From the IMG/VR virus record IMGVR_UViG_3300021519_000916, positions 32,001 to 96,000 of that record: DNA of 64,000 nucleotides; one strand, written 5' to 3'. The position numbers and the translations under genes are program-made. The stretch is from a virus. This document shows positions 1-64,000 of this stretch, one piece after another. Position 1 is the stretch's first letter. Each line of letters starts with the position of its first letter. Under the pieces are notes generated by a model, which did no database searches, was not told where the DNA came from, and saw only the letters and a program-made list of their open reading frames with translations.

Positions 1-1
1 G

Positions 2-340
2 ATTGAAGGTGCAGTTGAAACAAATACGACAAGTGTGCTTGGCATTACTGGAACTCGTAGTGTCAAAGGTTTCCCTACATTGGCCAGCCAAGGCATCAAG
101 GGATTTGAAAACGCCAGTACCAATACTGTCATTGTTGCCAGTGCCGAAATGCCTGCGGAAAAAGTTCGAGAATTATACGAACTGCTACGTGTAGCAAATC
201 GAGCACCGGATGTACAAGCTGGCTATGCTAGAGAGTATTCGACTCCGGCAGACTTTACATGGCCTCAAACAGTTAGTTGGTTTAATCAGCAAGTTAAGTT
301 TTGGCGCGAACAGGCCGCAAAAGTTAAGCCACTACAATAA
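2..340 (+). CDS. Bug/TctC-family solute-binding protein, C-terminal part (5' truncated by window edge)
   Basis: Frame open from base 2; LGITG...FPTLASQG matches the C-terminal half of the Bug paralog at 7159-8064 (LGTTG...YPSLASQG). Confidence 0.75.
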   Translation: MEGAVETNTTSVLGITGTRSVKGFPTLASQGIKGFENASTNTVIVASAEMPAEKVRELYELLRVANRAPDVQAGYAREYSTPADFTWPQTVSWFNQQVKFWREQAAKVKPLQ

Positions 341-1479
341 TGAATAAGAAACTCGGTTACTACGTATGTGATGGTCAAGAATTTAATTCTAAGATCAATT
401 GTGCAATACATGCCACACAAGCAAATAAACCCATGTCTTGGGTTTTTAACAATGACGTCTTTTCTAATTACGATTTTAGTAAAGATCCAGAAGAAACATT
501 AGATGCTCTGTACGATCGCCGTGCTAGAGAAATTAGAGAAAAATACGATTATGTTGTGTTAAGCTACTCTGGGGGTTCCGACAGTCATAATATCTTAATG
601 TCATTTTATCGACAAGGATTACACATTGACGAAGTAATCAGTAACTGGGTATTTGAAGCTAGTAAAAAATTTACTATCATTGATTCTTTAGTTAACGATG
701 CATGGAATCAAAACGCCGAGTACGAGCTACATACCAAAGAACGCCTGCAATGGATCTATGATCATATGCCCACGACCAAGGTCACATTATACGATTGTGG
801 TAAACAAATTTATACGTATTTTAATAAGGCCAAAGACCCAACGTGGGTAACCGATCATGTTGAACCCTTGAACCCTGCGGCCACACAACGTTATAATCCG
901 TTACAAATTAAAGATATTCGTTTGCGTATAGACAAACAACATTCAATTGGATTTATAGTGGGTGTTGATAAACCCCTGAGTCTTATTGTTGACAACAAGA
1001 TGTATCTGCGTTTGCGGGATAAAACTGCAAACATTATTCCCAGCAGTATCTACACCAGCGAATACGATAACACCACGGTTGAGTACTTTTATTGGGCGCC
1101 TGAATCATGCGCTATGTTGGCCAAACAAGGACATACTATGCTCAAGCATTTGAACACCAATAAACAATACCAGTTGATTTGGAAACCTAGCCAGGTTGAA
1201 AACTTTAGAGCCGCACAAGAAACTCTGATGAGAAGTATAGTTTATACCACATGGGATGAGCAAAACTCATTTCAAACAAAGAAACCGACTAACGATTGGT
1301 ACAGTGAACTAGACTATTGGTTTACTGAACAATTCAGGAATACCCCCGCTGGCCGCAATTGGCAAGCAGGGGTAGACTATTTAGAAAATTCTGTTGATAA
1401 ATCTTTACAACTTACAACTGGAAAGAAGGGCTTGAAGGTTTTCTTCTCACCCCTTTACTATGTTGGCGATGTTGTTTAG
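340..1479 (+). CDS. PP-loop (adenine nucleotide alpha-hydrolase superfamily) enzyme
   Basis: LSYSGGSDS PP-loop motif; GVDKP and EYFYW motifs shared with paralogs at 8074 and 9393; TAATG coupling to the upstream Bug gene. Confidence 0.75.
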   Translation: MNKKLGYYVCDGQEFNSKINCAIHATQANKPMSWVFNNDVFSNYDFSKDPEETLDALYDRRAREIREKYDYVVLSYSGGSDSHNILMSFYRQGLHIDEVISNWVFEASKKFTIIDSLVNDAWNQNAEYELHTKERLQWIYDHMPTTKVTLYDCGKQIYTYFNKAKDPTWVTDHVEPLNPAATQRYNPLQIKDIRLRIDKQHSIGFIVGVDKPLSLIVDNKMYLRLRDKTANIIPSSIYTSEYDNTTVEYFYWAPESCAMLAKQGHTMLKHLNTNKQYQLIWKPSQVENFRAAQETLMRSIVYTTWDEQNSFQTKKPTNDWYSELDYWFTEQFRNTPAGRNWQAGVDYLENSVDKSLQLTTGKKGLKVFFSPLYYVGDVV

Positions 1480-2501
1480 TCTTTACGACGTTCAATAATA
1501 CGTTTTACTAAGTTTATATCGATACCCATGACTTCAACATGGCGATAGCTTAGTTTTGCTCGCTTCCGTAACAACACCTGGTCTTCTTCAGACAAGTCAA
1601 TGATTGTAACACCATTGGCTACAGCATCGCGTTCGTATTTTTCAGCATCTGCAACAGACCACTCACGTTCGATCTTAGCTACACGCTTTGCGGCAACCAT
1701 AAATGCATTACGTTGTTCTTCTGTTAAACTATCTAAGAACTTAGTACCAGTTAAGATAGTTGTCATGAAAATACTGTGATTTGTTTTTAATACGTGCTTA
1801 CCAGTAAAGCGAATGTATGTAGTTTCAATAGCCATGCCGTCATCTACACCTTCAGCTAAACTAGCGTTAGCAACTTCAGAGCGACGTAGGATTGGAGTTC
1901 CAAAACCATCGCCAAACAATACTTCGCTTGGACGATTAGCAACGATCAGATCTGTTTGTGCTAAATCACTAAGATTGCTTAGACCATTTGTGCTACCGAT
2001 AATGCGATAACCACCGGAGTAAGTAAATGCTAAACCACGAATCTTTTCATTTTCTAGGCCTTTGCATAGCTCGTCACCAATTTCGCCATCTAGTACACGA
2101 CTAACGTGATCGTGACTGTCAAACAAGAATGGTAAGTCTAATGCGGCAAAGTCTTTGTTCTTTAATTGTTCGGCAACTGTGAATACTTGAGTTTGGCTCA
2201 TTTCAAAATCGCCGGCACGTAACGCATCAAAGAATGTTGTCCATTTTTGTTGCATATCTCTAATGTGGCCAACGGTATGTTCACTAGTACTATCTTCTAG
2301 ACCAGGAATGCTTGGCTTTCTAAGACGCAGAGCTTCCGATTTTTGGTATTGATCAACGTATGAATCAATAGTGTGAATTTCAAGTTCAAATTGTCCCGGG
2401 CACAAAGTTTCTAGTTCGCGGCCAAATGCTTCGGCAGTTCTTTGAAATAGGTGTACCGGAAAGTGTGCAATTAACCAACGTATTTTTCTACGGTCAGACA
2501 T
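1476..2501 (-). CDS. DctP-like TRAP solute-binding protein without signal peptide
   Basis: LDLPFLF, GLAFTYSGGYR and SLTEEQR motifs of the DctP fold; start set at ATG 2501, which has an AGGAG SD. Confidence 0.75.
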   Translation of the reverse strand: MSDRRKIRWLIAHFPVHLFQRTAEAFGRELETLCPGQFELEIHTIDSYVDQYQKSEALRLRKPSIPGLEDSTSEHTVGHIRDMQQKWTTFFDALRAGDFEMSQTQVFTVAEQLKNKDFAALDLPFLFDSHDHVSRVLDGEIGDELCKGLENEKIRGLAFTYSGGYRIIGSTNGLSNLSDLAQTDLIVANRPSEVLFGDGFGTPILRRSEVANASLAEGVDDGMAIETTYIRFTGKHVLKTNHSIFMTTILTGTKFLDSLTEEQRNAFMVAAKRVAKIEREWSVADAEKYERDAVANGVTIIDLSEEDQVLLRKRAKLSYRHVEVMGIDINLVKRIIERRKD

Positions 2502-2529
2502 ATTTGTATCTCCTGAGGATTTAAACATA

Positions 2530-2536
2530 TATTTAT
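2530..2536 (-). promoter_or_regulatory. Putative late promoter (ATAAATA)
   Basis: TAAATA box about 30 nt upstream of the dctP-like start; the motif recurs before many genes. Confidence 0.55.
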
Positions 2537-2566
2537 GCTTGACCGTAGTCAAATGCCAAAAATACC

Positions 2567-3325
2567 TTAAACTTCCTTGTATATTTTAAGAATTTCAAGT
2601 ACAGCTGGATGTCGTTGTATGTCCTTGTTGGCAAATTCAACTCCCGACACAAACTTACATTCACGATACTCATCTACTAAACGTGTAAAATCTAACAAAC
2701 CGTTATCAGCTTCTTTTCGGTCTGCTTGGCGAGTGTCTCCTGTGATAATCATCTTAGACGCTTCACCCAATCGTGTGAGTAACATTTTCATTTGACTTGG
2801 TGTTGCGTTTTGCATCTCATCTGCAATAATCCAAGATTTCTTAAATGTTCTGCCCCTCATATATGCCAGTGGAGAAATCTCAATTGTTTGATCATCTAGC
2901 ATTTTTACGATTTCGCTTTGTCTATAATACTCCCCAATGACGTCAAATATTGGTCTAGTCCATGGTGCCATTTTTTCATTTAGCGTACCCGGTAAGAAAC
3001 CGTGTTGTTCATCATCTACCCCAACTGCTGGTCTAGTTATAACTATACGTTCGACTTCTCCGGATCTGTAGGCTTTCAAGGCCGCAAGGACCGCAAGCAT
3101 AGTTTTACCCGTACCTGCTGGACCTGTGGCAAATATAATTAGCCGTTTAGGATCAGTTAGTTGATCGATGTATTTTTCTTGTGTTAGACTTTTTGGGAGA
3201 AGAGAAATTGGACGTTGCTGTTGTTGCTGTGGTTTTCGATATAAGTCCAATCTTACTGCGTTGTTACTAGTGAAGTTACTGTTGATTGTTAGAGCATCTG
3301 CTCTACGTTGTTGCCGTTTGGACAA
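2567..3325 (-). CDS. phoH: PhoH-family ATPase
   Basis: GPAGTGKT Walker A, GFLPG, LAYMRGRT, DEMQN, GDTRQAD, RHP; TTG start with AGGAGG SD. Confidence 0.95.
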   Translation of the reverse strand: MSKRQQRRADALTINSNFTSNNAVRLDLYRKPQQQQQRPISLLPKSLTQEKYIDQLTDPKRLIIFATGPAGTGKTMLAVLAALKAYRSGEVERIVITRPAVGVDDEQHGFLPGTLNEKMAPWTRPIFDVIGEYYRQSEIVKMLDDQTIEISPLAYMRGRTFKKSWIIADEMQNATPSQMKMLLTRLGEASKMIITGDTRQADRKEADNGLLDFTRLVDEYRECKFVSGVEFANKDIQRHPAVLEILKIYKEV

Positions 3326-3372
3326 GTGTGCCTCCTGTTAGTAGATTTGTAGATCAATTTTACCTACACAAA

Positions 3373-3379
3373 TATTTAG
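3373..3379 (-). promoter_or_regulatory. Putative late promoter (CTAAATA) for phoH
   Basis: TAAATA box in the intergenic region upstream of phoH. Confidence 0.5.
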
Positions 3380-3436
3380 GCGCAAACTTGTTTATTTTAT
3401 ACGACCTGTTTATGGTCGAAAAACCAACATAAATAA

Positions 3437-4171
3437 TTAACTATGAGTGAGACACTGGTACGCAAAGTACAGACGCTCGTTGGTATCCTTCTTAAACTCC
3501 AATAGTTTCAAATTATACTTTTCAGCAAACTCGTTTACTATTTCAAATGTCCACGGAAAAATATCTACATACGGGCCAGTCTTGTGCGGAATACCAGGAT
3601 TGGCTCTTAGATAAAATTTCCCCCCGGGTGCAAGCAACTCTATGCAATGTGCAAATCTAGCTTCAATGTCATCTCGACTATTAAAGTTTATGGACCCCAA
3701 TGCAATAATGTGATCGTGTTTACGTGTCACTTTATAGTCAAGAATATCTACCATATAGTCAGCACAATTGTTATAGGGATCAATGCCTATTAGATTATCA
3801 ATTTTCCCTTTAAACGGATGATATCCGCAGCCAACATCCAACACGTTTTGTGGACCTTGTTTTTGAATTTCATCTGCTAGACCCCAACCAGTGTAGTCGT
3901 AATCCCCTGTGCGTGGTTTCCATATTTCACTAAAGAATCGATGAATGTATCTCTCACTTAAATCATCTACTACTTCTTTTAATGTACCTCGGTATTCACA
4001 GGGTAAACATAACTCAGCTTCAACAGCATCTTTAAACTTGCGATAACGTGCTGGTGTCCATGGCAGGTCCTCTACTATAGTATCTTCATTAATAGCAATA
4101 TGTTGATATTTTGGTAGGCTAAATGCACCATATAAATTTTGGGAGATTAAGTTAAAAATTTTAGTATTCAT
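3437..4171 (-). CDS. Class I SAM-dependent methyltransferase with an N-terminal ACP-like helical domain
   Basis: VLDVGCG, IGID and LAPGG motifs; the N-terminal ~75 aa resemble an acyl-carrier fold without the DSL serine. Confidence 0.8.
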   Translation of the reverse strand: MNTKIFNLISQNLYGAFSLPKYQHIAINEDTIVEDLPWTPARYRKFKDAVEAELCLPCEYRGTLKEVVDDLSERYIHRFFSEIWKPRTGDYDYTGWGLADEIQKQGPQNVLDVGCGYHPFKGKIDNLIGIDPYNNCADYMVDILDYKVTRKHDHIIALGSINFNSRDDIEARFAHCIELLAPGGKFYLRANPGIPHKTGPYVDIFPWTFEIVNEFAEKYNLKLLEFKKDTNERLYFAYQCLTHS

Positions 4172-4188
4172 TGATTTTTTTCTATTAG

Positions 4189-4252
4189 ATAAATAATTTT
4201 TACAGAAACATAAGAAATTTTTATGTCTGACTGTTTTTCTATAAGTATTTAA
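4189..4252. promoter_or_regulatory. Face-to-face late promoters: ATAAATA (+, 4189-4195) and TTAAATA (-, 4246-4252)
   Basis: TAAATA boxes on both strands between divergent genes, with an ACATAA/TTATGT inverted repeat between them. Confidence 0.45.
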
Positions 4253-4267
4253 TCAAAGGATAGCTCA

Positions 4268-5221
4268 ATGAAAAAATTAGTAGCCATATTACTACTTGTG
4301 CCACTGTTAGCATTTGCGTGGGAACCAAAAAAGCCAATAACTGTTATATTTCCAAATGGTCCCGGTGCCGGAAACGAAATTAGTTTTAGATTTGTGGCAA
4401 GTATAGTAGAAAAGAAAACTGGCAGTAGTTTTGTGTCAGAATATCGCCCAGGCGCCGATGGTAATGTTGCAATGAATCATTTTGCCACTGCGCCGGCTGA
4501 TGGATATACTGTTGCTGTTCCTGCTTGCCAAAGTAACTGGGTAACTGCAGAGGTTTGGTATAGCAATATATTAAAATATGATGCTCAAGAATTTGAGCCG
4601 GTTGCTAATATTGCACGTAGCCCTTTGGCATTTTGGGCAACCCCAAAAAGTAATATCAACAATCCAAGAGAACTGGTTGATGCTATTAAGAATAGCAACC
4701 GTCCAATCACATTTGCAATTGGTGGTGGCGGACATAGATTAGCGGTAGAATATCTGGCGGAACGTTTAGGTATCCCGAATAGCAGAATAACAGTGGTAAT
4801 GTATAAAGGTCCAGCACAAGCATTATTAGATGTTATGGGAGGACATGTAGAATTTGGTGTTACTCCAGTGGCAGTGGGGTGGCCCCAAGTGCAAGCCAAC
4901 AAACTAAAGTTAATTGGTATAGCCAACGAGCATCCACTTAAAGGATTAGAAAATGCTCCATTAATGAAAACTGTTGCTCCGGGTTTGTTTATACATGGAT
5001 GTTGGAACATAGTATTGCCAAAAGGTACACCAGCTGATGTACAAGCGTGGTATCGCGATCAATTTGTACCTGCTATTAGAAGTAATGAAGCCCAAGAAAA
5101 GTTTGTGGACAATATGATGTTTATTACACCAACAGAACATACCCCGGAAGGTGTCAGGGCAAGTATGGCCCGTTTGCGACAAGTATGGCAACCAATTGCT
5201 AAAAAGGTAAACCCAGAATGA
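4268..5221 (+). CDS. Bug/TctC tripartite tricarboxylate transporter substrate-binding protein
   Basis: Signal peptide MKKLVAILLLVPLLAFA; WEPKKPIT..P..PG, RPGADG, APADGYT, YKG..AL.DV.GGHV, PKGTP motifs. Confidence 0.92.
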   Translation: MKKLVAILLLVPLLAFAWEPKKPITVIFPNGPGAGNEISFRFVASIVEKKTGSSFVSEYRPGADGNVAMNHFATAPADGYTVAVPACQSNWVTAEVWYSNILKYDAQEFEPVANIARSPLAFWATPKSNINNPRELVDAIKNSNRPITFAIGGGGHRLAVEYLAERLGIPNSRITVVMYKGPAQALLDVMGGHVEFGVTPVAVGWPQVQANKLKLIGIANEHPLKGLENAPLMKTVAPGLFIHGCWNIVLPKGTPADVQAWYRDQFVPAIRSNEAQEKFVDNMMFITPTEHTPEGVRASMARLRQVWQPIAKKVNPE

Positions 5222-5820
5222 AATATATTTTTATAGCTGGTGCGCCCGGTTCAAAATGGTCCAGTGTAGCTCTTAATATCTATTATAGTCCAGATGTTGA
5301 CCGCAGTGATGCACAAGCCAATCGAAACTATAGTCGCAACGGCACAGTCATGCATGTGGGCGGTTACTTTGATCCTGGTATGGAATTTGGCGATTGGTTT
5401 GATCAGTTAGATAAACATACCCAAGAAGAATGTGAAGCAGAATTTGATCGGCCGTTTACAGGTGAGGGGGTGCGTATTATCAAGAGTCATATGTTTATGT
5501 ATCATATTGGGTTCCTAAAACAAAACTGGTCCGATGCCCCTATCATTATGGTACACCGGGGTGATGATGCTTCTTTAGGATGGTGGGTGCGGTCTGGTGG
5601 ATTTGACATCACTTACCCCGACTATCAACCCTACTATAAAGATTTAGACTTTATGTCAGAGGAAATCACAAGACAAAATGCGGCCATGCGTCCTCACTGG
5701 GATTTGGGAAGTTTTGTCTACAATAATCTTGAGCTGTGTGACCAAATTGGCATTGCCCTGCCCCCACCTGAATATAAGCAAAACTACGCCGATAATAAAA
5801 TAAGGGTAAAAGTATTATGA
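5218..5820 (+). CDS. P-loop fold protein, sulfotransferase/kinase-like
   Basis: FIAGAPGSKWSS P-loop-like start, IIKSH and MVHR motifs typical of sulfotransferase folds; ATGA overlap with the Bug gene. Confidence 0.5.
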   Translation: MKYIFIAGAPGSKWSSVALNIYYSPDVDRSDAQANRNYSRNGTVMHVGGYFDPGMEFGDWFDQLDKHTQEECEAEFDRPFTGEGVRIIKSHMFMYHIGFLKQNWSDAPIIMVHRGDDASLGWWVRSGGFDITYPDYQPYYKDLDFMSEEITRQNAAMRPHWDLGSFVYNNLELCDQIGIALPPPEYKQNYADNKIRVKVL

Positions 5821-5826
5821 CACAAG

Positions 5827-5833
5827 CTAAATA
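5827..5833 (+). promoter_or_regulatory. Putative late promoter (CTAAATA)
   Basis: TAAATA box followed by a GACG-ATATC-CGTC hairpin and an AAGGA SD. Confidence 0.55.
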
Positions 5834-5891
5834 ACTGTAGCACTTCGACGATATCCGTCACACACCCCAAAAAAACAATAAGGAATTCTAT

Positions 5892-6371
5892 ATGAAAACA
5901 ACAAAAATTCGCTGGGTAATCGCTCACGAACCGCTAGATCTTTTTATCCGTGCCGCTAAGGATTTCCAAGACTTTTTAAATGCCTCACAGTCGGCTGAAG
6001 AAATTGAAGTAGAAGTAATGACACTAAGTGAGTATTCTACAAAGTATAAAAACGGCGAAACAGTTACCAAGCACGATTTGCTAGACCTAATAGAGTCCGG
6101 TGAAATTGAAATGAGCCAAATGTACACAACCTGGCTGGCAGAAAACTTTAATCACGATATGTTAGCATTAGAAATGCCATTCCTATTTGAAAATCACGAA
6201 CATGCAACTCGTGTACTAGAAGGTGAAGTTGGCGAATATCTATTAGATAAAACAACTGAAAATTCAAATGTGCGCGGCCTAGCGTTTACATATTCGGGTG
6301 GTTTCCGTAATGTACTATCAAACAAAAAAGTTAATAATCTAAAAGGTCTAACTGGTGAAGATCAGAACTAA
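5892..6371 (+). CDS. DctP-like protein, N-terminal half (split gene)
   Basis: KIRWVIAHEP, LEMPFLF and GLAFTYSGGFR align with the intact paralog at 1476-2501. Confidence 0.7.
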   Translation: MKTTKIRWVIAHEPLDLFIRAAKDFQDFLNASQSAEEIEVEVMTLSEYSTKYKNGETVTKHDLLDLIESGEIEMSQMYTTWLAENFNHDMLALEMPFLFENHEHATRVLEGEVGEYLLDKTTENSNVRGLAFTYSGGFRNVLSNKKVNNLKGLTGEDQN

Positions 6372-6849
6372 TCGTAATCCTGTAGCACAAGAAACTTTTC
6401 GAGCACTAGGTGTGGAGTCGGAAGACATCCACATCTGTGAAATTGAAGATCTTGCTGAGCATATTAAGTCTGGCGAATGTGATGCCGGCGAAGGTGTATA
6501 CAGTCGTGTGTATCCGTTAAAACAAAATGAAGTTACCAAAAGCGTTATTGATAGTAAACATAGTTTGTTTCTTACCACCATGATTATTGGCAATACATTT
6601 TATGAAAAGTTAAGCCCGGAAGTACGTGCTATTATCAAAGAAGCGGCATTAGATGCTGGACGTAAAGAACGTTTAAAAACTATTGAAGATGGCGAGCAGG
6701 CCAAACAAAAATTGATCAACGAAGGTGTTAACATACACAATCTAACACCAGAAGAACTTGCCGAGTGGAAAGAAAAGACTCAAGTTGTTTACGACAAATT
6801 TGAACCTACCTTTACACCAGGATTAGTTGACAAAATCAAACGCAGTTAA
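6355..6849 (+). CDS. DctP-like protein, C-terminal half (split gene)
   Basis: KIR...FRALG, HSLF and KLSPEVR continue the DctP fold in the +1 frame; GTG start with AAGGT 7 nt upstream. Confidence 0.7.
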   Translation: MKIRTNRNPVAQETFRALGVESEDIHICEIEDLAEHIKSGECDAGEGVYSRVYPLKQNEVTKSVIDSKHSLFLTTMIIGNTFYEKLSPEVRAIIKEAALDAGRKERLKTIEDGEQAKQKLINEGVNIHNLTPEELAEWKEKTQVVYDKFEPTFTPGLVDKIKRS

Positions 6850-6861
6850 TTTTACCAAATG

Positions 6862-6902
6862 ATTGAGTAGGTATTTACATCCTACTCAATTTTCTGTATA
6901 AT
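6862..6902 (+). terminator. Terminator hairpin overlapping a sigma70 promoter
   Basis: ATTGAGTAGG/CCTACTCAAT stem plus T run; TTTACA (6874-79), 17 nt, TATAAT (6897-6902). Confidence 0.65.
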
Positions 6903-6925
6903 CTATAAATCAATTAGGAAATTTA

Positions 6926-7162
6926 ATGTTTAAAACTCAAATATCTGAGCGCATTCCGCGTTCTCTGGCAAAAGTCATAACATGGCGAATCTTGGTAACA
7001 ATTACAAACTTTCTCGGTGGATGGCTAGCCAGCGGCAATCCCTGGGTCGGCCTAGGTGTTGTTAGTTTTGCTCTGGTAGTAAACAGTATACTGTATTTCT
7101 TTCACGAACGTGCATGGAATCGCACAGACTGGGATAGATCAATCAATGAGGAATCAAGATGA
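6926..7162 (+). CDS. DUF2061-family small membrane protein
   Basis: RSLAKVITWR...YFFHERAW signature and two hydrophobic segments. Confidence 0.85.
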   Translation: MFKTQISERIPRSLAKVITWRILVTITNFLGGWLASGNPWVGLGVVSFALVVNSILYFFHERAWNRTDWDRSINEESR

Positions 7163-8064
7163 AAAAGATTTTAGCTACATTACTAATGGCTTTTGCACTC
7201 ACAGCACAGGCCAAAGAAACAATTACAATTATTTACGGGTTTAGTGCGTCTGATAACTCAGCAAACTATTCACGTAATTTAGCCAACGAAGCAAACAGCC
7301 AACAAACCAAGTATAAATTTTTATTTGATGTTAGGCCAGGCGGCGGTCAAGCAGTTGCAGTAAATCATGTAAAAAATACACGGAACACTATTTTTATGAC
7401 ATCCGGCGCATTTTGGTTACGTCCAGTTTTTTATCCTAACGAAAGTTGGGACGTTAACGAATGGCGCACGATCATGACACAATGTAGCGCACCATTTAGT
7501 GTGGCCAGCGTAAAATATAAGTCATGGAATGATGTACCAAAAAATCAACCATTGACTATCGCAACAAGTGGTATGGGTGTATTCAGCCATATCATTGCTT
7601 TACAAATTGTAGAACGATATCCAAACATGACTTTAATCCCATTTAAGTCCACGGTAGAAGGTATGTTGGCCGTTGTTAGTGGGCAAGTTGATTTTGCTGT
7701 TGGCTTCGTGGGCGATCAAGAAAATTGGACTCACGAAGAAACTAAGACTCGTTTAAATATTCTCGGAACCACTGGTAATGGTGCTGGAAAATATCCTAGT
7801 TTAGCAAGCCAAGGCTTTCCGCAGGTTCTAACTAAGTTAGATACACCATATAACTTAATGGTTCCAAAGTCGTTTGATGCAGGCAAGGCAAAAGAAATCC
7901 GCGATATACTTGCTAAGGCCGAAACAGCAACAAGTGTACGTAAAAGTTATGCATTAGATTTTTGTGCGCCTATATCTATTCCAGAGAATAAATTAAATGC
8001 TTGGTTTGACGAACAGAATAAAACTATACGCAATACCACAAAAGGGTTAACTATTACTCAATGA
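7159..8064 (+). CDS. Bug/TctC-family solute-binding protein (divergent)
   Basis: Signal peptide MKKILATLLMAFALTAQA; RPGGGQAVA and IPFKS...AVVSGQVD motifs. Confidence 0.8.
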   Translation: MKKILATLLMAFALTAQAKETITIIYGFSASDNSANYSRNLANEANSQQTKYKFLFDVRPGGGQAVAVNHVKNTRNTIFMTSGAFWLRPVFYPNESWDVNEWRTIMTQCSAPFSVASVKYKSWNDVPKNQPLTIATSGMGVFSHIIALQIVERYPNMTLIPFKSTVEGMLAVVSGQVDFAVGFVGDQENWTHEETKTRLNILGTTGNGAGKYPSLASQGFPQVLTKLDTPYNLMVPKSFDAGKAKEIRDILAKAETATSVRKSYALDFCAPISIPENKLNAWFDEQNKTIRNTTKGLTITQ

Positions 8065-8073
8065 TGCAAATTT

Positions 8074-9393
8074 ATGAATAAATTCGAACACACCACTGTT
8101 GCTGATGTGGCTCACGACTCAAATAAAAAGTTAGGTTATTATCTTTTTAATAATCAAATTTATTATAATAAAATGCAAGTGTTACTAGAAGCATCTAAAA
8201 CATCCAAAGACAACGTAAATAAATCACCAGAGGACGACATTAAATGGTTCTTCAATAATGACGTATTCATGAAATTCCCATGGCATGTGGAACCCGAAAC
8301 GCCACTTACTGAACTGTATCGTATACGGGCGCAACAACTCAGGGATCAATATGATTATATACGGGTTGAGGCATCAGGTGGGTCCGACAGTAGTACTGTA
8401 GTTTATAGCTTTTTACTTAACAACATTCACATAGATGAAATAGTATTTAGATATCCCAAGATTGGTGAGAAGGGAGTTTCTAATACTGCGCGATTTACCC
8501 AGTGTGAAAATACTCTAAGTGAATACGAATTTGCTACCAAACCAATGCTTAATTGGATTGCTACTAATTATCCTAAAGTTAAAATCACAATCTACGATTA
8601 TAGTGAAGACATGATTGCAAACGCAGATCGCGCCGACGAGTCATGGATATTTAAAACTAGACACTATTTACAGCCCGGACATGCATATAAAAATTCCTTA
8701 ACAGGCTTCACAGAACATCGAAGATTAGCAGACTCCGGTATCAACATTGGCGTCATATACGGCGTAGATAAACCCAAGATATGTATCAAAGATGGTAAGT
8801 TCTTTTTATATTTCTTTGACAGTTTAGCAAATTATAACAATCCAGATGTTGGCGATTATACAAATATAACCAATGAATATTTTTACTGGACTCCGGACAT
8901 GCCAGAGATACTTGCAAAACAAGCTCATATATGTAAGTATTGGTTTAGTATGCCGGAACATTATCAATTTCAAAAAACCCTGCATTGGCCTAATATGGAC
9001 TTTGCCGCTAGAAACTTATATGAGCAATTAGTCAAGGGAATTGTATATCCAGACTACGACCCAAATACATTCCAGGTTGCTAAACCCAGCAATAATATAT
9101 ACAACGAAATGGACCATTGGTTCCATGTCAACTTCAAAAATACCAAAGCATATAACGTATGGGAAGCCGGCATTAATCACCTACTAACTAACTTTCACGA
9201 GTCGTATATAAAAATGGACATACATGGTAGGGCATCAAATATTCAAGAATTTATGAGCCCGTTTTACTATGTTGGGGACAGTGACATTCCTGAGATTGGA
9301 GTAATAAAGAATAGAGAATTTATATCCAATAGTCGTTTACCAGTTTCTCAGAGACATGTGCATTTTATAAAAAACAAAATGGTAATTTATTAA
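8074..9393 (+). CDS. PP-loop (ANH superfamily) enzyme, tandem paralog 1
   Basis: EASGGSDS, GVDKP, EYFYW. Confidence 0.75.
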   Translation: MNKFEHTTVADVAHDSNKKLGYYLFNNQIYYNKMQVLLEASKTSKDNVNKSPEDDIKWFFNNDVFMKFPWHVEPETPLTELYRIRAQQLRDQYDYIRVEASGGSDSSTVVYSFLLNNIHIDEIVFRYPKIGEKGVSNTARFTQCENTLSEYEFATKPMLNWIATNYPKVKITIYDYSEDMIANADRADESWIFKTRHYLQPGHAYKNSLTGFTEHRRLADSGINIGVIYGVDKPKICIKDGKFFLYFFDSLANYNNPDVGDYTNITNEYFYWTPDMPEILAKQAHICKYWFSMPEHYQFQKTLHWPNMDFAARNLYEQLVKGIVYPDYDPNTFQVAKPSNNIYNEMDHWFHVNFKNTKAYNVWEAGINHLLTNFHESYIKMDIHGRASNIQEFMSPFYYVGDSDIPEIGVIKNREFISNSRLPVSQRHVHFIKNKMVIY

Positions 9394-10694
9394 TGAAAAT
9401 TGAACATACACAGGTCGCCGGCGTTACTTTAGAATCAAATAAAAAGTTAGGGTATTATCTGTTTGATGACCAAGTGTACTATAATAAATTTCATGTACTA
9501 CTAGAATCATCCAAAACTGAAAAGAATAAACCACTAAACGATGCAGTTAAATGGTTCTTCAATGATGACGTATTCATGAAATTCCCATGGCACGTAGAAC
9601 CCAAAACATCAATGCAAGAACTATATCGTATGCGGGCCCAGCAACTCAGGGACCAATACGATTATATACGAGTTGAAGCGTCTGGCGGAGGAGATAGTAC
9701 TACTGTAGTCTATAGTTTTTTACTTAATAATATTCATTTAGACGAAGTTGTTTTTAGATATCCCAAAACCGGAGAGAATGGTGTGTCCGGAGATGCATGG
9801 GCAACTAACTGTGAGAATACCCTGAGTGAGTGGGAATATGCTGCAAAACCATTGCTTAATTGGATCGCTACTAACTACCCCAAGGTTAAAATTACAGTAC
9901 ATGATTATAGCGAAGACATGATTAAAAATGCTGACCGTGCCGACGAGTCATGGATATTTAAAACTAGACATTACCTGCAACCGGCACATGCACATAAACA
10001 CTCCACTACAGGATTTATTGAACATCGCAGGTTGGCCGATACCAATTCTAAAATTGGTATAATATACGGAATTGACAAACCCAAGTTATGCATTAAAGAC
10101 GGTAAGTTCTTTTTATATTTCTTTGATAACTTGGCGAATCACAATAACCCCGACGTTGGCGATTATACAAATATAACCAATGAGTTTTTCTATTGGACTC
10201 CGGACATGCCGGAGATAGTGGCCAAACAAGCTCACATGTGTAGGCATTGGTTTAGCATGCCGGAACATTATCAATTCCAGCGCACACTACTTTGGCCCAA
10301 TATTGACTTTTCTGCTAGAAGCTTATACGAACAACTAGTAAAAACCATTGTATACCCAGATTATGATTGCAATACATTCCAAGTAGCTAAACCAAGTAAT
10401 AACATATACAACGAAATGGATCATTGGTTCCATGTCAACTTCAAGAATACCAAAGCATATAATGTGTGGGAAGCTGGCATTAATCACTTGTTAAACAACC
10501 TTAATGAAAATTATATACATCTAGTTAACGGAAAACAAACAAATATTAAAGAATTTATGAGCCCGTTTTACTACATAGGGGAATGTAATATACCAAGCAT
10601 GGGCGTATTACAAAACAAAGCGTTAATGGATAAAGCCAGGGCAATGGCTACAAAACACGTACACTTTATAAAGAATAAGATGGTAATTTATTAA
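9393..10694 (+). CDS. PP-loop (ANH superfamily) enzyme, tandem paralog 2
   Basis: EASGGGDS, GIDKP, EFFYW; long near-identical blocks shared with 8074-9393. Confidence 0.75.
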   Translation: MKIEHTQVAGVTLESNKKLGYYLFDDQVYYNKFHVLLESSKTEKNKPLNDAVKWFFNDDVFMKFPWHVEPKTSMQELYRMRAQQLRDQYDYIRVEASGGGDSTTVVYSFLLNNIHLDEVVFRYPKTGENGVSGDAWATNCENTLSEWEYAAKPLLNWIATNYPKVKITVHDYSEDMIKNADRADESWIFKTRHYLQPAHAHKHSTTGFIEHRRLADTNSKIGIIYGIDKPKLCIKDGKFFLYFFDNLANHNNPDVGDYTNITNEFFYWTPDMPEIVAKQAHMCRHWFSMPEHYQFQRTLLWPNIDFSARSLYEQLVKTIVYPDYDCNTFQVAKPSNNIYNEMDHWFHVNFKNTKAYNVWEAGINHLLNNLNENYIHLVNGKQTNIKEFMSPFYYIGECNIPSMGVLQNKALMDKARAMATKHVHFIKNKMVIY

Positions 10695-10718
10695 CCAACT
10701 CAATGCTCGCATATTTCG

Positions 10719-10725
10719 ATAAATA
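10719..10725 (+). promoter_or_regulatory. Putative late promoter (ATAAATA); nearly leaderless downstream gene
   Basis: Box 8 nt upstream of ATG 10734, no SD. Confidence 0.55.
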
Positions 10726-10733
10726 ATTGTACT

Positions 10734-11264
10734 ATGCCAGCAAATATTAAAGATTTACTAAAAAATACACAAGACATTTTCATGACAGATTCTGCTGTCA
10801 GCACCCTATTAGACTTTGAACGGGTGTTAGATGAGCTTGATTTATACGCATTTGCCAATTGGAAGCAAGGCGAATTAGTCGAAGGTCCCACATACGAAAA
10901 GTACTTTGTAAAATGCACTTTTATGTGGCCCTACAAAAAAATGCCCGATCCCCGTGGCGCACAAAGACTGTCTGAATACGATTGTGATATTACATTTGAA
11001 CGTGACTTCTTTGAACACCCTATTAAAGTAAAAAGCCCAAACGACTATAAGCCCGGAACAAAAGTTCCTAAAATGGTCAAGAGCCCCATATGGCTAGTTG
11101 ACATTGTTATGCCTAAGAAGTTAATGGCAGACATTGAAAAAGGTGCTTTAGAACTTGAATCGGGCACAATTGATATGGAAGACATTAATCAAGCATACGA
11201 AACCGGTGCTGATAATGATGCTATAGACCAAGAGGAACAAATCAATGACCAACCAACACAGTAA
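10734..11264 (+). CDS. Hypothetical phage protein
   Basis: 176-aa ORF with typical codon usage and an acidic tail. Confidence 0.7.
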   Translation: MPANIKDLLKNTQDIFMTDSAVSTLLDFERVLDELDLYAFANWKQGELVEGPTYEKYFVKCTFMWPYKKMPDPRGAQRLSEYDCDITFERDFFEHPIKVKSPNDYKPGTKVPKMVKSPIWLVDIVMPKKLMADIEKGALELESGTIDMEDINQAYETGADNDAIDQEEQINDQPTQ

Positions 11265-11805
11265 CCTATTTGAGGGTCTAGAAGTTGGCGACTTAAAGCG
11301 GTTAATCCACCCCGAATTACATATTGACGAATTTAAAAGCAAGTTAGGCGACGATGCCGACGTTGTTGTTGTTAGTTTTAAAGTTGACAGTAAAGATCCA
11401 GCAATTGATTTAGTGGCATTCATTGAAAAAGGCTACAGCTGGGTCATTGATGCCGATGTTAGTTCCGGCGAACTTGAAGATGGTTCATATATTGTATTTG
11501 TTGAGATGGATCGTGATGCCGACGCTCCAAAAAATATTATGCAGTTAATGGATGAATTATTGAATTTAACAGAGCAAGATGAAAGCGACTGGCGAGTGCG
11601 CTATTATAAATCTCGTCAAGAAAAGCAATTAAGCCTTGATGCGTTAGAAGAACTTGTGCCAACTACACCAGAAGCCTACGAAAAGGCCCATGGTCAGTCT
11701 GATATTGATCAGTTAAAGACTGCTGCTGGTATAAATGTAACTACTAAAGCACCTAAAAACGACTTTACAGAATCTTTACGTAATCTAGCTGGCATTGCAC
11801 GTTAG
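11245..11805 (+). CDS. Hypothetical phage protein (acidic)
   Basis: 186-aa ORF with GAGGA SD, overlapping the previous gene. Confidence 0.7.
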   Translation: MTNQHSNLFEGLEVGDLKRLIHPELHIDEFKSKLGDDADVVVVSFKVDSKDPAIDLVAFIEKGYSWVIDADVSSGELEDGSYIVFVEMDRDADAPKNIMQLMDELLNLTEQDESDWRVRYYKSRQEKQLSLDALEELVPTTPEAYEKAHGQSDIDQLKTAAGINVTTKAPKNDFTESLRNLAGIAR

Positions 11806-11810
11806 TACTA

Positions 11811-11818
11811 TATAAATA
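11811..11818 (+). promoter_or_regulatory. T4-type late promoter TATAAATA for the lysis cassette
   Basis: Exact T4 late consensus upstream of the endolysin SD (AAGGAG). Confidence 0.75.
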
Positions 11819-11843
11819 CTGAGTATCTACTAAGGAGATAAAC

Positions 11844-12470
11844 ATGAGCTTCGATTTCAATTTCACTAAAGAAAAGTTAGCAAAAATTATTACAGGTAAC
11901 CAATACGTAGACCATTGGTTTGACGCACTGAACACTATATTACCAGATTATGAGATTACCTCATTGAATCGTGTTGCGGCATTTATAGCGCAGACAGCCC
12001 ATGAATCCGGCAACTATAAAGCATTAAAAGAGAATTTAAATTATCAGGCCGCATCTTTGTGTAAGGTATGGCCAAGGTTATTTCCAACAATGGAAATAGC
12101 AAATCAATACGCACATAAGCCAGAGATGATTGCTAATCGTGCCTACGCAGATCGTATGGGCAATGGTAACGAAGCAAGCGGCGACGGGTGGAGACATTGC
12201 GGACGTGGACTTATCCAACTAACCGGTAAGGCAAACTATACTGCATTTGCAGAAAGTATTGAAACACCAGTGGATGAATTAGTTGAATTTTTACAGACCT
12301 TTGAAGGCGCTGTACAATCAGCTTGCTGGTTCTGGGAAACTAATAACTTAAACCAATGGGCAGACAAAGGTGATATGCTTACGTTAACTAAACGTATCAA
12401 TGGCGGCACATTGGGACTTGACGATCGTATTAAACATTATAACCATGCATTAGAAGTGCTAGGCGCCTAA
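11844..12470 (+). CDS. Endolysin, glycoside hydrolase family 19
   Basis: AAFIAQTAHESG, ENLNY, GRGLIQLTGK.NY, TKRINGG..GL.DR. Confidence 0.95.
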   Translation: MSFDFNFTKEKLAKIITGNQYVDHWFDALNTILPDYEITSLNRVAAFIAQTAHESGNYKALKENLNYQAASLCKVWPRLFPTMEIANQYAHKPEMIANRAYADRMGNGNEASGDGWRHCGRGLIQLTGKANYTAFAESIETPVDELVEFLQTFEGAVQSACWFWETNNLNQWADKGDMLTLTKRINGGTLGLDDRIKHYNHALEVLGA

Positions 12471-12935
12471 ATGTTTGGATGGTTAGTTGAACACGCACTA
12501 TTAATAATTCCAACTTGGGCATGGTTGGCACTTGCTGTTGCTGGCGCAGTAGTATATTATCTCAGCGGATTTATTCTAGCATTTCCACAATTTAAGCCAT
12601 ATGGCATATTAGTTAAAGTAGTCGGAGTACTGGCATTACTTGGCGGAGTATTCATGACCGGCGGCGAAGGAGTTACAGCTATATGGCAACAACAAATTAA
12701 AGAATCAAACGAACGTATTGCTATAGCCGAAGCGCAAAGCAAAGAAGTTAATGTTAAGATAGTGGAAAAGGTTGTTAAGCAATTAGAAGTAGTGCATCAA
12801 AAGGGCGCTGAAGTTATAAAGTATGTGGATCGCGAAGTTACCAAATACGATAATACCTGCCCTGTTCCTGATGTGGTAGTCAAGGCACACAATGCGGCCG
12901 CATTAAATCAATCAATTGAAAAGGATAAGAAATGA
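12471..12935 (+). CDS. Inner-membrane spanin (Rz-like)
   Basis: N-terminal TM segments, coiled coil, C-terminal Cys; lies between the endolysin and a lipoprotein. Confidence 0.7.
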   Translation: MFGWLVEHALLIIPTWAWLALAVAGAVVYYLSGFILAFPQFKPYGILVKVVGVLALLGGVFMTGGEGVTAIWQQQIKESNERIAIAEAQSKEVNVKIVEKVVKQLEVVHQKGAEVIKYVDREVTKYDNTCPVPDVVVKAHNAAALNQSIEKDKK

Positions 12936-13198
12936 AATACTTACTAATCCTGGTTACAATTATGCTAACAGCATGTGCATCTACAGTACCAACCATAGCT
13001 AAATTTCCCGAAGTGCCATCGCAACTATTAGAGAAGTGCCCACCATTAAAAACAATACCAACAGAAACAACAGTATTCAGCGAGTTAACTAAAACAGTTA
13101 CAGTTAACTACACAACATATTATGAATGTGCAATAAAACAAGAAGCATGGGCTGAATGGTTCAATACTCAGAAGAAAATATACGAGAGTTTAAAATGA
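12932..13198 (+). CDS. Outer-membrane spanin lipoprotein (Rz1-like)
   Basis: Lipobox LTAC, Pro-rich P..LL..CP.L and Y.EC motifs. Confidence 0.8.
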   Translation: MKYLLILVTIMLTACASTVPTIAKFPEVPSQLLEKCPPLKTIPTETTVFSELTKTVTVNYTTYYECAIKQEAWAEWFNTQKKIYESLK

Positions 13199-13608
13199 AA
13201 AAATTAATATACGTAGCCTTGTTTTCGTTGTTGTCTGGATGTGCAAGTATTCAAAATATATACGAAGCATATACAATGGCTAAGTTTGATGTTAACGAGT
13301 ATCAATACATCACACGTATACGTACACACGCACAGCTAGGTGGTCCATTGTGTGGAACACCCGACGTTAAAGAACATGTTAAGTATATTTTTGTAGTGGC
13401 ACAAGAATATAAAAACTACGCAGAATTAATACCCAACAATCAAAACAGTTTTAAATTAGCAACAACGCTAACGCAAATTACTGATGAATTTGCTAAAAAA
13501 TATCAAGGTGCAGAAACACCGAGTGTTGTATATTGCAAGGCTAAATTTATGGCTATCGAACGTTCAAGTGAGAACATACAAAAGGTTATAGGAGCCAAGC
13601 CAAGATGA
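13195..13608 (+). CDS. Lipoprotein of unknown function in the lysis cassette
   Basis: MKKLIYVALFSLLSGC lipobox; ATGA overlap at 13195. Confidence 0.7.
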   Translation: MKKLIYVALFSLLSGCASIQNIYEAYTMAKFDVNEYQYITRIRTHAQLGGPLCGTPDVKEHVKYIFVVAQEYKNYAELIPNNQNSFKLATTLTQITDEFAKKYQGAETPSVVYCKAKFMAIERSSENIQKVIGAKPR

Positions 13609-13868
13609 ACGCACAACAAATTTTAGATGGCATTTACGGAACACAAACACAAGACCCCATTGCACAGCAATTAGCAGGGGTATTAGCACAATACACCCAA
13701 CAATTTCAAGCAGGGCAGATGAGCAAAGACGAATACGCTGAACTAGTAAGAGATTTACAAACAGAACAACTAATTAATGCTCAGTGTAGTGACTTAGAAG
13801 CCAAAGAACGGTTAAATACAATATGTAATGCAGTATTAAATGCAGTGGACATACTAAGTAGCATATAA
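13605..13868 (+). CDS. Hypothetical helical protein
   Basis: 87-aa ORF, translationally coupled, GGAG SD. Confidence 0.65.
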   Translation: MNAQQILDGIYGTQTQDPIAQQLAGVLAQYTQQFQAGQMSKDEYAELVRDLQTEQLINAQCSDLEAKERLNTICNAVLNAVDILSSI

Positions 13869-13892
13869 AAATAATTCAAATAGGAGCTAATA

Positions 13893-14393
13893 ATGAGCGA
13901 AGTAAGCGAAAGCGAAAAGAAAAAAGAAGATTGGATGAATAGCAAATGGCGTCCAATGATGGGCTGGATGTACATGTCAGTATGTGTGTTTGACTTTGTA
14001 TTGGCCCCAATTTTATGGTCAATGTTACAAGCAGTATTTCACGGCGGGGTAAACGTACAATGGCAACCACTAACATTGCAAGGTGCTGGTTTATTCCACA
14101 TTGCGATGGGTGCTGTCCTTGGTATTGCGGCAATGGGTCGTACACAGGAAAAATTAGCAGGTGCTAATAATGGCGGAGCAGGCGGTACATCATATACTGC
14201 GCCAGCACCAATTAGCAGCCCATCACCAAGTACAAGTGCTCCGCCGGCACCAAGCTGGGGGACAACGCCGGTGGCAAGTCCATTCCCGAGTGCTCCGGTA
14301 GCAAGTCCATTTCCAAGTGCTCCGGTGGCTACGCCATTGATGAGTTCGTCTGGTAAGTTGGCACCACAGCCGGCACAAGATCCGGTACTATAA
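13893..14393 (+). CDS. Putative holin (3TM/GTA-holin-like) with a Pro/Ser-rich tail
   Basis: WRP.MGW.Y motif, hydrophobic segments, G..A.GRT.EK; located in the lysis cassette. Confidence 0.7.
   Translation: MSEVSESEKKKEDWMNSKWRPMMGWMYMSVCVFDFVLAPILWSMLQAVFHGGVNVQWQPLTLQGAGLFHIAMGAVLGIAAMGRTQEKLAGANNGGAGGTSYTAPAPISSPSPSTSAPPAPSWGTTPVASPFPSAPVASPFPSAPVATPLMSSSGKLAPQPAQDPVL
14268..14330 (+). repeat. 27-nt tandem repeat (PVASPFPSA, two full copies plus a partial)
   Basis: ccggtggcaagtccattcccgagtgct / ccggtagcaagtccatttccaagtgct / ccggtggct. Confidence 0.9.
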
Positions 14394-14413
14394 ATTAAAA
14401 ATAAGGAAATATC

Positions 14414-14629
14414 ATGAAATATATCATATCAGCGTTTGCATTACTCGCATTACTTACAACTAACCCAGTGTTTGCTGCTGGCGAGACTAAAGAAGTATGT
14501 AAGGATGCAGTGGGTAAAGATGGTAAGGTTGTTAAAAATAAAGATGGTTCTGCCAAACAAACCTGTAAGAAAATTAAGGTACACAAAAAGGCAGAAGGCA
14601 CTAAAGTACCTGAAAACTCAAAAAAATAG
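14414..14629 (+). CDS. Small secreted Lys-rich protein with two Cys
   Basis: Signal peptide ending VFA; AAGGA SD; basic mature part. Confidence 0.7.
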   Translation: MKYIISAFALLALLTTNPVFAAGETKEVCKDAVGKDGKVVKNKDGSAKQTCKKIKVHKKAEGTKVPENSKK

Positions 14630-14646
14630 ACTACATCATCAAAAAC

Positions 14647-14689
14647 AAAAGCCGATTGAGTTGACACCAGTCGGCTTTTCATTTATAAT
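14647..14689 (+). terminator. Terminator hairpin overlapping a sigma70 promoter for dnaJ
   Basis: AAAAGCCGATTG/CAGTCGGCTTTT stem; TTGACA (14661-66) in the loop, 17 nt, TATAAT (14684-89). Confidence 0.75.
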
Positions 14690-14695
14690 AGCAAC

Positions 14696-15541
14696 ATGAC
14701 TCATTATGCTACCCTAGGTGTTGCCGAAAACGCAAATGCCGACGATATTAAAAAAGCCTACCGAAGGTTAGCGAGTCAACACCACCCGGACAAAGGTGGC
14801 GACACTAAAAAGTTTCAAGAAATACAAACCGCATACGATACCATAAGCGATAATGAAAAACGACAACAGTACGATATGCAACGCAGTGGACGAGGACCGC
14901 AGCAATTCCATTTCCACCAAGGTGATGTGAATAACGCGGACATAAGCGAACTATTTAGAAATTTTGGATTTGGTGGTGCTGACCCATTTACACCATTTAG
15001 GCAACAACAGCAACAAAGACGCAATAAAGATTTGCGTGTAGAAGTTGCAATCCCATTAGTTTCAACGTTAGAAGAACAAACCAAAGTCATTAGTGTATTG
15101 ACCACTACCGGAAGCAGAGAGACTGTTGAAGTTAAAATACCAAAGGGCATAACAAATGGCACCAATATAAAGTATGCCAATCTAGGTGATAACTTATTCA
15201 ATACTATACCGCGTGGTGACTTATATGTTCAAATTAATGTTCATAATGCGGAGAATTTTTTTGTAAACAACATTGACTTATACACATCAATTAGTGTAAA
15301 CTGTTTACTAGCAATAACAGGTGGAGTCACTACTATTACAGGCATCGATGATAAAAGTTTTATATTAACAATTCCGCAAGGAACACAACCAGGTACTAAA
15401 TTTAGAATAGCACAACAAGGATTATACCAATTGAATTCGAATATTAGAGGCAATTTGTTTGTAGAAATGAATGTTACAATCCCGCAAAATCTAAACACAG
15501 ATCAATTACAAATAGTTAAATCAATCCTCAATCCTCAATAA
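14696..15541 (+). CDS. dnaJ: DnaJ/CbpA-type co-chaperone (J domain plus C-terminal domain, no Zn finger)
   Basis: HYATLGV, HHPDKGGD (HPD motif), GDLYV, IPQGTQPG. Confidence 0.92.
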   Translation: MTHYATLGVAENANADDIKKAYRRLASQHHPDKGGDTKKFQEIQTAYDTISDNEKRQQYDMQRSGRGPQQFHFHQGDVNNADISELFRNFGFGGADPFTPFRQQQQQRRNKDLRVEVAIPLVSTLEEQTKVISVLTTTGSRETVEVKIPKGITNGTNIKYANLGDNLFNTIPRGDLYVQINVHNAENFFVNNIDLYTSISVNCLLAITGGVTTITGIDDKSFILTIPQGTQPGTKFRIAQQGLYQLNSNIRGNLFVEMNVTIPQNLNTDQLQIVKSILNPQ

Positions 15542-15544
15542 ATA
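15538..15544 (+). promoter_or_regulatory. Putative late promoter (ATAAATA) for clpA
   Basis: TAAATA box 7 nt before the ATG. Confidence 0.5.
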
Positions 15545-15551
15545 TTTTTAT

Positions 15552-17843
15552 ATGATAAATCACAATCCCGAAATAGAAGTGGTAATTACCAACGCAACAG
15601 AGTTGGCACGTAAGTACAATCACGAGTATGTGACGTTAGAACACCTTGCACACGGATTACTTAGTTATAAACCATTCAGCGAGCTCATGTTAGCATTTGG
15701 AGTAGATGTTGATGGTATACTAAACGACCTTGACGAGTATATCCAAAAGCAAACATACATTGCTGGCGGCGAAGTTGATATTGTACCAAAGAAAACACAT
15801 AGCCTAGAGCGTGTGTTCAATCGTGCATTTACTCAGGTGTTATTCAGTGGTCGTAACCATGTTCAAATTATTGATATCTTTTTGAGTCTGTCAAATGAAA
15901 GCAATAGCCATGCTAGTTACTTTTTTATTAAGTATGGACTAGAACGTAGTCAAGTTGTTGACTTTTACAATAAACACTATGTTGAAACAAAACAAAAACG
16001 TATACCGGCTAGTGCTCGTTCTGATGCTATTTTGGCTGAGTATTGCGAAAACTTAAACGTACAGGCCAAAGAAGGAAAGATTGATCCTGTGGTTGGGCGT
16101 GAGTTTGAATTGGATGAGATCGCGCAGATCCTGGCTAAACGTAATAAATCAAATGTGTTAATGGTTGGTGATGCTGGTGTGGGTAAGACAGCAATCGCAG
16201 AAGGACTTGCACGTAATATCACTACCGGCGATGTACCAGAGTACCTACGTGATTATACTGTATACAATCTTGACATTGGCAGTTTACTTGCTGGGTCTAA
16301 GTACCGCGGTGAGTTTGAAGAAAAGTTTAAAGACGTTATTGGTGCATTGAGACACAAAGGTAAATGTGTGTTGTTCATTGATGAAGCACATCAGATGCGT
16401 GGTGCAGGTGCCGGTGGTGGTGGATCATCTGTGGACTTTGCTAACATGATTAAACCAGCATTGTCCAAGGGAACAATTAAAGTTATTGCATCCACAACAT
16501 GGGAAGAATATACAGGTAGCTTTGAAAAAGATCGTGCGCTAATGCGTAGGTTCTGCCGTATGACGATTGAAGAACCAAGCTCTGTAGTCGCAAAAGAAAT
16601 TCTACGTGGACTTCGCGAGTATTTTGAAAAGTTCCACGGTGGTAGTATTAGTGACGAAGCAATTGAAGCCGCAGTTGAGTTGAGTGTACGTTATCAACCG
16701 GATAAGAAATTACCGGATAAGGCAATTGATTTAATTGATACTGCTTGTGCTAAATTAAAAATTAATGCAATGGCGTGGACCTGCCGTAAGAGTCATATTG
16801 TAGATATCATTAGTAAATTTACTAAAATTCCAGCAGAACAAATTGGATCTGAATCTACAAAGAGTCTTGTTAATCTCGAAGAAACAGTTAAAACAAAGCT
16901 CTATGGGCAAGATGCTGTAGTTGAAACAGTACTTGAAAAAATCTATGTTGCCCGTGCTGGACTTAAAGCAATGAACAAGCCAATTGGTAACTTCTTATTT
17001 CTGGGACCAACAGGCACAGGTAAAACAGAGCTTGCCAAGTTACTTGCTGAAGGTATGGGAATGAAACTCTTGCGATACGATATGAGCGAGTATCAAGAAA
17101 AACATTCCTTGTCTAAGTTGATTGGTGCTCCCCCAGGATATGTAGGCTACGACGATAGCAACTTAGGTGGTGGTATGCTAATCAGTGATATTGAAAAAAA
17201 TCCTAATTGCGTTATACTGTTTGACGAAATTGAAAAAGCACATCCAGACGTAACTAATATCCTACTACAGCTAATGGATGAAGGTGCAATTACCAGTAGC
17301 AATGGTAAGAAGGCCGATGCACGTAATAGTATTGTTATTCTAACAAGTAACCTAGGCGCAAGTGCTAACGAACAAAACAATATTGGATTCGGTCGCGAGT
17401 TACAGAAGTCTGGTGAGGATGACAAAGCTGTTAAAGACTTCTTTAAGCCTGAGTTCCGTAATCGTTTAGATGGTATTTGTAAATTCAATAAACTAGATGA
17501 CATAAGCATTAGGAAAATTGTTGCTAAGTTTATTAACGAAATAAATGACCTACTAAGTGAGAAGTCATTGAAAATTAGACTAACCGAAGCCGCTGTTGAT
17601 CAATTGGCAAAAGTTGGTTACGATAGTAAAATGGGTGCAAGACCCTTGGGACGTAAAATCAACGACCTTATCAAGGTACCGTTAAGTAAAAAAATATTGT
17701 TTGATACTATAGTACCAAACAGTATTATTGAAATTGATTACGACCAAGTTGAATTTAAATTTAATACGTTGGGACAATATTTGTCTGCAACACCAACCAT
17801 AGACTCCAATGGATACATCGTTCTGGATTCAGTGCAATCCTGA
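15552..17843 (+). CDS. clpA: ClpA-like AAA+ chaperone/unfoldase
   Basis: Clp N domain (HEYVTLEHL), Walker A GDAGVGKT and GPTGTGKT, KYRGEFE, GAPPGYVG, NIGF ClpP-binding loop, no ClpB middle domain. Confidence 0.93.
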   Translation: MINHNPEIEVVITNATELARKYNHEYVTLEHLAHGLLSYKPFSELMLAFGVDVDGILNDLDEYIQKQTYIAGGEVDIVPKKTHSLERVFNRAFTQVLFSGRNHVQIIDIFLSLSNESNSHASYFFIKYGLERSQVVDFYNKHYVETKQKRIPASARSDAILAEYCENLNVQAKEGKIDPVVGREFELDEIAQILAKRNKSNVLMVGDAGVGKTAIAEGLARNITTGDVPEYLRDYTVYNLDIGSLLAGSKYRGEFEEKFKDVIGALRHKGKCVLFIDEAHQMRGAGAGGGGSSVDFANMIKPALSKGTIKVIASTTWEEYTGSFEKDRALMRRFCRMTIEEPSSVVAKEILRGLREYFEKFHGGSISDEAIEAAVELSVRYQPDKKLPDKAIDLIDTACAKLKINAMAWTCRKSHIVDIISKFTKIPAEQIGSESTKSLVNLEETVKTKLYGQDAVVETVLEKIYVARAGLKAMNKPIGNFLFLGPTGTGKTELAKLLAEGMGMKLLRYDMSEYQEKHSLSKLIGAPPGYVGYDDSNLGGGMLISDIEKNPNCVILFDEIEKAHPDVTNILLQLMDEGAITSSNGKKADARNSIVILTSNLGASANEQNNIGFGRELQKSGEDDKAVKDFFKPEFRNRLDGICKFNKLDDISIRKIVAKFINEINDLLSEKSLKIRLTEAAVDQLAKVGYDSKMGARPLGRKINDLIKVPLSKKILFDTIVPNSIIEIDYDQVEFKFNTLGQYLSATPTIDSNGYIVLDSVQS

Positions 17844-18543
17844 TATAACTGTAGAACACACTACTAAAAAGTATTTTGGGAAATATCTATATAAACTAGA
17901 TATATATTCTCCTGCTGGTAGATTAATATACAGCAAAGGAGATATACTTAGTGGACTAGATCATCGAAAACGCACAGCCAAAACGATTAATCATGCTGGT
18001 TGGTGGGGTTCCGGCGGAAACAATTTTAAAGGAATAGATAGAGCAGATGTAGGTTTATTGGATGCCATTAGAACGTTGCGTAATAATCCAGCACACACTA
18101 TTCATTTACGGGTAGAAGAACCGCACGTTCAAATATATGCGTCAACTGAATCTGAATTACAGTCATTAGTTAATAACAAGTTTGGCCAATTCCTCCCAGC
18201 CCTATTTAGAATAACAGGACCCGAAAGTAGCACAGCAGCAAACATATTAGAAACTGGTGCCATTATCCGAAAGAAAGAAGTTGGCTACAAATACAAAGTT
18301 ATTCTCAGAGATGGTAGATATACACAAGAAGTTAAGGCGGGCATATTACAGTACCTAATAAATATTGGGTTGACTACTGTAAAAATACCCAAAAGCGCCA
18401 TTAATTCGCTGGGTACAAATAATTCATTTATTTGGAATTGTTATTTCTACACAAACGACCTAAGTATAAACACTTTTATAACTTTGATATCCCCGGGCAT
18501 AATATCAAAATCGCACGAGCTGGTCATACTAGCCGATAAATAG
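17809..18543 (+). CDS. Hypothetical protein
   Basis: 244-aa ORF. Confidence 0.65.
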   Translation: MDTSFWIQCNPDITVEHTTKKYFGKYLYKLDIYSPAGRLIYSKGDILSGLDHRKRTAKTINHAGWWGSGGNNFKGIDRADVGLLDAIRTLRNNPAHTIHLRVEEPHVQIYASTESELQSLVNNKFGQFLPALFRITGPESSTAANILETGAIIRKKEVGYKYKVILRDGRYTQEVKAGILQYLINIGLTTVKIPKSAINSLGTNNSFIWNCYFYTNDLSINTFITLISPGIISKSHELVILADK

Positions 18544-18566
18544 AAGTATACTTCAAGGAGTGGCAA

Positions 18567-18731
18567 ATGGCCAAAATTCAAACCGAAACAGTTGTAATCA
18601 CCTTCAATAAACTAATCAAAGACTCAGATGCTGAAACAGCATCATTAACTGCCGATACCTTATCAGCACTAGAGCAAGTGGCCCAGGAATTAGCGGGCAG
18701 TGGCGTAGTAGTTGAAGTACAAGTAGCTTAA
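18567..18731 (+). CDS. Small hypothetical protein (54 aa, not in the ORF track)
   Basis: MAKIQTETVVITFNKLIKD...; AAGGAG SD and an ATAAATA box at 18536-18542. Confidence 0.75.
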   Translation: MAKIQTETVVITFNKLIKDSDAETASLTADTLSALEQVAQELAGSGVVVEVQVA

Positions 18732-18753
18732 TCAATTAACCAGAGAGAACTCA

Positions 18754-19611
18754 ATGAGCGACAAAAAAATTAATCAAAAAGATGCGGTAGCAATGATCAA
18801 GGCAGCAGCCGCAAAACAAAAACTTGCGGCGGCTCAACCGCAGGCACAACAAGAAGGCCAACCGTACGATTTTAAACGAAATCATTTACACATTGGTATT
18901 CCTTGTTATGGTGGTATGGTATCCGAACCTACTATGACTAGCTTTTTAAGATTTACTCTTTTGGCTACACAGGCTGGATTAAATTGGTCACTTGACACAA
19001 TGGTTAACGAATCATTGGTTACTCGTGCTCGTAACAATTTAATGGCTAAAATGATGACCAATAAAGAAGCAACACATTTTATGTTTATCGATGCAGATAT
19101 ACGTTTCCAACCTGATAGTATCTTATCAATGATGGCGCACGAAAAAGATGTCATTGGTGGACTATATCCTAAAAAAGCACTACCGGTTAATTATGTTATT
19201 AACTTAAAACCAGAAACAAAAATCCAAGGCGACATTTTTACAGTTGATACAATGGGTACAGGTTTCCTAATGTTTAAGCGCAATGTATACGAGAAGTTAA
19301 TTGCCGCACATCCAGAATGCAAATATGTAGACGATGTGGGTCTTGGTAAACAATATGAGCCAATGATGTATTCAATCTTTGATTGCGAAATCGATGAGCG
19401 TGGACATTATCTAAGCGAAGACTGGTTGTTCTGTCGTAGATGGCAAAAAATTGGTGGCGAGATTTGGGCCCATAGTAAAGTATTGCTCAATCACGTTGGA
19501 CACTACGAATATGCTGGTGACTTGGATAAACTCAAAATTGCCGAGCGTGGCAGTATGGGTATTATTGAAGATACCCTCGCTTCACAAGGTGCCAGAGTAG
19601 AAAAGGCATAA
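18754..19611 (+). CDS. GT-A fold glycosyltransferase-like protein
   Basis: IGIPCY, SLVTRARN, FMFIDADI (DxD), GTGFLM, SEDW.FC. Confidence 0.8.
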   Translation: MSDKKINQKDAVAMIKAAAAKQKLAAAQPQAQQEGQPYDFKRNHLHIGIPCYGGMVSEPTMTSFLRFTLLATQAGLNWSLDTMVNESLVTRARNNLMAKMMTNKEATHFMFIDADIRFQPDSILSMMAHEKDVIGGLYPKKALPVNYVINLKPETKIQGDIFTVDTMGTGFLMFKRNVYEKLIAAHPECKYVDDVGLGKQYEPMMYSIFDCEIDERGHYLSEDWLFCRRWQKIGGEIWAHSKVLLNHVGHYEYAGDLDKLKIAERGSMGIIEDTLASQGARVEKA

Positions 19612-19624
19612 CAACGGAGTTTAT

Positions 19625-20074
19625 ATGTCATCAACAGAAAAATTGCATTTTAAAGTTGGCCTATCAGGAACCTATTGGAAAAAGGTTCCTGTTTATAGTG
19701 TACTAGTTAATGACTTAACAATTTTTACAAAAAACAAAATAACAAATCCAACAGACGAAGTTGAATATATTGAGTTTGATGCTGAAATAGCAGATGGGCC
19801 TGCTACTCTGCATATACGCCTTGACAATAAAGACTGGACAGATACTGTACAAAATGACGATAAGACCGAAATTCTTAAAGACATGATGTTAAACATAGTA
19901 AGTATTGAAATTGATGAAATTTCCCTTGGTAATTTAGTATACACTAAGAGTATTTTTGTTGGTGATGATACTACTCGACCAGATCTTGACAAATGTGTAA
20001 ATTTAGGATGGAACGGTACTTGGACTTTAGAGTTTACCAGCCCATTCTACATTTGGCTCCTTGAAAACATTTAA
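19625..20074 (+). CDS. Hypothetical beta-rich protein
   Basis: 149-aa ORF, GGAG SD; loosely similar to 21123-21413. Confidence 0.65.
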   Translation: MSSTEKLHFKVGLSGTYWKKVPVYSVLVNDLTIFTKNKITNPTDEVEYIEFDAEIADGPATLHIRLDNKDWTDTVQNDDKTEILKDMMLNIVSIEIDEISLGNLVYTKSIFVGDDTTRPDLDKCVNLGWNGTWTLEFTSPFYIWLLENI

Positions 20075-20075
20075 A

Positions 20076-20082
20076 CTAAATA
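20076..20082 (+). promoter_or_regulatory. Putative late promoter (CTAAATA)
   Basis: TAAATA box upstream of the AGGA SD of gene 20104. Confidence 0.55.
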
Positions 20083-20103
20083 TAGTAATAGGATACTATT
20101 ACT

Positions 20104-21120
20104 ATGTTTCTTTCAGAACTTAACGAACCAAATTTACTTGTAGTCTACTGCGGTAGATTCCAGCCTTTTCACAAAGGGCATCATGCTGTATACGAATACC
20201 TCACCGGCAAATTTGGGGTTAACAATGTATATATTGCAACCAGCAACAAAGTAGATCCCCCACGTAGCCCATTTTCCTTTTCAGAGAAGTCATATTTCAT
20301 GCAATTGACTGGGGTTCCCGGCCACCGTGTTATACAGGTATCCAACAATTATAATGTAACAGAAGTAGCAAAAGCATTAAACATGGACGATCAATCCATG
20401 GCAAATACTGTGTTAATTTTCCCAGTTAGTGAAAAAGATATGGCTGAAGAGCCACGTTTTCAATCCTGGACTAAAAAAGACGGCTCCCCGGGTGCTCTAC
20501 AACCTTTAGAAAATATTAAAGATACCAAGAGCATGAAAGAGTTTGCTTATATAATGACTGTACCTACATTTGACTTTAAAGTAATGGGACAACCAATGCG
20601 GTCGGGTACAGAACTTAGACAACAATACATTGATAGTGATGAAAAAACACGCGGTACTATAGTTGCAGATTTGTTTGGTAAGTACACCAGAGAAGCAGAG
20701 CAACTTATGACTAAAGCATTGGCGCCAGCTGCACCAATTGCTCCTCCTACAGCCATTCCTAAGTTACCTAAACCTGCCAAAGCTGCAGGTGGTGTAGTAA
20801 AGGGTATTAAAGAAGGCGGACTCGATCATTCATGGGCTGTTAAAGATGAGAAAACTGGTGAGATGGGTATACGTCCTGCTGGTGGTATGGGTACATGGAC
20901 TGAACCTACTTTAATAAGTAGCCTACTCCGCGACCTAGCAACAGTTGAAGCAAAAATTACTGCAAAAAACGCAACTGATGCTGAGTATATACTGTATCAA
21001 AAATATAGCACAGTAAAAGCTAAACTACAAGCACTGGCAAAATACGAACAATTTGTACTACGCAATGGTAAGCGTGCCATTAAGCCGGGTCGAGAAATTG
21101 ATCTAGGAGAGGACAAATAA
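20104..21120 (+). CDS. HIGH-family nucleotidyltransferase (NMNAT/cytidylyltransferase-like) with an extra C-terminal domain
   Basis: GRFQPFHKGH, SPFSFSEK, SGTELR; N-terminus MFLSELNE. Confidence 0.8.
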   Translation: MFLSELNEPNLLVVYCGRFQPFHKGHHAVYEYLTGKFGVNNVYIATSNKVDPPRSPFSFSEKSYFMQLTGVPGHRVIQVSNNYNVTEVAKALNMDDQSMANTVLIFPVSEKDMAEEPRFQSWTKKDGSPGALQPLENIKDTKSMKEFAYIMTVPTFDFKVMGQPMRSGTELRQQYIDSDEKTRGTIVADLFGKYTREAEQLMTKALAPAAPIAPPTAIPKLPKPAKAAGGVVKGIKEGGLDHSWAVKDEKTGEMGIRPAGGMGTWTEPTLISSLLRDLATVEAKITAKNATDAEYILYQKYSTVKAKLQALAKYEQFVLRNGKRAIKPGREIDLGEDK

Positions 21121-21122
21121 TC

Positions 21123-21413
21123 ATGTCCTTGGTAGCAATGAGTGTTGATATTTACTGTGATAACTCACATGGTAAGCACCCGTATTATAGACTATGGGTT
21201 GACAACGAATTGCTAACTGAACGCACATGGATTTGGCCCACGTACGAAATTTTTATACAAGAGAATATAGAAGTGGATATAGAACCCGGCGAACATCATA
21301 TCCGCATTGATAATTGCGGGTCAAAAACAAATTTTGATCTAAAGAATTTAATAGTAGATGGAACTCCACTGCAAGCCGTAACATCACATCAAGATTTGAG
21401 CTTTACAATCTAA
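21123..21413 (+). CDS. Hypothetical protein
   Basis: 96-aa ORF, GAGGA SD. Confidence 0.65.
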   Translation: MSLVAMSVDIYCDNSHGKHPYYRLWVDNELLTERTWIWPTYEIFIQENIEVDIEPGEHHIRIDNCGSKTNFDLKNLIVDGTPLQAVTSHQDLSFTI

Positions 21414-21416
21414 CAC

Positions 21417-21423
21417 ATAAATA
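21417..21423 (+). promoter_or_regulatory. Putative late promoter (ATAAATA)
   Basis: TAAATA box upstream of 21445. Confidence 0.55.
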
Positions 21424-21444
21424 TACAATATTGGGATTAACCGA

Positions 21445-22074
21445 ATGAAAACAACAGAATTTATTAATGAAAATGCCTTTATTGGGCAAGATGCACATAT
21501 TATGCACGAAGAGCATAAGCTACAGTCTATACGTGTAAATTTGCATAATATCGCCATAAACAGCGTAGCAATCCATAAACTATTACGTAGACTTGAAAGC
21601 GATAGCGACATTGCGCTATATGCCGAATCAATCAAAGAAGCCGAATCATTGATACAACATGTATTAGAAGAAGTAGAATACGCAACAGCAGACCATAGTT
21701 ATATGGATGCTGAAATGGAATCGTTTAATCCAACTATTGCTGAAGCTAAGTTTGCCGAAGAAACATTGCCTTGGGAAACCGATGCTGAATCTAAAAAGCG
21801 CGAAGCTGGTGAGAAAGAAAAATCTGCATTTAAAAAACCAAAGAATCCTAATCGTACTGGACCCGATGCTGCCAAGGCACTGGCACAAAAAGGCGCATCT
21901 ACTGTTAAAGAAGATGCAACTGGTGGTTCTTCGATGAGTAGTTCTGTTGCTGTTACTCCACAGACGCTGGGTGAAAAAGGCACATTCAGTAAAAAAGAAG
22001 TTAATAAAAAATTAGGCAATTATAGTAATGTACTTACACGCGGCGGCCCAGTTAAGGTTGGGAAGTCAAAATAA
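21445..22074 (+). CDS. Probable internal head/virion protein
   Basis: N-terminus MKTTEFINE resembles the T4 capsid-targeting sequence; low-complexity segments separated by xxE motifs. Confidence 0.55.
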   Translation: MKTTEFINENAFIGQDAHIMHEEHKLQSIRVNLHNIAINSVAIHKLLRRLESDSDIALYAESIKEAESLIQHVLEEVEYATADHSYMDAEMESFNPTIAEAKFAEETLPWETDAESKKREAGEKEKSAFKKPKNPNRTGPDAAKALAQKGASTVKEDATGGSSMSSSVAVTPQTLGEKGTFSKKEVNKKLGNYSNVLTRGGPVKVGKSK

Positions 22075-22787
22075 TGGATAATAATTTTAACGACATTTTA
22101 AATATTTTTAAGCGTTTAGATGAAAGCGCAAAACCTGTTGTACAGGAAAATAATGATTTTCCGGGCTATTGGACAGGTAAGATGTCGGCTAAACAATCTA
22201 GAAATAAAATGGTTGGTGCCGCTGAGAGTATTGAACAAAAACTACAAAAGCAATTTGACAATCCAAAAGACGAACCACAGAAGCAAAAGTTTCGTGTGGA
22301 AGTTACAGTAAGCGACCCAAACCACACAATGGTAACTCAGCGCAATGAACTAAAACGTAGGGTATGTAAAGTAACAGCAACCGATGAAAATAATGCTGTT
22401 GACACGGCAATCCATTGGTATAAAAAACAAGGTTATAAAGTACACGATCATCACTTCATTGGCGCAGACGAACAATCGTTAACAGAATTTGGTGCCGACG
22501 GCATTGGCGCAACTCCCGGTGCACAAGCTGCTGATCCAGCCGCAGATGCAAAAGAACTACAAGCAACAACACAGGCCTTACAAAAACTTGGTGCTGTAAC
22601 TGGTACAAAAATTCCAGTTGCACAAACAGCAAAATCAATGTCTAGTGATGCACCACCAAGCCCAGCCGATAATGCAAAAAATGCAATGGTCGCTAAACAA
22701 ATTGAGCCTTTGTTAACCGATCCAGCTGCCGCGGGCAAGTTAACTAGTTTAATTAAACAGCAACAAACTGAACCCGGAGCCGAATAA
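22074..22787 (+). CDS. Probable internal head/virion protein (modular)
   Basis: LDE, VQE, AAE and LTE motifs separate short modules; TAATG coupling. Confidence 0.5.
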   Translation: MDNNFNDILNIFKRLDESAKPVVQENNDFPGYWTGKMSAKQSRNKMVGAAESIEQKLQKQFDNPKDEPQKQKFRVEVTVSDPNHTMVTQRNELKRRVCKVTATDENNAVDTAIHWYKKQGYKVHDHHFIGADEQSLTEFGADGIGATPGAQAADPAADAKELQATTQALQKLGAVTGTKIPVAQTAKSMSSDAPPSPADNAKNAMVAKQIEPLLTDPAAAGKLTSLIKQQQTEPGAE

Positions 22788-24373
22788 TGTTTTTACATGA
22801 CTTTTTTGATACTAAAAAATCCGCAGTTAAAGAAGGAGAAACTACTTTAACTAAAACTGGTCGTGTACATCGCTCAACAGATGCGTACGGTGGTACCCCA
22901 CGCGAGCCAGATTCACTTGGTAACAAGTTAGATAAAGCTGGCACAAATAGTATTGAACGAGCATTAGATATTAAGTGGGATAGAAAGAAAGAATGGCAAG
23001 GCGGCGTTGAAGTAGATACGTCAGAAGGAATAGCTGGTGAACTGATTGGTGGTACCATTGGTGGAGTAGCAGGAACATTAGGTGGTGCCGCAGTAGGTGG
23101 TCCAATGGGTGCATTAGTTGGTGGTGCCGCAGGCGGTACTGCTGGACAAATGGCCGGTAGAGAGCTAACTAAAGAAGAAGGCCGAGAACGAATTTATAGC
23201 AATGGCGATAGAGTAAAATTAAATTCTACATACGCCGATTATCGTAACCCAAATGAGATATTCACTGTATCACAATGTGATCAAGAACGTAAACGTTGTT
23301 GGATCGGCGATAAAAGCGGTAGTGGATGGTATGCAACATTTGATCAATTGATTCCAGCAAGATCTCGTGCCAAAGAAGATGACACCAAGTTAAACAAAAA
23401 TATCGATAACGGCCACCTACGTATGTTGGTACACCGTGCAATGAAAGCAAGACAAGCTGGAAAGTCATTGACTAGTGTAATGCGGTCCGATGAAATTAAA
23501 ACATTGCTAATGGCCAAAGGCACAGGACAATTAAAAGATTTATTTGCAGAAGATTCATGGCATGGCGAAGGCGAAGCATGGCACGGCGGTGGCAATGAGC
23601 CAATGGATGCATGGCACGGACAAGAAGGCGTAACAGAAGAACAACTTGATGAATTTTTGCCAGCATTGGCCGCAGGTGCCGGTGCATTGGCACGTGGTGC
23701 TGCAATGGCAGGAGGCGCGGCGCTAAAAGGCGCACAAGTAGTGGGTGGTGCGGCATTAAAAGGTGCTCAAGCAGTTGCTCCGGGTCTAGTAAAAGGCGCT
23801 CAAGCGGCAGGTAATGCTGTTGTAAAAGGTGCTCAAGCAATTGCTCCGGGCGTTGTAAAAACTGGACAAGCAATTGGAAAAGTCCCAGGTCAAGTTGAAA
23901 AAGGATTAATAAAGGGCTTTGAAGTTCTTGATGCTCTTGTTCCAGGCGGCATCTTTGATGCAAACGGTAATATAAAGAGTCCTCAAATCTTATCAAAATT
24001 CTTAACACCACAACAAATACAACAGGTGCAACAACAGCCAGTACAACAACAATCACCTAGCCAACAAGTAGCACAGAATCAACAACAAGTTGCGGCCGAA
24101 GGTTATTTTTCAGATCTAGATGTTCAAAAGAAAGATAGGCAGTATGCTGGTACAAAAGCATATCACGCTAAGAAGAAAGCCGAAAAAGAAAAGAATGCTA
24201 CAGATGCCAAGACCGCGTTTGATGCTAAGTTTGGTGGTAGCAATCCAGTGGGTTCTCTTAAAATTAGAGAGCAAGGTGTGGCGGAAGGTACCAACTACTG
24301 GACTAAGTTACAGGACGCTCGCAATAAAAAAATAAATAGTTTAGTCAACGAATTAAAAGAGAGTATAATGTAA
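22787..24373 (+). CDS. Modular polyprotein-like virion protein (glycine zipper, 11-mer repeats, EQGVAE motif)
   Basis: Mosaic of short unrelated modules bounded by Glu-ending motifs. Confidence 0.6.
   Translation: MFLHDFFDTKKSAVKEGETTLTKTGRVHRSTDAYGGTPREPDSLGNKLDKAGTNSIERALDIKWDRKKEWQGGVEVDTSEGIAGELIGGTIGGVAGTLGGAAVGGPMGALVGGAAGGTAGQMAGRELTKEEGRERIYSNGDRVKLNSTYADYRNPNEIFTVSQCDQERKRCWIGDKSGSGWYATFDQLIPARSRAKEDDTKLNKNIDNGHLRMLVHRAMKARQAGKSLTSVMRSDEIKTLLMAKGTGQLKDLFAEDSWHGEGEAWHGGGNEPMDAWHGQEGVTEEQLDEFLPALAAGAGALARGAAMAGGAALKGAQVVGGAALKGAQAVAPGLVKGAQAAGNAVVKGAQAIAPGVVKTGQAIGKVPGQVEKGLIKGFEVLDALVPGGIFDANGNIKSPQILSKFLTPQQIQQVQQQPVQQQSPSQQVAQNQQQVAAEGYFSDLDVQKKDRQYAGTKAYHAKKKAEKEKNATDAKTAFDAKFGGSNPVGSLKIREQGVAEGTNYWTKLQDARNKKINSLVNELKESIM
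23711..23875 (+). repeat. 33-nt / 11-aa tandem repeat (GGAALKGAQVV-type, five copies)
   Basis: GGAALKGAQVV GGAALKGAQAV APGLVKGAQAA GNAVVKGAQAI APGVVKTGQAI. Confidence 0.85.
24269..24286 (+). repeat. 18-nt exact direct repeat, copy 1 (GAGCAAGGTGTGGCGGAA = EQGVAE)
   Basis: Identical to 25602-25619 in a different gene. Confidence 0.9.
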
Positions 24374-24807
24374 TGGAAGAACTACAAAAAGCCGCTAAGA
24401 TAGCATTTGCCTCAGAATTTAGTTTTTATCTAAAGGCACATTTCTTTCACTGGAACGTAGAAGGTATCAACTTCCGTGAACTACACGATTTGTTTGGAAC
24501 GATCTACGAAGAAGTATATGGTAGTATTGATGACTTTGCTGAAAAGATCCGTGCCTTGGGTGCGTATGCGCCAGGTAGTAACAGTCGCTTTAGTATGCTT
24601 AGTCGTATAGAAGATGAAACCGATGTGCTACCCGCTGAACAAATGGTTGTTGAACTATTACAAGATAGCGACAACATGGTTAAAATTTTAAAACGTGTAT
24701 ACGACATCGCCGAGGCTGCTGGCGAACATGGTTTCTCTAACTTCTTGGCTGAACGTATGGATGCACATCGCAAGCACAGCTGGCAATTGCGTGCCACAGC
24801 AAAATGA
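24373..24807 (+). CDS. dps: Dps/ferritin-like DNA-protection protein
   Basis: KAHFFHWNVEG..F.ELH..F...YEE, D..AEKIRALG, H.KH.WQL. Confidence 0.93.
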   Translation: MEELQKAAKIAFASEFSFYLKAHFFHWNVEGINFRELHDLFGTIYEEVYGSIDDFAEKIRALGAYAPGSNSRFSMLSRIEDETDVLPAEQMVVELLQDSDNMVKILKRVYDIAEAAGEHGFSNFLAERMDAHRKHSWQLRATAK

Positions 24808-25754
24808 AAGTAAACGAAGTCTTATTGGAAAATAAGAATAATGCTTTTATTAAGCAACATATCCAATGGCTTGCAGATCAATTGGATATTAAAAAACTAC
24901 CAAAGATCACATTATTAAACGATCCTGTTGATACAACGTTTGGCCAATATGATCCAAACACTAAAAGTATTAAGTTAGTAACAGGTGGACGACATCCAGT
25001 TGATGTGTTGCGTACATTGGCACACGAACTGACACATTACAAACAAGATATTGAAAATAACTTACCCGATGGTGCTGGTGAAACTGGCACCGACCAAGAA
25101 AACGAAGCAAATGCTAATGCTGGTATTGTCATGAGAGATTTTGCACAAGAGAATCCAGATCAGTTCGGTTTGGATAAAGGTGCATTGGCCGAAGGCAAAA
25201 TTGCCGAGGTAAATGACGAATGGTTTAAACAAGGTGCATTTAAAACTTTTAAGAAAGCCGCCCCAGTTAAGTATCAACTTGCACAACAACACGGGACAGT
25301 TGACACCTTAGAAGGTCCAGTTAGATATGAAGCGGGTCATTATATAATGACAGGCCCTAAAGGCGAACGATATCCTATCTCTCCAGACAAGTTCAATACA
25401 TTATATGATGACAATGGCGACGGAACTGCTACCCCCAAGAAAATTTCTAAGTTAGCTAAACTAGCCGACCACGATGGTGTACTACATACCAGTTGGGGTG
25501 ATCTGCAATACACAAAAGGTAATGATTATATCGTACGCCATGGTACCGGTGATTATGGTGCTGTTAAAAAAGATATTTTTGCACAGACATACAATAATCC
25601 TGAGCAAGGTGTGGCGGAACATATCGTTAAGCACGGTAGCCAATTTCGTTTGCTTAGTAAAAAAGGTAAGAACTTAGGTACATTCCCTTCACACAAAGCC
25701 GCGGCCAAACACGAAGGCGAAGTTGAATACTTTAAGGCACATCCTAAGAAATGA
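24804..25754 (+). CDS. Multi-domain protein: zincin-like HExxH domain, PGDYG-like domain and short basic C-terminal module
   Basis: RTLAHELTH...ENEANA; duplicated TLEG...GHYI..G..GE.Y / TSWG...NDYI...G.GDYG; N-terminus MKVNEVLLE. Confidence 0.65.
   Translation: MKVNEVLLENKNNAFIKQHIQWLADQLDIKKLPKITLLNDPVDTTFGQYDPNTKSIKLVTGGRHPVDVLRTLAHELTHYKQDIENNLPDGAGETGTDQENEANANAGIVMRDFAQENPDQFGLDKGALAEGKIAEVNDEWFKQGAFKTFKKAAPVKYQLAQQHGTVDTLEGPVRYEAGHYIMTGPKGERYPISPDKFNTLYDDNGDGTATPKKISKLAKLADHDGVLHTSWGDLQYTKGNDYIVRHGTGDYGAVKKDIFAQTYNNPEQGVAEHIVKHGSQFRLLSKKGKNLGTFPSHKAAAKHEGEVEYFKAHPKK
25602..25619 (+). repeat. 18-nt exact direct repeat, copy 2
   Basis: Identical to 24269-24286. Confidence 0.9.
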
Positions 25755-25787
25755 ACGAATACCCAGTATACCCAGAAGACGACGGCT

Positions 25788-26240
25788 ATGATAGTCCACG
25801 AAATCCTTTCAGCCCAGCCTGATCCCAAGGCAGAATTAGATGCTATACTTGCTAAATGTTGCGAGATGATTCTTGATGGGCAAACAAAAGAGCCAGACCA
25901 TTATGGGATGGTTGCGGCCTGTGTAGTTTGCCCAGGAGGCAAAAAAGTTTGCCGTACTAGTTATAAAGAAGATGACAAGTATGTACACGCAGAACGTGCC
26001 GCAATAGATGCCTGTGGCGAAGTTGACCCGGACTGTATGATTGTCACTACCTTAAGTCCTTGTAATCGCCCAATGGATGACCGATATCGTGAAAGCTGTG
26101 AGGATTTAATTGCCGAGTATGGTATTAAGCATGTCTATTGTGGATATAAAGATCCAAGCCAAAAACAAGATACCAGCGTTGAAACAGAAAATACAAAACT
26201 TAAAGAGCTTTGTAAAAAGTTCGCAGATACTTTTTTATGA
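25788..26240 (+). CDS. Zn-dependent cytidine/RibD-like deaminase
   Basis: HAERAA and TTLSPC...C motifs; CGYKDP. Confidence 0.8.
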   Translation: MIVHEILSAQPDPKAELDAILAKCCEMILDGQTKEPDHYGMVAACVVCPGGKKVCRTSYKEDDKYVHAERAAIDACGEVDPDCMIVTTLSPCNRPMDDRYRESCEDLIAEYGIKHVYCGYKDPSQKQDTSVETENTKLKELCKKFADTFL

Positions 26241-26839
26241 AATCAAGCGAAATACAACCACGTAAGTTAGTTATATTTGATATCGATGATACGCTGGTAC
26301 ATACACAGACCAAAGTCCGCGTTATCAAACACGGTGCTGTTGTTAATAACTTAAACAGTCATGAATTTACCCATTACAAACTACAACCAGGCGAATCATT
26401 TGATTTTGAAAACTTTCGTAACGCACACGACTTCTTTCATAATAGTAAACCTATTATTCCAATGATCAATCAACTCAAGCACGATATCAATACCGGCAAT
26501 AAAGTTGTTATGGTTACAGCCCGTGCAGACTTTGATGATAGAGAATTGTTCCTGGATACATTTCGCAAATATGGTGTAGACATGAGTAAAGTACATGTAT
26601 ACCGTGCAGGTAATATGCAAGGTAAGGTACCAATTGAACACAAGAAAAAATCTATAATAAAAAATTTACTGAATCAAGACAAATATACAAAAGCTATTAT
26701 GTACGATGACGCTAAACCAAATTTGGATCTGTTTGTGAGCCTTAAACACGAACACCCAACTACTAAATTTTATGCATGGCATGTAAGTTTAGAGGGACAG
26801 GCCAGCGAATATCAGCGTTCGGACGAAGAACACCCTTAG
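26237..26839 (+). CDS. HAD-superfamily phosphatase (PNK 3'-phosphatase-like)
   Basis: FDIDDTL, VTAR, K, YDD..NL motifs. Confidence 0.8.
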   Translation: MKSSEIQPRKLVIFDIDDTLVHTQTKVRVIKHGAVVNNLNSHEFTHYKLQPGESFDFENFRNAHDFFHNSKPIIPMINQLKHDINTGNKVVMVTARADFDDRELFLDTFRKYGVDMSKVHVYRAGNMQGKVPIEHKKKSIIKNLLNQDKYTKAIMYDDAKPNLDLFVSLKHEHPTTKFYAWHVSLEGQASEYQRSDEEHP

Positions 26840-26940
26840 GACCCGTTTAATTACGGTGGTGTAGGTTTTGCCGCTACCTTTCAAATATTATGGAGTCGTG
26901 CCCGGAATGTATTTGGAAAAAGCGGCTTTCTCTTTTCCAA
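26830..26940 (+). ncRNA. Candidate structured RNA with a pseudoknot
   Basis: GC-rich intergenic segment with stems ACACC/GGTGT, CCGT/ACGG, AGGT/ACCT and TTCAAATA/TATTTGGA, and loop GCCGCT complementary to AGCGGC. Confidence 0.5.
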
Positions 26941-26948
26941 AACTTCTC

Positions 26949-26977
26949 TTGCAATTTTAAATAAGTAACTGTATAAT
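26949..26977 (+). promoter_or_regulatory. Sigma70-type promoter
   Basis: TTGCAA-17-TATAAT with an extended -10 (TG). Confidence 0.7.
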
Positions 26978-27000
26978 AAATCAATTAACTAGGAGACTTT

Positions 27001-27270
27001 ATGTCATCAAATGGACCGCGCATGTTTAGTGCAGAACAAAAAGCAAAACTTACACAAATTATTAACGAAGGTATGGGTGTACTTCAAGAAGTTGAAGACC
27101 TTAATGCAGGACTTAATGATACCATTAAAGCTATTGCTGAAGAAATGGAAATTAAACCAGCTATTCTAAAGAAAGCAATTAAAATTGCCCAAAAGTCTAG
27201 ACTTGGCGAAATGAATCAGGATCACGAAGAGCTCAATACTATTCTTGAGACAGTGGGCAAAACGCTTTGA
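27001..27270 (+). CDS. Small helical dsDNA-binding protein (T4 DsbA/GapR-like)
   Basis: Size and helical pattern L..II.E....L.E...L...I..IAEE......IL.K.IKI; AGGAG SD; upstream of the polymerase. Confidence 0.55.
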   Translation: MSSNGPRMFSAEQKAKLTQIINEGMGVLQEVEDLNAGLNDTIKAIAEEMEIKPAILKKAIKIAQKSRLGEMNQDHEELNTILETVGKTL

Positions 27271-27575
27271 TTAATATGCTTGAAGGGTGGTTTAATACCA
27301 CCTGGCATTTTGCCAAAACAGATTATCAAGATTGGCCATTGCGGTTCACTCTTGAAATGGTTGCATGGGCTGTAAGCATTGGCTGTAGTTTAGGTATGAT
27401 GCTTACTGTACCTAACCCACCGTTGATCTGGCTGTACCCTGCCTGGATAACAGGTTGCGTGATTTATTGTTGGGCGGCGTGGACTAGAGGTTCTTTTGGA
27501 ATGATGGCAAATTATTTGCTATTGAGCACAATTGATTTAATAGCACTTGGCCGCATGATAAGTAAAGTAGTATAA
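27267..27575 (+). CDS. Small membrane protein (three TM segments)
   Basis: Hydrophobic 102-aa ORF, TTGA overlap. Confidence 0.65.
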   Translation: MINMLEGWFNTTWHFAKTDYQDWPLRFTLEMVAWAVSIGCSLGMMLTVPNPPLIWLYPAWITGCVIYCWAAWTRGSFGMMANYLLLSTIDLIALGRMISKVV

Positions 27576-27646
27576 TGTATCAAGGGTCGCTCACTTAACG
27601 AGCATGTAGAGTATGTGCGGGCTATAAGTCGCATTGGAGATTTTAA

Positions 27647-30313
27647 TTGAGTTACATTGACGCTCTCTTTGATAGAGACAAAGATAGGATTCATGTAGTT
27701 GAACGTGTAAATGGTGAGCGGGTATATAAAGAATATCCAGCTAACTACACATTCTACTATGATGATCAAAAAGGCAAGTATCGTACCATCTACGATACTC
27801 CCGTTTCTAAATTCACCACACGCAACGGTAAAGAATTTCATAAAGAGATTCGTGTTAATTCCAACAAGAGATTGTGGGAATCGGACATAAACCCAATCTT
27901 CCGTTGCTTAGAAGATAATTACTCCGGAATTGAATCTCCAAAACTACACACATGTTTTTTTGACATTGAAGTAGACTTTGATCCGGAACGTGGCTACAGT
28001 AAGCCCGACGATCCATTTAATGCCATTACAAGTATTTCACTGTACATGGATTGGATGGATAAACTTGTAACCCTTGTTGTTCCACCTAAGAGCTATTCTT
28101 GGGAGTCTGCTGAAGAAATTTGTAAAAACTTTGACAACTGTTATTTGTTTGAAAACGAAGCAGACATGCTTAACACGTTTTTAGACTTAATAGATGATGC
28201 AGATATATTAAGTGGTTGGAACTCCGAAGGGTACGATATCCCATATACCACAATGCGTATAAATCGTGTATTGAGCAAAGATGACACACGACGCCTATGC
28301 CTATGGGGACAATTTCCTAAACAGCGGACATTTGAACGTTTTGGTGCAGAGAACCTAACATTTGATTTAATTGGTCGTGTGCATATGGACTATATGCAAT
28401 TGTACCGTAAGTATACATACGAAGAAAGACACTCTTACTCATTAGATGCTATCGGCGAATACGAAGAAGTCGGTAGTAAAGTAGCCTATGAAGGCACATT
28501 GGATCAACTCTATAATAAAGAGTTTTCTAAATTCATAGACTACAATCGCCAGGATACTATGTTGTTGGCCAAGTTGGATAAGAAGTTACGCTTCTTAGAT
28601 CTTGCAAATGAACTTGCACATGATAATACTGTACTGTTACCAACCACAATGGGTGCGGTTGCTGTGACGGAACAAGCTATTATTAACGAAGCTCATCAAC
28701 GTGGTATGATTACACCTAACCGGAGATCAAGAGATGACCAAGGAAATACGCAAGCCGCAGGTGCCTATGTTGCTTATCCCAAAAGGGGCATTCACGAATA
28801 CATTGGCGCAATCGACATCAACTCGCTCTATCCCTCGGCTATTAGAGCCCTTAACATGGGGCCAGAAACTATCGTTGGGCAACTCAAACAAACAATGACT
28901 GACAAGTATATTGCAGACAAGATGGCCGCAGGGTCGTCATTTGCAGATGCTTGGGAAAATATGTTTGGTAGCATAGAGTATCAAGCGGTAATGAATATGG
29001 AAATAGGCACAGAGATTACCATTGACTGGGAAGGTAGTAACAGTACTGTACATTCAGCCTCTGAAGTATGGCATATGATTTTTGATTCTCGCCAGCCATG
29101 GACGTTAAGTGCCAACGGAACTATATTTAAGTACGACATGAAAGGTATTATCCCCGGACTATTAGAAAGATGGTATGCTGAACGAAAAGAAATGCAAGCA
29201 AAGAAAAAGGCCGCAGAAACTCCTGAAGAAACTGCCTTCTGGGACAAGCGGCAATTGGTTAAAAAAATTAACCTCAATAGCCTGTATGGCGCCATCCTTA
29301 ACCCGGGGTGCAGGTTCTTCGATCATAGGATTGGCCAAAGTACGACGCTTACGGGGAGGATTATTGCGAAGCACATGGACGCCCATGTCAACGAAGCTAT
29401 TACAGGTGAATACAACCACGTCGGCGAAGCGATTATCTACGGTGATACAGACTCGGTCTATTTCTCAGCCTGGCCGGCGCTTAAAGAAGAAATAGCCACG
29501 GGACGTATGGAATGGAACAGAGAGATCTGTGTCCAACTATACGATACTATTGCAGATAGCGTAAATGAATCATTCCCTGGATTCATGGAACGTGCATGCC
29601 ATGTTCCACGTGATATGGGTACCATTATTAAAGGTGGTAGAGAAATGGTTGCCAGCAAAGGTCTGTTTATTAAAAAGAAACGCTATGCTGTATTGATTTA
29701 CGATCTTGAAAACAATAGATTGGACACACATGGTAAGCCTGGCAAAGTAAAAGCCATGGGTCTTGACCTTAAGCGCAGTGATACTCCCAAGGTAGTACAA
29801 AACTTCCTAAGCGAGATCCTATTAGAAGTACTAACTGGTACTGGTAATGTTAAACAAAAGGTAATTGACAAAGTTCGTGATTTTAAATTACTCTTTGCAG
29901 AACGACCGGCGTGGGAAAAAGGTACACCTAAACGTGTAAACAATTTAACCAAGTATACAGCAGAAGAAGCACGTCTTGGTAAGGCAAATATGCCGGGACA
30001 CGTTCGTGCCGCAATGAATTGGAATAACCTTAAACGTATGCACGGAGATAATTATTCCATGGCAATTGTTGACGGAATGAAAACTGTTGTGTGTAAACTC
30101 AGAGACAACCCACTGGGATATACCAGTGTTGGCTATCCTACAGACGGAACTCATATTCCACAGTGGTTTAAAGATTTGCCTTTTGACCAAGACAGTATGG
30201 AAATGGGAATTGTAGATCAAAAAGTAGAAAACTTACTGGGTGTGCTTGAATGGCAAATTGCCGAAAGCACAGATATTAAAACAACATTTGATGCATTGTT
30301 TACCTTTGAGTAA
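27647..30313 (+). CDS. Family B DNA polymerase with 3'-5' exonuclease
   Basis: DIEV, GWNSEGYDIPY, DINSLYPS, KKINLNSLYG, YGDTDS, KKRY; TTG start with GGAG SD. Confidence 0.97.
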   Translation: MSYIDALFDRDKDRIHVVERVNGERVYKEYPANYTFYYDDQKGKYRTIYDTPVSKFTTRNGKEFHKEIRVNSNKRLWESDINPIFRCLEDNYSGIESPKLHTCFFDIEVDFDPERGYSKPDDPFNAITSISLYMDWMDKLVTLVVPPKSYSWESAEEICKNFDNCYLFENEADMLNTFLDLIDDADILSGWNSEGYDIPYTTMRINRVLSKDDTRRLCLWGQFPKQRTFERFGAENLTFDLIGRVHMDYMQLYRKYTYEERHSYSLDAIGEYEEVGSKVAYEGTLDQLYNKEFSKFIDYNRQDTMLLAKLDKKLRFLDLANELAHDNTVLLPTTMGAVAVTEQAIINEAHQRGMITPNRRSRDDQGNTQAAGAYVAYPKRGIHEYIGAIDINSLYPSAIRALNMGPETIVGQLKQTMTDKYIADKMAAGSSFADAWENMFGSIEYQAVMNMEIGTEITIDWEGSNSTVHSASEVWHMIFDSRQPWTLSANGTIFKYDMKGIIPGLLERWYAERKEMQAKKKAAETPEETAFWDKRQLVKKINLNSLYGAILNPGCRFFDHRIGQSTTLTGRIIAKHMDAHVNEAITGEYNHVGEAIIYGDTDSVYFSAWPALKEEIATGRMEWNREICVQLYDTIADSVNESFPGFMERACHVPRDMGTIIKGGREMVASKGLFIKKKRYAVLIYDLENNRLDTHGKPGKVKAMGLDLKRSDTPKVVQNFLSEILLEVLTGTGNVKQKVIDKVRDFKLLFAERPAWEKGTPKRVNNLTKYTAEEARLGKANMPGHVRAAMNWNNLKRMHGDNYSMAIVDGMKTVVCKLRDNPLGYTSVGYPTDGTHIPQWFKDLPFDQDSMEMGIVDQKVENLLGVLEWQIAESTDIKTTFDALFTFE

Positions 30314-30316
30314 GTT

Positions 30317-31327
30317 ATGGCTCTGTACGATCTAGTTACCTTAAAAACACAACTAACCGAAGCGTTAGATGTTGCTCCGTCAATTGAAAAATTAACAGAA
30401 CTGCGTACGGCTATTTTAAATATTAAGTTACAGGTACAACAGTTAACACCAGAACAAATAGAATACATCGATAGCATGGTAGCACATTATGATAATGTAA
30501 TTGCAATTGCCACTGCCCCTGTTAATAGTAATAAAGAGTTTTTGCGTAAAATTGATACAGAAATTAACGAAATTACTCACCGTTTATTTGCGGGCAACTA
30601 TGATTTAGAAAACAGACCCGGTGACGTTCACTTTGTTAGACGCAGTAGACGCATTAGTATCGAAGGGCAATTTGATGATAACCAACACGTAATTCGACAA
30701 AAGATAGCCACTAGAACCAGTTGGAAATATCCATCATTAGAAATTGGATGTCGTGACGGTGAATGGACTCAGCATTTAATAGCTGCCGACCCTTTATATG
30801 TAGTTGATTTCCATCAAGAGTTTCTTGACTTTACCACGGGACGTTTTCCAACTGAATATCAACGTAGATTGCGTTCATACAGAATAGTCGACCACAATTT
30901 AAAAATGTTACCACAAGGAGTGTTTGGTTTTATTTTTAGTTGGGGATATTTTAACTATGTTAGTGTAGATACAATGAAACAGTACCTAAAGCAAATACAC
31001 GATCTTTTGCGGCCAGGTGGTACATTTATGTTTACATACAACGATGGTGATACGCCAAATGGTGCAGGTATGGCAGAAAACTTTGCACAAACCTATATGC
31101 CAAAAAGTCTGTTAATACCATTGGTCAATAGTATTGGGTTTAGTGTGATTGAGGAATCTAGATTTAGTACTCACATTAGTTGGCTTGAAATTAAAAAGCC
31201 CGGAATACTACATACCATCAAGACACATCAAGTTTTAGGTGAAATTAAAAAGAGAGAAGACTCTATATTATCCTTGACAAATTTCATTGGAAGCACTATA
31301 ATAGATAATACACAGGAGAAGCTATGA
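30317..31327 (+). CDS. SAM-dependent methyltransferase with an N-terminal coiled coil
   Basis: LEIGCRDG, VVD, LLRPGG.FMF. Confidence 0.8.
   Translation: MALYDLVTLKTQLTEALDVAPSIEKLTELRTAILNIKLQVQQLTPEQIEYIDSMVAHYDNVIAIATAPVNSNKEFLRKIDTEINEITHRLFAGNYDLENRPGDVHFVRRSRRISIEGQFDDNQHVIRQKIATRTSWKYPSLEIGCRDGEWTQHLIAADPLYVVDFHQEFLDFTTGRFPTEYQRRLRSYRIVDHNLKMLPQGVFGFIFSWGYFNYVSVDTMKQYLKQIHDLLRPGGTFMFTYNDGDTPNGAGMAENFAQTYMPKSLLIPLVNSIGFSVIEESRFSTHISWLEIKKPGILHTIKTHQVLGEIKKREDSILSLTNFIGSTIIDNTQEKL
31274..31302 (+). promoter_or_regulatory. Sigma70 consensus promoter
   Basis: TTGACA-17-TATAAT upstream of the AGGAG SD of 31324. Confidence 0.8.
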
Positions 31328-32055
31328 AAGATTATTTGCAAGACATCGTACAACATACACATGGACTAGGTACAATTGACTTAGTCAAGATTACCGGAAC
31401 CGATACAGACACTACTATTAACTCTGTAGCAGAAGATCGTAGCGTGATTGTTGAAGCTAAATTTAAAAAAGCACACCCAGATTTCGTTGGAACATTTGGT
31501 ATGCCAAACTTGGGCAAACTTCATACTATTTTGAATATCCCCGAGTATAAAGAAGATGCTAAATTAACAATTACACGCCAAAATCGCAATGGCGAAGATA
31601 CACCAAATGGTGTTCATTTTGAAAACAAAGCCGGTGACTTTAAAAACGATTATCGCTTTATGGATGCCGCAGTTGTTAACGACAAACTTAAATCAGTTAA
31701 GTTTAAAGGTGTAACATGGGGTGTTGATATTGTTCCAACAAATCAAAACATTCAGCGCCTTCGTTTCCAAGCCAGTGCTAACAGCGAAGAAACTACATTT
31801 GCCGCTAAAGTTGAGAATGGTAATTTGAATTTTTACTTTGGTGATGCTTCTAGCCACGCAGGTAACTTTGTATTCCAAGCAGGCGTGAGTGGAACATTGA
31901 CTACATCGTGGGCATGGCCAGTTAGTGCTGTTATTGCCATCCTGGGACTGTCTGGCGACAAGACCTTTAAATTTAGTGATCAAGGTGCATCGATGATCAC
32001 GGTTGATAGTGGACTTGTTGATTACTCTTACATTATTCCAGCACAAACTAAGTGA
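31324..32055 (+). CDS. Probable DNA polymerase sliding clamp (gp45/PCNA-like)
   Basis: 243 aa, beta-rich two-domain pattern, FG.P.L..L..IL, C-terminal YSYIIPA; close to the polymerase. Confidence 0.6.
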   Translation: MKDYLQDIVQHTHGLGTIDLVKITGTDTDTTINSVAEDRSVIVEAKFKKAHPDFVGTFGMPNLGKLHTILNIPEYKEDAKLTITRQNRNGEDTPNGVHFENKAGDFKNDYRFMDAAVVNDKLKSVKFKGVTWGVDIVPTNQNIQRLRFQASANSEETTFAAKVENGNLNFYFGDASSHAGNFVFQAGVSGTLTTSWAWPVSAVIAILGLSGDKTFKFSDQGASMITVDSGLVDYSYIIPAQTK

Positions 32056-32678
32056 TAGTAGACGCAGGTTTTTTAAACTCCTGGGAACATAAGGGCCATG
32101 TGTACGGAGAATGCATGAGTAAGTCCGACACAGACCTTATGTACGTACACATTCCTAAGAATGCCAGCTCGTGGACAAAACCTAATCTACAAGACTTTAA
32201 GTGGGAATTTTATAACTATCACACAGACCATTTAAATAAACATGCCATTGTTGTATTACGTGACCCAGTTGACCGATGGGTAAGTGGCATTGCAGAATAC
32301 CTAGCATTATATCATCCAGACTTTATACTACACGACTTAGAAGGATTGGCTTTAATATTTGATAGAATATGTTTTGACGACCACACCGAGCGTCAAGTAA
32401 ACTTTATACACGGACTAGACACAGATCGTTGCACGTTTTTTAGATGCGATAGTTACTATAGAGAAGACTTTAGCACATTCTTAGATGAACACGGAATGCC
32501 TAATCGCTATCACAAATACGAGCCACAGCATGTCAGCGAACTAAGTCCAGTACGCAGTAAGTTTAAAAATATATTTTTAAAAGAGATACAAAATCCTAAA
32601 TACCTCAAAGCGGTTAAAGATTATTTTGCCGCAGACTACAATTTAATTAATAACATAAAGTTCTATGGATCAAGATAA
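32052..32678 (+). CDS. Sulfotransferase family 2-like protein
   Basis: YVHIPKNASS (5'-PSB), VLRDPVDRWVSG (3'-PB), H...Q, Y..DY. Confidence 0.75.
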   Translation: MIVDAGFLNSWEHKGHVYGECMSKSDTDLMYVHIPKNASSWTKPNLQDFKWEFYNYHTDHLNKHAIVVLRDPVDRWVSGIAEYLALYHPDFILHDLEGLALIFDRICFDDHTERQVNFIHGLDTDRCTFFRCDSYYREDFSTFLDEHGMPNRYHKYEPQHVSELSPVRSKFKNIFLKEIQNPKYLKAVKDYFAADYNLINNIKFYGSR

Positions 32679-34284
32679 CTTAACCGCTAAACAAAAAGAC
32701 TACGCTATATTTTTACCTGCTATCAGTGGCTTCTATGCTACCTTTGTAGGTAAACAGCGAGTCAACAACGACTATGTAGACCCTGCACGTTTTCCGCAGG
32801 GTATAACGGATATGGAACAACTTAACTGGCTGAACAACCAGAAAGCGTTGTTCCCATATAAGTGGTCGCTTTACTCCGGCGGCCACGCCAACCTTGACCT
32901 TAATAAGCCAGATATGGCTGAGGACATGGTTCGCAATCGCGACCCAAACACGCTAGTCTTAGGAGACTCTGGAGGTTTCCAGATTGCCAAAGGACTATGG
33001 GAAGGCGATTGGAAAGCCAACTCAGGATGCCCGAAGGCCCAGAAAAAACGAGAACAAGTTTTAGCTTGGCTGGACGGCATTGCTGACTACGGTATGACTC
33101 TTGATATCCCAACTTGGGTTATACATGATAAAAATGCAGGGCAGAAATGCGGTATTAGTACATTACAGGAAGCTGTAGACGCTACCAAGTTTAATAATGA
33201 ATACTTCATGAAACATCGTAAGGGCATTAATAACGGTGGCGTCAAGATATTAAATGTGTTACAAGGTGCCAGCCACGATGATGCTGAACAATGGTACCAA
33301 CTAATGAAAGACTATTGTGATCCTGTAAAGTATCCCGACACACATTTCAATGGGTGGAGTATGGGTGGTCAGAATATGTGTGATGTTGAGTTGGTATTAA
33401 AACGACTAGTATCATTGCGGTATGATAATTTACTGCAAGAAGGTATACATGATTGGATGCACTTCCTGGGCACAAGTAAATTAGAATGGGCTGTATTATT
33501 AACTGTTATACAAAGGGCAGTAAGAAAACATGTCAACCCCAAATTTACAATTAGCTTCGACTGTGCCAGCCCATTTTTGGCCACAGCTAACGGGCAAGTT
33601 TACTTTGAAAACGTCTTTCCTCAAGACGAGAAATGGTCGTATAGGATGGCTCCATCAGCTGACAATAAAGCATACGCCCTTGACTCGCGCAAGTGGAGTG
33701 ACGGAGTTGTACAAGACGGCATATACCCAAGATGGGAGGATAGTCCAATTAGTAATCTGTTACAGATGAAGGATATCTGTATCTATAAGCCTGGTGTAGC
33801 CAAAGCAGGCGTTACGTTAACTGAGCATAATTTTAAAGATCCCGAGATGTACGATGTATTACCCGATGCAAATAAAAATGGCAAATGGGGCAAGACATCA
33901 TGGGATAGTTTTAGTTATGCATTACTAATGGGTCATAATGTTTGGATGCACCTAACTGCGGTACAAGAAGCCAACCGCAGATTTGATACGGGCGAGCATC
34001 CTGCAATGATGCAATATAGTACCGGAGATTATGCGTACTTTGAAGATATCGTTGAAGCGATCTTTGCTGCACCAACTAAAGGAGATAGTCTAGAAATTAT
34101 CAAATACTATACTAACTACTGGATGGAGATTATTGGTACCAGAGGATTCAAAGGCAAGAAAGCATTAAGTGGTCGCACAATGGCCGCAAAGCACGTAGAA
34201 ATTGAAGGTAACTTTGCTAAAGAGAAACCTAAGAAGAAAGAAAAAACCAAACCTATACTGGACCCATCTATTTTTGAGGAATAA
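32665..34284 (+). CDS. dpdA: tRNA-guanine transglycosylase-like protein, probable DNA 7-deazaguanine transglycosylase (DpdA-type)
   Basis: LGDSGGFQI, MTLDIP, LNVLQG, HFLG and SFDCAS TGT motifs; genome also has folE/queD/queE. Confidence 0.75.
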   Translation: MDQDNLTAKQKDYAIFLPAISGFYATFVGKQRVNNDYVDPARFPQGITDMEQLNWLNNQKALFPYKWSLYSGGHANLDLNKPDMAEDMVRNRDPNTLVLGDSGGFQIAKGLWEGDWKANSGCPKAQKKREQVLAWLDGIADYGMTLDIPTWVIHDKNAGQKCGISTLQEAVDATKFNNEYFMKHRKGINNGGVKILNVLQGASHDDAEQWYQLMKDYCDPVKYPDTHFNGWSMGGQNMCDVELVLKRLVSLRYDNLLQEGIHDWMHFLGTSKLEWAVLLTVIQRAVRKHVNPKFTISFDCASPFLATANGQVYFENVFPQDEKWSYRMAPSADNKAYALDSRKWSDGVVQDGIYPRWEDSPISNLLQMKDICIYKPGVAKAGVTLTEHNFKDPEMYDVLPDANKNGKWGKTSWDSFSYALLMGHNVWMHLTAVQEANRRFDTGEHPAMMQYSTGDYAYFEDIVEAIFAAPTKGDSLEIIKYYTNYWMEIIGTRGFKGKKALSGRTMAAKHVEIEGNFAKEKPKKKEKTKPILDPSIFEE

Positions 34285-34286
34285 TC

Positions 34287-34484
34287 ATGACCATAACAGC
34301 ACGTATAAAACATTTAGAAAATGAACATCAAAAATTAGATAAGAAGATTGATGGTTTAGAAAAGTCCGGAAACTTTCAGGATGAACTACTAAACAAATTG
34401 AAAAAACAAAGGTTGCATATTAAAGACGATCTTGTTAAAATCAAAGAAACAATTGCATTTAATAAGAGTAAAGAAAATGGATAG
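34287..34484 (+). CDS. DUF465/YdcH-like coiled-coil protein
   Basis: L..EH..LD..I...LKKQRL.IKD.L. Confidence 0.8.
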   Translation: MTITARIKHLENEHQKLDKKIDGLEKSGNFQDELLNKLKKQRLHIKDDLVKIKETIAFNKSKENG

Positions 34485-34992
34485 AATTGGACACGAAAAA
34501 GTAGATTTCTTCATTGGCAAGGAAGTTGAACATAGTTCAGCATTTGGCCATACAACCCTGTTTGTGGTTGGATTACAAAATGAACAAATCGTTTTAAACC
34601 TTGCAAAAAACAACAATTGCACTCATGTATATTTTGGTGCTAATCAAAGTTTCCCCAATCCTGCATTTAATGATGAGCCAACTTGGCGTGGGTGGGAAGA
34701 TATGATCCAAGAATGTTTACGTGCTGGACTACTGTGTACACTAGACTTAGATGTGAGTAGCGTTGAGGGGTTAGCTGAAAGTGGGTTAGCTGACTACAAT
34801 AACTTTATCCCAATGATTTCGGTGAAATTACCCTATATACAACTACTAGGATATAATGCTATAATTAAGCTAGACGACAAGGATTTTGCAAAAACAAATC
34901 CTGGTGTTTGGTGTCATAGTTTACATGATTTAAAGGACCGTAAAAAGTTTACGGATTGGTCGAAGTACACACAAGATGAGATTATTAAATGA
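34477..34992 (+). CDS. Hypothetical protein of the dpd neighbourhood
   Basis: FF.G.EVEH, HVYFGAN.SF, KLDD.DF..TNPGVW; start at 34477 inferred. Confidence 0.7.
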   Translation: MDRIGHEKVDFFIGKEVEHSSAFGHTTLFVVGLQNEQIVLNLAKNNNCTHVYFGANQSFPNPAFNDEPTWRGWEDMIQECLRAGLLCTLDLDVSSVEGLAESGLADYNNFIPMISVKLPYIQLLGYNAIIKLDDKDFAKTNPGVWCHSLHDLKDRKKFTDWSKYTQDEIIK

Positions 34993-35288
34993 TTAGGCTT
35001 ATTTGGAGTTATATAATGAAGTGGGGTTGGGACTATAATCGTAACGGTCGGTCTATCGGTAACGAACCATACCCATCTAAGCAATTGAGCATCAGTACCG
35101 ATTCAAATGAATTTGGTGACCCTATTCGTTTTAGTGTGACCCCGGCAAATGGTGGGGTTGTGGTCACTGTCCGCACATACGATAAATTAAAAGATCGATC
35201 AAAAGAAACTGTACACGTAATACCCGATGACACTGATTACGCCAAGGCAGTTGGAGACCTCGTTGCAATGGAGATTCTAAAATCATGA
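34989..35288 (+). CDS. Hypothetical protein (paralog of 54351-54668)
   Basis: Shared A.GG.VV.V...H.IPDD.D....G motif. Confidence 0.65.
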   Translation: MIRLIWSYIMKWGWDYNRNGRSIGNEPYPSKQLSISTDSNEFGDPIRFSVTPANGGVVVTVRTYDKLKDRSKETVHVIPDDTDYAKAVGDLVAMEILKS

Positions 35289-35734
35289 ACCAAGAATTAA
35301 GAGAAACAATAGACCGCGTTACCCATGCGGCAAAACGAGAAATTTGGGTTACATTCCGCAAGGAAGGCATTCACTGCTATCCAGCGGCAGCAACTGATCC
35401 GTTACTAAATACTAATAATGAATACAACGTTGCGTTCCTTGCTAATCCTCATCGCCATATATTTCATTTCAGGGTGTCAATCGATGTGTTCCATAATGAC
35501 AGGGACATCGAGTTCATCCAGTTCAAACGATGGTGCGAGTCGTTGTATAATGGTTCGACTTCCGTTTTAGCTTTAGACTACAAGTCCTGCGAAATGATTG
35601 CAGATGACTTGTATATCCAAATTGCCGCACGTTATCCCAATCGTGCAGTAACAATTGAAGTATCCGAGGACGGTGAAAACGGATGTTCAATTACATATAA
35701 CCTCACCCGTCCATATCAATCAATCGTAATTTAA
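35285..35734 (+). CDS. dpdL: QueD-paralog T-fold protein, DpdL-like (putative CDG decarboxylase)
   Basis: H in GIHCY, LANPHRHIF (LxxxHRHxF in place of QueD CxxxHGH), SCEMIA, VSEDGENG. Confidence 0.65.
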   Translation: MNQELRETIDRVTHAAKREIWVTFRKEGIHCYPAAATDPLLNTNNEYNVAFLANPHRHIFHFRVSIDVFHNDRDIEFIQFKRWCESLYNGSTSVLALDYKSCEMIADDLYIQIAARYPNRAVTIEVSEDGENGCSITYNLTRPYQSIVI

Positions 35735-35744
35735 AGGAAGCATC

Positions 35745-36011
35745 ATGGCCCAAGAATGGCTTGCTAAGTATCTGCGTATGAAACCCGAAGTCAGTGAAAT
35801 TTTTGATGATCTTGAAACTTATCATCAATTTTGTGTGGACTACGGTTACCCGTTTGATGAATCACATCTTTATAACGAACGTACTCATTATGGTGAGTTT
35901 GTTAAGATGACCAAGGGACGCGAACCCTGGGATCAATGGCGTACTCCCAAGCGTGAGCGCAAAGATTTTGTGCCGCGTAGTGAGTGGAAACCACGCAGGA
36001 ACAATGCGTAA
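35745..36011 (+). CDS. Hypothetical protein
   Basis: 88-aa ORF, AAGGA SD. Confidence 0.7.
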   Translation: MAQEWLAKYLRMKPEVSEIFDDLETYHQFCVDYGYPFDESHLYNERTHYGEFVKMTKGREPWDQWRTPKRERKDFVPRSEWKPRRNNA

Positions 36012-36146
36012 ATGTATAGAGTTAGTTACTACATGGCTGGCGGATCTAAGGTTCACAAAACGTTTAGCACGTTAGATGAGGCTATTAGATTTTCCATCTC
36101 TCCCCAGGTGGGGTTTGAAAACTTTTTTCAAATTATTAAAGAATAA
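36012..36146 (+). CDS. Small hypothetical protein (44 aa, not in the ORF track)
   Basis: MYRVSYYMAGGSKVHKTF...; fills the gap exactly, with AGGA upstream and a TAATG overlap downstream. Confidence 0.55.
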   Translation: MYRVSYYMAGGSKVHKTFSTLDEAIRFSISPQVGFENFFQIIKE

Positions 36147-37333
36147 TGAAATTATATAAAATGCGTAAATTATGGTACATGGGACTTGAACCCTATAAAG
36201 CAAGATATACACTACAGTTACAAGACTGGAATGAAGCGGTATTTAAACGTCGCGGAATTAACTACGAACTTGTGACTGGAGAAACAATTAGTAATGATCA
36301 GGCTATTGTAACGGGGCAAGTATTAGATGCACACGGACGTACTTACTTTGGTATGAGTCAACTAATGAACCTTGTACGTAAGATGAAACAAGGAGAAGTT
36401 ACGCATGAAGATGTTATCTATTTTGAAGATATGTTCCAGCCCGGTATTGAGAGCCTACCTTATATTCTCGATCAAATCGATCCTGCTCATAGGCCTCGCA
36501 TTGCTGTACGTTGCCTTGCACAAAGTATTGATCCAGATGACTTCGTTCATGTATGGGGTATGGCTAAGTGGATGGGACTTTATGAGAAGATGGTGGATAG
36601 TTTTGCGGATATTGTATTAGCATCAAACGAAGAAATGGTCATGCACATGAAGATTGCAGGCTGGGAAGCCCCCCTATACAACATCTCTGGATTGGCGTTC
36701 GGCAAAGATGAAGTACGTGCAAGAGTACCAGGTCCATTAAAACCATTCAACGAGCGTACGATGCGTGTGGGTTTTGCGGCACGATGGGATCAAGAAAAAC
36801 AGCCAGACTTCTTTATGGATCTAGCTGAACGTTTTCATTCGCAAAATCCTAACTGTGAGTTTGCTGTATTCTCTGGTAGCAAACTTAAATCAAATAACAA
36901 TAGTTATATGAACCGTACACGTGACTTGCAGGCACGTGGTGTATTAAAGATATACGAGGATTTAGAAAAGAATGATTACTATACTCTCCTTAACGATACT
37001 CGTGTGTTGTTTAATTGCGCCCTACAAGATTGGGTATCTAACACAGTTTCCGAAGCTGATACTTTGGGTGCTAATGTGTTGTATCCTGCTTATCGCAGTT
37101 TCCCCGAGACATTTGCAAACGATCCAGAACGACTTTATGTTCCTTGGTCATTGGATGATGCCAGTGGAAAATTAACTAAATTATTAGCGGCACCCCATGT
37201 AAATCAAGGACGGATTAGCGAGTGGACTGATGGTACAATTGATAGAATAGTAGATATCCTTGAAGGCAAGGGTGAACAATGGAAACGTATGAATACCGAT
37301 TATCGTAAACATACACATGAAAGCAAGTATTAA
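36146..37333 (+). CDS. GT-B fold (family 4-like) glycosyltransferase
   Basis: FAARWDQEKQP (R....K), QDWVSNTVSEA...G acceptor/donor motif, P...SFPE. Confidence 0.8.
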   Translation: MKLYKMRKLWYMGLEPYKARYTLQLQDWNEAVFKRRGINYELVTGETISNDQAIVTGQVLDAHGRTYFGMSQLMNLVRKMKQGEVTHEDVIYFEDMFQPGIESLPYILDQIDPAHRPRIAVRCLAQSIDPDDFVHVWGMAKWMGLYEKMVDSFADIVLASNEEMVMHMKIAGWEAPLYNISGLAFGKDEVRARVPGPLKPFNERTMRVGFAARWDQEKQPDFFMDLAERFHSQNPNCEFAVFSGSKLKSNNNSYMNRTRDLQARGVLKIYEDLEKNDYYTLLNDTRVLFNCALQDWVSNTVSEADTLGANVLYPAYRSFPETFANDPERLYVPWSLDDASGKLTKLLAAPHVNQGRISEWTDGTIDRIVDILEGKGEQWKRMNTDYRKHTHESKY

Positions 37334-37352
37334 TTTAACTCAGGAGATGAAA

Positions 37353-37565
37353 ATGGCAACAGCAAAAACAGTAAATAAACTCAACGATAAGTTGACAAAA
37401 ATTAACGAAAACTTTACAATTAATATGTACGACAATGGCTTCATGGTAGAAGCTGGCGGTCGCAATAAAAAAGGCGACTATGTTAATGCCAAGATTCTAT
37501 GTAACACATTAGATGAAGTATTGTCTTTGGTTAAAGAAGCTGGCGAAATGGATCGAGACGTTTAA
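37353..37565 (+). CDS. Hypothetical protein
   Basis: AGGAG SD before ATG 37353. Confidence 0.7.
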   Translation: MATAKTVNKLNDKLTKINENFTINMYDNGFMVEAGGRNKKGDYVNAKILCNTLDEVLSLVKEAGEMDRDV

Positions 37566-37579
37566 GGAGATTAATAATC

Positions 37580-37990
37580 ATGGCACATTGGACTGTATCT
37601 ACTGCGGAAAAGAAATCCTGTGAAGAGCGGGAGATTTGGACTAAAGGTAACAAAACTATTGTTCGTATTAACGGATTTCGTTGGGGTACATTTAGTGTAG
37701 AAACCAATGATGATAATCCGCCGGACGGAATTACTGCTGAGAACGAAGACAGCATTGATATGTATAGTCACTGCGGAGACAACATTGATACTATTGACCT
37801 AATATCAATGGACGATGGCTGGTACGGTGATTTTGAGTTTATTGGGTTTGAAGGAGACGAAGAACAAGAGATCCTTGATGCTATAGACGAAGCAGATGAC
37901 TATTACGAATACCTAGAGGAAAACGGTTGGTCTAATGACGACACCGAAGGCTGGTTGCATGGTTCACTTGAAATCACAAAGGACGCATGA
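37580..37990 (+). CDS. Highly acidic hypothetical protein
   Basis: AAGGAG SD; Asp/Glu-rich C-terminal half. Confidence 0.7.
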   Translation: MAHWTVSTAEKKSCEEREIWTKGNKTIVRINGFRWGTFSVETNDDNPPDGITAENEDSIDMYSHCGDNIDTIDLISMDDGWYGDFEFIGFEGDEEQEILDAIDEADDYYEYLEENGWSNDDTEGWLHGSLEITKDA

Positions 37991-38958
37991 AAAAAGTTAT
38001 AGTAACAGGCGGATGTGGTTACATTGGTAGCCACATCGCTAGAGCCTTTAAATATAACTGTGATCAAGTAAACATTATTGATCAAGTCTTTCGCGAGCAT
38101 ACAGTCAAAGGTATAGATGGATACTTGATTGATGATTTTTCAAGCGACTCTGCATTGGCATATATTATCAACACAGCACCCGATGTAATTGTGCATTGCG
38201 CTGGTACTAGTTTAGTGGGACCGAGCATGACCGACCCTGCTGAATACTACGAAAATAATATTGTCAAGACCATTAAGCTATTAAATGTTATTAAGAATAT
38301 GCCTAATCCGCCAATTATTCTTTTTAGTAGTAGTGCCAGTGTATATGGTATTCCGGACTCGTGGCCTATTACCGAAGATAATGATGTTCAACCTATTAGC
38401 CCTTATGGTCGTACTAAAGCAATGACCGAAACTATACTGCGTGATTATTTTACTGCGTATAATATTAATAGTATGTGTTTTAGATATTTCAATGCCGCGG
38501 GTGCAGAACCGTTCAGTTTTAATCTTGGGCAAGAACCAAAAGCAACACATATAATTGCACAAGCACTAGAAGCTAGTTTATCTAAACGTGCATTTTTTAT
38601 TAATGGTGATGATTTTGATACCGAGGACGGAACATGTGTTCGTGATTATATTCATGTATGGGATATTGCGACAGCCCATATCAAGGCCGTTAACTTTTTC
38701 TTTGAAGATTATCCGCAAAGCGGAGCATACATTTATAATCTTGGTACTAAGACTGGTATCAGTAACAAACAAATCGTTGATTACGTGGCAAACAAATATG
38801 GATTACTCTTTGTAAAATATAGCCCACGTCGGATGGGAGACCCTGATCTCCTAATAGCAGATTCCACTCGAGCGCAAGTTGAGCTTGGATGGAAACCCGA
38901 GCACAGCTCAATTGAATCTATAATTGATTCAGCATACACATGGTATTGTCAAAAATGA
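37987..38958 (+). CDS. galE: UDP-glucose 4-epimerase
   Basis: VTGGCGYIGSH, FSSSASVYG, SPYGRTK, FRYFNAAGA, DGTCVRDYIHV, RR.GD. Confidence 0.9.
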   Translation: MKKVIVTGGCGYIGSHIARAFKYNCDQVNIIDQVFREHTVKGIDGYLIDDFSSDSALAYIINTAPDVIVHCAGTSLVGPSMTDPAEYYENNIVKTIKLLNVIKNMPNPPIILFSSSASVYGIPDSWPITEDNDVQPISPYGRTKAMTETILRDYFTAYNINSMCFRYFNAAGAEPFSFNLGQEPKATHIIAQALEASLSKRAFFINGDDFDTEDGTCVRDYIHVWDIATAHIKAVNFFFEDYPQSGAYIYNLGTKTGISNKQIVDYVANKYGLLFVKYSPRRMGDPDLLIADSTRAQVELGWKPEHSSIESIIDSAYTWYCQK

Positions 38959-39326
38959 GATTAAACGGAATGGTTAAAAAGGGATGGGGCCATGAGCTGA
39001 TATGGGCCACTAACGATCTCTACTGTGGTAAACTTATGCACTTTAACAAAGATGCTAAGTTCAGTATGCATTTTCATTCTAACAAAGATGAAACATGGTT
39101 AATACTAGAAGGTAAGTTTGAACTACGTTATATTGATACCAAGGATGCCAGCACCCACAGTAAAATACTAAAAGAAGGCGATACATGGCGCAATTATCCA
39201 CTTGAACCACATCAATTGATATGCATTGAAGAAGGTATTGTTGTTGAAGTATCAACGCCGGATAGTGTCGAAGATAATTACCGTGTGGGTAAAGGTGACA
39301 GCCAGGCCAAAACGGAGAAGACATAA
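38955..39326 (+). CDS. Cupin (mannose-6-phosphate isomerase-like)
   Basis: KGWGHE, SMHFH..KDETW, PH, EVSTPD. Confidence 0.8.
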   Translation: MRLNGMVKKGWGHELIWATNDLYCGKLMHFNKDAKFSMHFHSNKDETWLILEGKFELRYIDTKDASTHSKILKEGDTWRNYPLEPHQLICIEEGIVVEVSTPDSVEDNYRVGKGDSQAKTEKT

Positions 39327-39811
39327 TGAAAACACTATATTTAGACATGGATGGCGTGGTAGCAGACTTCAATGCCTATGCTATAAAAACATTAACCAGG
39401 AAGATTGATGGTGACGAACGCTGGGCACCGGGCGAGTGGCGGAAACTACGGGACAACCAACGACTATATAGGGATCTTGAACAGACTCCCGAAGCAGATC
39501 AATTGGTTGAATTTTGTCGCAATTTTTGTTTACAAAAAGAATATGCACTATTATTTCTGACAGCAATTCCCAAGAAGAATGATGTACCCTGGGCATTCTA
39601 TGATAAAGTATTATGGGCACAATTACGGTATCCTGACATTCCAGTTATGTTTGGTCCATACAGCCAGGACAAACAACATCACTATTGTGCTGGCGACATT
39701 TTAATTGACGATCGTACAAGCAATATTGAACAATGGCGAGCCGCAGGCGGCTTTGGTATATTGCATAAGGGTAACCTGGCATCAACTATAGGACATCTAC
39801 AATGTCTTTAG
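39326..39811 (+). CDS. 5'(3')-deoxyribonucleotidase, HAD family
   Basis: YLDMDGVVADF, LTA, K..W, LIDDR..N..W..AGG.GI. Confidence 0.85.
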   Translation: MKTLYLDMDGVVADFNAYAIKTLTRKIDGDERWAPGEWRKLRDNQRLYRDLEQTPEADQLVEFCRNFCLQKEYALLFLTAIPKKNDVPWAFYDKVLWAQLRYPDIPVMFGPYSQDKQHHYCAGDILIDDRTSNIEQWRAAGGFGILHKGNLASTIGHLQCL

Positions 39812-40200
39812 TTGTAGTCAACGGTACGTTTGACATTTTGCATGTTGGCCATATTATGCTTCTTAATACTGCACGTAGTATGGGGGATTACCTTTTAGTA
39901 TGCATCGATACCGACCGTAGAGTTGCAGAACTAAAAGGTGTAGACCGACCTATTAACAATCAAAGTGATCGCAGAGCTATGCTTAGTAATATTAAAGCCG
40001 TGGATCAAGTTGAATTGTTTGACACCGACCAAGATCTAATAGAGTTATTAAAATTATATAAACCTACCATTATGGTCAAGGGCAGTGACTATAGGGGCAA
40101 ACATATTGTTGGTGCTGAATATTGTAAAAGTATAGAATTTTTTGAAAGAACAAATGATTATTCCACAACAAAAACAATTCACAATATTATTAATCGGTGA
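39802..40200 (+). CDS. Heptose-1-phosphate adenylyltransferase-like (RfaE domain II / HldC)
   Basis: NGTFDILHVGH, KG..RPIN, VKGSDY, STT. Confidence 0.88.
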   Translation: MSLVVVNGTFDILHVGHIMLLNTARSMGDYLLVCIDTDRRVAELKGVDRPINNQSDRRAMLSNIKAVDQVELFDTDQDLIELLKLYKPTIMVKGSDYRGKHIVGAEYCKSIEFFERTNDYSTTKTIHNIINR

Positions 40201-40918
40201 TTATTGCACTGACATATATCAATACGGAACAGTAGACCGCATTAGCCCAGAAGCACCAGTACCTGTATTTAAATTCAATTATGAAGAACAACGTCCCGGA
40301 ATGGCGGGCAATGTATATCAAAATCTAATCGCACTTGGTTGCGATGTGCAATTCTTACATGGAAATACTTCAATCAAAACACGGCTAATTGATAGCCGTA
40401 GCAAACAACATATTGTACGAATTGATAATGATGTAGTATCAATGCCGCTAGAACTTGAGACTGATGTACCACCGGTATACGATGCAATTGTAATTAGTGA
40501 TTACAATAAGGGGACTGTTAGTTACGAATTAATTGAAAAACTAAAGCACCAAGGTATTCCTGTTTTTATTGATACAAAGAAAACAGACCTAGCCAGGTTA
40601 GAAGGTTGCTACGTTAAAATTAACAGTTTAGAATATAGTCTTGCTAAAACATTTCCCACAGAGCTAATAGTTACTACAGGGAAAGACGGGGCGATGTATA
40701 AGGGTCAAACATATCCTACTCCTGTGGTTAGTATAACCGACACATGCGGCGCCGGCGATACTTTCTTAGCGGCACTAGTATATCAACAGCTAAGTACTAG
40801 TAATATACATCAAGCCATTGAATTTGCCAATGTAGCATCATCAATAACCGTACAACATAGCGGTGTATATGCACCCACCTTAAAAGAAATAAATGAAAAT
40901 ATTACTAACCGGACATAA
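40154..40918 (+). CDS. Heptose-7-phosphate kinase-like (RfaE domain I / HldA, PfkB family)
   Basis: RISPEAPVPV, GMAGNV..N, KTR, SDYNKG, DTCGAGDTF. Confidence 0.88.
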   Translation: MIIPQQKQFTILLIGDYCTDIYQYGTVDRISPEAPVPVFKFNYEEQRPGMAGNVYQNLIALGCDVQFLHGNTSIKTRLIDSRSKQHIVRIDNDVVSMPLELETDVPPVYDAIVISDYNKGTVSYELIEKLKHQGIPVFIDTKKTDLARLEGCYVKINSLEYSLAKTFPTELIVTTGKDGAMYKGQTYPTPVVSITDTCGAGDTFLAALVYQQLSTSNIHQAIEFANVASSITVQHSGVYAPTLKEINENITNRT

Positions 40919-41666
40919 TGGATTTATCGGTAGCCACATGCTTAAGGCCTTATCTGGCCACGAAGTTGCTACATACGAATGGGGCGATACATATCGTCAT
41001 GGCGTTATGGGGTTTGATTGGGTTATACACCTGGGTGCAATTAGCTCAACTACAGAACGAGATATAGAAAAAGTACTCACACAAAATTTAGATTTTAGTA
41101 TCAATCTATATGATGAATGTAAAACTTTTGGAGTCAACTTCCAATATGCATCATCGGCTAGTATATATGGGCTAGTAAGTACGTTTAGCGAAGATGCTCC
41201 CCCGGATCCACGCACTCCGTATGCTTGGTCTAAGTATTTGTTTGAACGATATGTACGTACTCACCCAAGTGGTAGTATTGTACAGGGCTTTAGGTATTTT
41301 AACGTGTACGGTCCCGATGGCGAAGGTCACAAAGGGTCACAAGCAAGCCCATACTACCAATTTGCTAAACAAGCAAAAGAAACCAATAGCATCAAACTGT
41401 TTAAAAACAGTGATAAATATCTTAGGGATTTTATTCACGTTGATGAATTAGTGGCTACTCAGTTAAAATTTTTAAATGTTAAAGAATCCGGTATATGGAA
41501 TGTTGGCACCGGGAACACAAAAAGTTTTGCTGATGTGGCAAAAACATTTAATGTGAAACTAATCGAAATCCCAATGCCTGCTATATTAACAGACAGTTAT
41601 CAAAAATATACTTGTGCGGATCGTACTAAATTAAATGAAACGTTAGCGAAATTAAATGAGTTTTAA
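40893..41666 (+). CDS. hldD: ADP-L-glycero-D-manno-heptose 6-epimerase
   Basis: TG..GFIGS, HLGAISSTTE, YASSAS.YG, YAWSK, RYFNVYGP.E.HKG.QAS, RDFIHV, YQ.YT.AD. Confidence 0.88.
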   Translation: MKILLTGHNGFIGSHMLKALSGHEVATYEWGDTYRHGVMGFDWVIHLGAISSTTERDIEKVLTQNLDFSINLYDECKTFGVNFQYASSASIYGLVSTFSEDAPPDPRTPYAWSKYLFERYVRTHPSGSIVQGFRYFNVYGPDGEGHKGSQASPYYQFAKQAKETNSIKLFKNSDKYLRDFIHVDELVATQLKFLNVKESGIWNVGTGNTKSFADVAKTFNVKLIEIPMPAILTDSYQKYTCADRTKLNETLAKLNEF

Positions 41667-42234
41667 CGCACTATTTGAATTTGAAGAAGCATTGGCCAAG
41701 TATACCGGGGCGCCATATGCCGTTGTGACCGATGGTGGGACTCATGCAATTGAACTATGTCTGCGATACAAAAAAGTTACCACATGCGAATTCACAGCAC
41801 ATACGTATCTTAGTATACCCATGCTTATGCATCACTTAAACATCAAGTATAGACTAATCAACGAAGATTGGCTTGGTGAGTATTGTTTTTATAATACAAA
41901 TATATGGGATAGTGCCCGCAGATTGCAACCAGACATGTATAGGGAAAAACAAATGCAATGTCTGAGCTTTGGATATTCTAAACCGCTAGAGTTGGGCAAA
42001 GGTGGTGCAATACTACTTGATAATGTTGAAGCATACAAAGAGTTAAGCATGATGAGGTCGGATGGCAGGGACCTACACATCAATCCTTGGGAAACACAAA
42101 CAACATTTAAGCCAGGATATCATTACTGCCCTACATTAGAATTATGTAACGAAGGTATCAAGAAACTTTCTGTTACCAACAGCGTACAGGATGTGGCATA
42201 TCCAGACTGCCGTTTACTTAATATAACGAATTAA
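41656..42234 (+). CDS. Short DegT/DnrJ-type PLP sugar aminotransferase
   Basis: FEEALA.Y.G..YAV....T.A, DSA, SFGYSKPL..G.GGAI; only 192 aa. Confidence 0.75.
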   Translation: MSFNALFEFEEALAKYTGAPYAVVTDGGTHAIELCLRYKKVTTCEFTAHTYLSIPMLMHHLNIKYRLINEDWLGEYCFYNTNIWDSARRLQPDMYREKQMQCLSFGYSKPLELGKGGAILLDNVEAYKELSMMRSDGRDLHINPWETQTTFKPGYHYCPTLELCNEGIKKLSVTNSVQDVAYPDCRLLNITN

Positions 42235-43294
42235 GAAGAGTCCTAGATACTTTACCTGTGGCGTTGAGTGGTATTGCATCCACTTGTTCTACCAAGCTAG
42301 GTCTACAATGCTTACCCAGGCTAGATAAAAATACGCTAATACTGTCAGCATCGCAGGTGCCAACAAACAAACATTTAACAGTATCGGTACCAAATACAGC
42401 ACATTCCACCAATCCATTGATTGATTGTAATAACTGTCGTTCTAGACTGACTGGATTTAATTTTGATCCGCGAACATTTATTTGATCTTTGTGCCGGCCA
42501 AGTATCTTATAATATCCAGCATCGTCTTGCTCCGCCAAATCTCCGGTATCATACCATCTACTGCCCAATGTAACACCACTAAGGTGTAAGCGACCGTGTT
42601 CAATCTTGGCGATAACCCCATCTGGTAATCCAACTGTACCTATACGTTGTTCACCATGTAACGGGTTTGTGAAGCAATGGCTCATTGCTTCTGTCATACC
42701 AAATGCTTCTATTACAGGTACATTAAACTTATCCTGTAGTTTTATATAAGTTTCGTTTGGTAGTGGCGCACTAGCAGATCTAATAAATCGTAAATGATCA
42801 AAGTTTAATCCGCCAATTGCATTAAGTATATCAGGAATAGCAGTAATAAAGGTTGGCTTATATTCAGGCATTGTGCGTAGATCTTTAACTGTTATAAAAT
42901 GAGTTTCACATTTGGCCATTTGTGTTGCCCAATAAAAGCCTTGGCCGTGTGCATGCCATAAACTCATTACACTAACATACCTATCGTTTGCTGTAAGGTC
43001 GTAAGAGTTAATGATAGTTTTAGCCATGTGATCTAATTGTGGTTGACTAAAGCTACAAAATTTGCTATCCCCAGTGGTGCCAGACGTATACCAAAGCACA
43101 CGTTCATTTGGGTATTTCTTCCCTTCTCTTGTTTTTTCCTCGGTCGCTGTTATAAGTAAACTCCAATCGGAATTTTCTAAAAGGTATCGATTCCGTGCGG
43201 CAGTTGCATTTGGGTTTAGAACCATAATGCTATAGTTGGGTAGGGTGGGAATGTAGTCTTGTGGATTGTCCACACACAGCACAGCACGTTTCAT
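42218..43294 (-). CDS. AMP-binding (ANL) acyl-CoA ligase-like enzyme
   Basis: YTSGTTGDSK, EAFGMTE, YDTGD, GR.KD.I, P..LE, P.NATGK. Confidence 0.88.
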   Translation of the reverse strand: MKRAVLCVDNPQDYIPTLPNYSIMVLNPNATAARNRYLLENSDWSLLITATEEKTREGKKYPNERVLWYTSGTTGDSKFCSFSQPQLDHMAKTIINSYDLTANDRYVSVMSLWHAHGQGFYWATQMAKCETHFITVKDLRTMPEYKPTFITAIPDILNAIGGLNFDHLRFIRSASAPLPNETYIKLQDKFNVPVIEAFGMTEAMSHCFTNPLHGEQRIGTVGLPDGVIAKIEHGRLHLSGVTLGSRWYDTGDLAEQDDAGYYKILGRHKDQINVRGSKLNPVSLERQLLQSINGLVECAVFGTDTVKCLFVGTCDADSISVFLSSLGKHCRPSLVEQVDAIPLNATGKVSRTLLNSLY

Positions 43295-43324
43295 TTTGAG
43301 TAAACTTTATTTGAATTTATCACG

Positions 43325-43369
43325 TATTTATTCATAACTATTGACACTTAGATCTAAATACTATACAAT
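43325..43369. promoter_or_regulatory. Divergent promoter region
   Basis: Minus-strand ATAAATA (43325-31); plus-strand TTGACA (43341-46), 17 nt, TACAAT (43364-69), with CTAAATA inside the spacer. Confidence 0.65.
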
Positions 43370-43413
43370 AGTAAAATATTAAAGACATCCACGTCATTAA
43401 CTCGGAGAAAACA

Positions 43414-44319
43414 TTGCAAAAGAAATTCGTTCCTATTTACACAGATGTAGTAGATCGAACATTTAAACCACATCCAGTTTTGCATCCTACTCAACCAACC
43501 GAAGGCGAGAAGCAGGCGGCCGCATGGTTACAGGACGAGTTTTATGACTTGGATAAAGATGAACCAACACAGGAGAGCACTTTGACAGAATCAGTAACAT
43601 ACCAAAACATAGACGAAAAGGGCTATGAAGAATGTAATCTAGCGGATGCTATTCGCTTTAAGATGAAACGTGATAAGAAACGTTTTTGGGCAGGAGACAA
43701 TATTAGTGATTACCTACACGAAGGTGACAAAGAAAAACTAATCAATGAAGCAACTGAAGCATTTGAAAAAGTATTAGACACGTTGCTCATTGATCGCGAA
43801 AACGATCCTAACAGCAAGGGCACAGCCAAGCGACTGGCCAAGATGTATTTCAACGAAGTAATGGGAGGTCGATATGATCCAGCACCAAATGCAACGGCTT
43901 TTCCAAATGATAGTGAAGGTAGATATGAAGGTATGTTGGTGGTACGTAGTGAGTTACGAAGCATGTGTAGCCATCACCATCAGCCTGTATCTGGTGTGGC
44001 TTATATCGGTATCATCGCTGCTAATAAATTAATTGGTCTCAGCAAGTATACTCGTATTGCTCAGTGGTGTGCTCGCCGTGGTACGTTACAAGAAGAACTA
44101 TGTAACGACATTGCAAGAGAAATAATGAAGGCCACAGAAAGCGAAAACGTAGCGGTTTATATCCAAGCGACCCATGGTTGTTGCGAAAACCGAGGCATTA
44201 TGGCACATAGTTCGCTAACACAGACTACTGTACTTAAAGGTGCTTTCCAAACAGACTCTGGTACCAAGAAAGAGTTTATGGATAATATTAAACTACAGCA
44301 GGAATTTGCTCCAAGATAA
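43414..44319 (+). CDS. folE: GTP cyclohydrolase I with an N-terminal extension
   Basis: TAKRLAKMY, SMCSHHHQP, IGLSKY.RI, LQEEL, HGCCENRG. Confidence 0.95.
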   Translation: MQKKFVPIYTDVVDRTFKPHPVLHPTQPTEGEKQAAAWLQDEFYDLDKDEPTQESTLTESVTYQNIDEKGYEECNLADAIRFKMKRDKKRFWAGDNISDYLHEGDKEKLINEATEAFEKVLDTLLIDRENDPNSKGTAKRLAKMYFNEVMGGRYDPAPNATAFPNDSEGRYEGMLVVRSELRSMCSHHHQPVSGVAYIGIIAANKLIGLSKYTRIAQWCARRGTLQEELCNDIAREIMKATESENVAVYIQATHGCCENRGIMAHSSLTQTTVLKGAFQTDSGTKKEFMDNIKLQQEFAPR

Positions 44320-45056
44320 TGAAAGTCCTAGTAAATGGTTCATGTTTTAACCGGGGTGGTATCCACGGCGAAGAATCGGGCTGGGTCGATCTACTACGTG
44401 ATCAAACCGCATTTGAGATAGACAATTATAGTATGCGAAGTGCGGGTATTGATTATACAGTTGAATCAACTGTATCCATACTCACTAAACAAAAATACGA
44501 TGCTGTTATTATAGTATGGCCGCAGATACATAAAGTCGATTTAAAAACCGTCGATCCCATAAACTTTCCAAAGCACGAACGAACATCATACTATATTAGT
44601 AGACAAATAGAAAGAGCCAGTCTGATTAATCCAACCAGACAACATATTGATCATTTACAATTTGATCAGCACTGGGTCTTTAATCAATACCCCAGTATAA
44701 GAACCAAGAATATAATCGATACTTGGTATAGTTTTTTACTATATACCGATCATAAACAGGTGTTCACTGAAAATTTATTAAAAATATATATGCTCCAGCA
44801 ACATCTAAAATCATTGGATATTCCGTTCTTGTTTTATTTTGGAAAGTACAGTTCGTTTGCCGCGGCGTATCAAAAACAAAATAAATTGTTCGATGAGAGA
44901 TATGTTGATTTACAGTATAGTTTTATGGGTGTTGCAAAGAAAACAAAAGCATGGAATAAAAAATTATGGAAGTCTGGTATTAAAGGGCATCAAATGTTTT
45001 CAAAGATCGTGCAATATGGATTAACAAACTTACTAAAACAGAATGGATTGATCTAA
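44319..45056 (+). CDS. SGNH/GDSL-like protein
   Basis: VNGSCF..G, W, N.S...G, IIVW and C-terminal GH pattern shared with 50025 and 50737. Confidence 0.5.
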   Translation: MKVLVNGSCFNRGGIHGEESGWVDLLRDQTAFEIDNYSMRSAGIDYTVESTVSILTKQKYDAVIIVWPQIHKVDLKTVDPINFPKHERTSYYISRQIERASLINPTRQHIDHLQFDQHWVFNQYPSIRTKNIIDTWYSFLLYTDHKQVFTENLLKIYMLQQHLKSLDIPFLFYFGKYSSFAAAYQKQNKLFDERYVDLQYSFMGVAKKTKAWNKKLWKSGIKGHQMFSKIVQYGLTNLLKQNGLI

Positions 45057-45057
45057 C

Positions 45058-45393
45058 ATGATTAAAGGATTACGAGGCGACCAAGGTATTACGGTTAGTG
45101 GTGGCGATACTGCTGTTCCTTATATCTACCCAAATACTACCATACCTATGACAGGTATGATGCGAGTCTGGGGGTCAGACATGCAGGTATTTGATGGTAG
45201 CCATTGGCTTAATATGAATTCCAGTTATGCCACCGCAAGTTTAGGTCCAGAATTACAAGTATTATTAAATTGGATACGACGCAAGATGATACAAGAACAA
45301 GACCTACAATCGCTCATGGAGAAACATCCAGGCCTTAAAGATGCCAAAGATCGCTATGAGATTATGTTAAAATTAGTCACGGATCATAACTAA
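45058..45393 (+). CDS. Hypothetical protein
   Basis: 111-aa ORF. Confidence 0.65.
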   Translation: MIKGLRGDQGITVSGGDTAVPYIYPNTTIPMTGMMRVWGSDMQVFDGSHWLNMNSSYATASLGPELQVLLNWIRRKMIQEQDLQSLMEKHPGLKDAKDRYEIMLKLVTDHN

Positions 45394-45716
45394 TGATCCC
45401 GTTGCCGCCCGGGTGTAAGGTATCGTACGAAATACGTTTTTTAGTACCAGAACTAACAGATGAAATAGGTGAATGGTTTAATATGATTGGTGGTCATGCC
45501 GGTGCGATCGAAGAGTTTGACTATCGAGGTCGCAAACATATAGTAAAACAAGTACAATACGGTAAGGCAAAACCAAGCTACGTTACTAAAGATGGTACTG
45601 GACTTACCTTAATTCGTTTTACTGGCGAAGATGCAAGCACAGCCAGTGTATTTTTATTAAAATTTATGGAAAAGATTCAGAGTCACAATTTTAACATATA
45701 TAAGGATGGAAAATAG
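45393..45716 (+). CDS. Hypothetical protein
   Basis: 107-aa ORF, TAATG coupling. Confidence 0.65.
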   Translation: MIPLPPGCKVSYEIRFLVPELTDEIGEWFNMIGGHAGAIEEFDYRGRKHIVKQVQYGKAKPSYVTKDGTGLTLIRFTGEDASTASVFLLKFMEKIQSHNFNIYKDGK

Positions 45717-46287
45717 CATGACTATTAATAAAGTGTACTACACAGATAAAACAATTAAAAGCTGGATGCACGACATTATTCAAACAATGTACGCTGACGA
45801 TTTTAAACCCGATTACATTGTGGGTATCACTCGCGGCGGCCTGACTCCTGCATCTATGCTTAGTTACTACTTAAGAACGCCAATGGTTGCGCTAGATGTT
45901 AGTTTCCGAGAAGACTCCGAAGTAGGACAAGAAAGTAATTTGTGGTTAGCCGAAGAAGCGTTCGGATATGTTTCTTCCATTGATCAAGATGGCATGGAAG
46001 ATCCAGGTGACAAACCAAACTATGCGTTAAATGCTAAAAATATTCTTATCGTTGACGACATCAATGATACCGGACGTACACTACAATGGATTAAAGATGA
46101 TTGGGAAAGTGGTTGTCTTCCAACTAACGAAAGATGGGAAGGCGTCTGGCACAATAATGTAAGATTTGCTGTAATGATTAATAACGAAGCAAGTGAGTTC
46201 AAAAATATTGACTATGCAGGGTTGCATATCAATAAACTTGAAGAACCAATTTGGTGTGTATTTCCGTGGGAAGAATGGTGGCGTTAA
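45706..46287 (+). CDS. Purine phosphoribosyltransferase (Gpt/Hpt-like)
   Basis: IVGITRGGL.PA, ILIVDDINDTGRT, W..FPWE. Confidence 0.88.
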   Translation: MENSMTINKVYYTDKTIKSWMHDIIQTMYADDFKPDYIVGITRGGLTPASMLSYYLRTPMVALDVSFREDSEVGQESNLWLAEEAFGYVSSIDQDGMEDPGDKPNYALNAKNILIVDDINDTGRTLQWIKDDWESGCLPTNERWEGVWHNNVRFAVMINNEASEFKNIDYAGLHINKLEEPIWCVFPWEEWWR

Positions 46288-46622
46288 AAGAGTTTTACTT
46301 AGACGAAAGTCTTGAGTGGAATGTAACCACTCACACCGAATACAATAGTTATATAGATAAAGATATTGTTACGAACGAAGATTTGATTGAAGTACTTAAA
46401 GGCAAAGGTATCATCCGTACAATTGGCAGTGACGATGGCCCGGAATTTAAAGCACTACGCAATCAACTAGAAGAACTAGGTTACATTAAATGTCAGCGTG
46501 GTTGGTGGAATGGTGATCGTGTTGTAAAACCATTTCAGTTAAATGGATTAAAGTTTAAAAAGAACGAGCAATTTTTATCAGGAGCAGCAATGAAGTCTCA
46601 TTTAGAATTTTTAAGGAGATAA
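46275..46622 (+). CDS. Hypothetical protein
   Basis: ORF between the PRTase and the queD leader; start uncertain. Confidence 0.55.
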   Translation: MVALKEFYLDESLEWNVTTHTEYNSYIDKDIVTNEDLIEVLKGKGIIRTIGSDDGPEFKALRNQLEELGYIKCQRGWWNGDRVVKPFQLNGLKFKKNEQFLSGAAMKSHLEFLRR

Positions 46623-46630
46623 ATAGTTAT

Positions 46631-46712
46631 ATCCCCAGAATAGCGGTCTTCGGCGTTCATCCCGCTTTACAAATTCTGCCGCCTATGCTACACTTAACAT
46701 AGGAGAATAGTT
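46631..46712 (+). ncRNA. Candidate cis-regulatory RNA (riboswitch-like) in the queD leader
   Basis: ATAAATA promoter at 46619-25; stems CAGAAT/ATTCTG and AGCGG/CCGCT, possible pseudoknot GGCG/CGCC, anti-SD stem CCTATG/CATAGG. Confidence 0.55.
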
Positions 46713-47192
46713 ATGGCAAAGAAATATTTTAGTACTAAAACGTATAGGCAAATTGGTCCAGTTGCATACCGACAGTGGAGAGCAGATAGCCATTGTAATC
46801 AGATTCACGGATATGCAATGAGTTTCCATTTTGAATTTGAAGCTGATACACTGGATGCCCGTAATTGGGTTACTGACTTTGGTGGACTAAAGCCGCTAAA
46901 GGAACATTTAGAAGATTGGTTTGATCATACATTGCTAGTTGCACAAGATGATCCAATGCGTGAACATTTGCTGGAACTTGGTAGACTTAAACTTGCCAAG
47001 ATCACAGAAGTTGAAAAGACTGGTTGCGAAGGCATCGCAGACTTCTTGTACGAATACATTAATACAATTTTTTTACCAAACTGTGGTGCGGAAGAAGCTA
47101 AACGTGTTTGGTGTTGTAAGGTAGAAGTAAGAGAAACCGACAGCAATATGGCTGGACGTAAAGGTCACAGGGAAGATCGAGAATTTGATTAA
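46713..47192 (+). CDS. queD: 6-carboxy-5,6,7,8-tetrahydropterin synthase
   Basis: SHCNQIHGY, WVTDFGGLK, FDH, GCE..A, VRET. Confidence 0.9.
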   Translation: MAKKYFSTKTYRQIGPVAYRQWRADSHCNQIHGYAMSFHFEFEADTLDARNWVTDFGGLKPLKEHLEDWFDHTLLVAQDDPMREHLLELGRLKLAKITEVEKTGCEGIADFLYEYINTIFLPNCGAEEAKRVWCCKVEVRETDSNMAGRKGHREDREFD

Positions 47193-48043
47193 TGGAATCC
47201 TCTGATATAAATTGGTTACATGTAGAGGCTAGTTCAAGGTGCAATGCATGGTGCCCGGCATGTCCACGTAACAAATCCGGTTACGGACTTGCTGATGGAC
47301 TAGTTGAAACAGACTTGACTGTAGACCAATTTAAATCAGTTCTGGCTACGTTACCCAATTTAACTAGTATACAATTTTGTGGTAATCATGGTGATCCAAT
47401 TATTTCAAAAAATATATTAGAATTGATTGACGTTGCAATAGATTATTCTAAACAAATACAGATACAAATACATACCAATGGCAGTTTACGTTCTAAGTCG
47501 TGGTGGGCTAATCTAGCAAATATGTTATCTAAGGTCAAACATGAAGTTTGGTTTGGATTAGATGGACTACTGGGTGTACATGAAATCTATCGGCAAGGAA
47601 CGTCGTTTAACAAAGTTATAGAAAATGCCACTAGCTTTATTGATAACGGAGGTTATGCTGTTTGGCAATTTATACCCTATGGGCATAATGAACATCAGAC
47701 TAAAGACTGTCATCGTATGAGTCAAAAATTAGGATTTAAAAAATTCCAATTGGCTAAACTACATCGTCGAAATACTGTTGCAAAACACTTTCAAACAGGC
47801 AATGAATTTATATTAGAAGCACCTAAACAATTTCAAGATATCATTCGTGTGGTTAAGGATTACAAAACGGTTGATGTTAAAAATTGTATGCATTTTTCAT
47901 ATCCAAGTGTGTATTTGTCGGCCCAGGGCAAACTTAGCACCTGTTGTTATCAATCTAAAAATAACGTTGACAATGTAAATGATTTGTTATATACTATGCA
48001 AGACTTATCAAATCGTATTTGTCTATATAGCTGTGGATCTTAA
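47192..48043 (+). CDS. Radical SAM protein with a C-terminal twitch/SPASM-like Cys motif
   Basis: CNAWCPAC, G..GDP, HTNG, LDG, C...G...CC...C...C. Confidence 0.88.
   Translation: MESSDINWLHVEASSRCNAWCPACPRNKSGYGLADGLVETDLTVDQFKSVLATLPNLTSIQFCGNHGDPIISKNILELIDVAIDYSKQIQIQIHTNGSLRSKSWWANLANMLSKVKHEVWFGLDGLLGVHEIYRQGTSFNKVIENATSFIDNGGYAVWQFIPYGHNEHQTKDCHRMSQKLGFKKFQLAKLHRRNTVAKHFQTGNEFILEAPKQFQDIIRVVKDYKTVDVKNCMHFSYPSVYLSAQGKLSTCCYQSKNNVDNVNDLLYTMQDLSNRICLYSCGS
47967..47995 (+). promoter_or_regulatory. Sigma70-type promoter inside the 3' end of the radical SAM gene
   Basis: TTGACA-17-TATACT. Confidence 0.65.
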
Positions 48044-48065
48044 TAAACGAATATAAAGAGGCCAA

Positions 48066-48338
48066 ATGAACAATAAGATTAAAGAAGCACTGGGAATACT
48101 CCAGGAAGAATGCGCCGAAGTTATTGTAGAAGTTAGTAAATGCAATCGCTTTGGTATGGATAGTAATCACTATAAAACTGGATTGAAGCATAGTATTATG
48201 CTTGAAACAGAAATTGGTGATATGTTAGCATTAGTTGATATCCTAATTGAGCAAGGCGTACTTGATGTAGATGGATTGGAAGTAGCCAAGGAAAATAAGA
48301 AGCAAAAACTTAAACAATGGTCAAGCATATATGAGTAA
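48066..48338 (+). CDS. MazG-like nucleotide pyrophosphatase
   Basis: LQEECAEV...SK..RFG, EIGD.L. Confidence 0.75.
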   Translation: MNNKIKEALGILQEECAEVIVEVSKCNRFGMDSNHYKTGLKHSIMLETEIGDMLALVDILIEQGVLDVDGLEVAKENKKQKLKQWSSIYE

Positions 48339-49191
48339 AATTAAAGTATCAGAACTATTTTATAGTTTACAAGGCGAAGGGCGATTTATCGGAGTACCAA
48401 GTGTATTCCTTAGAACCTATGGTTGTAATTTTACTTGTAGTGGGTTTGGTTGCAAGCCCGGGGAAAAATCAACTGAAGCAGATGAAGTTGCTAAAGTAGT
48501 TAACAAGTACGATACATTCTTGAGTTTGCCATTGGTTAATACTGGATGCGATAGCTATGCAAGTTGGCATCCAGGATTTAAACATCTCAGTCCAACTGTA
48601 ACAACAGAAGACCTAGTAAATCAAATGTTGGCGTTAACCCCAAATAATAAATGGGTGCAGAATAACGGCAATGATGTACATCTTGTTATAACAGGTGGTG
48701 AGCCATTGCTAGGTTGGCAACGTGCTTATCCAGAGTTATTGTCGCATCCTAAGATGGCCGATTTAAAGAACATCACATTTGAAACAAACGGCACCCAGGA
48801 ATTGCACGAAGACTTTAGGGACTACTTAATTGATTGGGCAGAAGGCCCCGGGCGAGAAGTTACGTTTAGTGTCAGTGCCAAGTTAAGTGCGTCAGGTGAA
48901 ACATGGGAAGATGCTATCAAGCCAAAGATTGTTAATATATATCAGACATATGGCCATGTTTATCTTAAGTTTGTTGTTGAAACACAAGACCATGTTAACG
49001 AAGCAGTCAAGGCAGTTGATGCCTTTAGACATGATGGATTTAAGGGTGTGGTATACTTAATGCCGCAAGGTGGAGTTGTTGACCCATACGAATCTAACAA
49101 ACTAAACATTGCCAATATTTGTGTTGAGCATGGATTTAACTATAGTCCAAGACTGCATGTTGATTTGTGGGGCAATGGTTGGGGTAAATGA
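48331..49191 (+). CDS. queE: 7-carboxy-7-deazaguanine synthase
   Basis: ELFYSLQGEG, FLRT.GCNFTC...CDS, VITGGEPL, FETNGT, PRLHV.LWG. Confidence 0.93.
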   Translation: MSKIKVSELFYSLQGEGRFIGVPSVFLRTYGCNFTCSGFGCKPGEKSTEADEVAKVVNKYDTFLSLPLVNTGCDSYASWHPGFKHLSPTVTTEDLVNQMLALTPNNKWVQNNGNDVHLVITGGEPLLGWQRAYPELLSHPKMADLKNITFETNGTQELHEDFRDYLIDWAEGPGREVTFSVSAKLSASGETWEDAIKPKIVNIYQTYGHVYLKFVVETQDHVNEAVKAVDAFRHDGFKGVVYLMPQGGVVDPYESNKLNIANICVEHGFNYSPRLHVDLWGNGWGK

Positions 49192-49457
49192 TGGGCGCAG
49201 GATATCACGGCAAAGTTCTATTGGCAAATGACCGATGGAATGACGAAGCATTCCATAGTCGTGCGTATTGGCGATTACGTTTTATGTGGCTTCCAAAACG
49301 TAGTGCTATAACTGGTCGTCGGCTATGGTTGCGTTTTGTATACGAAGGTACTGCAATGTGGGCAGGGCCCGGCGATCCTGTTTTTGAGTTTAGATACCAC
49401 GAGCCCACCGAACATATTATTTGGCAACTAAAAGGAAATTACAATGGGAATATTTGA
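49188..49457 (+). CDS. Hypothetical protein
   Basis: 89-aa Trp/Arg-rich ORF. Confidence 0.55.
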   Translation: MMGAGYHGKVLLANDRWNDEAFHSRAYWRLRFMWLPKRSAITGRRLWLRFVYEGTAMWAGPGDPVFEFRYHEPTEHIIWQLKGNYNGNI

Positions 49458-49833
49458 TCGATTTAAAAAGAAGCCAGCTATAGTCAAGATAACAGAAACA
49501 CCAAAGGCTAAAAAGTCTGCAAAAACAGACAAAGAAATTGCCACAGAAAAAGGATTGCCTTGGGTTGCTGTACTAAGTGTAGATCTTGATCCTGAAAATA
49601 TTGGCAATGGCGCATTTGAGCTAGATTGGAACGATAAGTTTATCACTAACTTAGTACGTGCTGGTTACGAAGGTAAATCAGATACCGACATGGTTGATCG
49701 TTGGTTTGCAGAAGTTTGCCGTAATGTAATTGCAGAAAATTACGAACAATGGGAAGCCAATCAACCAATGGATGCTAGACCAAGAATTATTGACCGCAAA
49801 GATATTGGCGGCGGAAAAACGGAGGTAAGTTAA
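49444..49833 (+). CDS. Hypothetical phage protein
   Basis: AAGGA SD; G.FELDWN..F...L..AGY. Confidence 0.7.
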   Translation: MGIFDRFKKKPAIVKITETPKAKKSAKTDKEIATEKGLPWVAVLSVDLDPENIGNGAFELDWNDKFITNLVRAGYEGKSDTDMVDRWFAEVCRNVIAENYEQWEANQPMDARPRIIDRKDIGGGKTEVS

Positions 49834-50021
49834 TGACTAATAAACCAGATACAACAACAGACGAAGCTCTTGCAACATTTTTAGCCAACGGCGGGGTTAT
49901 TCAACAAATTGAACGCAATGTTAGCGGACATGTTGAAGGACAAACATATTGGGGTATGCCAAAGAAAGCTGGTAGACCGCCAGCTGGTAATATCAATGAT
50001 AAGGCTCCCAAGGAAGAGTAA
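49833..50021 (+). CDS. Small hypothetical protein
   Basis: GGAGG SD; FLANGGVIQ motif. Confidence 0.65.
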   Translation: MTNKPDTTTDEALATFLANGGVIQQIERNVSGHVEGQTYWGMPKKAGRPPAGNINDKAPKEE

Positions 50022-50024
50022 GTA

Positions 50025-50756
50025 ATGATACTCTATGTAAATGGCGATAGCCATAGTGCCGGTGCAGAGGCTGTGAATAATTATGCATTTGCTGAAGATG
50101 ATCCGTTGTATTGGCGCTTGGGAAGACGGCCACATCCAGACAACGAACGAGTTAGTTACGGATGTGAACTAGCAAATATGCTTGGGTATGTATTCGTATG
50201 CGATGCAGAAAGCGCCAGCAGTAATACACGAATACTACGGACAACCAAAGAGTATCTTAAAACAAATAAGCCCGACTTGCTGGTAATAGGATGGTCTACT
50301 TGGGAACGAGAGGAGTGGCCACTAGACGATGTGTATTATCAAGTTACAGCAAGTGGTACTGATAGTGTACCGTTGGTATTTGCCGAACGGTATCGTGATT
50401 GGGTTATAGAACAAAACGAATGGTCTAGAGAAAATAAAATGTTAGACTGGCATAAAATCATTTATGAGCTACATTTAGAATTATCTTCAGCAAATATTAA
50501 GCATATATTTTTTAATACCTATTCTAACTTTTCAGCAATTAAAGATACCAGATTAAAGACAGAAAATTTAACTGCCGCTAATGCACAATGCCTTGATTGG
50601 AACAACTCGTATATCGGTCCATACGAACAAGAGTTGACATACTACAACTGGTTAAAGAAGTCTGGGTTTGTAACAGCATCACCAACAAGCTATCATTTTA
50701 AAGACGATGCTCATAGAGCATGGGCAAACTTATTATATGAATCACTGGGCTCATAA
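50025..50756 (+). CDS. SGNH hydrolase-like protein
   Basis: YVNGDSHSAG (GDS), SSN.RI.R, IGWS...R.E, H....AH..WA. Confidence 0.7.
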   Translation: MILYVNGDSHSAGAEAVNNYAFAEDDPLYWRLGRRPHPDNERVSYGCELANMLGYVFVCDAESASSNTRILRTTKEYLKTNKPDLLVIGWSTWEREEWPLDDVYYQVTASGTDSVPLVFAERYRDWVIEQNEWSRENKMLDWHKIIYELHLELSSANIKHIFFNTYSNFSAIKDTRLKTENLTAANAQCLDWNNSYIGPYEQELTYYNWLKKSGFVTASPTSYHFKDDAHRAWANLLYESLGS

Positions 50757-51429
50757 GCAACTACCGTTTAGTTGGCAACCAAAAGATATTACGTTGCAAT
50801 GGTCCGGGTCCGACCACGCCGATAGTCTATATAACAATTCACAAAAAGATGCGTGGAACAATATTGATATAAGTTATCAATATAATGCACAAGGATATCG
50901 CACCAAAGATTTAATTAGTATGTACGATAAGAAAGTAGACATAGCATTAGGTTGTAGTTTAACTGAGGGTATTGGTTTGCCTATTGGGGGTACATGGCCT
51001 AGTCTAGTAGAAGAAAGTCAAGATTACCCTATGTTAAATCTTGGAATTCAATGCGGAAGTACTGATACTGTTGCACGTATGTTGACTAACTGTATGGGAC
51101 TATTTGATATACAACAGGTATTCATACTATGGCCAGATTTTTCTAGGTTTGAAATTTATCATGAAGACCATGTGGAACCAGTGATTCCATCAACTGCTTC
51201 AACCAAACATGTTTGGTTTATGGATAAAGAAACTTCCCAAAATAGATTTTATAAAAACCAATTGCTCATACATTCAATGGGTGTTAATGTAGTTGAATTG
51301 ATTGCTGAAACGGTTTTTAACCCAAAATCTCGTGGTGCACCAGATAAAGCTCGAGATGGACAACATTATGGATATCAAAGTCAACGAATAGTGTCCTGGG
51401 AGTTCATTAAAGCATTGACAGCTAAATAA
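50737..51429 (+). CDS. SGNH hydrolase-like protein
   Basis: YNAQGYR, LGCSLTEGIG, W, NLG...S, ARDGQH.G. Confidence 0.65.
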   Translation: MNHWAHKQLPFSWQPKDITLQWSGSDHADSLYNNSQKDAWNNIDISYQYNAQGYRTKDLISMYDKKVDIALGCSLTEGIGLPIGGTWPSLVEESQDYPMLNLGIQCGSTDTVARMLTNCMGLFDIQQVFILWPDFSRFEIYHEDHVEPVIPSTASTKHVWFMDKETSQNRFYKNQLLIHSMGVNVVELIAETVFNPKSRGAPDKARDGQHYGYQSQRIVSWEFIKALTAK

Positions 51430-51443
51430 TAATATGCTACTAT
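51415..51443 (+). promoter_or_regulatory. Sigma70-type promoter with an embedded late box
   Basis: TTGACA-17-TACTAT, with CTAAATA in the spacer. Confidence 0.6.
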
Positions 51444-51450
51444 TACTACT

Positions 51451-52440
51451 ATGAGATACCTACTAGTTGATACCGCAAATACATTTTTTCGAGCAAGACA
51501 TGCCGCCCATCGTCAGAGTGACACCTGGGATAAATTAGGTTTTGCTATCCACGTCACACTTGCCAGCGTAGGCAAAGCGTGGCGGGAACAGAAAGCCGAC
51601 CATGTTGTATTCTGTTTAGAAGGGCGTAGCTGGCGCAAGGACTTTTACGAGCCCTATAAAAAGAATCGTGCTGTGGCACGTGCGGCACTTACTGAAAAAG
51701 AAGCAGAAGAAGATCAATTGTTTTGGGATTCGTTTGACGAACTTAAAACATTCTTAGTTGACAAGACCAACTGCACCGTACTTCAGCATAACGCATTAGA
51801 AGCAGATGATTTGATTGCTGGCTGGATACAAGCACACCCAAATGATCATCACACTATTGTTAGTAGTGATAGCGACTTTCATCAACTACTTGCAAACAAC
51901 GTAAAACAATATAATGGAATAGCAGATGAGCTACACACAATTGAAGGTATCTTTGACAAAAAGGGTGCCCCAGTCAAAGATAAAAAAACAAAGGAACCTA
52001 AAAAAATCCCAGAGCCAGCCTGGATCCTCTTTGAAAAATGTATGCGTGGCGACCCTTCGGACAACGTCTTTTCCGCTTATCCGGGTGTACGTACCAAAGG
52101 CAGTAAAAATAAAATTGGACTGGAAGAAGCGTTTAAAGACAGAGATTCAAAAGGCTTCAGTTGGAACAATCTAATGTTGCAACGCTGGACGGATCACAAC
52201 GGTCTAGAACATCGTGTGTTAGATGATTACAATCGCAATGTGCAGTTAGTTGACTTGTCGGCACAGCCAGATCATATTAAAGTAATGATTGCTGAATCTA
52301 TTGCTACAAATAGTGTTGTAAAGAATACTGCACAGATTGGCACTAAGTTTATGAAGTTCTGCGGCAAATACGAATTGAATCGCATTAGCGATAATATTCA
52401 AAACTATGTAGACTTTTTATCAGCAGGATATCCAGAATGA
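51451..52440 (+). CDS. rnh: T4 RNase H-like 5'-3' exonuclease/flap endonuclease
   Basis: LLVD..N, SWRK..Y..YK.NR, EADD.I, SSDSDF.QL, GDPSDNV. Confidence 0.9.
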   Translation: MRYLLVDTANTFFRARHAAHRQSDTWDKLGFAIHVTLASVGKAWREQKADHVVFCLEGRSWRKDFYEPYKKNRAVARAALTEKEAEEDQLFWDSFDELKTFLVDKTNCTVLQHNALEADDLIAGWIQAHPNDHHTIVSSDSDFHQLLANNVKQYNGIADELHTIEGIFDKKGAPVKDKKTKEPKKIPEPAWILFEKCMRGDPSDNVFSAYPGVRTKGSKNKIGLEEAFKDRDSKGFSWNNLMLQRWTDHNGLEHRVLDDYNRNVQLVDLSAQPDHIKVMIAESIATNSVVKNTAQIGTKFMKFCGKYELNRISDNIQNYVDFLSAGYPE

Positions 52441-52742
52441 GTACATACACACCAGACCGATGGGTAATTGTTGAATTTGATTACCAAGAAGAAAAACTAC
52501 GCAAGGTACTTGCAAGTTGGTATGGTGGATATCTTGGCAGCGATAGTTGGAAGCTGAGTTCCGGCATTACTGAAACTATCGAGCACGAAGACCGTTATGA
52601 ATTTACAAACTATTCCGGTAGTCTGTACGTTTGTCGTAAAGGCTCACACGGAATGAGTGTATATACTGCAAGCATATACGAAGGTTGGGTCCGGCAGTTA
52701 GAAGGATCCGGTGATACTATTACTTTGTTAGAGGGTGTATGA
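52437..52742 (+). CDS. Hypothetical phage protein
   Basis: YTPDRW...W.GGY..SDSWKLSSG pattern. Confidence 0.7.
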   Translation: MSTYTPDRWVIVEFDYQEEKLRKVLASWYGGYLGSDSWKLSSGITETIEHEDRYEFTNYSGSLYVCRKGSHGMSVYTASIYEGWVRQLEGSGDTITLLEGV

Positions 52743-52909
52743 AAGACCTAATGATACTTGGCGTGGTGTTTGGTGTTATCTGTGCATGTGTGTATGTATT
52801 ACCACCGCATGGTACAATTATATACAATTGTACTTGGTCTGAGATCAGTCCTGATATACCAATTGCAGTTAAAGAAGAATGTCGTAGACTTAGATCGGAA
52901 AAGAAATGA
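52739..52909 (+). CDS. Small membrane-anchored protein (56 aa, not in the ORF track)
   Basis: N-terminal TM then YNC..SEISPD.P..VKEECR; ATGA overlaps at both ends. Confidence 0.7.
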   Translation: MKDLMILGVVFGVICACVYVLPPHGTIIYNCTWSEISPDIPIAVKEECRRLRSEKK

Positions 52910-53160
52910 GCAAAGAAAAACATAAACCTTATCAATGGATTGATGGTGAAACTGCTGATCGTATTACCAGTCTAAATCTCAAAGACTATCGTGCGTATCT
53001 TAAAAAAGAATTAAAAGAATGGAAGAAGAACCCAAAGAGTGATGCTAACCCTAAGGGCAAATGGATGCATCCAGAAGATGTAGGCATCAATATGCAGACC
53101 ATTGCGGCTTTGGATTTAATCATTAGCCATTTTGTAGTAACAGAGGACGATATAAAATGA
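52906..53160 (+). CDS. Hypothetical protein
   Basis: 84-aa coupled ORF. Confidence 0.65.
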   Translation: MSKEKHKPYQWIDGETADRITSLNLKDYRAYLKKELKEWKKNPKSDANPKGKWMHPEDVGINMQTIAALDLIISHFVVTEDDIK

Positions 53161-53399
53161 CATTACCTGACGAGCGATATCGTGCTGTTCTTATGACACA
53201 AAAATTTCTATTAGAGATTTTAACTACGCCGCGTGTTCCTAAAGCCGTTAAAGATAAAGCAAGGTGGTGTTTACGCCATTATCCAAGCGAATGGGATATG
53301 CAACGAGCTGCTGAAGATGCATCAGATGTATTTGCAGTAAAAATGGAACCTGTTTACAGAATGATTAAACAGTACGAGCAGGACAAGGAACAAGAATGA
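53157..53399 (+). CDS. Hypothetical phage protein
   Basis: MTLPDERYRA...TPRVP...LRHYP. Confidence 0.7.
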   Translation: MTLPDERYRAVLMTQKFLLEILTTPRVPKAVKDKARWCLRHYPSEWDMQRAAEDASDVFAVKMEPVYRMIKQYEQDKEQE

Positions 53400-53992
53400 A
53401 ACAAACACTAGACAAATTGTTGTGCGAGAAGTATCCAAAGATGATGGTCAACCGTAACAAGCCCATGCAAGAAACTTGTATGTGTTGGGGCTTTGAATGT
53501 GGCGACGGTTGGTTCAATATCTTGGATCAGCTTATGGGCAATATACAACATCATATTGACTGGAAGGAGAAACAGCGCAAGTGGGCCATGGAATATAACG
53601 AAATGGCCGCACAGGCTAAAGCAGGTAACTTTGATTTGTTTGAAGAAAACATGAAAGATACTGTTAGTCTTGAGTATAAAGAAAAACGGCTTGGTGAGAT
53701 TGTTGCCGGGGACTTTAGACAAGTACCAGAGTCTATTCCACAAGTAACACTGGACCAAGTTAAAGAAAAGTTTGGTACACTGAGATTTTATTACTCGGGT
53801 GGGGATGAATACATCGACGGACTTGTTAGCATGGCAGAAAGTATGTCGGCTGTTACTTGTGAGGAATGTGGTAATCCTGGTACACAAACAAGTGGTGGTT
53901 GGATTAAAACTATCTGCGAGCCGTGTGTTGAAGAACATGCTAGAGTGCAAGAAGAAACGTTGGAAACTTATCGATCAAAAGGAGTTCTGTAA
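53396..53992 (+). CDS. Hypothetical phage protein with a Zn ribbon
   Basis: ECGDGW, QVKEKFGTLRFY, CEECG...C..C. Confidence 0.75.
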   Translation: MKQTLDKLLCEKYPKMMVNRNKPMQETCMCWGFECGDGWFNILDQLMGNIQHHIDWKEKQRKWAMEYNEMAAQAKAGNFDLFEENMKDTVSLEYKEKRLGEIVAGDFRQVPESIPQVTLDQVKEKFGTLRFYYSGGDEYIDGLVSMAESMSAVTCEECGNPGTQTSGGWIKTICEPCVEEHARVQEETLETYRSKGVL

Positions 53993-54354
53993 TGTCAACT
54001 GTAATAATTTTGTTGGCGCTATTTGGCATTAAACATTTTATTTGTGATTTTGTATTACAGTATCCGTATATGCTTGCGGAAAAAGGCACATATGGTGCGG
54101 CTGGTGGAATACATCATGCAGGATTTCATGCACTTGGCACTATGCTAGTTCTATTGATATGTGGCTTGGCCATAGTTGATGTTATTTTCTTATCGCTAGT
54201 TGATGGAGTGGCACATTATCACGTTGATTGGGTTAAGCAACAACTAAACAAGGGATTAACCCCAGCCGACAATAAGTTTTGGATTATATTAGGAGGAGAC
54301 CAAGCAATGCATTATTTAACATACGTCTTTATCATTGGGTTGATTGTAGCATGA
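53992..54354 (+). CDS. DUF3307-like membrane protein
   Basis: KHF..DF.LQ, H..H, HY..D..K, DQ..H. Confidence 0.8.
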   Translation: MSTVIILLALFGIKHFICDFVLQYPYMLAEKGTYGAAGGIHHAGFHALGTMLVLLICGLAIVDVIFLSLVDGVAHYHVDWVKQQLNKGLTPADNKFWIILGGDQAMHYLTYVFIIGLIVA

Positions 54355-54668
54355 GTTATTCTATTGCCAATGGTGGGACTCAGACTATAACTTTAGGAGG
54401 AGCCGGTGGTGGAGGTGGCGGAGGTGCTGGTGGGTTCTTTACCAATACCCCACAAATGCGTCAACCAACAACATCAATGTCTCTAGACCAAGACGGCATT
54501 AATCTTAAAATAGTCAAGGCCAGTGGCGGTTGGGTTGTACAGGTGTATCAGCTAAATGATAGTGTCTCCGGAGAATATAAAAAACCAGAGTTACACATTA
54601 TACCCGATGATGTAGATTTTGATAAAGAGTTAGGTAAGATTATAATGATGAGCTGTTTGAAAGGATAA
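54351..54668 (+). CDS. Hypothetical protein (paralog of 34989-35288) with a Gly tract
   Basis: ATGA overlap; shared C-terminal motif. Confidence 0.65.
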   Translation: MSYSIANGGTQTITLGGAGGGGGGGAGGFFTNTPQMRQPTTSMSLDQDGINLKIVKASGGWVVQVYQLNDSVSGEYKKPELHIIPDDVDFDKELGKIIMMSCLKG

Positions 54669-54669
54669 T

Positions 54670-55152
54670 ATGACAGAGACCATTGCAAGACCAGTAGTAA
54701 AAAATAAGTTTTGGATTGTAGAAGAGGGTGGCGAGAAGATTGCCACTATCCAAGCAATCGGAGAAGGCGGAGGATTTGTTTATGTACATAACAACGAACG
54801 TAAAATATATCCATCAATTAAACTCCTGAGTAAAGAGTGTAATGTCGAATTTGCCAAGGTTGAAAAACCCAAGAAGGACAAGGTTGAAGTAAACGAGGTA
54901 TACGGATATCCAACTACCAGCAGTCGAACGCATAACCAAGTGCTTGATGTTCAACGGTATTTGCCTATCTTTACAAAAACACCAAAGTCTAAAAGTTTCT
55001 TTTGTGCAGGACATTATATCATTAAATTTAGTAGCACTTGGGTACGTGCTTTTTGCCCAAAACTTATTACGTTAAATCGATATGAGTACCAAGGTCCGTT
55101 TAAAACACAGGAACGTATGCAAGAAGCGATGAAGGAAGCAAATGGCAACTGA
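54670..55152 (+). CDS. Hypothetical phage protein
   Basis: AAGGA SD; KSKS.FCAG.Y, CPKLITL.RY.Y.GPF. Confidence 0.7.
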   Translation: MTETIARPVVKNKFWIVEEGGEKIATIQAIGEGGGFVYVHNNERKIYPSIKLLSKECNVEFAKVEKPKKDKVEVNEVYGYPTTSSRTHNQVLDVQRYLPIFTKTPKSKSFFCAGHYIIKFSSTWVRAFCPKLITLNRYEYQGPFKTQERMQEAMKEANGN

Positions 55153-55360
55153 AAATTTGCCATTTCATATTAAACTCTTTAATGATAGGGTAAGGGGCAT
55201 GAATCAAAGTAACGGTAAGATTCTAACCTTAAACCAACAAGAAGCTCGTAGTTTACACGCCGAAATCTTTGATTTGATGGCCACAATTGCACATTTAAGC
55301 AAAGTGTCTGATACCTCACCAGTAGTAACTGCAAGCATGGATGGCGGGGCATTTAAGTAA
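55142..55360 (+). CDS. Hypothetical protein
   Basis: AAGGA SD; ends MDGG.F. Confidence 0.65.
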   Translation: MATENLPFHIKLFNDRVRGMNQSNGKILTLNQQEARSLHAEIFDLMATIAHLSKVSDTSPVVTASMDGGAFK

Positions 55361-55410
55361 ATATGCGTATATAACTTAGCTAAATAAACAGTATATCAAG
55401 GATTAATGAA

Positions 55411-55698
55411 ATGAGTCGACCTAAACCAACTGTGTTGTTGGACCACGTAAATAAAACTACCTATAAGAGTGAGCAGGTATTAAACTCTGAAGGTATCTGG
55501 GCGGTTTTCTATGACAAGTCTCCAATCAATTTAAAAACGCATAATATACTTGTGAGCTATCCAGGGCCTAAATATAAAAAAGTAAGTTTCTCTAATCCCG
55601 GACATGCAATTAACTTGGCCAAGAAACTAAACGTATTATTTAAGAGCGACAAGTTTAGCGTTGTGCTCTTACGTGCCGGTGACCAAATCTTCCCCTAA
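55411..55698 (+). CDS. Hypothetical phage protein (late promoter)
   Basis: CTAAATA at 55380-86, AAGGA SD; MSRPKP...GPKYKK.SFSNPGHA. Confidence 0.75.
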   Translation: MSRPKPTVLLDHVNKTTYKSEQVLNSEGIWAVFYDKSPINLKTHNILVSYPGPKYKKVSFSNPGHAINLAKKLNVLFKSDKFSVVLLRAGDQIFP

Positions 55699-56068
55699 GC
55701 GGCACACTCAACGTCAGCTTACAAAAATATTTTGTATCCAAGCTGAGATACCTATAGCAAAAATTTCAGAAATGCAAAGATCTTGGTGGACTAATCCCAC
55801 TGACTCTAATAGCCTACGACTAAGTTTAACTGGATTACAGTTTGTCAAGGCCAATCTTAAATTGCAAGGATACGAATTTCCATTAAATGATGAATTGACT
55901 AATTTTCATATCCTACAACTAGAACGATTATTCCAGGGTATGTATTATCTGCTTCGTAGACAAAAAATAATTCTATTTGAAGAAGAAGAAGCTGTGATGA
56001 TGGCGTTGTATGGAAACGATCTAAAAACTTACCTAACACATCTTGAACTAACTCAGCAGTCAAGTTAG
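55661..56068 (+). CDS. Hypothetical protein
   Basis: 135-aa ORF; start uncertain. Confidence 0.6.
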   Translation: MCSYVPVTKSSPKRHTQRQLTKIFCIQAEIPIAKISEMQRSWWTNPTDSNSLRLSLTGLQFVKANLKLQGYEFPLNDELTNFHILQLERLFQGMYYLLRRQKIILFEEEEAVMMALYGNDLKTYLTHLELTQQSS

Positions 56069-56108
56069 TACCTACTAACCTTTTGTTGTTTTATCGCAAC
56101 ATCCTTGG

Positions 56109-56138
56109 TTGACCCAAAAATACACTCCGCGCTATACT
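56109..56138 (+). promoter_or_regulatory. Early sigma70-type promoter
   Basis: GGTTGACC-18-TATACT, preceded by palindromes GTTAGTA-CC-TACTAAC and TGTTG-N8-CAACA. Confidence 0.6.
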
Positions 56139-56172
56139 AGTAGTTACGTTAATAACTACGATTGGATATTCT

Positions 56173-56709
56173 GTGAATAATAAATGGTTGTCGCTAGTGG
56201 CCGTGCTGATACTAGTATTATTAGTGCGAATGGATTATAAAAACCAAGAACTGTCCGAGCGCATTGATCGTATTGAACACATTATTATTAACACCGGTTA
56301 TCGTGTTACATACACTAAACACGATGTTGAATGTTTGGCTAAGAATATATACTACGAAGCTGGTATTGAAAACGACCTTGGCAAATATGCTGTGGCTCAG
56401 GTCACTATTAATCGTCTCAAGGCTGGGTATTGGGGCAAGACTGTATGCAAGGTTGTATATGCCAAGGCGCAATTCTCATGGACTTTGAAAAAGAAGCTAC
56501 CAAAACCTGATGTAAATTTATATGAAAAATGTCATGATATTGCTGTGGCCGCATTAGAAGGCAAGGGTATTAAAGGCCTGGACCGTAGTTTATTCTACCA
56601 TGCTGATTATATTCCCACCCCAAATTGGGTTGATATTAACCATTATGCTACACAACTGGGAAAGCACATTTTTTATAATCGGGCCCGGGGTAGTAATTTA
56701 GAAATTTAG
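56173..56709 (+). CDS. SleB/Hydrolase_2 cell-wall hydrolase with an N-terminal TM anchor
   Basis: CLAKNIYYEA..E...G..AVAQV..NR, C.VV....QFSW, YHA.Y..P.W, G.HIFY. Confidence 0.9.
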   Translation: MNNKWLSLVAVLILVLLVRMDYKNQELSERIDRIEHIIINTGYRVTYTKHDVECLAKNIYYEAGIENDLGKYAVAQVTINRLKAGYWGKTVCKVVYAKAQFSWTLKKKLPKPDVNLYEKCHDIAVAALEGKGIKGLDRSLFYHADYIPTPNWVDINHYATQLGKHIFYNRARGSNLEI

Positions 56710-56712
56710 AGG

Positions 56713-56741
56713 TTGACGTAAAAGAAGTGTTGTAGTATATT
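56713..56741 (+). promoter_or_regulatory. Sigma70-type promoter
   Basis: GGTTGACG-17-TATATT. Confidence 0.55.
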
Positions 56742-56807
56742 ATTAAGTATTGCCGATGGACATGTCATAGGGGCTACGCCGGAGGGAATCACAACTAGGG
56801 GAATATT

Positions 56808-58010
56808 ATGGCAACAGCCAATTTTATCGCAGTACAACCGCAGTCATATGCGGCACAGCAAAATGCCCAGTATAACCACTCGGGCTCAAAGTTCGTAGAT
56901 CTTGGCACAAGATTTAACGACACAATCTCAAACCTTCCACGCATTAAACAAACCGGCGCTCGAAGCATGATCACAAATGCCTGCAACGAGTTTATAAAAA
57001 AGCACAGCTACCTGACTTGCTTTGAAGATATGGATCTTGCTATTGCTGGCGAGACTTATATGTCAGATATCTTGATTGATATTACCATTCAGCGTATTCT
57101 TAATTTGCCTTGGTGTGCAGAAATTTTAACTAATTTCCGCGAAGTGCAAGCTGATCCAATTAAACTATACGAGGTTGTTGCTGGCGGTGATCTAGCAGAT
57201 CGGTATCCTGTTGGTACTATACTGTTTGCCAGCTGGGACGCTCAACATACCGCTATTGTTTATTGGATCATTGCAGTAATGATCTTTAAGCAAGATCCTA
57301 AAAAAGTCAAGGTACCTAGTATTTTGTACAAAGTTAAAAACCGTGCAGACATCCGCATGAACTTTGTTGGCGGTAACAGCGACAAAGGAAAACTTACACT
57401 AGACAAAATTGATTTGTTCCGTCAAATGGTATTAGGTGTGCGACTTGACGGTAATACTGAACCAAAATGGGTCGAAGCTGAACTTAAACAACAACATCTC
57501 GAGGGTGCTGATTTGTTTGTAACAGCAGAAAAGTTCGGTGATACCCATATGCCTGGGGCAATCAGTCGTATGGCAGAAATTGACAAGTACAGTAGCGATA
57601 TTATCCGTAAGTTTGCCCTGTATACTACAACCATTCCTACACCACGTTCAATAGATTCGCAGGAAATTGAAATCATGTGTGCATGGTTTAACCTTGCCAA
57701 AGAAGATGGTATTGACTATACAGACAACGAAGTAGTTAGTATTGGCAATCATCTACATAGTCTTTTCAATGCCGACTTCCACGAATCTAGTCCGTTTTGG
57801 GGCAAAGTACGTACAGCATACGAGCATTGGCATAAAAAGTACTATGGCGGGTTGCCGTCTACTCATCAACCTAAGCATATGAAAATGAATAAGAATTGGA
57901 ACACAGGTGGTACGTTCTTGTGGCACCAACTTAGCAAAACATGGGGCGGTCGTATTCCGCCACTTAATGCTAGTACACCGTTTATGCCTGCAGTAAAGGA
58001 CTTGTACTAA
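56808..58010 (+). CDS. ParB/Srx-superfamily (DGQHR/DUF262-like) protein
   Basis: ID..IQR and WDAQHT motifs at the spacing typical of QR...DGQHR domains. Confidence 0.55.
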   Translation: MATANFIAVQPQSYAAQQNAQYNHSGSKFVDLGTRFNDTISNLPRIKQTGARSMITNACNEFIKKHSYLTCFEDMDLAIAGETYMSDILIDITIQRILNLPWCAEILTNFREVQADPIKLYEVVAGGDLADRYPVGTILFASWDAQHTAIVYWIIAVMIFKQDPKKVKVPSILYKVKNRADIRMNFVGGNSDKGKLTLDKIDLFRQMVLGVRLDGNTEPKWVEAELKQQHLEGADLFVTAEKFGDTHMPGAISRMAEIDKYSSDIIRKFALYTTTIPTPRSIDSQEIEIMCAWFNLAKEDGIDYTDNEVVSIGNHLHSLFNADFHESSPFWGKVRTAYEHWHKKYYGGLPSTHQPKHMKMNKNWNTGGTFLWHQLSKTWGGRIPPLNASTPFMPAVKDLY

Positions 58011-58011
58011 T

Positions 58012-58608
58012 ATGGATATCTTAGAACAAAATTTAAAAGAAATTAGGCCTAAACGTAAGTCTAATGTTAAACGTAACGACAAGTCCTATGCAGATTGTTT
58101 AACCACAACTACATCAGAGCTCGAGCGCCTACTAGAACTATATCGTACTACAGTTTTTGACGAAGATATGCGAGCGAGGCTACTACGTGATAGCATTGAT
58201 CACCATATCCGTCGATATCATGGATACGCTATCCAAGGCAAGATTAACTCACACTACCATCAAAGGGGTGTTAGTTTAAAAGCCAAGGATACAATCTTTG
58301 AACACGTTATCCCAGCGGCACAGGTTCGTGATTTATTAATCGAAAACAAACTATCAATAAATCAAGCTCTTAACGTGCCTACATGCCGTGTATCACGCAA
58401 AGGTAACAGTTTGCTCAATGCCCGTGGTATGCACGATCGTAATACAGATCCTTGGAACTTTTTTAAACGCTACAAAACAGGCATGGCAGAATTAGACAAA
58501 GATGGTAATACAGTATTTCCCGAGTTTGAAGCATACAACGGACAAGGAATACCCAACCTAGATACGTGGACTTTGCGTGATCATTTTAACTTGTTTGCGA
58601 TAATTTAG
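58012..58608 (+). CDS. Hypothetical protein with an EHVIP His-Me-finger-like motif
   Basis: FEHVIP followed by C..S...N..L; coupled to the DGQHR-like gene. Confidence 0.5.
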   Translation: MDILEQNLKEIRPKRKSNVKRNDKSYADCLTTTTSELERLLELYRTTVFDEDMRARLLRDSIDHHIRRYHGYAIQGKINSHYHQRGVSLKAKDTIFEHVIPAAQVRDLLIENKLSINQALNVPTCRVSRKGNSLLNARGMHDRNTDPWNFFKRYKTGMAELDKDGNTVFPEFEAYNGQGIPNLDTWTLRDHFNLFAII

Positions 58609-58616
58609 AGGACAAT

Positions 58617-59018
58617 ATGACAAATTTATGGGCACCCGAATGTGCATTACCGGATTGCAACGAACAAGTGGGATACCACAAAAAATATAATAGGACAGGG
58701 CAACAAGCACCAGGATACAAGTGGAAGATGTTTTGCAATTATCACAGAGGAAAAGGAAAATTTATTGTTGATAAATGGAAACTCGATCAAGGGTGCTCTA
58801 ACACCGATACACATCACAGTTTTATCTGTACCTCGTATATTACCAAATCAGATCAACTTGATGTAAATCACATAGATGGTAATCGTCATAATAGCGATCC
58901 AAAAAATCTCGAGTTGCTTTGTCGAGTATGCCACCAGCGTGTGACCACAGATAACGGACATCACTTAACTAGATACAGCAATCAAGTCAATCTAGATCCT
59001 GCATTGTTTGAATTTTAA
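58617..59018 (+). CDS. HNH endonuclease with Zn-binding Cys motifs
   Basis: LDVNHIDGNRHNSDPKNLELLCRVCH. Confidence 0.85.
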   Translation: MTNLWAPECALPDCNEQVGYHKKYNRTGQQAPGYKWKMFCNYHRGKGKFIVDKWKLDQGCSNTDTHHSFICTSYITKSDQLDVNHIDGNRHNSDPKNLELLCRVCHQRVTTDNGHHLTRYSNQVNLDPALFEF

Positions 59019-60164
59019 ATGATAGACGCTTACTACGATCAAATATGTCAGGAGTGGGGAGTAATTCCCTCTTCCGATGTATGTACTGGATACGAATCGG
59101 TGTTGCCCAGCCTACAAGCATTAAGTAAAGAAGCATGGTTACTTGCCAACGACGCTGGCAAGGAACAAATACAACAAGAAGTATTTGACATCTATCGCCA
59201 GGTAAACATTGTTCCTGTTACTTACTACAGCCTTGAAGGTTGCCGCAAACAATTAGTCGAATTATCAAATAAAAAGAAATTAGTCCAAGATCGCACACTT
59301 GGCGTTGGCAACAACGAAGGACTGGCTTTTGGCAGATTCTGGTTTCCAAATATGCAAGATGCAAAATGGAATACCAATGCAACTGTAAGCATACGTGCCC
59401 GCTTCAATCATGATAATAAACTTAAACGTGCAATTAAGTTATGCTATGTACATCGTGACGAGGGCATTGATAGTGTCATCCCAAAGAATCTACGTAGAGC
59501 ATTGGAACTAGTCAACGGCGGCACAATACAAAACTTTAAGCCAATGAATGCCAGAGCCATTTGGGAATACATCTGTCCTAGCTTTATGGGTAGTGTGTTA
59601 GACTTTTCAAGTGGTTATGGCGGACGTATGATGGGTGCAATGACCAGCCGTATGCGATATCATTACACTGGCATAGATCCAAACACCCAAACATACCAAG
59701 GTCTCAATGCCCTTGGGTCGTTGCTACATACATCTGGGTTGGGCTTAGGTTACGAAATGCACAATATACCTAGCGAAGAATTTAATCCAGTTGAGGGCGC
59801 ATACGATGCGGCTTTTTCAAGTCCGCCATACTTCAATCTTGAAACGTACACAGACGAACCAACACAATGTATGAATCGTTACCCTGGATTGGATTTATGG
59901 TTTGAAGGTTATGTAGTGCCTACATTAAAGATGATCTACAAAGGGTTAGCAAGCGACGGCATTTATGCTGTTAACATTGCCGATTATAAGAACGGTAAAG
60001 ATCAGTTTGCCATTGTTGATCGTTGGAAAGCGATTAGCGGGCAAGTGGGATTTAAATATGTGGAACAGATAGATATGCTACTAAATGTTCGTCCCGGTGT
60101 TGGTAATAACAAATTAGAAAAGGCCTACAAGTCAGAAGGTATTTACTTATTTAGAAAAGTGTAG
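59019..60164 (+). CDS. Amino-DNA methyltransferase (m4C/m6A-type)
   Basis: VLDFSSGYGGR (motif I), YTGIDPN, FSSPPYFNLE.Y (motif IV). Confidence 0.85.
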   Translation: MIDAYYDQICQEWGVIPSSDVCTGYESVLPSLQALSKEAWLLANDAGKEQIQQEVFDIYRQVNIVPVTYYSLEGCRKQLVELSNKKKLVQDRTLGVGNNEGLAFGRFWFPNMQDAKWNTNATVSIRARFNHDNKLKRAIKLCYVHRDEGIDSVIPKNLRRALELVNGGTIQNFKPMNARAIWEYICPSFMGSVLDFSSGYGGRMMGAMTSRMRYHYTGIDPNTQTYQGLNALGSLLHTSGLGLGYEMHNIPSEEFNPVEGAYDAAFSSPPYFNLETYTDEPTQCMNRYPGLDLWFEGYVVPTLKMIYKGLASDGIYAVNIADYKNGKDQFAIVDRWKAISGQVGFKYVEQIDMLLNVRPGVGNNKLEKAYKSEGIYLFRKV

Positions 60165-60176
60165 TATACTGATAGC

Positions 60177-60824
60177 ATGTCAAAATTAGCCAGAATACTT
60201 GCACAAAATATTAGATCCGGATCCGGCAACCACGGATTAACAGAAGACCAATTATACGAAATATTCCATCCAGTTAATAACGTTGACCAATTGGCCTACA
60301 GTCTATACAAATGTGCCGAAGTAAGTGGCAAGAGTGCATTTACCACGCAGTTGGTTACGTTAAGTAGGCCATTGTTATCAGACTTTACAGCATGGCATCA
60401 AATTGACGAACCATGGAACGAATCATGGAACTTTGATAAAGCTCACCCAGGATGCTACATATATGGATTGTTTGAAACTGTAGTGCCAGCTGGGCCAGCT
60501 GATTTTTTAGACAGTAATGTATTTTACATTGGCGAATCACGTGCCACCAGTAGGCATAGTATGTTGGGGAGACGCACAGATTTTAAAGGTACTGTACGCA
60601 ATGATCGATTGAGTCCATATGGTTGTGGTACAGCATTTAAAATGCACTTTGGCAAAGATAAGATTAATTACGTGCATCAAGCATATCTGCCAATGCACCC
60701 AAGTTACTGCAAAACCACAGAGTTAGATTTGTTAGCAGAATACTACAAAAAATATCAGCAAATACCAGCATGTAACCCACCTCTTGATTCCACTAAAGTA
60801 ATAAAGCACTTAAAAAATCAGTAA
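60177..60824 (+). CDS. GIY-YIG-like nuclease
   Basis: GCYIYG...FYIGES...L..R, E..LL..Y......P..N. Confidence 0.6.
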   Translation: MSKLARILAQNIRSGSGNHGLTEDQLYEIFHPVNNVDQLAYSLYKCAEVSGKSAFTTQLVTLSRPLLSDFTAWHQIDEPWNESWNFDKAHPGCYIYGLFETVVPAGPADFLDSNVFYIGESRATSRHSMLGRRTDFKGTVRNDRLSPYGCGTAFKMHFGKDKINYVHQAYLPMHPSYCKTTELDLLAEYYKKYQQIPACNPPLDSTKVIKHLKNQ

Positions 60825-60883
60825 AATCAATGACTTACGTAGCCTATATTTTGGTTGTCCAATAAATCCATTTCGTTTACAAT
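60825..60883 (+). promoter_or_regulatory. Early promoter with an upstream IHF box
   Basis: AATCAATGACTTA (WATCAANNNNTTR) at 60825-37; TTGTCC-17-TACAAT. Confidence 0.75.
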
Positions 60884-60913
60884 AGCTTCATACAGTTAGA
60901 TAACGGAGCAAAA

Positions 60914-61147
60914 ATGCAAAATTATGTGCAAATGACAGTTGGTGGAATGCAAGCGATGGTTCCAGTCGAACATGCTAAAAAAGTGCAAAAAAAGCAAGAA
61001 CTAGTGGCACAAGCGATGCGCCTGCAAACAGGTATGGAATCTTGCACCGGCGTCGCCCACACGATTTTGCAAGAGCAGTTGATGGAAACCATGGGTAAAA
61101 TCCGTAATTTAAACCGTCGTATTCCCCCGTGCGTTAAATTTATCTAA
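60914..61147 (+). CDS. Early hypothetical protein
   Basis: GGAG SD directly after an early promoter. Confidence 0.7.
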   Translation: MQNYVQMTVGGMQAMVPVEHAKKVQKKQELVAQAMRLQTGMESCTGVAHTILQEQLMETMGKIRNLNRRIPPCVKFI

Positions 61148-61150
61148 TGA

Positions 61151-61210
61151 AATCAATGACTTACAACGTCTTTATTTTCGGTTGACCCGAAATTCAGGTC
61201 CGTGTATAAT
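61151..61210 (+). promoter_or_regulatory. Early promoter with an upstream IHF box
   Basis: AATCAATGACTTA at 61151-63; TTGACC-17-TATAAT. Confidence 0.8.
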
Positions 61211-61242
61211 GTATACATACAGTTAGATAACAGGAGAAACAA

Positions 61243-61578
61243 ATGGATAAAAGCACGTTAGATTTTGCAGTAAAAAATGAAACTAAATTTTACATTGACG
61301 AAACTGATAGCAAGTCCGGTCCTGTGGTTCGTTGGAACACCAGCAATAATATCCCGTTTCAAGACATGTTAGAAGCTTTTGTTAGCCTGGGCTACATTGG
61401 CCAATTGGAATTGCAGAACAGTTTGGATCAACGCAAAATTGAAGACCGTATTGCGATCGAAGCATATCGCAAGAATTTTAAGGGCTATGATTCCGAGACA
61501 TTAGCGGAGATGCGTAGCGAATTTGGTTCTGGTGCTAAGGTAGTGAACGTGCTAACCGGTACGGTAACCCAACTGTAA
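61243..61578 (+). CDS. Early hypothetical protein
   Basis: AGGAG SD; V.RW..S...PF.DML, EMR.EFG.G..VVNVLTG. Confidence 0.75.
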   Translation: MDKSTLDFAVKNETKFYIDETDSKSGPVVRWNTSNNIPFQDMLEAFVSLGYIGQLELQNSLDQRKIEDRIAIEAYRKNFKGYDSETLAEMRSEFGSGAKVVNVLTGTVTQL

Positions 61579-61830
61579 TTGGAGATGCAAATGATTACAT
61601 CAGTCAAACTGCAAGAGATAATTTCCCATACTCCGCAGACATTAGCCACTGTATTAGATTTTTCAGGTTATACTGGCGCACAATTTAAGAGCGCGGAGTT
61701 TATAGGTATCACCAATAGTGGTGAATTTTGCTACAAGGTTGTGTATCACGATGAGTGTGGTACGGGTGAGGCTGTGGGCAAAGTATTTTTGGCTTATAAA
61801 AAAGATGGCACAGTGGTTGCTGATTATTAA
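61579..61830 (+). CDS. Early hypothetical protein
   Basis: GGAG SD; probable start ATG 61591. Confidence 0.65.
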   Translation: MEMQMITSVKLQEIISHTPQTLATVLDFSGYTGAQFKSAEFIGITNSGEFCYKVVYHDECGTGEAVGKVFLAYKKDGTVVADY

Positions 61831-61843
61831 TTAAGGAATAAAA

Positions 61844-62035
61844 ATGGATATTACATTGCGTAAGATAACAGCAACAGAAGCAGAAGATTTGTCGTATAGC
61901 CAGGAGTATGCAGAATACATCATGGAGCATAGTGCAGGTGATCGACTTATCTGTAACGGCGACACTTTACTAGAAGCGCAAGAAGATGGATACTTGTGGG
62001 AGAGTTTTTTAGATAGCATGGGATTGGAAGAATAA
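61844..62035 (+). CDS. Small acidic early protein
   Basis: AAGGA SD; Y.EYIM....GDR.ICNGD.L..A.E. Confidence 0.7.
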   Translation: MDITLRKITATEAEDLSYSQEYAEYIMEHSAGDRLICNGDTLLEAQEDGYLWESFLDSMGLEE

Positions 62036-62042
62036 TTTTTGG

Positions 62043-62071
62043 TTGTCCAATAAATCCGTTTACCGTATAAT
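62043..62071 (+). promoter_or_regulatory. Early promoter
   Basis: TTGTCC-17-TATAAT with the shared AATAAATC spacer. Confidence 0.8.
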
Positions 62072-62101
62072 ATGTGTATAGTTAATAACAAGGAGTAGTT
62101 C

Positions 62102-62557
62102 ATGAAGACGTTCCAATTTGCAGGTTTTAGTCGTGTAGCCGGTGAACTTAAATTTCGCACCGCAATGAGTCAAGCCCGTGCTCAGCAATTGGCCAAGCTC
62201 GGCGACACTGATGTCAATATGACTATACTTCCTACACTAATGTCTAAAACAGAAGCCGCTAAATGGTGCTTGACTTCACCTGTGTTTGACAAGTGTGGCG
62301 AAGATGTGTTGGCATTGTTTACTACCAATGCAGTGGATGAGAATCCGTTTGTTGCCAAGGCACCCAAGGCAGTTAAAAAGCCAAAGACCGTTAAGGTTAC
62401 TGTCCCGGCCGCAAAGGTCCAAGGACTCGTCAAAGCTAAGACAGTCATCTATGAGGATGTTGCACCATCACAATCCTCAAAAGATAAAGCAAAGGCACGT
62501 GCCGAGTTTATGAAGATGCTCGCGGAAGTGCGCGACGAAGTTGAGCGTGGCGTATAA
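62102..62557 (+). CDS. Early hypothetical protein with a Lys/Ala-rich tail
   Basis: AAGGAG SD; F.FAG.S...G..K.R.A. Confidence 0.7.
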   Translation: MKTFQFAGFSRVAGELKFRTAMSQARAQQLAKLGDTDVNMTILPTLMSKTEAAKWCLTSPVFDKCGEDVLALFTTNAVDENPFVAKAPKAVKKPKTVKVTVPAAKVQGLVKAKTVIYEDVAPSQSSKDKAKARAEFMKMLAEVRDEVERGV

Positions 62558-62562
62558 TACAG

Positions 62563-62591
62563 TTGACCAATAAATCGTAACATCGTATAAT
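62563..62591 (+). promoter_or_regulatory. Early promoter
   Basis: TTGACC-17-TATAAT with the shared AATAAATC spacer. Confidence 0.8.
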
Positions 62592-62620
62592 AGTTTTACA
62601 TTAACAAAAAGGAGTTTTAA

Positions 62621-63724
62621 ATGGCCGTGACTGAAAACCGTAGTGTAACCCCAAACGAAGCACGTAGTCGTGTTTTGCGTTGTTTTAAAAATAAGCGTCC
62701 TGTTTTCTTGTGGGGTCCTCCGGGAATCGGCAAGTCAGAATTGGTTGCTGGTTTGTGTGAAGATCTCGGCGGGCATATGATTGATATGCGACTGGGACAA
62801 TGTGAGCCAACTGACATCCGTGGTATCCCGTTCTTCAATAAAAATAAAGAGGTAATGGATTGGGCTCCCCCAATTGAATTGCCTAGCGAAGAACTCGCTA
62901 AAAAGTATCCTATCATTGTGTTGTTCTTGGATGAGCTGAACTCAGCGGCTCCGGCTGTGCAAGCGGCAGCTTATCAATTGATTTTGAATCGTGGTGTCGG
63001 TACTTATCGCTTGCCGGACAATGTTGTTATGGTTGCCGCAGGTAATCGCGAATCTGACAAGGGTGTTACTTATCGTATGCCAAGTCCTTTGGCGAATCGT
63101 TTCGTTCACTTGGAAGTGCGGACAGATTTCCAATCTTGGGAACAGTGGGCTGTCAATCACAAAATCCACAAGGACGTTGTTGGTTACATCGGTTTTGCTA
63201 AACAGGACTTGATGGACTTTGATCCTAAATCGTCAAGCCGTGCGTTTGCTACTCCGCGTAGCTGGTTCTTTGTGTCACAGTTTCTTGAGGACGATGAAGC
63301 AACCGATGCAGAGCTTGTAGATTTGATCTCAGGTACTATTGGCGAAGGACTTGCTATTAAGTTTATGGCACACCGCAAAGTGTCTGGGCAGATGCCAAAA
63401 GCAGAAGATATTTTGGCCGGTAAAGTCAAGGAACTCAAAGTTAAGGAAGTGTCAGCGATGTATTCGCTTACTATTAGCCTGTGCTACGAGCTCCAGGAAC
63501 AGTTTAAGAAACTCGGTAAAGATAAACTGTCCGACTGGCACGCTCAAGCGGATCACTTCCTACGTTTTATGATGGATAATTTTACTACAGAGCTCGTTGT
63601 TATGGGTGCTCGTGTTGCGCTAACCACGTATAACTTGCCCATGGTTCCAGGTAAGATGAAATCGTTTGATGAGTTCCATCAGCGTTTTGGCAAATACATC
63701 ATTGCCGCAAGTGGCAAGAACTAA
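62621..63724 (+). CDS. MoxR-type AAA+ ATPase
   Basis: WGPPGIGKS, D.RGIP, LFLDELN.A...VQAA.YQL, AAGNR, LANRF.H, TPRSW. Confidence 0.9.
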   Translation: MAVTENRSVTPNEARSRVLRCFKNKRPVFLWGPPGIGKSELVAGLCEDLGGHMIDMRLGQCEPTDIRGIPFFNKNKEVMDWAPPIELPSEELAKKYPIIVLFLDELNSAAPAVQAAAYQLILNRGVGTYRLPDNVVMVAAGNRESDKGVTYRMPSPLANRFVHLEVRTDFQSWEQWAVNHKIHKDVVGYIGFAKQDLMDFDPKSSSRAFATPRSWFFVSQFLEDDEATDAELVDLISGTIGEGLAIKFMAHRKVSGQMPKAEDILAGKVKELKVKEVSAMYSLTISLCYELQEQFKKLGKDKLSDWHAQADHFLRFMMDNFTTELVVMGARVALTTYNLPMVPGKMKSFDEFHQRFGKYIIAASGKN

Positions 63725-63753
63725 GAATCCGTTAGTCACGGTCGGGGGCATTC

Positions 63754-64000
63754 GTGAGATATAAGTCCTCCGTTTTTATAGTGCTACTGCTACATGGTTG
63801 CGCGGCACCAGTTATGTTCGGTGTAGGTGCTACCAGTATAGCAGTAACAGAAACTACTGGAAAATCTGTAACCGACCATGTTGTTAGTACAGCAAAGGAA
63901 AAAGATTGCAGACTCTCAAGATATTTTAAAGGTGAGCAAGTGTGCCAAGAAGTAGAAACTGTACGATCATCTGTTACTGTTAGTAGTCCAACAAGACCTA
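63754..64000 (+). CDS. Putative lipoprotein (3' truncated by window edge)
   Basis: GTG start after GGGGG; MRYKSSVFIVLLLHGC lipobox; frame open to the end of the window. Confidence 0.6.
   Translation, partial: MRYKSSVFIVLLLHGCAAPVMFGVGATSIAVTETTGKSVTDHVVSTAKEKDCRLSRYFKGEQVCQEVETVRSSVTVSSPTRP

Follow-up and report, generated by a model that had tools for sequence, protein, structure and literature searches.

Bug/TctC binding proteins encoded beside PP-loop enzymes in a giant freshwater phage: candidate capture-and-convert pairs for organic acids

The cyanophage protein PstS is a phage-encoded periplasmic binding protein that is used with the host transporter. Bacterial Bug genes, as described in PMC5812351, are mostly orphans that share a few TctAB permeases and often lie beside genes for enzymes using the imported carboxylate. 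According to PMC11452294, bug69 shares an operon with nadC and its product binds quinolinate, the substrate of NadC; the ligands of BugD and BugE are aspartate and glutamate. We analyzed a 64,000-nt stretch of DNA (the window; positions 32,001 to 96,000 of IMG/VR record IMGVR_UViG_3300021519_000916), part of a 136,506-bp fragment of a giant freshwater phage with a full genome of roughly 350 kb (record completeness 39%, CheckV). Judged by DNA polymerase, the closest phages in culture have Sinorhizobium, Agrobacterium, Yersinia, Erwinia and Serratia as hosts, and the lysis region contains a weak Rz1-like match; a diderm host is therefore indicated. Comparisons drew on two samples: 62 distinct related loci (93 PP-loop genes) in the first, and 65 distinct loci at greater distance (109 PP-loop genes) in the second. 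We hypothesize, by analogy with the bacterial systems, that the phage encodes capture-and-convert pairs for organic acids that run on a host permease, a reading to which we give a probability of about 0.4.

Gene content and predicted folds of the module

Positions 2–10694 of the window contain three Bug/TctC genes, two DctP-like genes (one split), three PP-loop paralogues and genes for a sulfotransferase-fold protein, a DUF2061 protein, a PhoH-like ATPase and a weak methyltransferase. A previous sequence-only reading had described three Bug/TctC genes, each directly followed by an enzyme gene, and this is borne out, with every gene it named found as an ORF at the position given: the orders are Bug_A>PPl_A, Bug_B>ST200 and DUF2061>Bug_C>PPl_B>PPl_C, with Bug–enzyme stop and start codons that overlap or sit 9 nt apart. 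The module reaches ~3 kb upstream of the window start, where DctP_A, a ferritin-like protein and a 239-aa protein are encoded ahead of Bug_A. The PhoH-like ATPase (2567..3325, minus strand, PhoH E 1.3e-67) adjoins the module in related loci (17 ORFs) as a conserved left-hand landmark and is probably not part of it. Beside it lies a conserved class I methyltransferase-like gene (3437..4171, minus strand; 11 homologous ORFs in related loci), which contains VLDVGCG; the methyltransferase reported earlier is thus present, but its match is weak (Methyltransf_23 E 0.0071, below cut-off). On the right, the module ends at two conserved genes (176 and 186 aa; 10734..11805, plus strand) with no Pfam match, found as 15 ORF pairs after the module in related loci and followed by lysis genes. 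The upstream extension, the presence of PhoH within the region, the split of DctP_C and the lack of signal peptides on DctP-like proteins had escaped the sequence-only reading.

Within the window, Bug_A (2..340, plus strand) comprises only the last 112 aa of a gene of 301 aa (G000:C1:31435-32340) whose full product has a signal peptide (N-terminus MIKRLLLTALLALSTTAFA) and matches TctC just above cut-off (E 1.8e-6, 28.1 bits, cut-off 27). Bug_B (4268..5221, plus strand; subfamily B2, signal peptide) is a canonical Bug/TctC protein (TctC E 5e-26) with solved relatives 2dvz (E 2.4e-24), Bug27 (1.9e-21) and BugD (2.7e-19). The divergent Bug_C (7159..8064, plus strand; subfamily B1, signal peptide) falls below the TctC cut-off (E 9.7e-4, 19.2 bits); its subfamily profile aligns along the full length of solved TTT binding proteins (7ndr E 2.9e-20, BugD 7.9e-16), and that of Bug_A also matches solved TTT binding proteins.

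PPl_A (340..1479, plus strand; 379 aa, SGGSDS, subfamily P4) starts with a 1-nt overlap on the Bug_A stop, matches the PP-loop family profile at E 2e-141 and is 35% identical to PPl_B (8074..9393, plus strand; 439 aa, SGGSDS, subfamily P1; model pLDDT 85, pTM 0.88). PPl_C (9393..10694, plus strand; 433 aa, SGGGDS) is a tandem paralogue with 77% identity to PPl_B. Residues S101, G102, G103, D105 and S106 are invariant across 31 family members, among which no cysteine is invariant, and the same holds for 40 more distant members. The family comprises at least 1707 clusters at 50% identity, is nearly confined to viral contigs and gave no match to Pfam, NCBIfam or PHROG models. The PPl_B model matches AsnB (Z 10.0 and 9.8 over 287 and 298 aligned residues) at an rmsd of 5–6 Å and only 8–9% identity, followed by beta-lactam synthetase (Z 8.8), carbapenam synthetase (8.3) and TsnB9 (7.9); Foldseek gave probabilities of 0.97–1.0 for carbapenam synthetase, LarE, NAD synthetase and GMP synthase. 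These are therefore not ordinary QueC or AsnB orthologs, and for the predicted structure the moderate AsnB match names a superfamily, not a reaction. The N-terminal domain has only about 75 residues and no N-terminal cysteine, so the proteins lack a glutaminase.

ST200 (5218..5820, plus strand; 200 aa, model pLDDT 79), which begins with a 4-nt overlap on the end of Bug_B, is assigned by fold only. Its five best VIA matches are TPST-1 (Z 10.2), tick TPST (9.7), TPST-2 (9.7), Stf1 (8.8) and Stf9 (8.6), and its best Foldseek match is a sulfotransferase (E 0.015). The earlier sulfotransferase-like call therefore survives as a fold assignment, whereas the Pfam sulfotransferase match reaches only E 0.21. 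For the 239-aa protein encoded upstream there is a lead only: among the viral clusters that it resembles, one has Asp_Arg_Hydrox on 19% of members.

These matches bear on an alternative in which the enzymes modify proteins or peptides, possibly the neighbouring binding proteins before export: PP-loop enzymes would cyclise or amidate a carboxyl on a side chain or at a terminus, ST200 would sulfate tyrosine and the 239-aa protein would hydroxylate Asp or Asn. That the three best ST200 matches (Z 9.7–10.2) are tyrosylprotein sulfotransferases is consistent with this, as are the Asp_Arg_Hydrox lead and the amide bonds formed within their substrate by beta-lactam and carbapenam synthetases, which lie near the PP-loop folds; co-variation of Bug and enzyme subfamilies would also be expected of an enzyme and its protein substrate. 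However, the resemblance is at the fold level only, no gene for a precursor peptide was seen, Bug neighbours are missing from many PP-loop genes, and the Bug and DctP-like proteins retain sequence features of ligand binders. We therefore give protein modification little credence.

DctP-like proteins, localization signals and permeases

DctP_A, upstream of the window, scores above cut-off in Pfam and NCBIfam (DctP E 1.6e-44, TRAP_S1 E 8e-41). DctP_B (1476..2552, minus strand; subfamily D2, DctP E 5.6e-23) has no signal peptide and is convergent with PPl_A, which it overlaps by 4 nt; this P4>D2< arrangement recurs in loci L034 and L064. Its start is likely the Met 7 residues ahead of a conserved Trp. 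Two DctP-like genes had been recognized in the region and both are present, but one, DctP_C, consists of two ORFs that overlap by 17 nt in different frames. The N-terminal half (5892..6371, plus strand; 159 aa, no signal peptide) matches DctP at E 6.6e-16 over profile positions 35–135 of 286, and the C-terminal half (6355..6849, plus strand; 164 aa, own GTG start) at E 3.1e-28 over positions 138–284 of 286. The junction (6321–6583) is spanned, with zero differences, by a DNA contig of a separate, independent study, and the split is conserved, one DctP lineage being stably encoded in two ORFs. The GGFR arginine is retained in 37 of 44 DctP-like proteins.

Among the solved structures closest in sequence to DctP_A (E about 5e-22) are 4n8y and 4x8r, described as bound to galacturonate and glucuronate (PMC11668362), which raises the possibility of sugar-acid chemistry. 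Uronic, aldonic or nonulosonic acids would be bound and such sugars amidated or sulfated, yielding an altered host surface or a phage-specific glycan. Besides the uronate-bound relatives, the N-acetyl sugar amidotransferase 8wex ranks third in Foldseek for the PP-loop model (E 7.9e-4), Stf-type glycolipid sulfotransferases match ST200 (Z 8.6–8.8), and the phage encodes an NDP-sugar epimerase/dehydratase and a cytidylyltransferase-like protein. Yet DctP_A has low identity to the uronate binders, with many TRAP proteins for other ligands within a few bits; profile searches of the module genes found no glycosyltransferase, and the sugar genes lie 10–30 kb from the module. Envelope remodelling of this kind is in our view quite unlikely.

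Localization signals divide the two families of binding protein. A hydrophobic leader is present in 60/60 distinct Bug ORFs of the first sample and 34/38 of the second (visible but slightly under threshold in 3 of the remaining 4), and the Bug proteins are therefore exported. By contrast, no signal peptide was found on any DctP-like copy among the N-termini of both samples. Of 55 distinct N-terminus-bearing DctP-like ORFs, 41 have at most 12 residues ahead of the conserved Trp and the remaining 14 carry an internal Met 5–9 residues ahead of it; in the second sample, 9/9 have at most 12. The DctP-like proteins are thus predicted to stay cytoplasmic, in the same compartment as the enzymes. This predicted division, with signal peptides on Bug and none on DctP-like proteins, is new. 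The PP-loop enzymes carry no signal peptide either and, being ATP-dependent, are therefore cytoplasmic.

Profile searches found no TctA, DctM or DctQ in the whole 136.5-kb contig at E ≤ 10, and TctB was not found there either; in five relatives, three of them 98–100% complete, none of TctA, DctM, TctB and DctQ appeared at E ≤ 1. The absence of a permease, first noted for the window, thus extends to the contig and to complete relatives. A missing transporter is not odd in itself, because an orphan Bug beside a cytoplasmic enzyme for its ligand, served by a shared TctAB encoded elsewhere, is the usual bacterial arrangement as described in the sources cited above.

This topology weighs on the proposal, made in the sequence-only reading, that the PP-loop enzymes may make or modify a small molecule that the neighbouring binding protein then senses, sponges or relays to host sensors. 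Conserved subfamily-specific pairs and the absence of a permease would fit such a synthase with its receptor, cytoplasmic DctP-like proteins could bind enzyme products in their own compartment, and solute-binding proteins are described as also stimulating signalling proteins (PMC8050422). However, with Bug exported and the enzymes not, release of the product from the cell would be required, whereas the module has no recognizable exporter, its sole membrane protein being the 78-aa DUF2061 protein (6926..7162, plus strand; two hydrophobic segments, E 2.1e-14), whose gene runs 4 nt into the start of Bug_C. Nor did profile searches of the module genes find a sensor kinase or regulator. The cognate pairs of that proposal stand, but its product-sensing step finds no support in the topology, and we consider a synthase-plus-receptor system unlikely.

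Gene linkage across related phages

In the first sample, a Bug or DctP gene is present in 52/62 loci and directly beside a PP-loop gene in 44/62; 59 of the 93 PP-loop genes directly adjoin a Bug or DctP gene (37 Bug, 24 DctP), and 75 have one within 3 kb. In the second, Bug or DctP occurs in 35/65 loci, and PP-loop genes adjoin Bug in 32/109 cases and DUF2061 in 14/109. An ST200-type gene follows a Bug_B-type gene in 8/14 cases. Pairing is subfamily-specific: P1 occurs with B1 in 21/25 P1 pairs, and P4 with B4 or B6 in 5/5. Bug and PP-loop distances are correlated across 33 pairs (Mantel r 0.44; 0/2000 permutations as high) and less so within the 21 P1–B1 pairs (r 0.24; 13/2000 as high), a modest correlation that common descent of the phages alone could explain. 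Since no permease was found, adjacency is conserved and the PP-loop proteins differ from QueC and AsnB, the earlier idea of diversifying cognate pairs holds.

In three complete relatives (354–374 kb), most Bug, DctP and PP-loop copies lie within about 16 kb, a clustering far beyond chance. At a second site in one relative (G003), a distant PP-loop paralogue (184896–185186) lies beside a strong TctC gene (185264–186016). A directly adjoining Bug or DctP gene is missing for about one-third of the PP-loop genes of the first sample and two-thirds of those of the second; the enzyme can therefore work without an adjacent receptor, or divergent receptors were missed by the searches. Such lone genes would also be expected if the PhoH-to-lysis region were an accessory-gene hot spot in which binding proteins and enzymes are independent, as would the great variation in module gene content and order among relatives and the other, unrelated accessory genes in the region. 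Against this stand the overlapping Bug–enzyme stop and start codons, the subfamily-specific pairing and the recurrence of these families together in distant phage fragments and at the second G003 site, and independence of the genes seems improbable.

Proposed capture-and-convert pairs and known systems

In the capture-and-convert reading, the exported Bug protein would bind one carboxylate in the periplasm and pass it to a host TctAB, which we assume the host possesses, and the cytoplasmic enzyme encoded directly after Bug would act on the imported acid. A PP-loop enzyme would adenylate the carboxyl of its neighbour's ligand and transfer it to ammonia or another amine, and the resulting amide would trap the compound and commit it to a use needed by the phage; sulfotransferase-fold ST200 would do the same job for Bug_B. 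The cytoplasmic DctP-like proteins may hold the same or related acids, as a sink or for hand-over to the enzymes. Their place is the weakest step of the scheme, and we know of no established uptake role for a cytoplasmic TRAP-type binding protein. It also counts against the scheme that the predicted ST200 fold, which best matches enzymes acting on proteins, and the upstream Asp/Asn hydroxylase lead would each suggest protein or envelope substrates as readily as small acids.

As with cyanophage PstS, the phage contribution to a host uptake system would be the binding protein alone; here, however, the system is TTT/TRAP and not ABC, with several paralogues, each coupled to an enzyme gene. The TRAP DctP receptors share above-cut-off Pfam and NCBIfam matches (DctP_A) and, mostly, the GGFR arginine with the phage copies, which differ in lacking signal peptides and DctQM and in having one split lineage. 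The phage PP-loop proteins share with the AsnB/beta-lactam/carbapenam synthetase branch the SGGxDS loop and an alpha/beta nucleotide-binding domain followed by a helical domain (Z 8.3–10.0), but have no Pfam Asn_synthase match, 8–10% identity, no glutaminase and a nearly viral-only distribution. Bacterial orphan Bug systems (nadQ-nadC-bug69 in Bordetella/Achromobacter; arylmalonate decarboxylase clusters), as far as described in PMC5812351 and PMC11452294, likewise pair a signal-peptide-bearing Bug with a cytoplasmic enzyme encoded next to it, which presumably acts on the carboxylate taken up; TctAB is not encoded close by, and paralogues are many and diversified. In contrast, the present genes are phage-borne with no permease anywhere in complete relatives, the enzymes partnering Bug belong to an unannotated PP-loop family or have a sulfotransferase fold, and signal-less DctP-like proteins are added.

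Gene order and setting of the module

The module lies on a single viral contig of 136,506 bp, of which the window covers bases 32001-96000 and whose completeness of 39% (CheckV) implies a genome of ~350 kb; module-bearing relatives measure 354-374 kb and are 98-100% complete. By DNA polymerase B, the nearest cultured phage is Sinorhizobium phage Phosso (50.6% identity), followed by Agrobacterium phage Atu_ph07 (47.1%) and ~355-kb Yersinia, Erwinia and Serratia phages (~41%), and the GenBank phage collection gave no match at the DNA level. Public runs holding at least one fifth of the sampled words were labelled lake-water or freshwater metagenome, or plain "metagenome" (24 runs from 12 studies among those listed). 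One independent freshwater DNA run, of four compared, matched 17 of 23 pieces at ≥99%. GC content across the region is 36-40%.

Just upstream of the window, G000:C1:28944-31438 (source contig, plus strand; L007:8944-11438 in the locus numbering) encodes DctP_A, a DctP-like protein (E 1.6e-44), a 234-aa ferritin-like protein and an unknown 239-aa protein. Bug_A, the first of three Bug/TctC binding proteins, follows on the same strand (G000:C1:31435-32340, ending at window position 340) and leads into PPl_A (340-1479, +), the first of three SGGxDS PP-loop proteins. The minus strand then carries DctP_B (1476-2552), PhoH (2567-3325) and a weakly matched methyltransferase (3437-4171). Back on the plus strand are Bug_B (4268-5221), the 200-aa protein ST200 (5218-5820), DctP_C as two ORFs (5892-6371 and 6355-6849), DUF2061 (6926-7162), Bug_C (7159-8064), PPl_B (8074-9393), PPl_C (9393-10694) and two conserved unknown genes (10734-11805). 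Neighbouring genes overlap by 1 nt (Bug_A/PPl_A, PPl_B/PPl_C) or 4 nt (Bug_B/ST200, DUF2061/Bug_C), and 9 nt separate Bug_C from PPl_B. Directly after the module, a lysis region (11844-14393, +) encodes a GH19-like endolysin (E 5.5e-5), an Rz1-like protein (E 3.4e-5, below cut-off) and a holin (E 4.5e-8) of the gene-transfer-agent type with three TM segments.

Several further observations concern the surroundings. The 234-aa upstream protein is ferritin-like or di-iron-like, with weak rubrerythrin and desaturase matches below cut-off, and in one of the Atlas clusters closest to the 239-aa protein 19% of members carry Asp_Arg_Hydrox. Other cargo comprises a ClpB-like double AAA+ ATPase (15552-17843), a cytidylyltransferase-like protein (20104-21120), a family B DNA polymerase (27647-30313), an NDP-sugar epimerase/dehydratase (37987-38958) and an AMP-binding, adenylate-forming enzyme (42218-43294). 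Promoter and terminator scans gave no excess over shuffled sequence (28 vs 40 shuffled; 10 vs 9 shuffled); the best sigma-70-like site of the region (6874-6902; TTTACA, 17 nt, TATAAT; 11/12 matches) falls in the gap before DUF2061. The window contains no tRNA, and positions 1-12000 gave no Rfam match. Contigs of metatranscriptome library X24, which may contain DNA and so does not by itself indicate transcription, map to 1212-1427, 2280-2646, 6300-6646, 6950-7334, 7682-8204 and 10565-10835; the gaps between them carry no weight.

The enzymes beside the receptors

The window PP-loop proteins carry SGGSDS or SGGGDS motifs, with 77% identity between PPl_B and PPl_C and 35% between PPl_A and PPl_B. 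S101, G102, G103, D105 and S106 are invariant in 31 family sequences; in 40 distant members the invariant residues are G79 and D81, with S77, G78 and S82 conserved in ≥90%. Neither set has a conserved cysteine. None of the three window proteins matched Pfam at E ≤ 10, and NCBIfam and PHROGs likewise gave nothing. At E ≤ 1 none of the 31 members matched Asn_synthase (PF00733), and QueC (PF06508) was touched by four of them (best E 0.062). Ten distant members had no family-library match, and a PDB sequence search, with a single PP-loop protein or with a profile, returned nothing significant.

The family is large. A word-indexed search found 1202 members at E ≤ 1e-3; the 120 of these that were listed had no Pfam domain and a sole name, "hypothetical protein". 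Clustering at 50% identity gave at least 1707 clusters at E ≤ 1e-3, 733 of them at E ≤ 1e-30. In the viral collection 368 relatives were confirmed, and a second scan seeded with distant members confirmed at least 544. Among bacteria and archaea (one genome per species) only 3 PP-loop loci were detected, all on MAG contigs and one with the same module, and the ESM Atlas search brought up viral clusters only, with QueC or Asn_synthase as minority labels. Judged from these searches, the PP-loop family is essentially viral. PPl_B had no protein match in the GenBank phage collection, where the family occurs in no deposited phage genome. Fused forms were absent among proteins of 770-2195 aa, which is weak evidence. 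Once fixed, the reaction of this family would annotate thousands of phage genes. One locus, L086, a 3,156-bp contig of a Methylococcaceae MAG, shows the phage gene order PP-loop, DctP, PP-loop; it is probably phage DNA that was binned with a bacterial genome, but may instead point to a host lineage.

An AlphaFold2 model of PPl_B (pLDDT 85, pTM 0.88) was compared with solved structures. Foldseek assigned probabilities of 0.97-1.0 (E 3e-4 to 3e-3) to carbapenam synthetase, LarE, NadE and GMP synthase; its matches ran from carbapenam synthetase (E 3.4e-4) through an N-acetyl sugar amidotransferase (E 7.9e-4) to LarE, NAD synthetase and GMP synthase. VIA gave Z 6-10 for many PP-loop enzymes, led by human and E. 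coli asparagine synthetase B (Z 10.0/9.8, 287/298 residues aligned, rmsd 5.8/5.3 Å), with beta-lactam synthetase (Z 8.8), carbapenam synthetase (Z 8.3) and TsnB9 (Z 7.9) next. Asparagine synthetase B has an N-terminal glutaminase domain with an N-terminal Cys, and QueC has zinc-binding cysteines. The window proteins have ~75 residues ahead of the PP-loop domain and begin MNKF.., MKIE.. and MNKK..; with so few residues and no N-terminal cysteine, they lack a glutaminase domain. They have the SGGxDS pyrophosphate-binding loop and, on the PPl_B model, the nucleotide-binding fold of the PP-loop ATP pyrophosphatase superfamily, but neither the PF00733 match nor the glutaminase domain of asparagine synthetase B. 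The lack of a conserved cysteine speaks against zinc sites of the QueC kind and against sulfur transfer; for the same reason QueC, LarE and tRNA-thiolation identities are unlikely. The likeliest PP-loop reaction would be one that forms an amide, the attacking group being ammonia, an amine or an internal nucleophile.

The sequence-only reading had called ST200 sulfotransferase-like. A model from an 8-sequence alignment (pLDDT 79) found a sulfotransferase as its best Foldseek match (E 0.015), and the best five VIA matches were all sulfotransferases (Z 8.6-10.2), namely three tyrosylprotein sulfotransferases (Z 9.7-10.2), Stf1 (8.8) and Stf9 (8.6); but P-loop kinases come next at Z 7-8, and the Pfam match, Sulfotransfer_3, stands at E 0.21. 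PGSKWS and KSH are invariant in the alignment and resemble the PAPS-loop and catalytic His motifs of PAPS-dependent sulfotransferases. On its modelled fold, assignment of ST200 as sulfotransferase-like is reasonable but not established. An explanation in which the enzymes of the module modify proteins or peptides belongs beside these matches to tyrosylprotein sulfotransferases and beside the amide-forming relatives of PPl_B; we give it a slim chance.

Receptor location and linkage to enzymes

Bug_B matches the TctC model (PF03401) at 92.3 bits (E 5e-26; curated cut-off 27) and the solved 2dvz, Bug27 and BugD at E 2.4e-24 to 2.7e-19. Bug_A just exceeds the cut-off (28.1 bits) and Bug_C alone falls under it (19.2 bits). 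A profile of their subfamilies (32 sequences) aligns along its whole length with solved TTT receptors (E 2.9e-20 to 5.4e-15), including 7ndr (2.9e-20), the terephthalate-binding protein (7.8e-19) and BugD (7.9e-16), and its consensus has a conserved but different N-terminal loop. By these matches Bug_B is a canonical Bug protein, and Bug_A and Bug_C are divergent members. All three have a classic N-terminal leader, e.g. MKKLVAILLLVPLLAFA. Using a Kyte-Doolittle window plus inspection rather than SignalP, for Bug and DctP-like proteins alike, we found a hydrophobic leader on 60/60 distinct Bug ORFs of related loci and on 34/38 in a more distant sample, where a leader falling barely short of the threshold can be seen in three of the four exceptions. 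Going by these leaders, the Bug proteins are exported to the periplasm. Bug_B and DctP_A queries of the GenBank phage collection returned only a few short or bacterial-looking records at <26% identity. In G014, a related fragment, the TctC match at G014:C1:10252-11019 contains two in-frame TGA codons, which could mark a broken gene or a recoding signal.

The DctP-like proteins all exceed the curated cut-off of the DctP model (PF03480), those of the window at 82.1, 58.9 and 99.4 bits and the upstream copy at 152.8 bits; an NCBIfam TRAP_S1 match reaches E 8e-41, and among solved structures DctP_A finds many TRAP receptors at about E 5e-22. No leader was found on any of the 55 distinct DctP-like ORFs of the first sample that contain the N-terminus: in 41 the first strand's conserved Trp is preceded by ≤12 residues, and the remaining 14 have an internal Met 5-9 residues ahead of this Trp. 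In the second sample, all nine DctP-like ORFs have ≤12 residues before the first conserved strand. The DctP-like proteins therefore probably stay in the cytoplasm. The arginine of the GGFR motif, which we take to be the residue that clamps the ligand carboxylate in DctP receptors, is kept in 37/44 sequences (Met in five, Lys in one, Ile in one), and with 20 positions invariant among these 44 the proteins still look like ligand binders.

DctP_C is split. Its N-half ends ...LKGLTGEDQN*, and its C-half, in a different frame, opens with (G/A)TG-AAG-ATC and reads MKIRTN. The same single split point, giving two ORFs of ~160 aa, occurs in the window and in related loci L010, L011, L012, L016, L020, L045, L050, L062, L063, L070 and L074, whereas the orthologues in L042, L061, L081 and L083 are unsplit. 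Eleven distinct junctions from related loci fall into two types, a 17-20-nt overlap or an ATGA overlap, and the C-half brings a start codon of its own in every one. An independent study supplies a DNA contig that spans 6321-6583 without difference, and a metatranscriptome-library contig crosses the junction gap-free (6300-6646). Recurrence across loci and these two contigs indicate that the split is real and maintained rather than an assembly error. Signal-less DctP proteins and a stably split one suggest a periplasmic receptor fold re-used inside the cell.

As to ligands, two of the best solved relatives of DctP_A were crystallised with galacturonate and glucuronate, according to PMC11668362. 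This makes sugar acids a fair guess for the DctP-like proteins, and it favours an explanation by sugar-acid or envelope remodelling; but many receptors for other ligands come within a narrow margin of the scores of the uronate binders, and the odds of such remodelling seem low to us.

Linkage was assessed in two samples. The first comprised 78 related viral loci mapped with window proteins (62 after removal of identical PP-loop protein sets), with counts at BLAST E ≤ 1e-5 that are lower bounds, several loci without Bug/DctP being short or ending near the gene. A Bug or DctP gene was present in 52/62 loci and within 300 nt of a PP-loop gene in 44/62. Fifty-nine of 93 PP-loop genes directly adjoined Bug/DctP (37 Bug, 24 DctP), and 75/93 had one within 3 kb. 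The second sample (distant-member seeds, 6-kb flanks, HMM search; 65 distinct loci) had a Bug or DctP gene in 35 loci, and of 109 PP-loop genes 32 adjoined Bug, 14 DUF2061 and three DctP. The 16 records checked from it were all 4-44% complete fragments, 12 of them with a TctC gene. The complete relative G003 has a second site ~55 kb from the main module, G003:C1:184896-186016, where a strong TctC gene (E 6.9e-49) and a distant PP-loop paralogue are neighbours. As a side observation, the small DUF2061 membrane protein directly adjoins PP-loop genes in second-sample loci such as L112, L116, L125, L149, L166 and L167, and it may be a further module partner.

Protein clustering resolved a core triad of PP-loop, DctP and Bug subfamilies (P1 + D1 + B1) whose order varies, together with fixed pairs: B4/B6 then P4 (5/5), B1 with P1 (21/25 P1 pairs) and B2 then ST200 (8/14). 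Adjacency of Bug and PP-loop genes, which the sequence-only reading had described in this phage, is thus kept in relatives, and the pairing follows subfamily. Mere co-location in an accessory hot spot strikes us as improbable. Distance matrices of adjacent Bug/PP-loop pairs correlate (r 0.44, 33 pairs, 0/2000 permutations as high), as do those of 21 P1-B1 pairs (r 0.24, 13/2000 permutations as high), but such a correlation does not tell co-evolution from shared phage ancestry, which alone could produce it.

Possible function and relation to known systems

Cognate permeases are missing from the contig as well as from the window: TctA, DctM and DctQ gave no match in the contig at E ≤ 10, and TctA, DctM, TctB and DctQ none at E ≤ 1 in five relatives, three of them 98-100% complete, in searches that each returned matches in control genomes. 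In bacteria, according to PMC5812351, TctA/TctB are also missing near most Bug genes, which are mostly orphans sharing few TctAB permeases and often stand beside enzymes that use the imported carboxylate. PMC11452294 places bug69 in an operon with nadC, has it bind quinolinate, the NadC substrate, and gives aspartate and glutamate as ligands of BugD and BugE.

Because the phage pairs are laid out like these bacterial orphan-Bug operons, the simplest reading is that the same logic operates on a virus. We hypothesize, with a probability of roughly 0.4, that a phage receptor captures an acid for the host and a phage enzyme converts it. The exported Bug receptor, a putative carboxylate binder, would feed a host permease, and the enzyme encoded beside it would convert the imported acid, in the case of the PP-loop enzymes by adenylating it and forming an amide. 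The cytoplasmic DctP-like proteins might retain this acid within the cell or deliver it to the enzyme, which is the least secure step. The sequence-only reading had instead proposed a synthase-plus-receptor module, in which the enzymes supply the ligand of their receptors. Its gene linkage and its lack of permeases hold, and its PP-loop proteins are not ordinary QueC or AsnB orthologues, given the missing Pfam and NCBIfam matches; the module it proposed seems quite unlikely to us. Under receptor-fed conversion of imported acids, a phage supplying several TTT-permease receptors, each wired to its own enzyme, would choose what the infected cell imports and makes, and the setting of such receptor-steered uptake would be lake water, where such phages are common.

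A further proposal, which we consider doubtful, is that freshwater giant phages carry expandable cassettes of cognate receptor and ligase: an exported Bug protein would pick what is imported via the host permease, a cytoplasmic TRAP-type binder, sometimes in two chains, would receive the compound, and a virus-specific PP-loop ligase would make a phage-specific amide metabolite. If true, the cassette repertoire would amount to a new class of metabolic take-over by viruses, and the TRAP-type binding protein would have its first role in the cytoplasm.

Searches of open-access full text turned up no description of phage Bug/DctP genes coupled to PP-loop enzymes and nothing relevant on phage TctC or TRAP binding proteins. 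The superfamily of each part is already known, as is the orphan-Bug-plus-enzyme logic in bacteria, whose operons have the same layout as the phage pairs. New are the occurrence on a virus of several diversified cassettes that lack a permease, the very large unannotated PP-loop family tied to Bug/DctP receptors, and TRAP-type binding proteins apparently kept in the cytoplasm, one of them with a conserved split.
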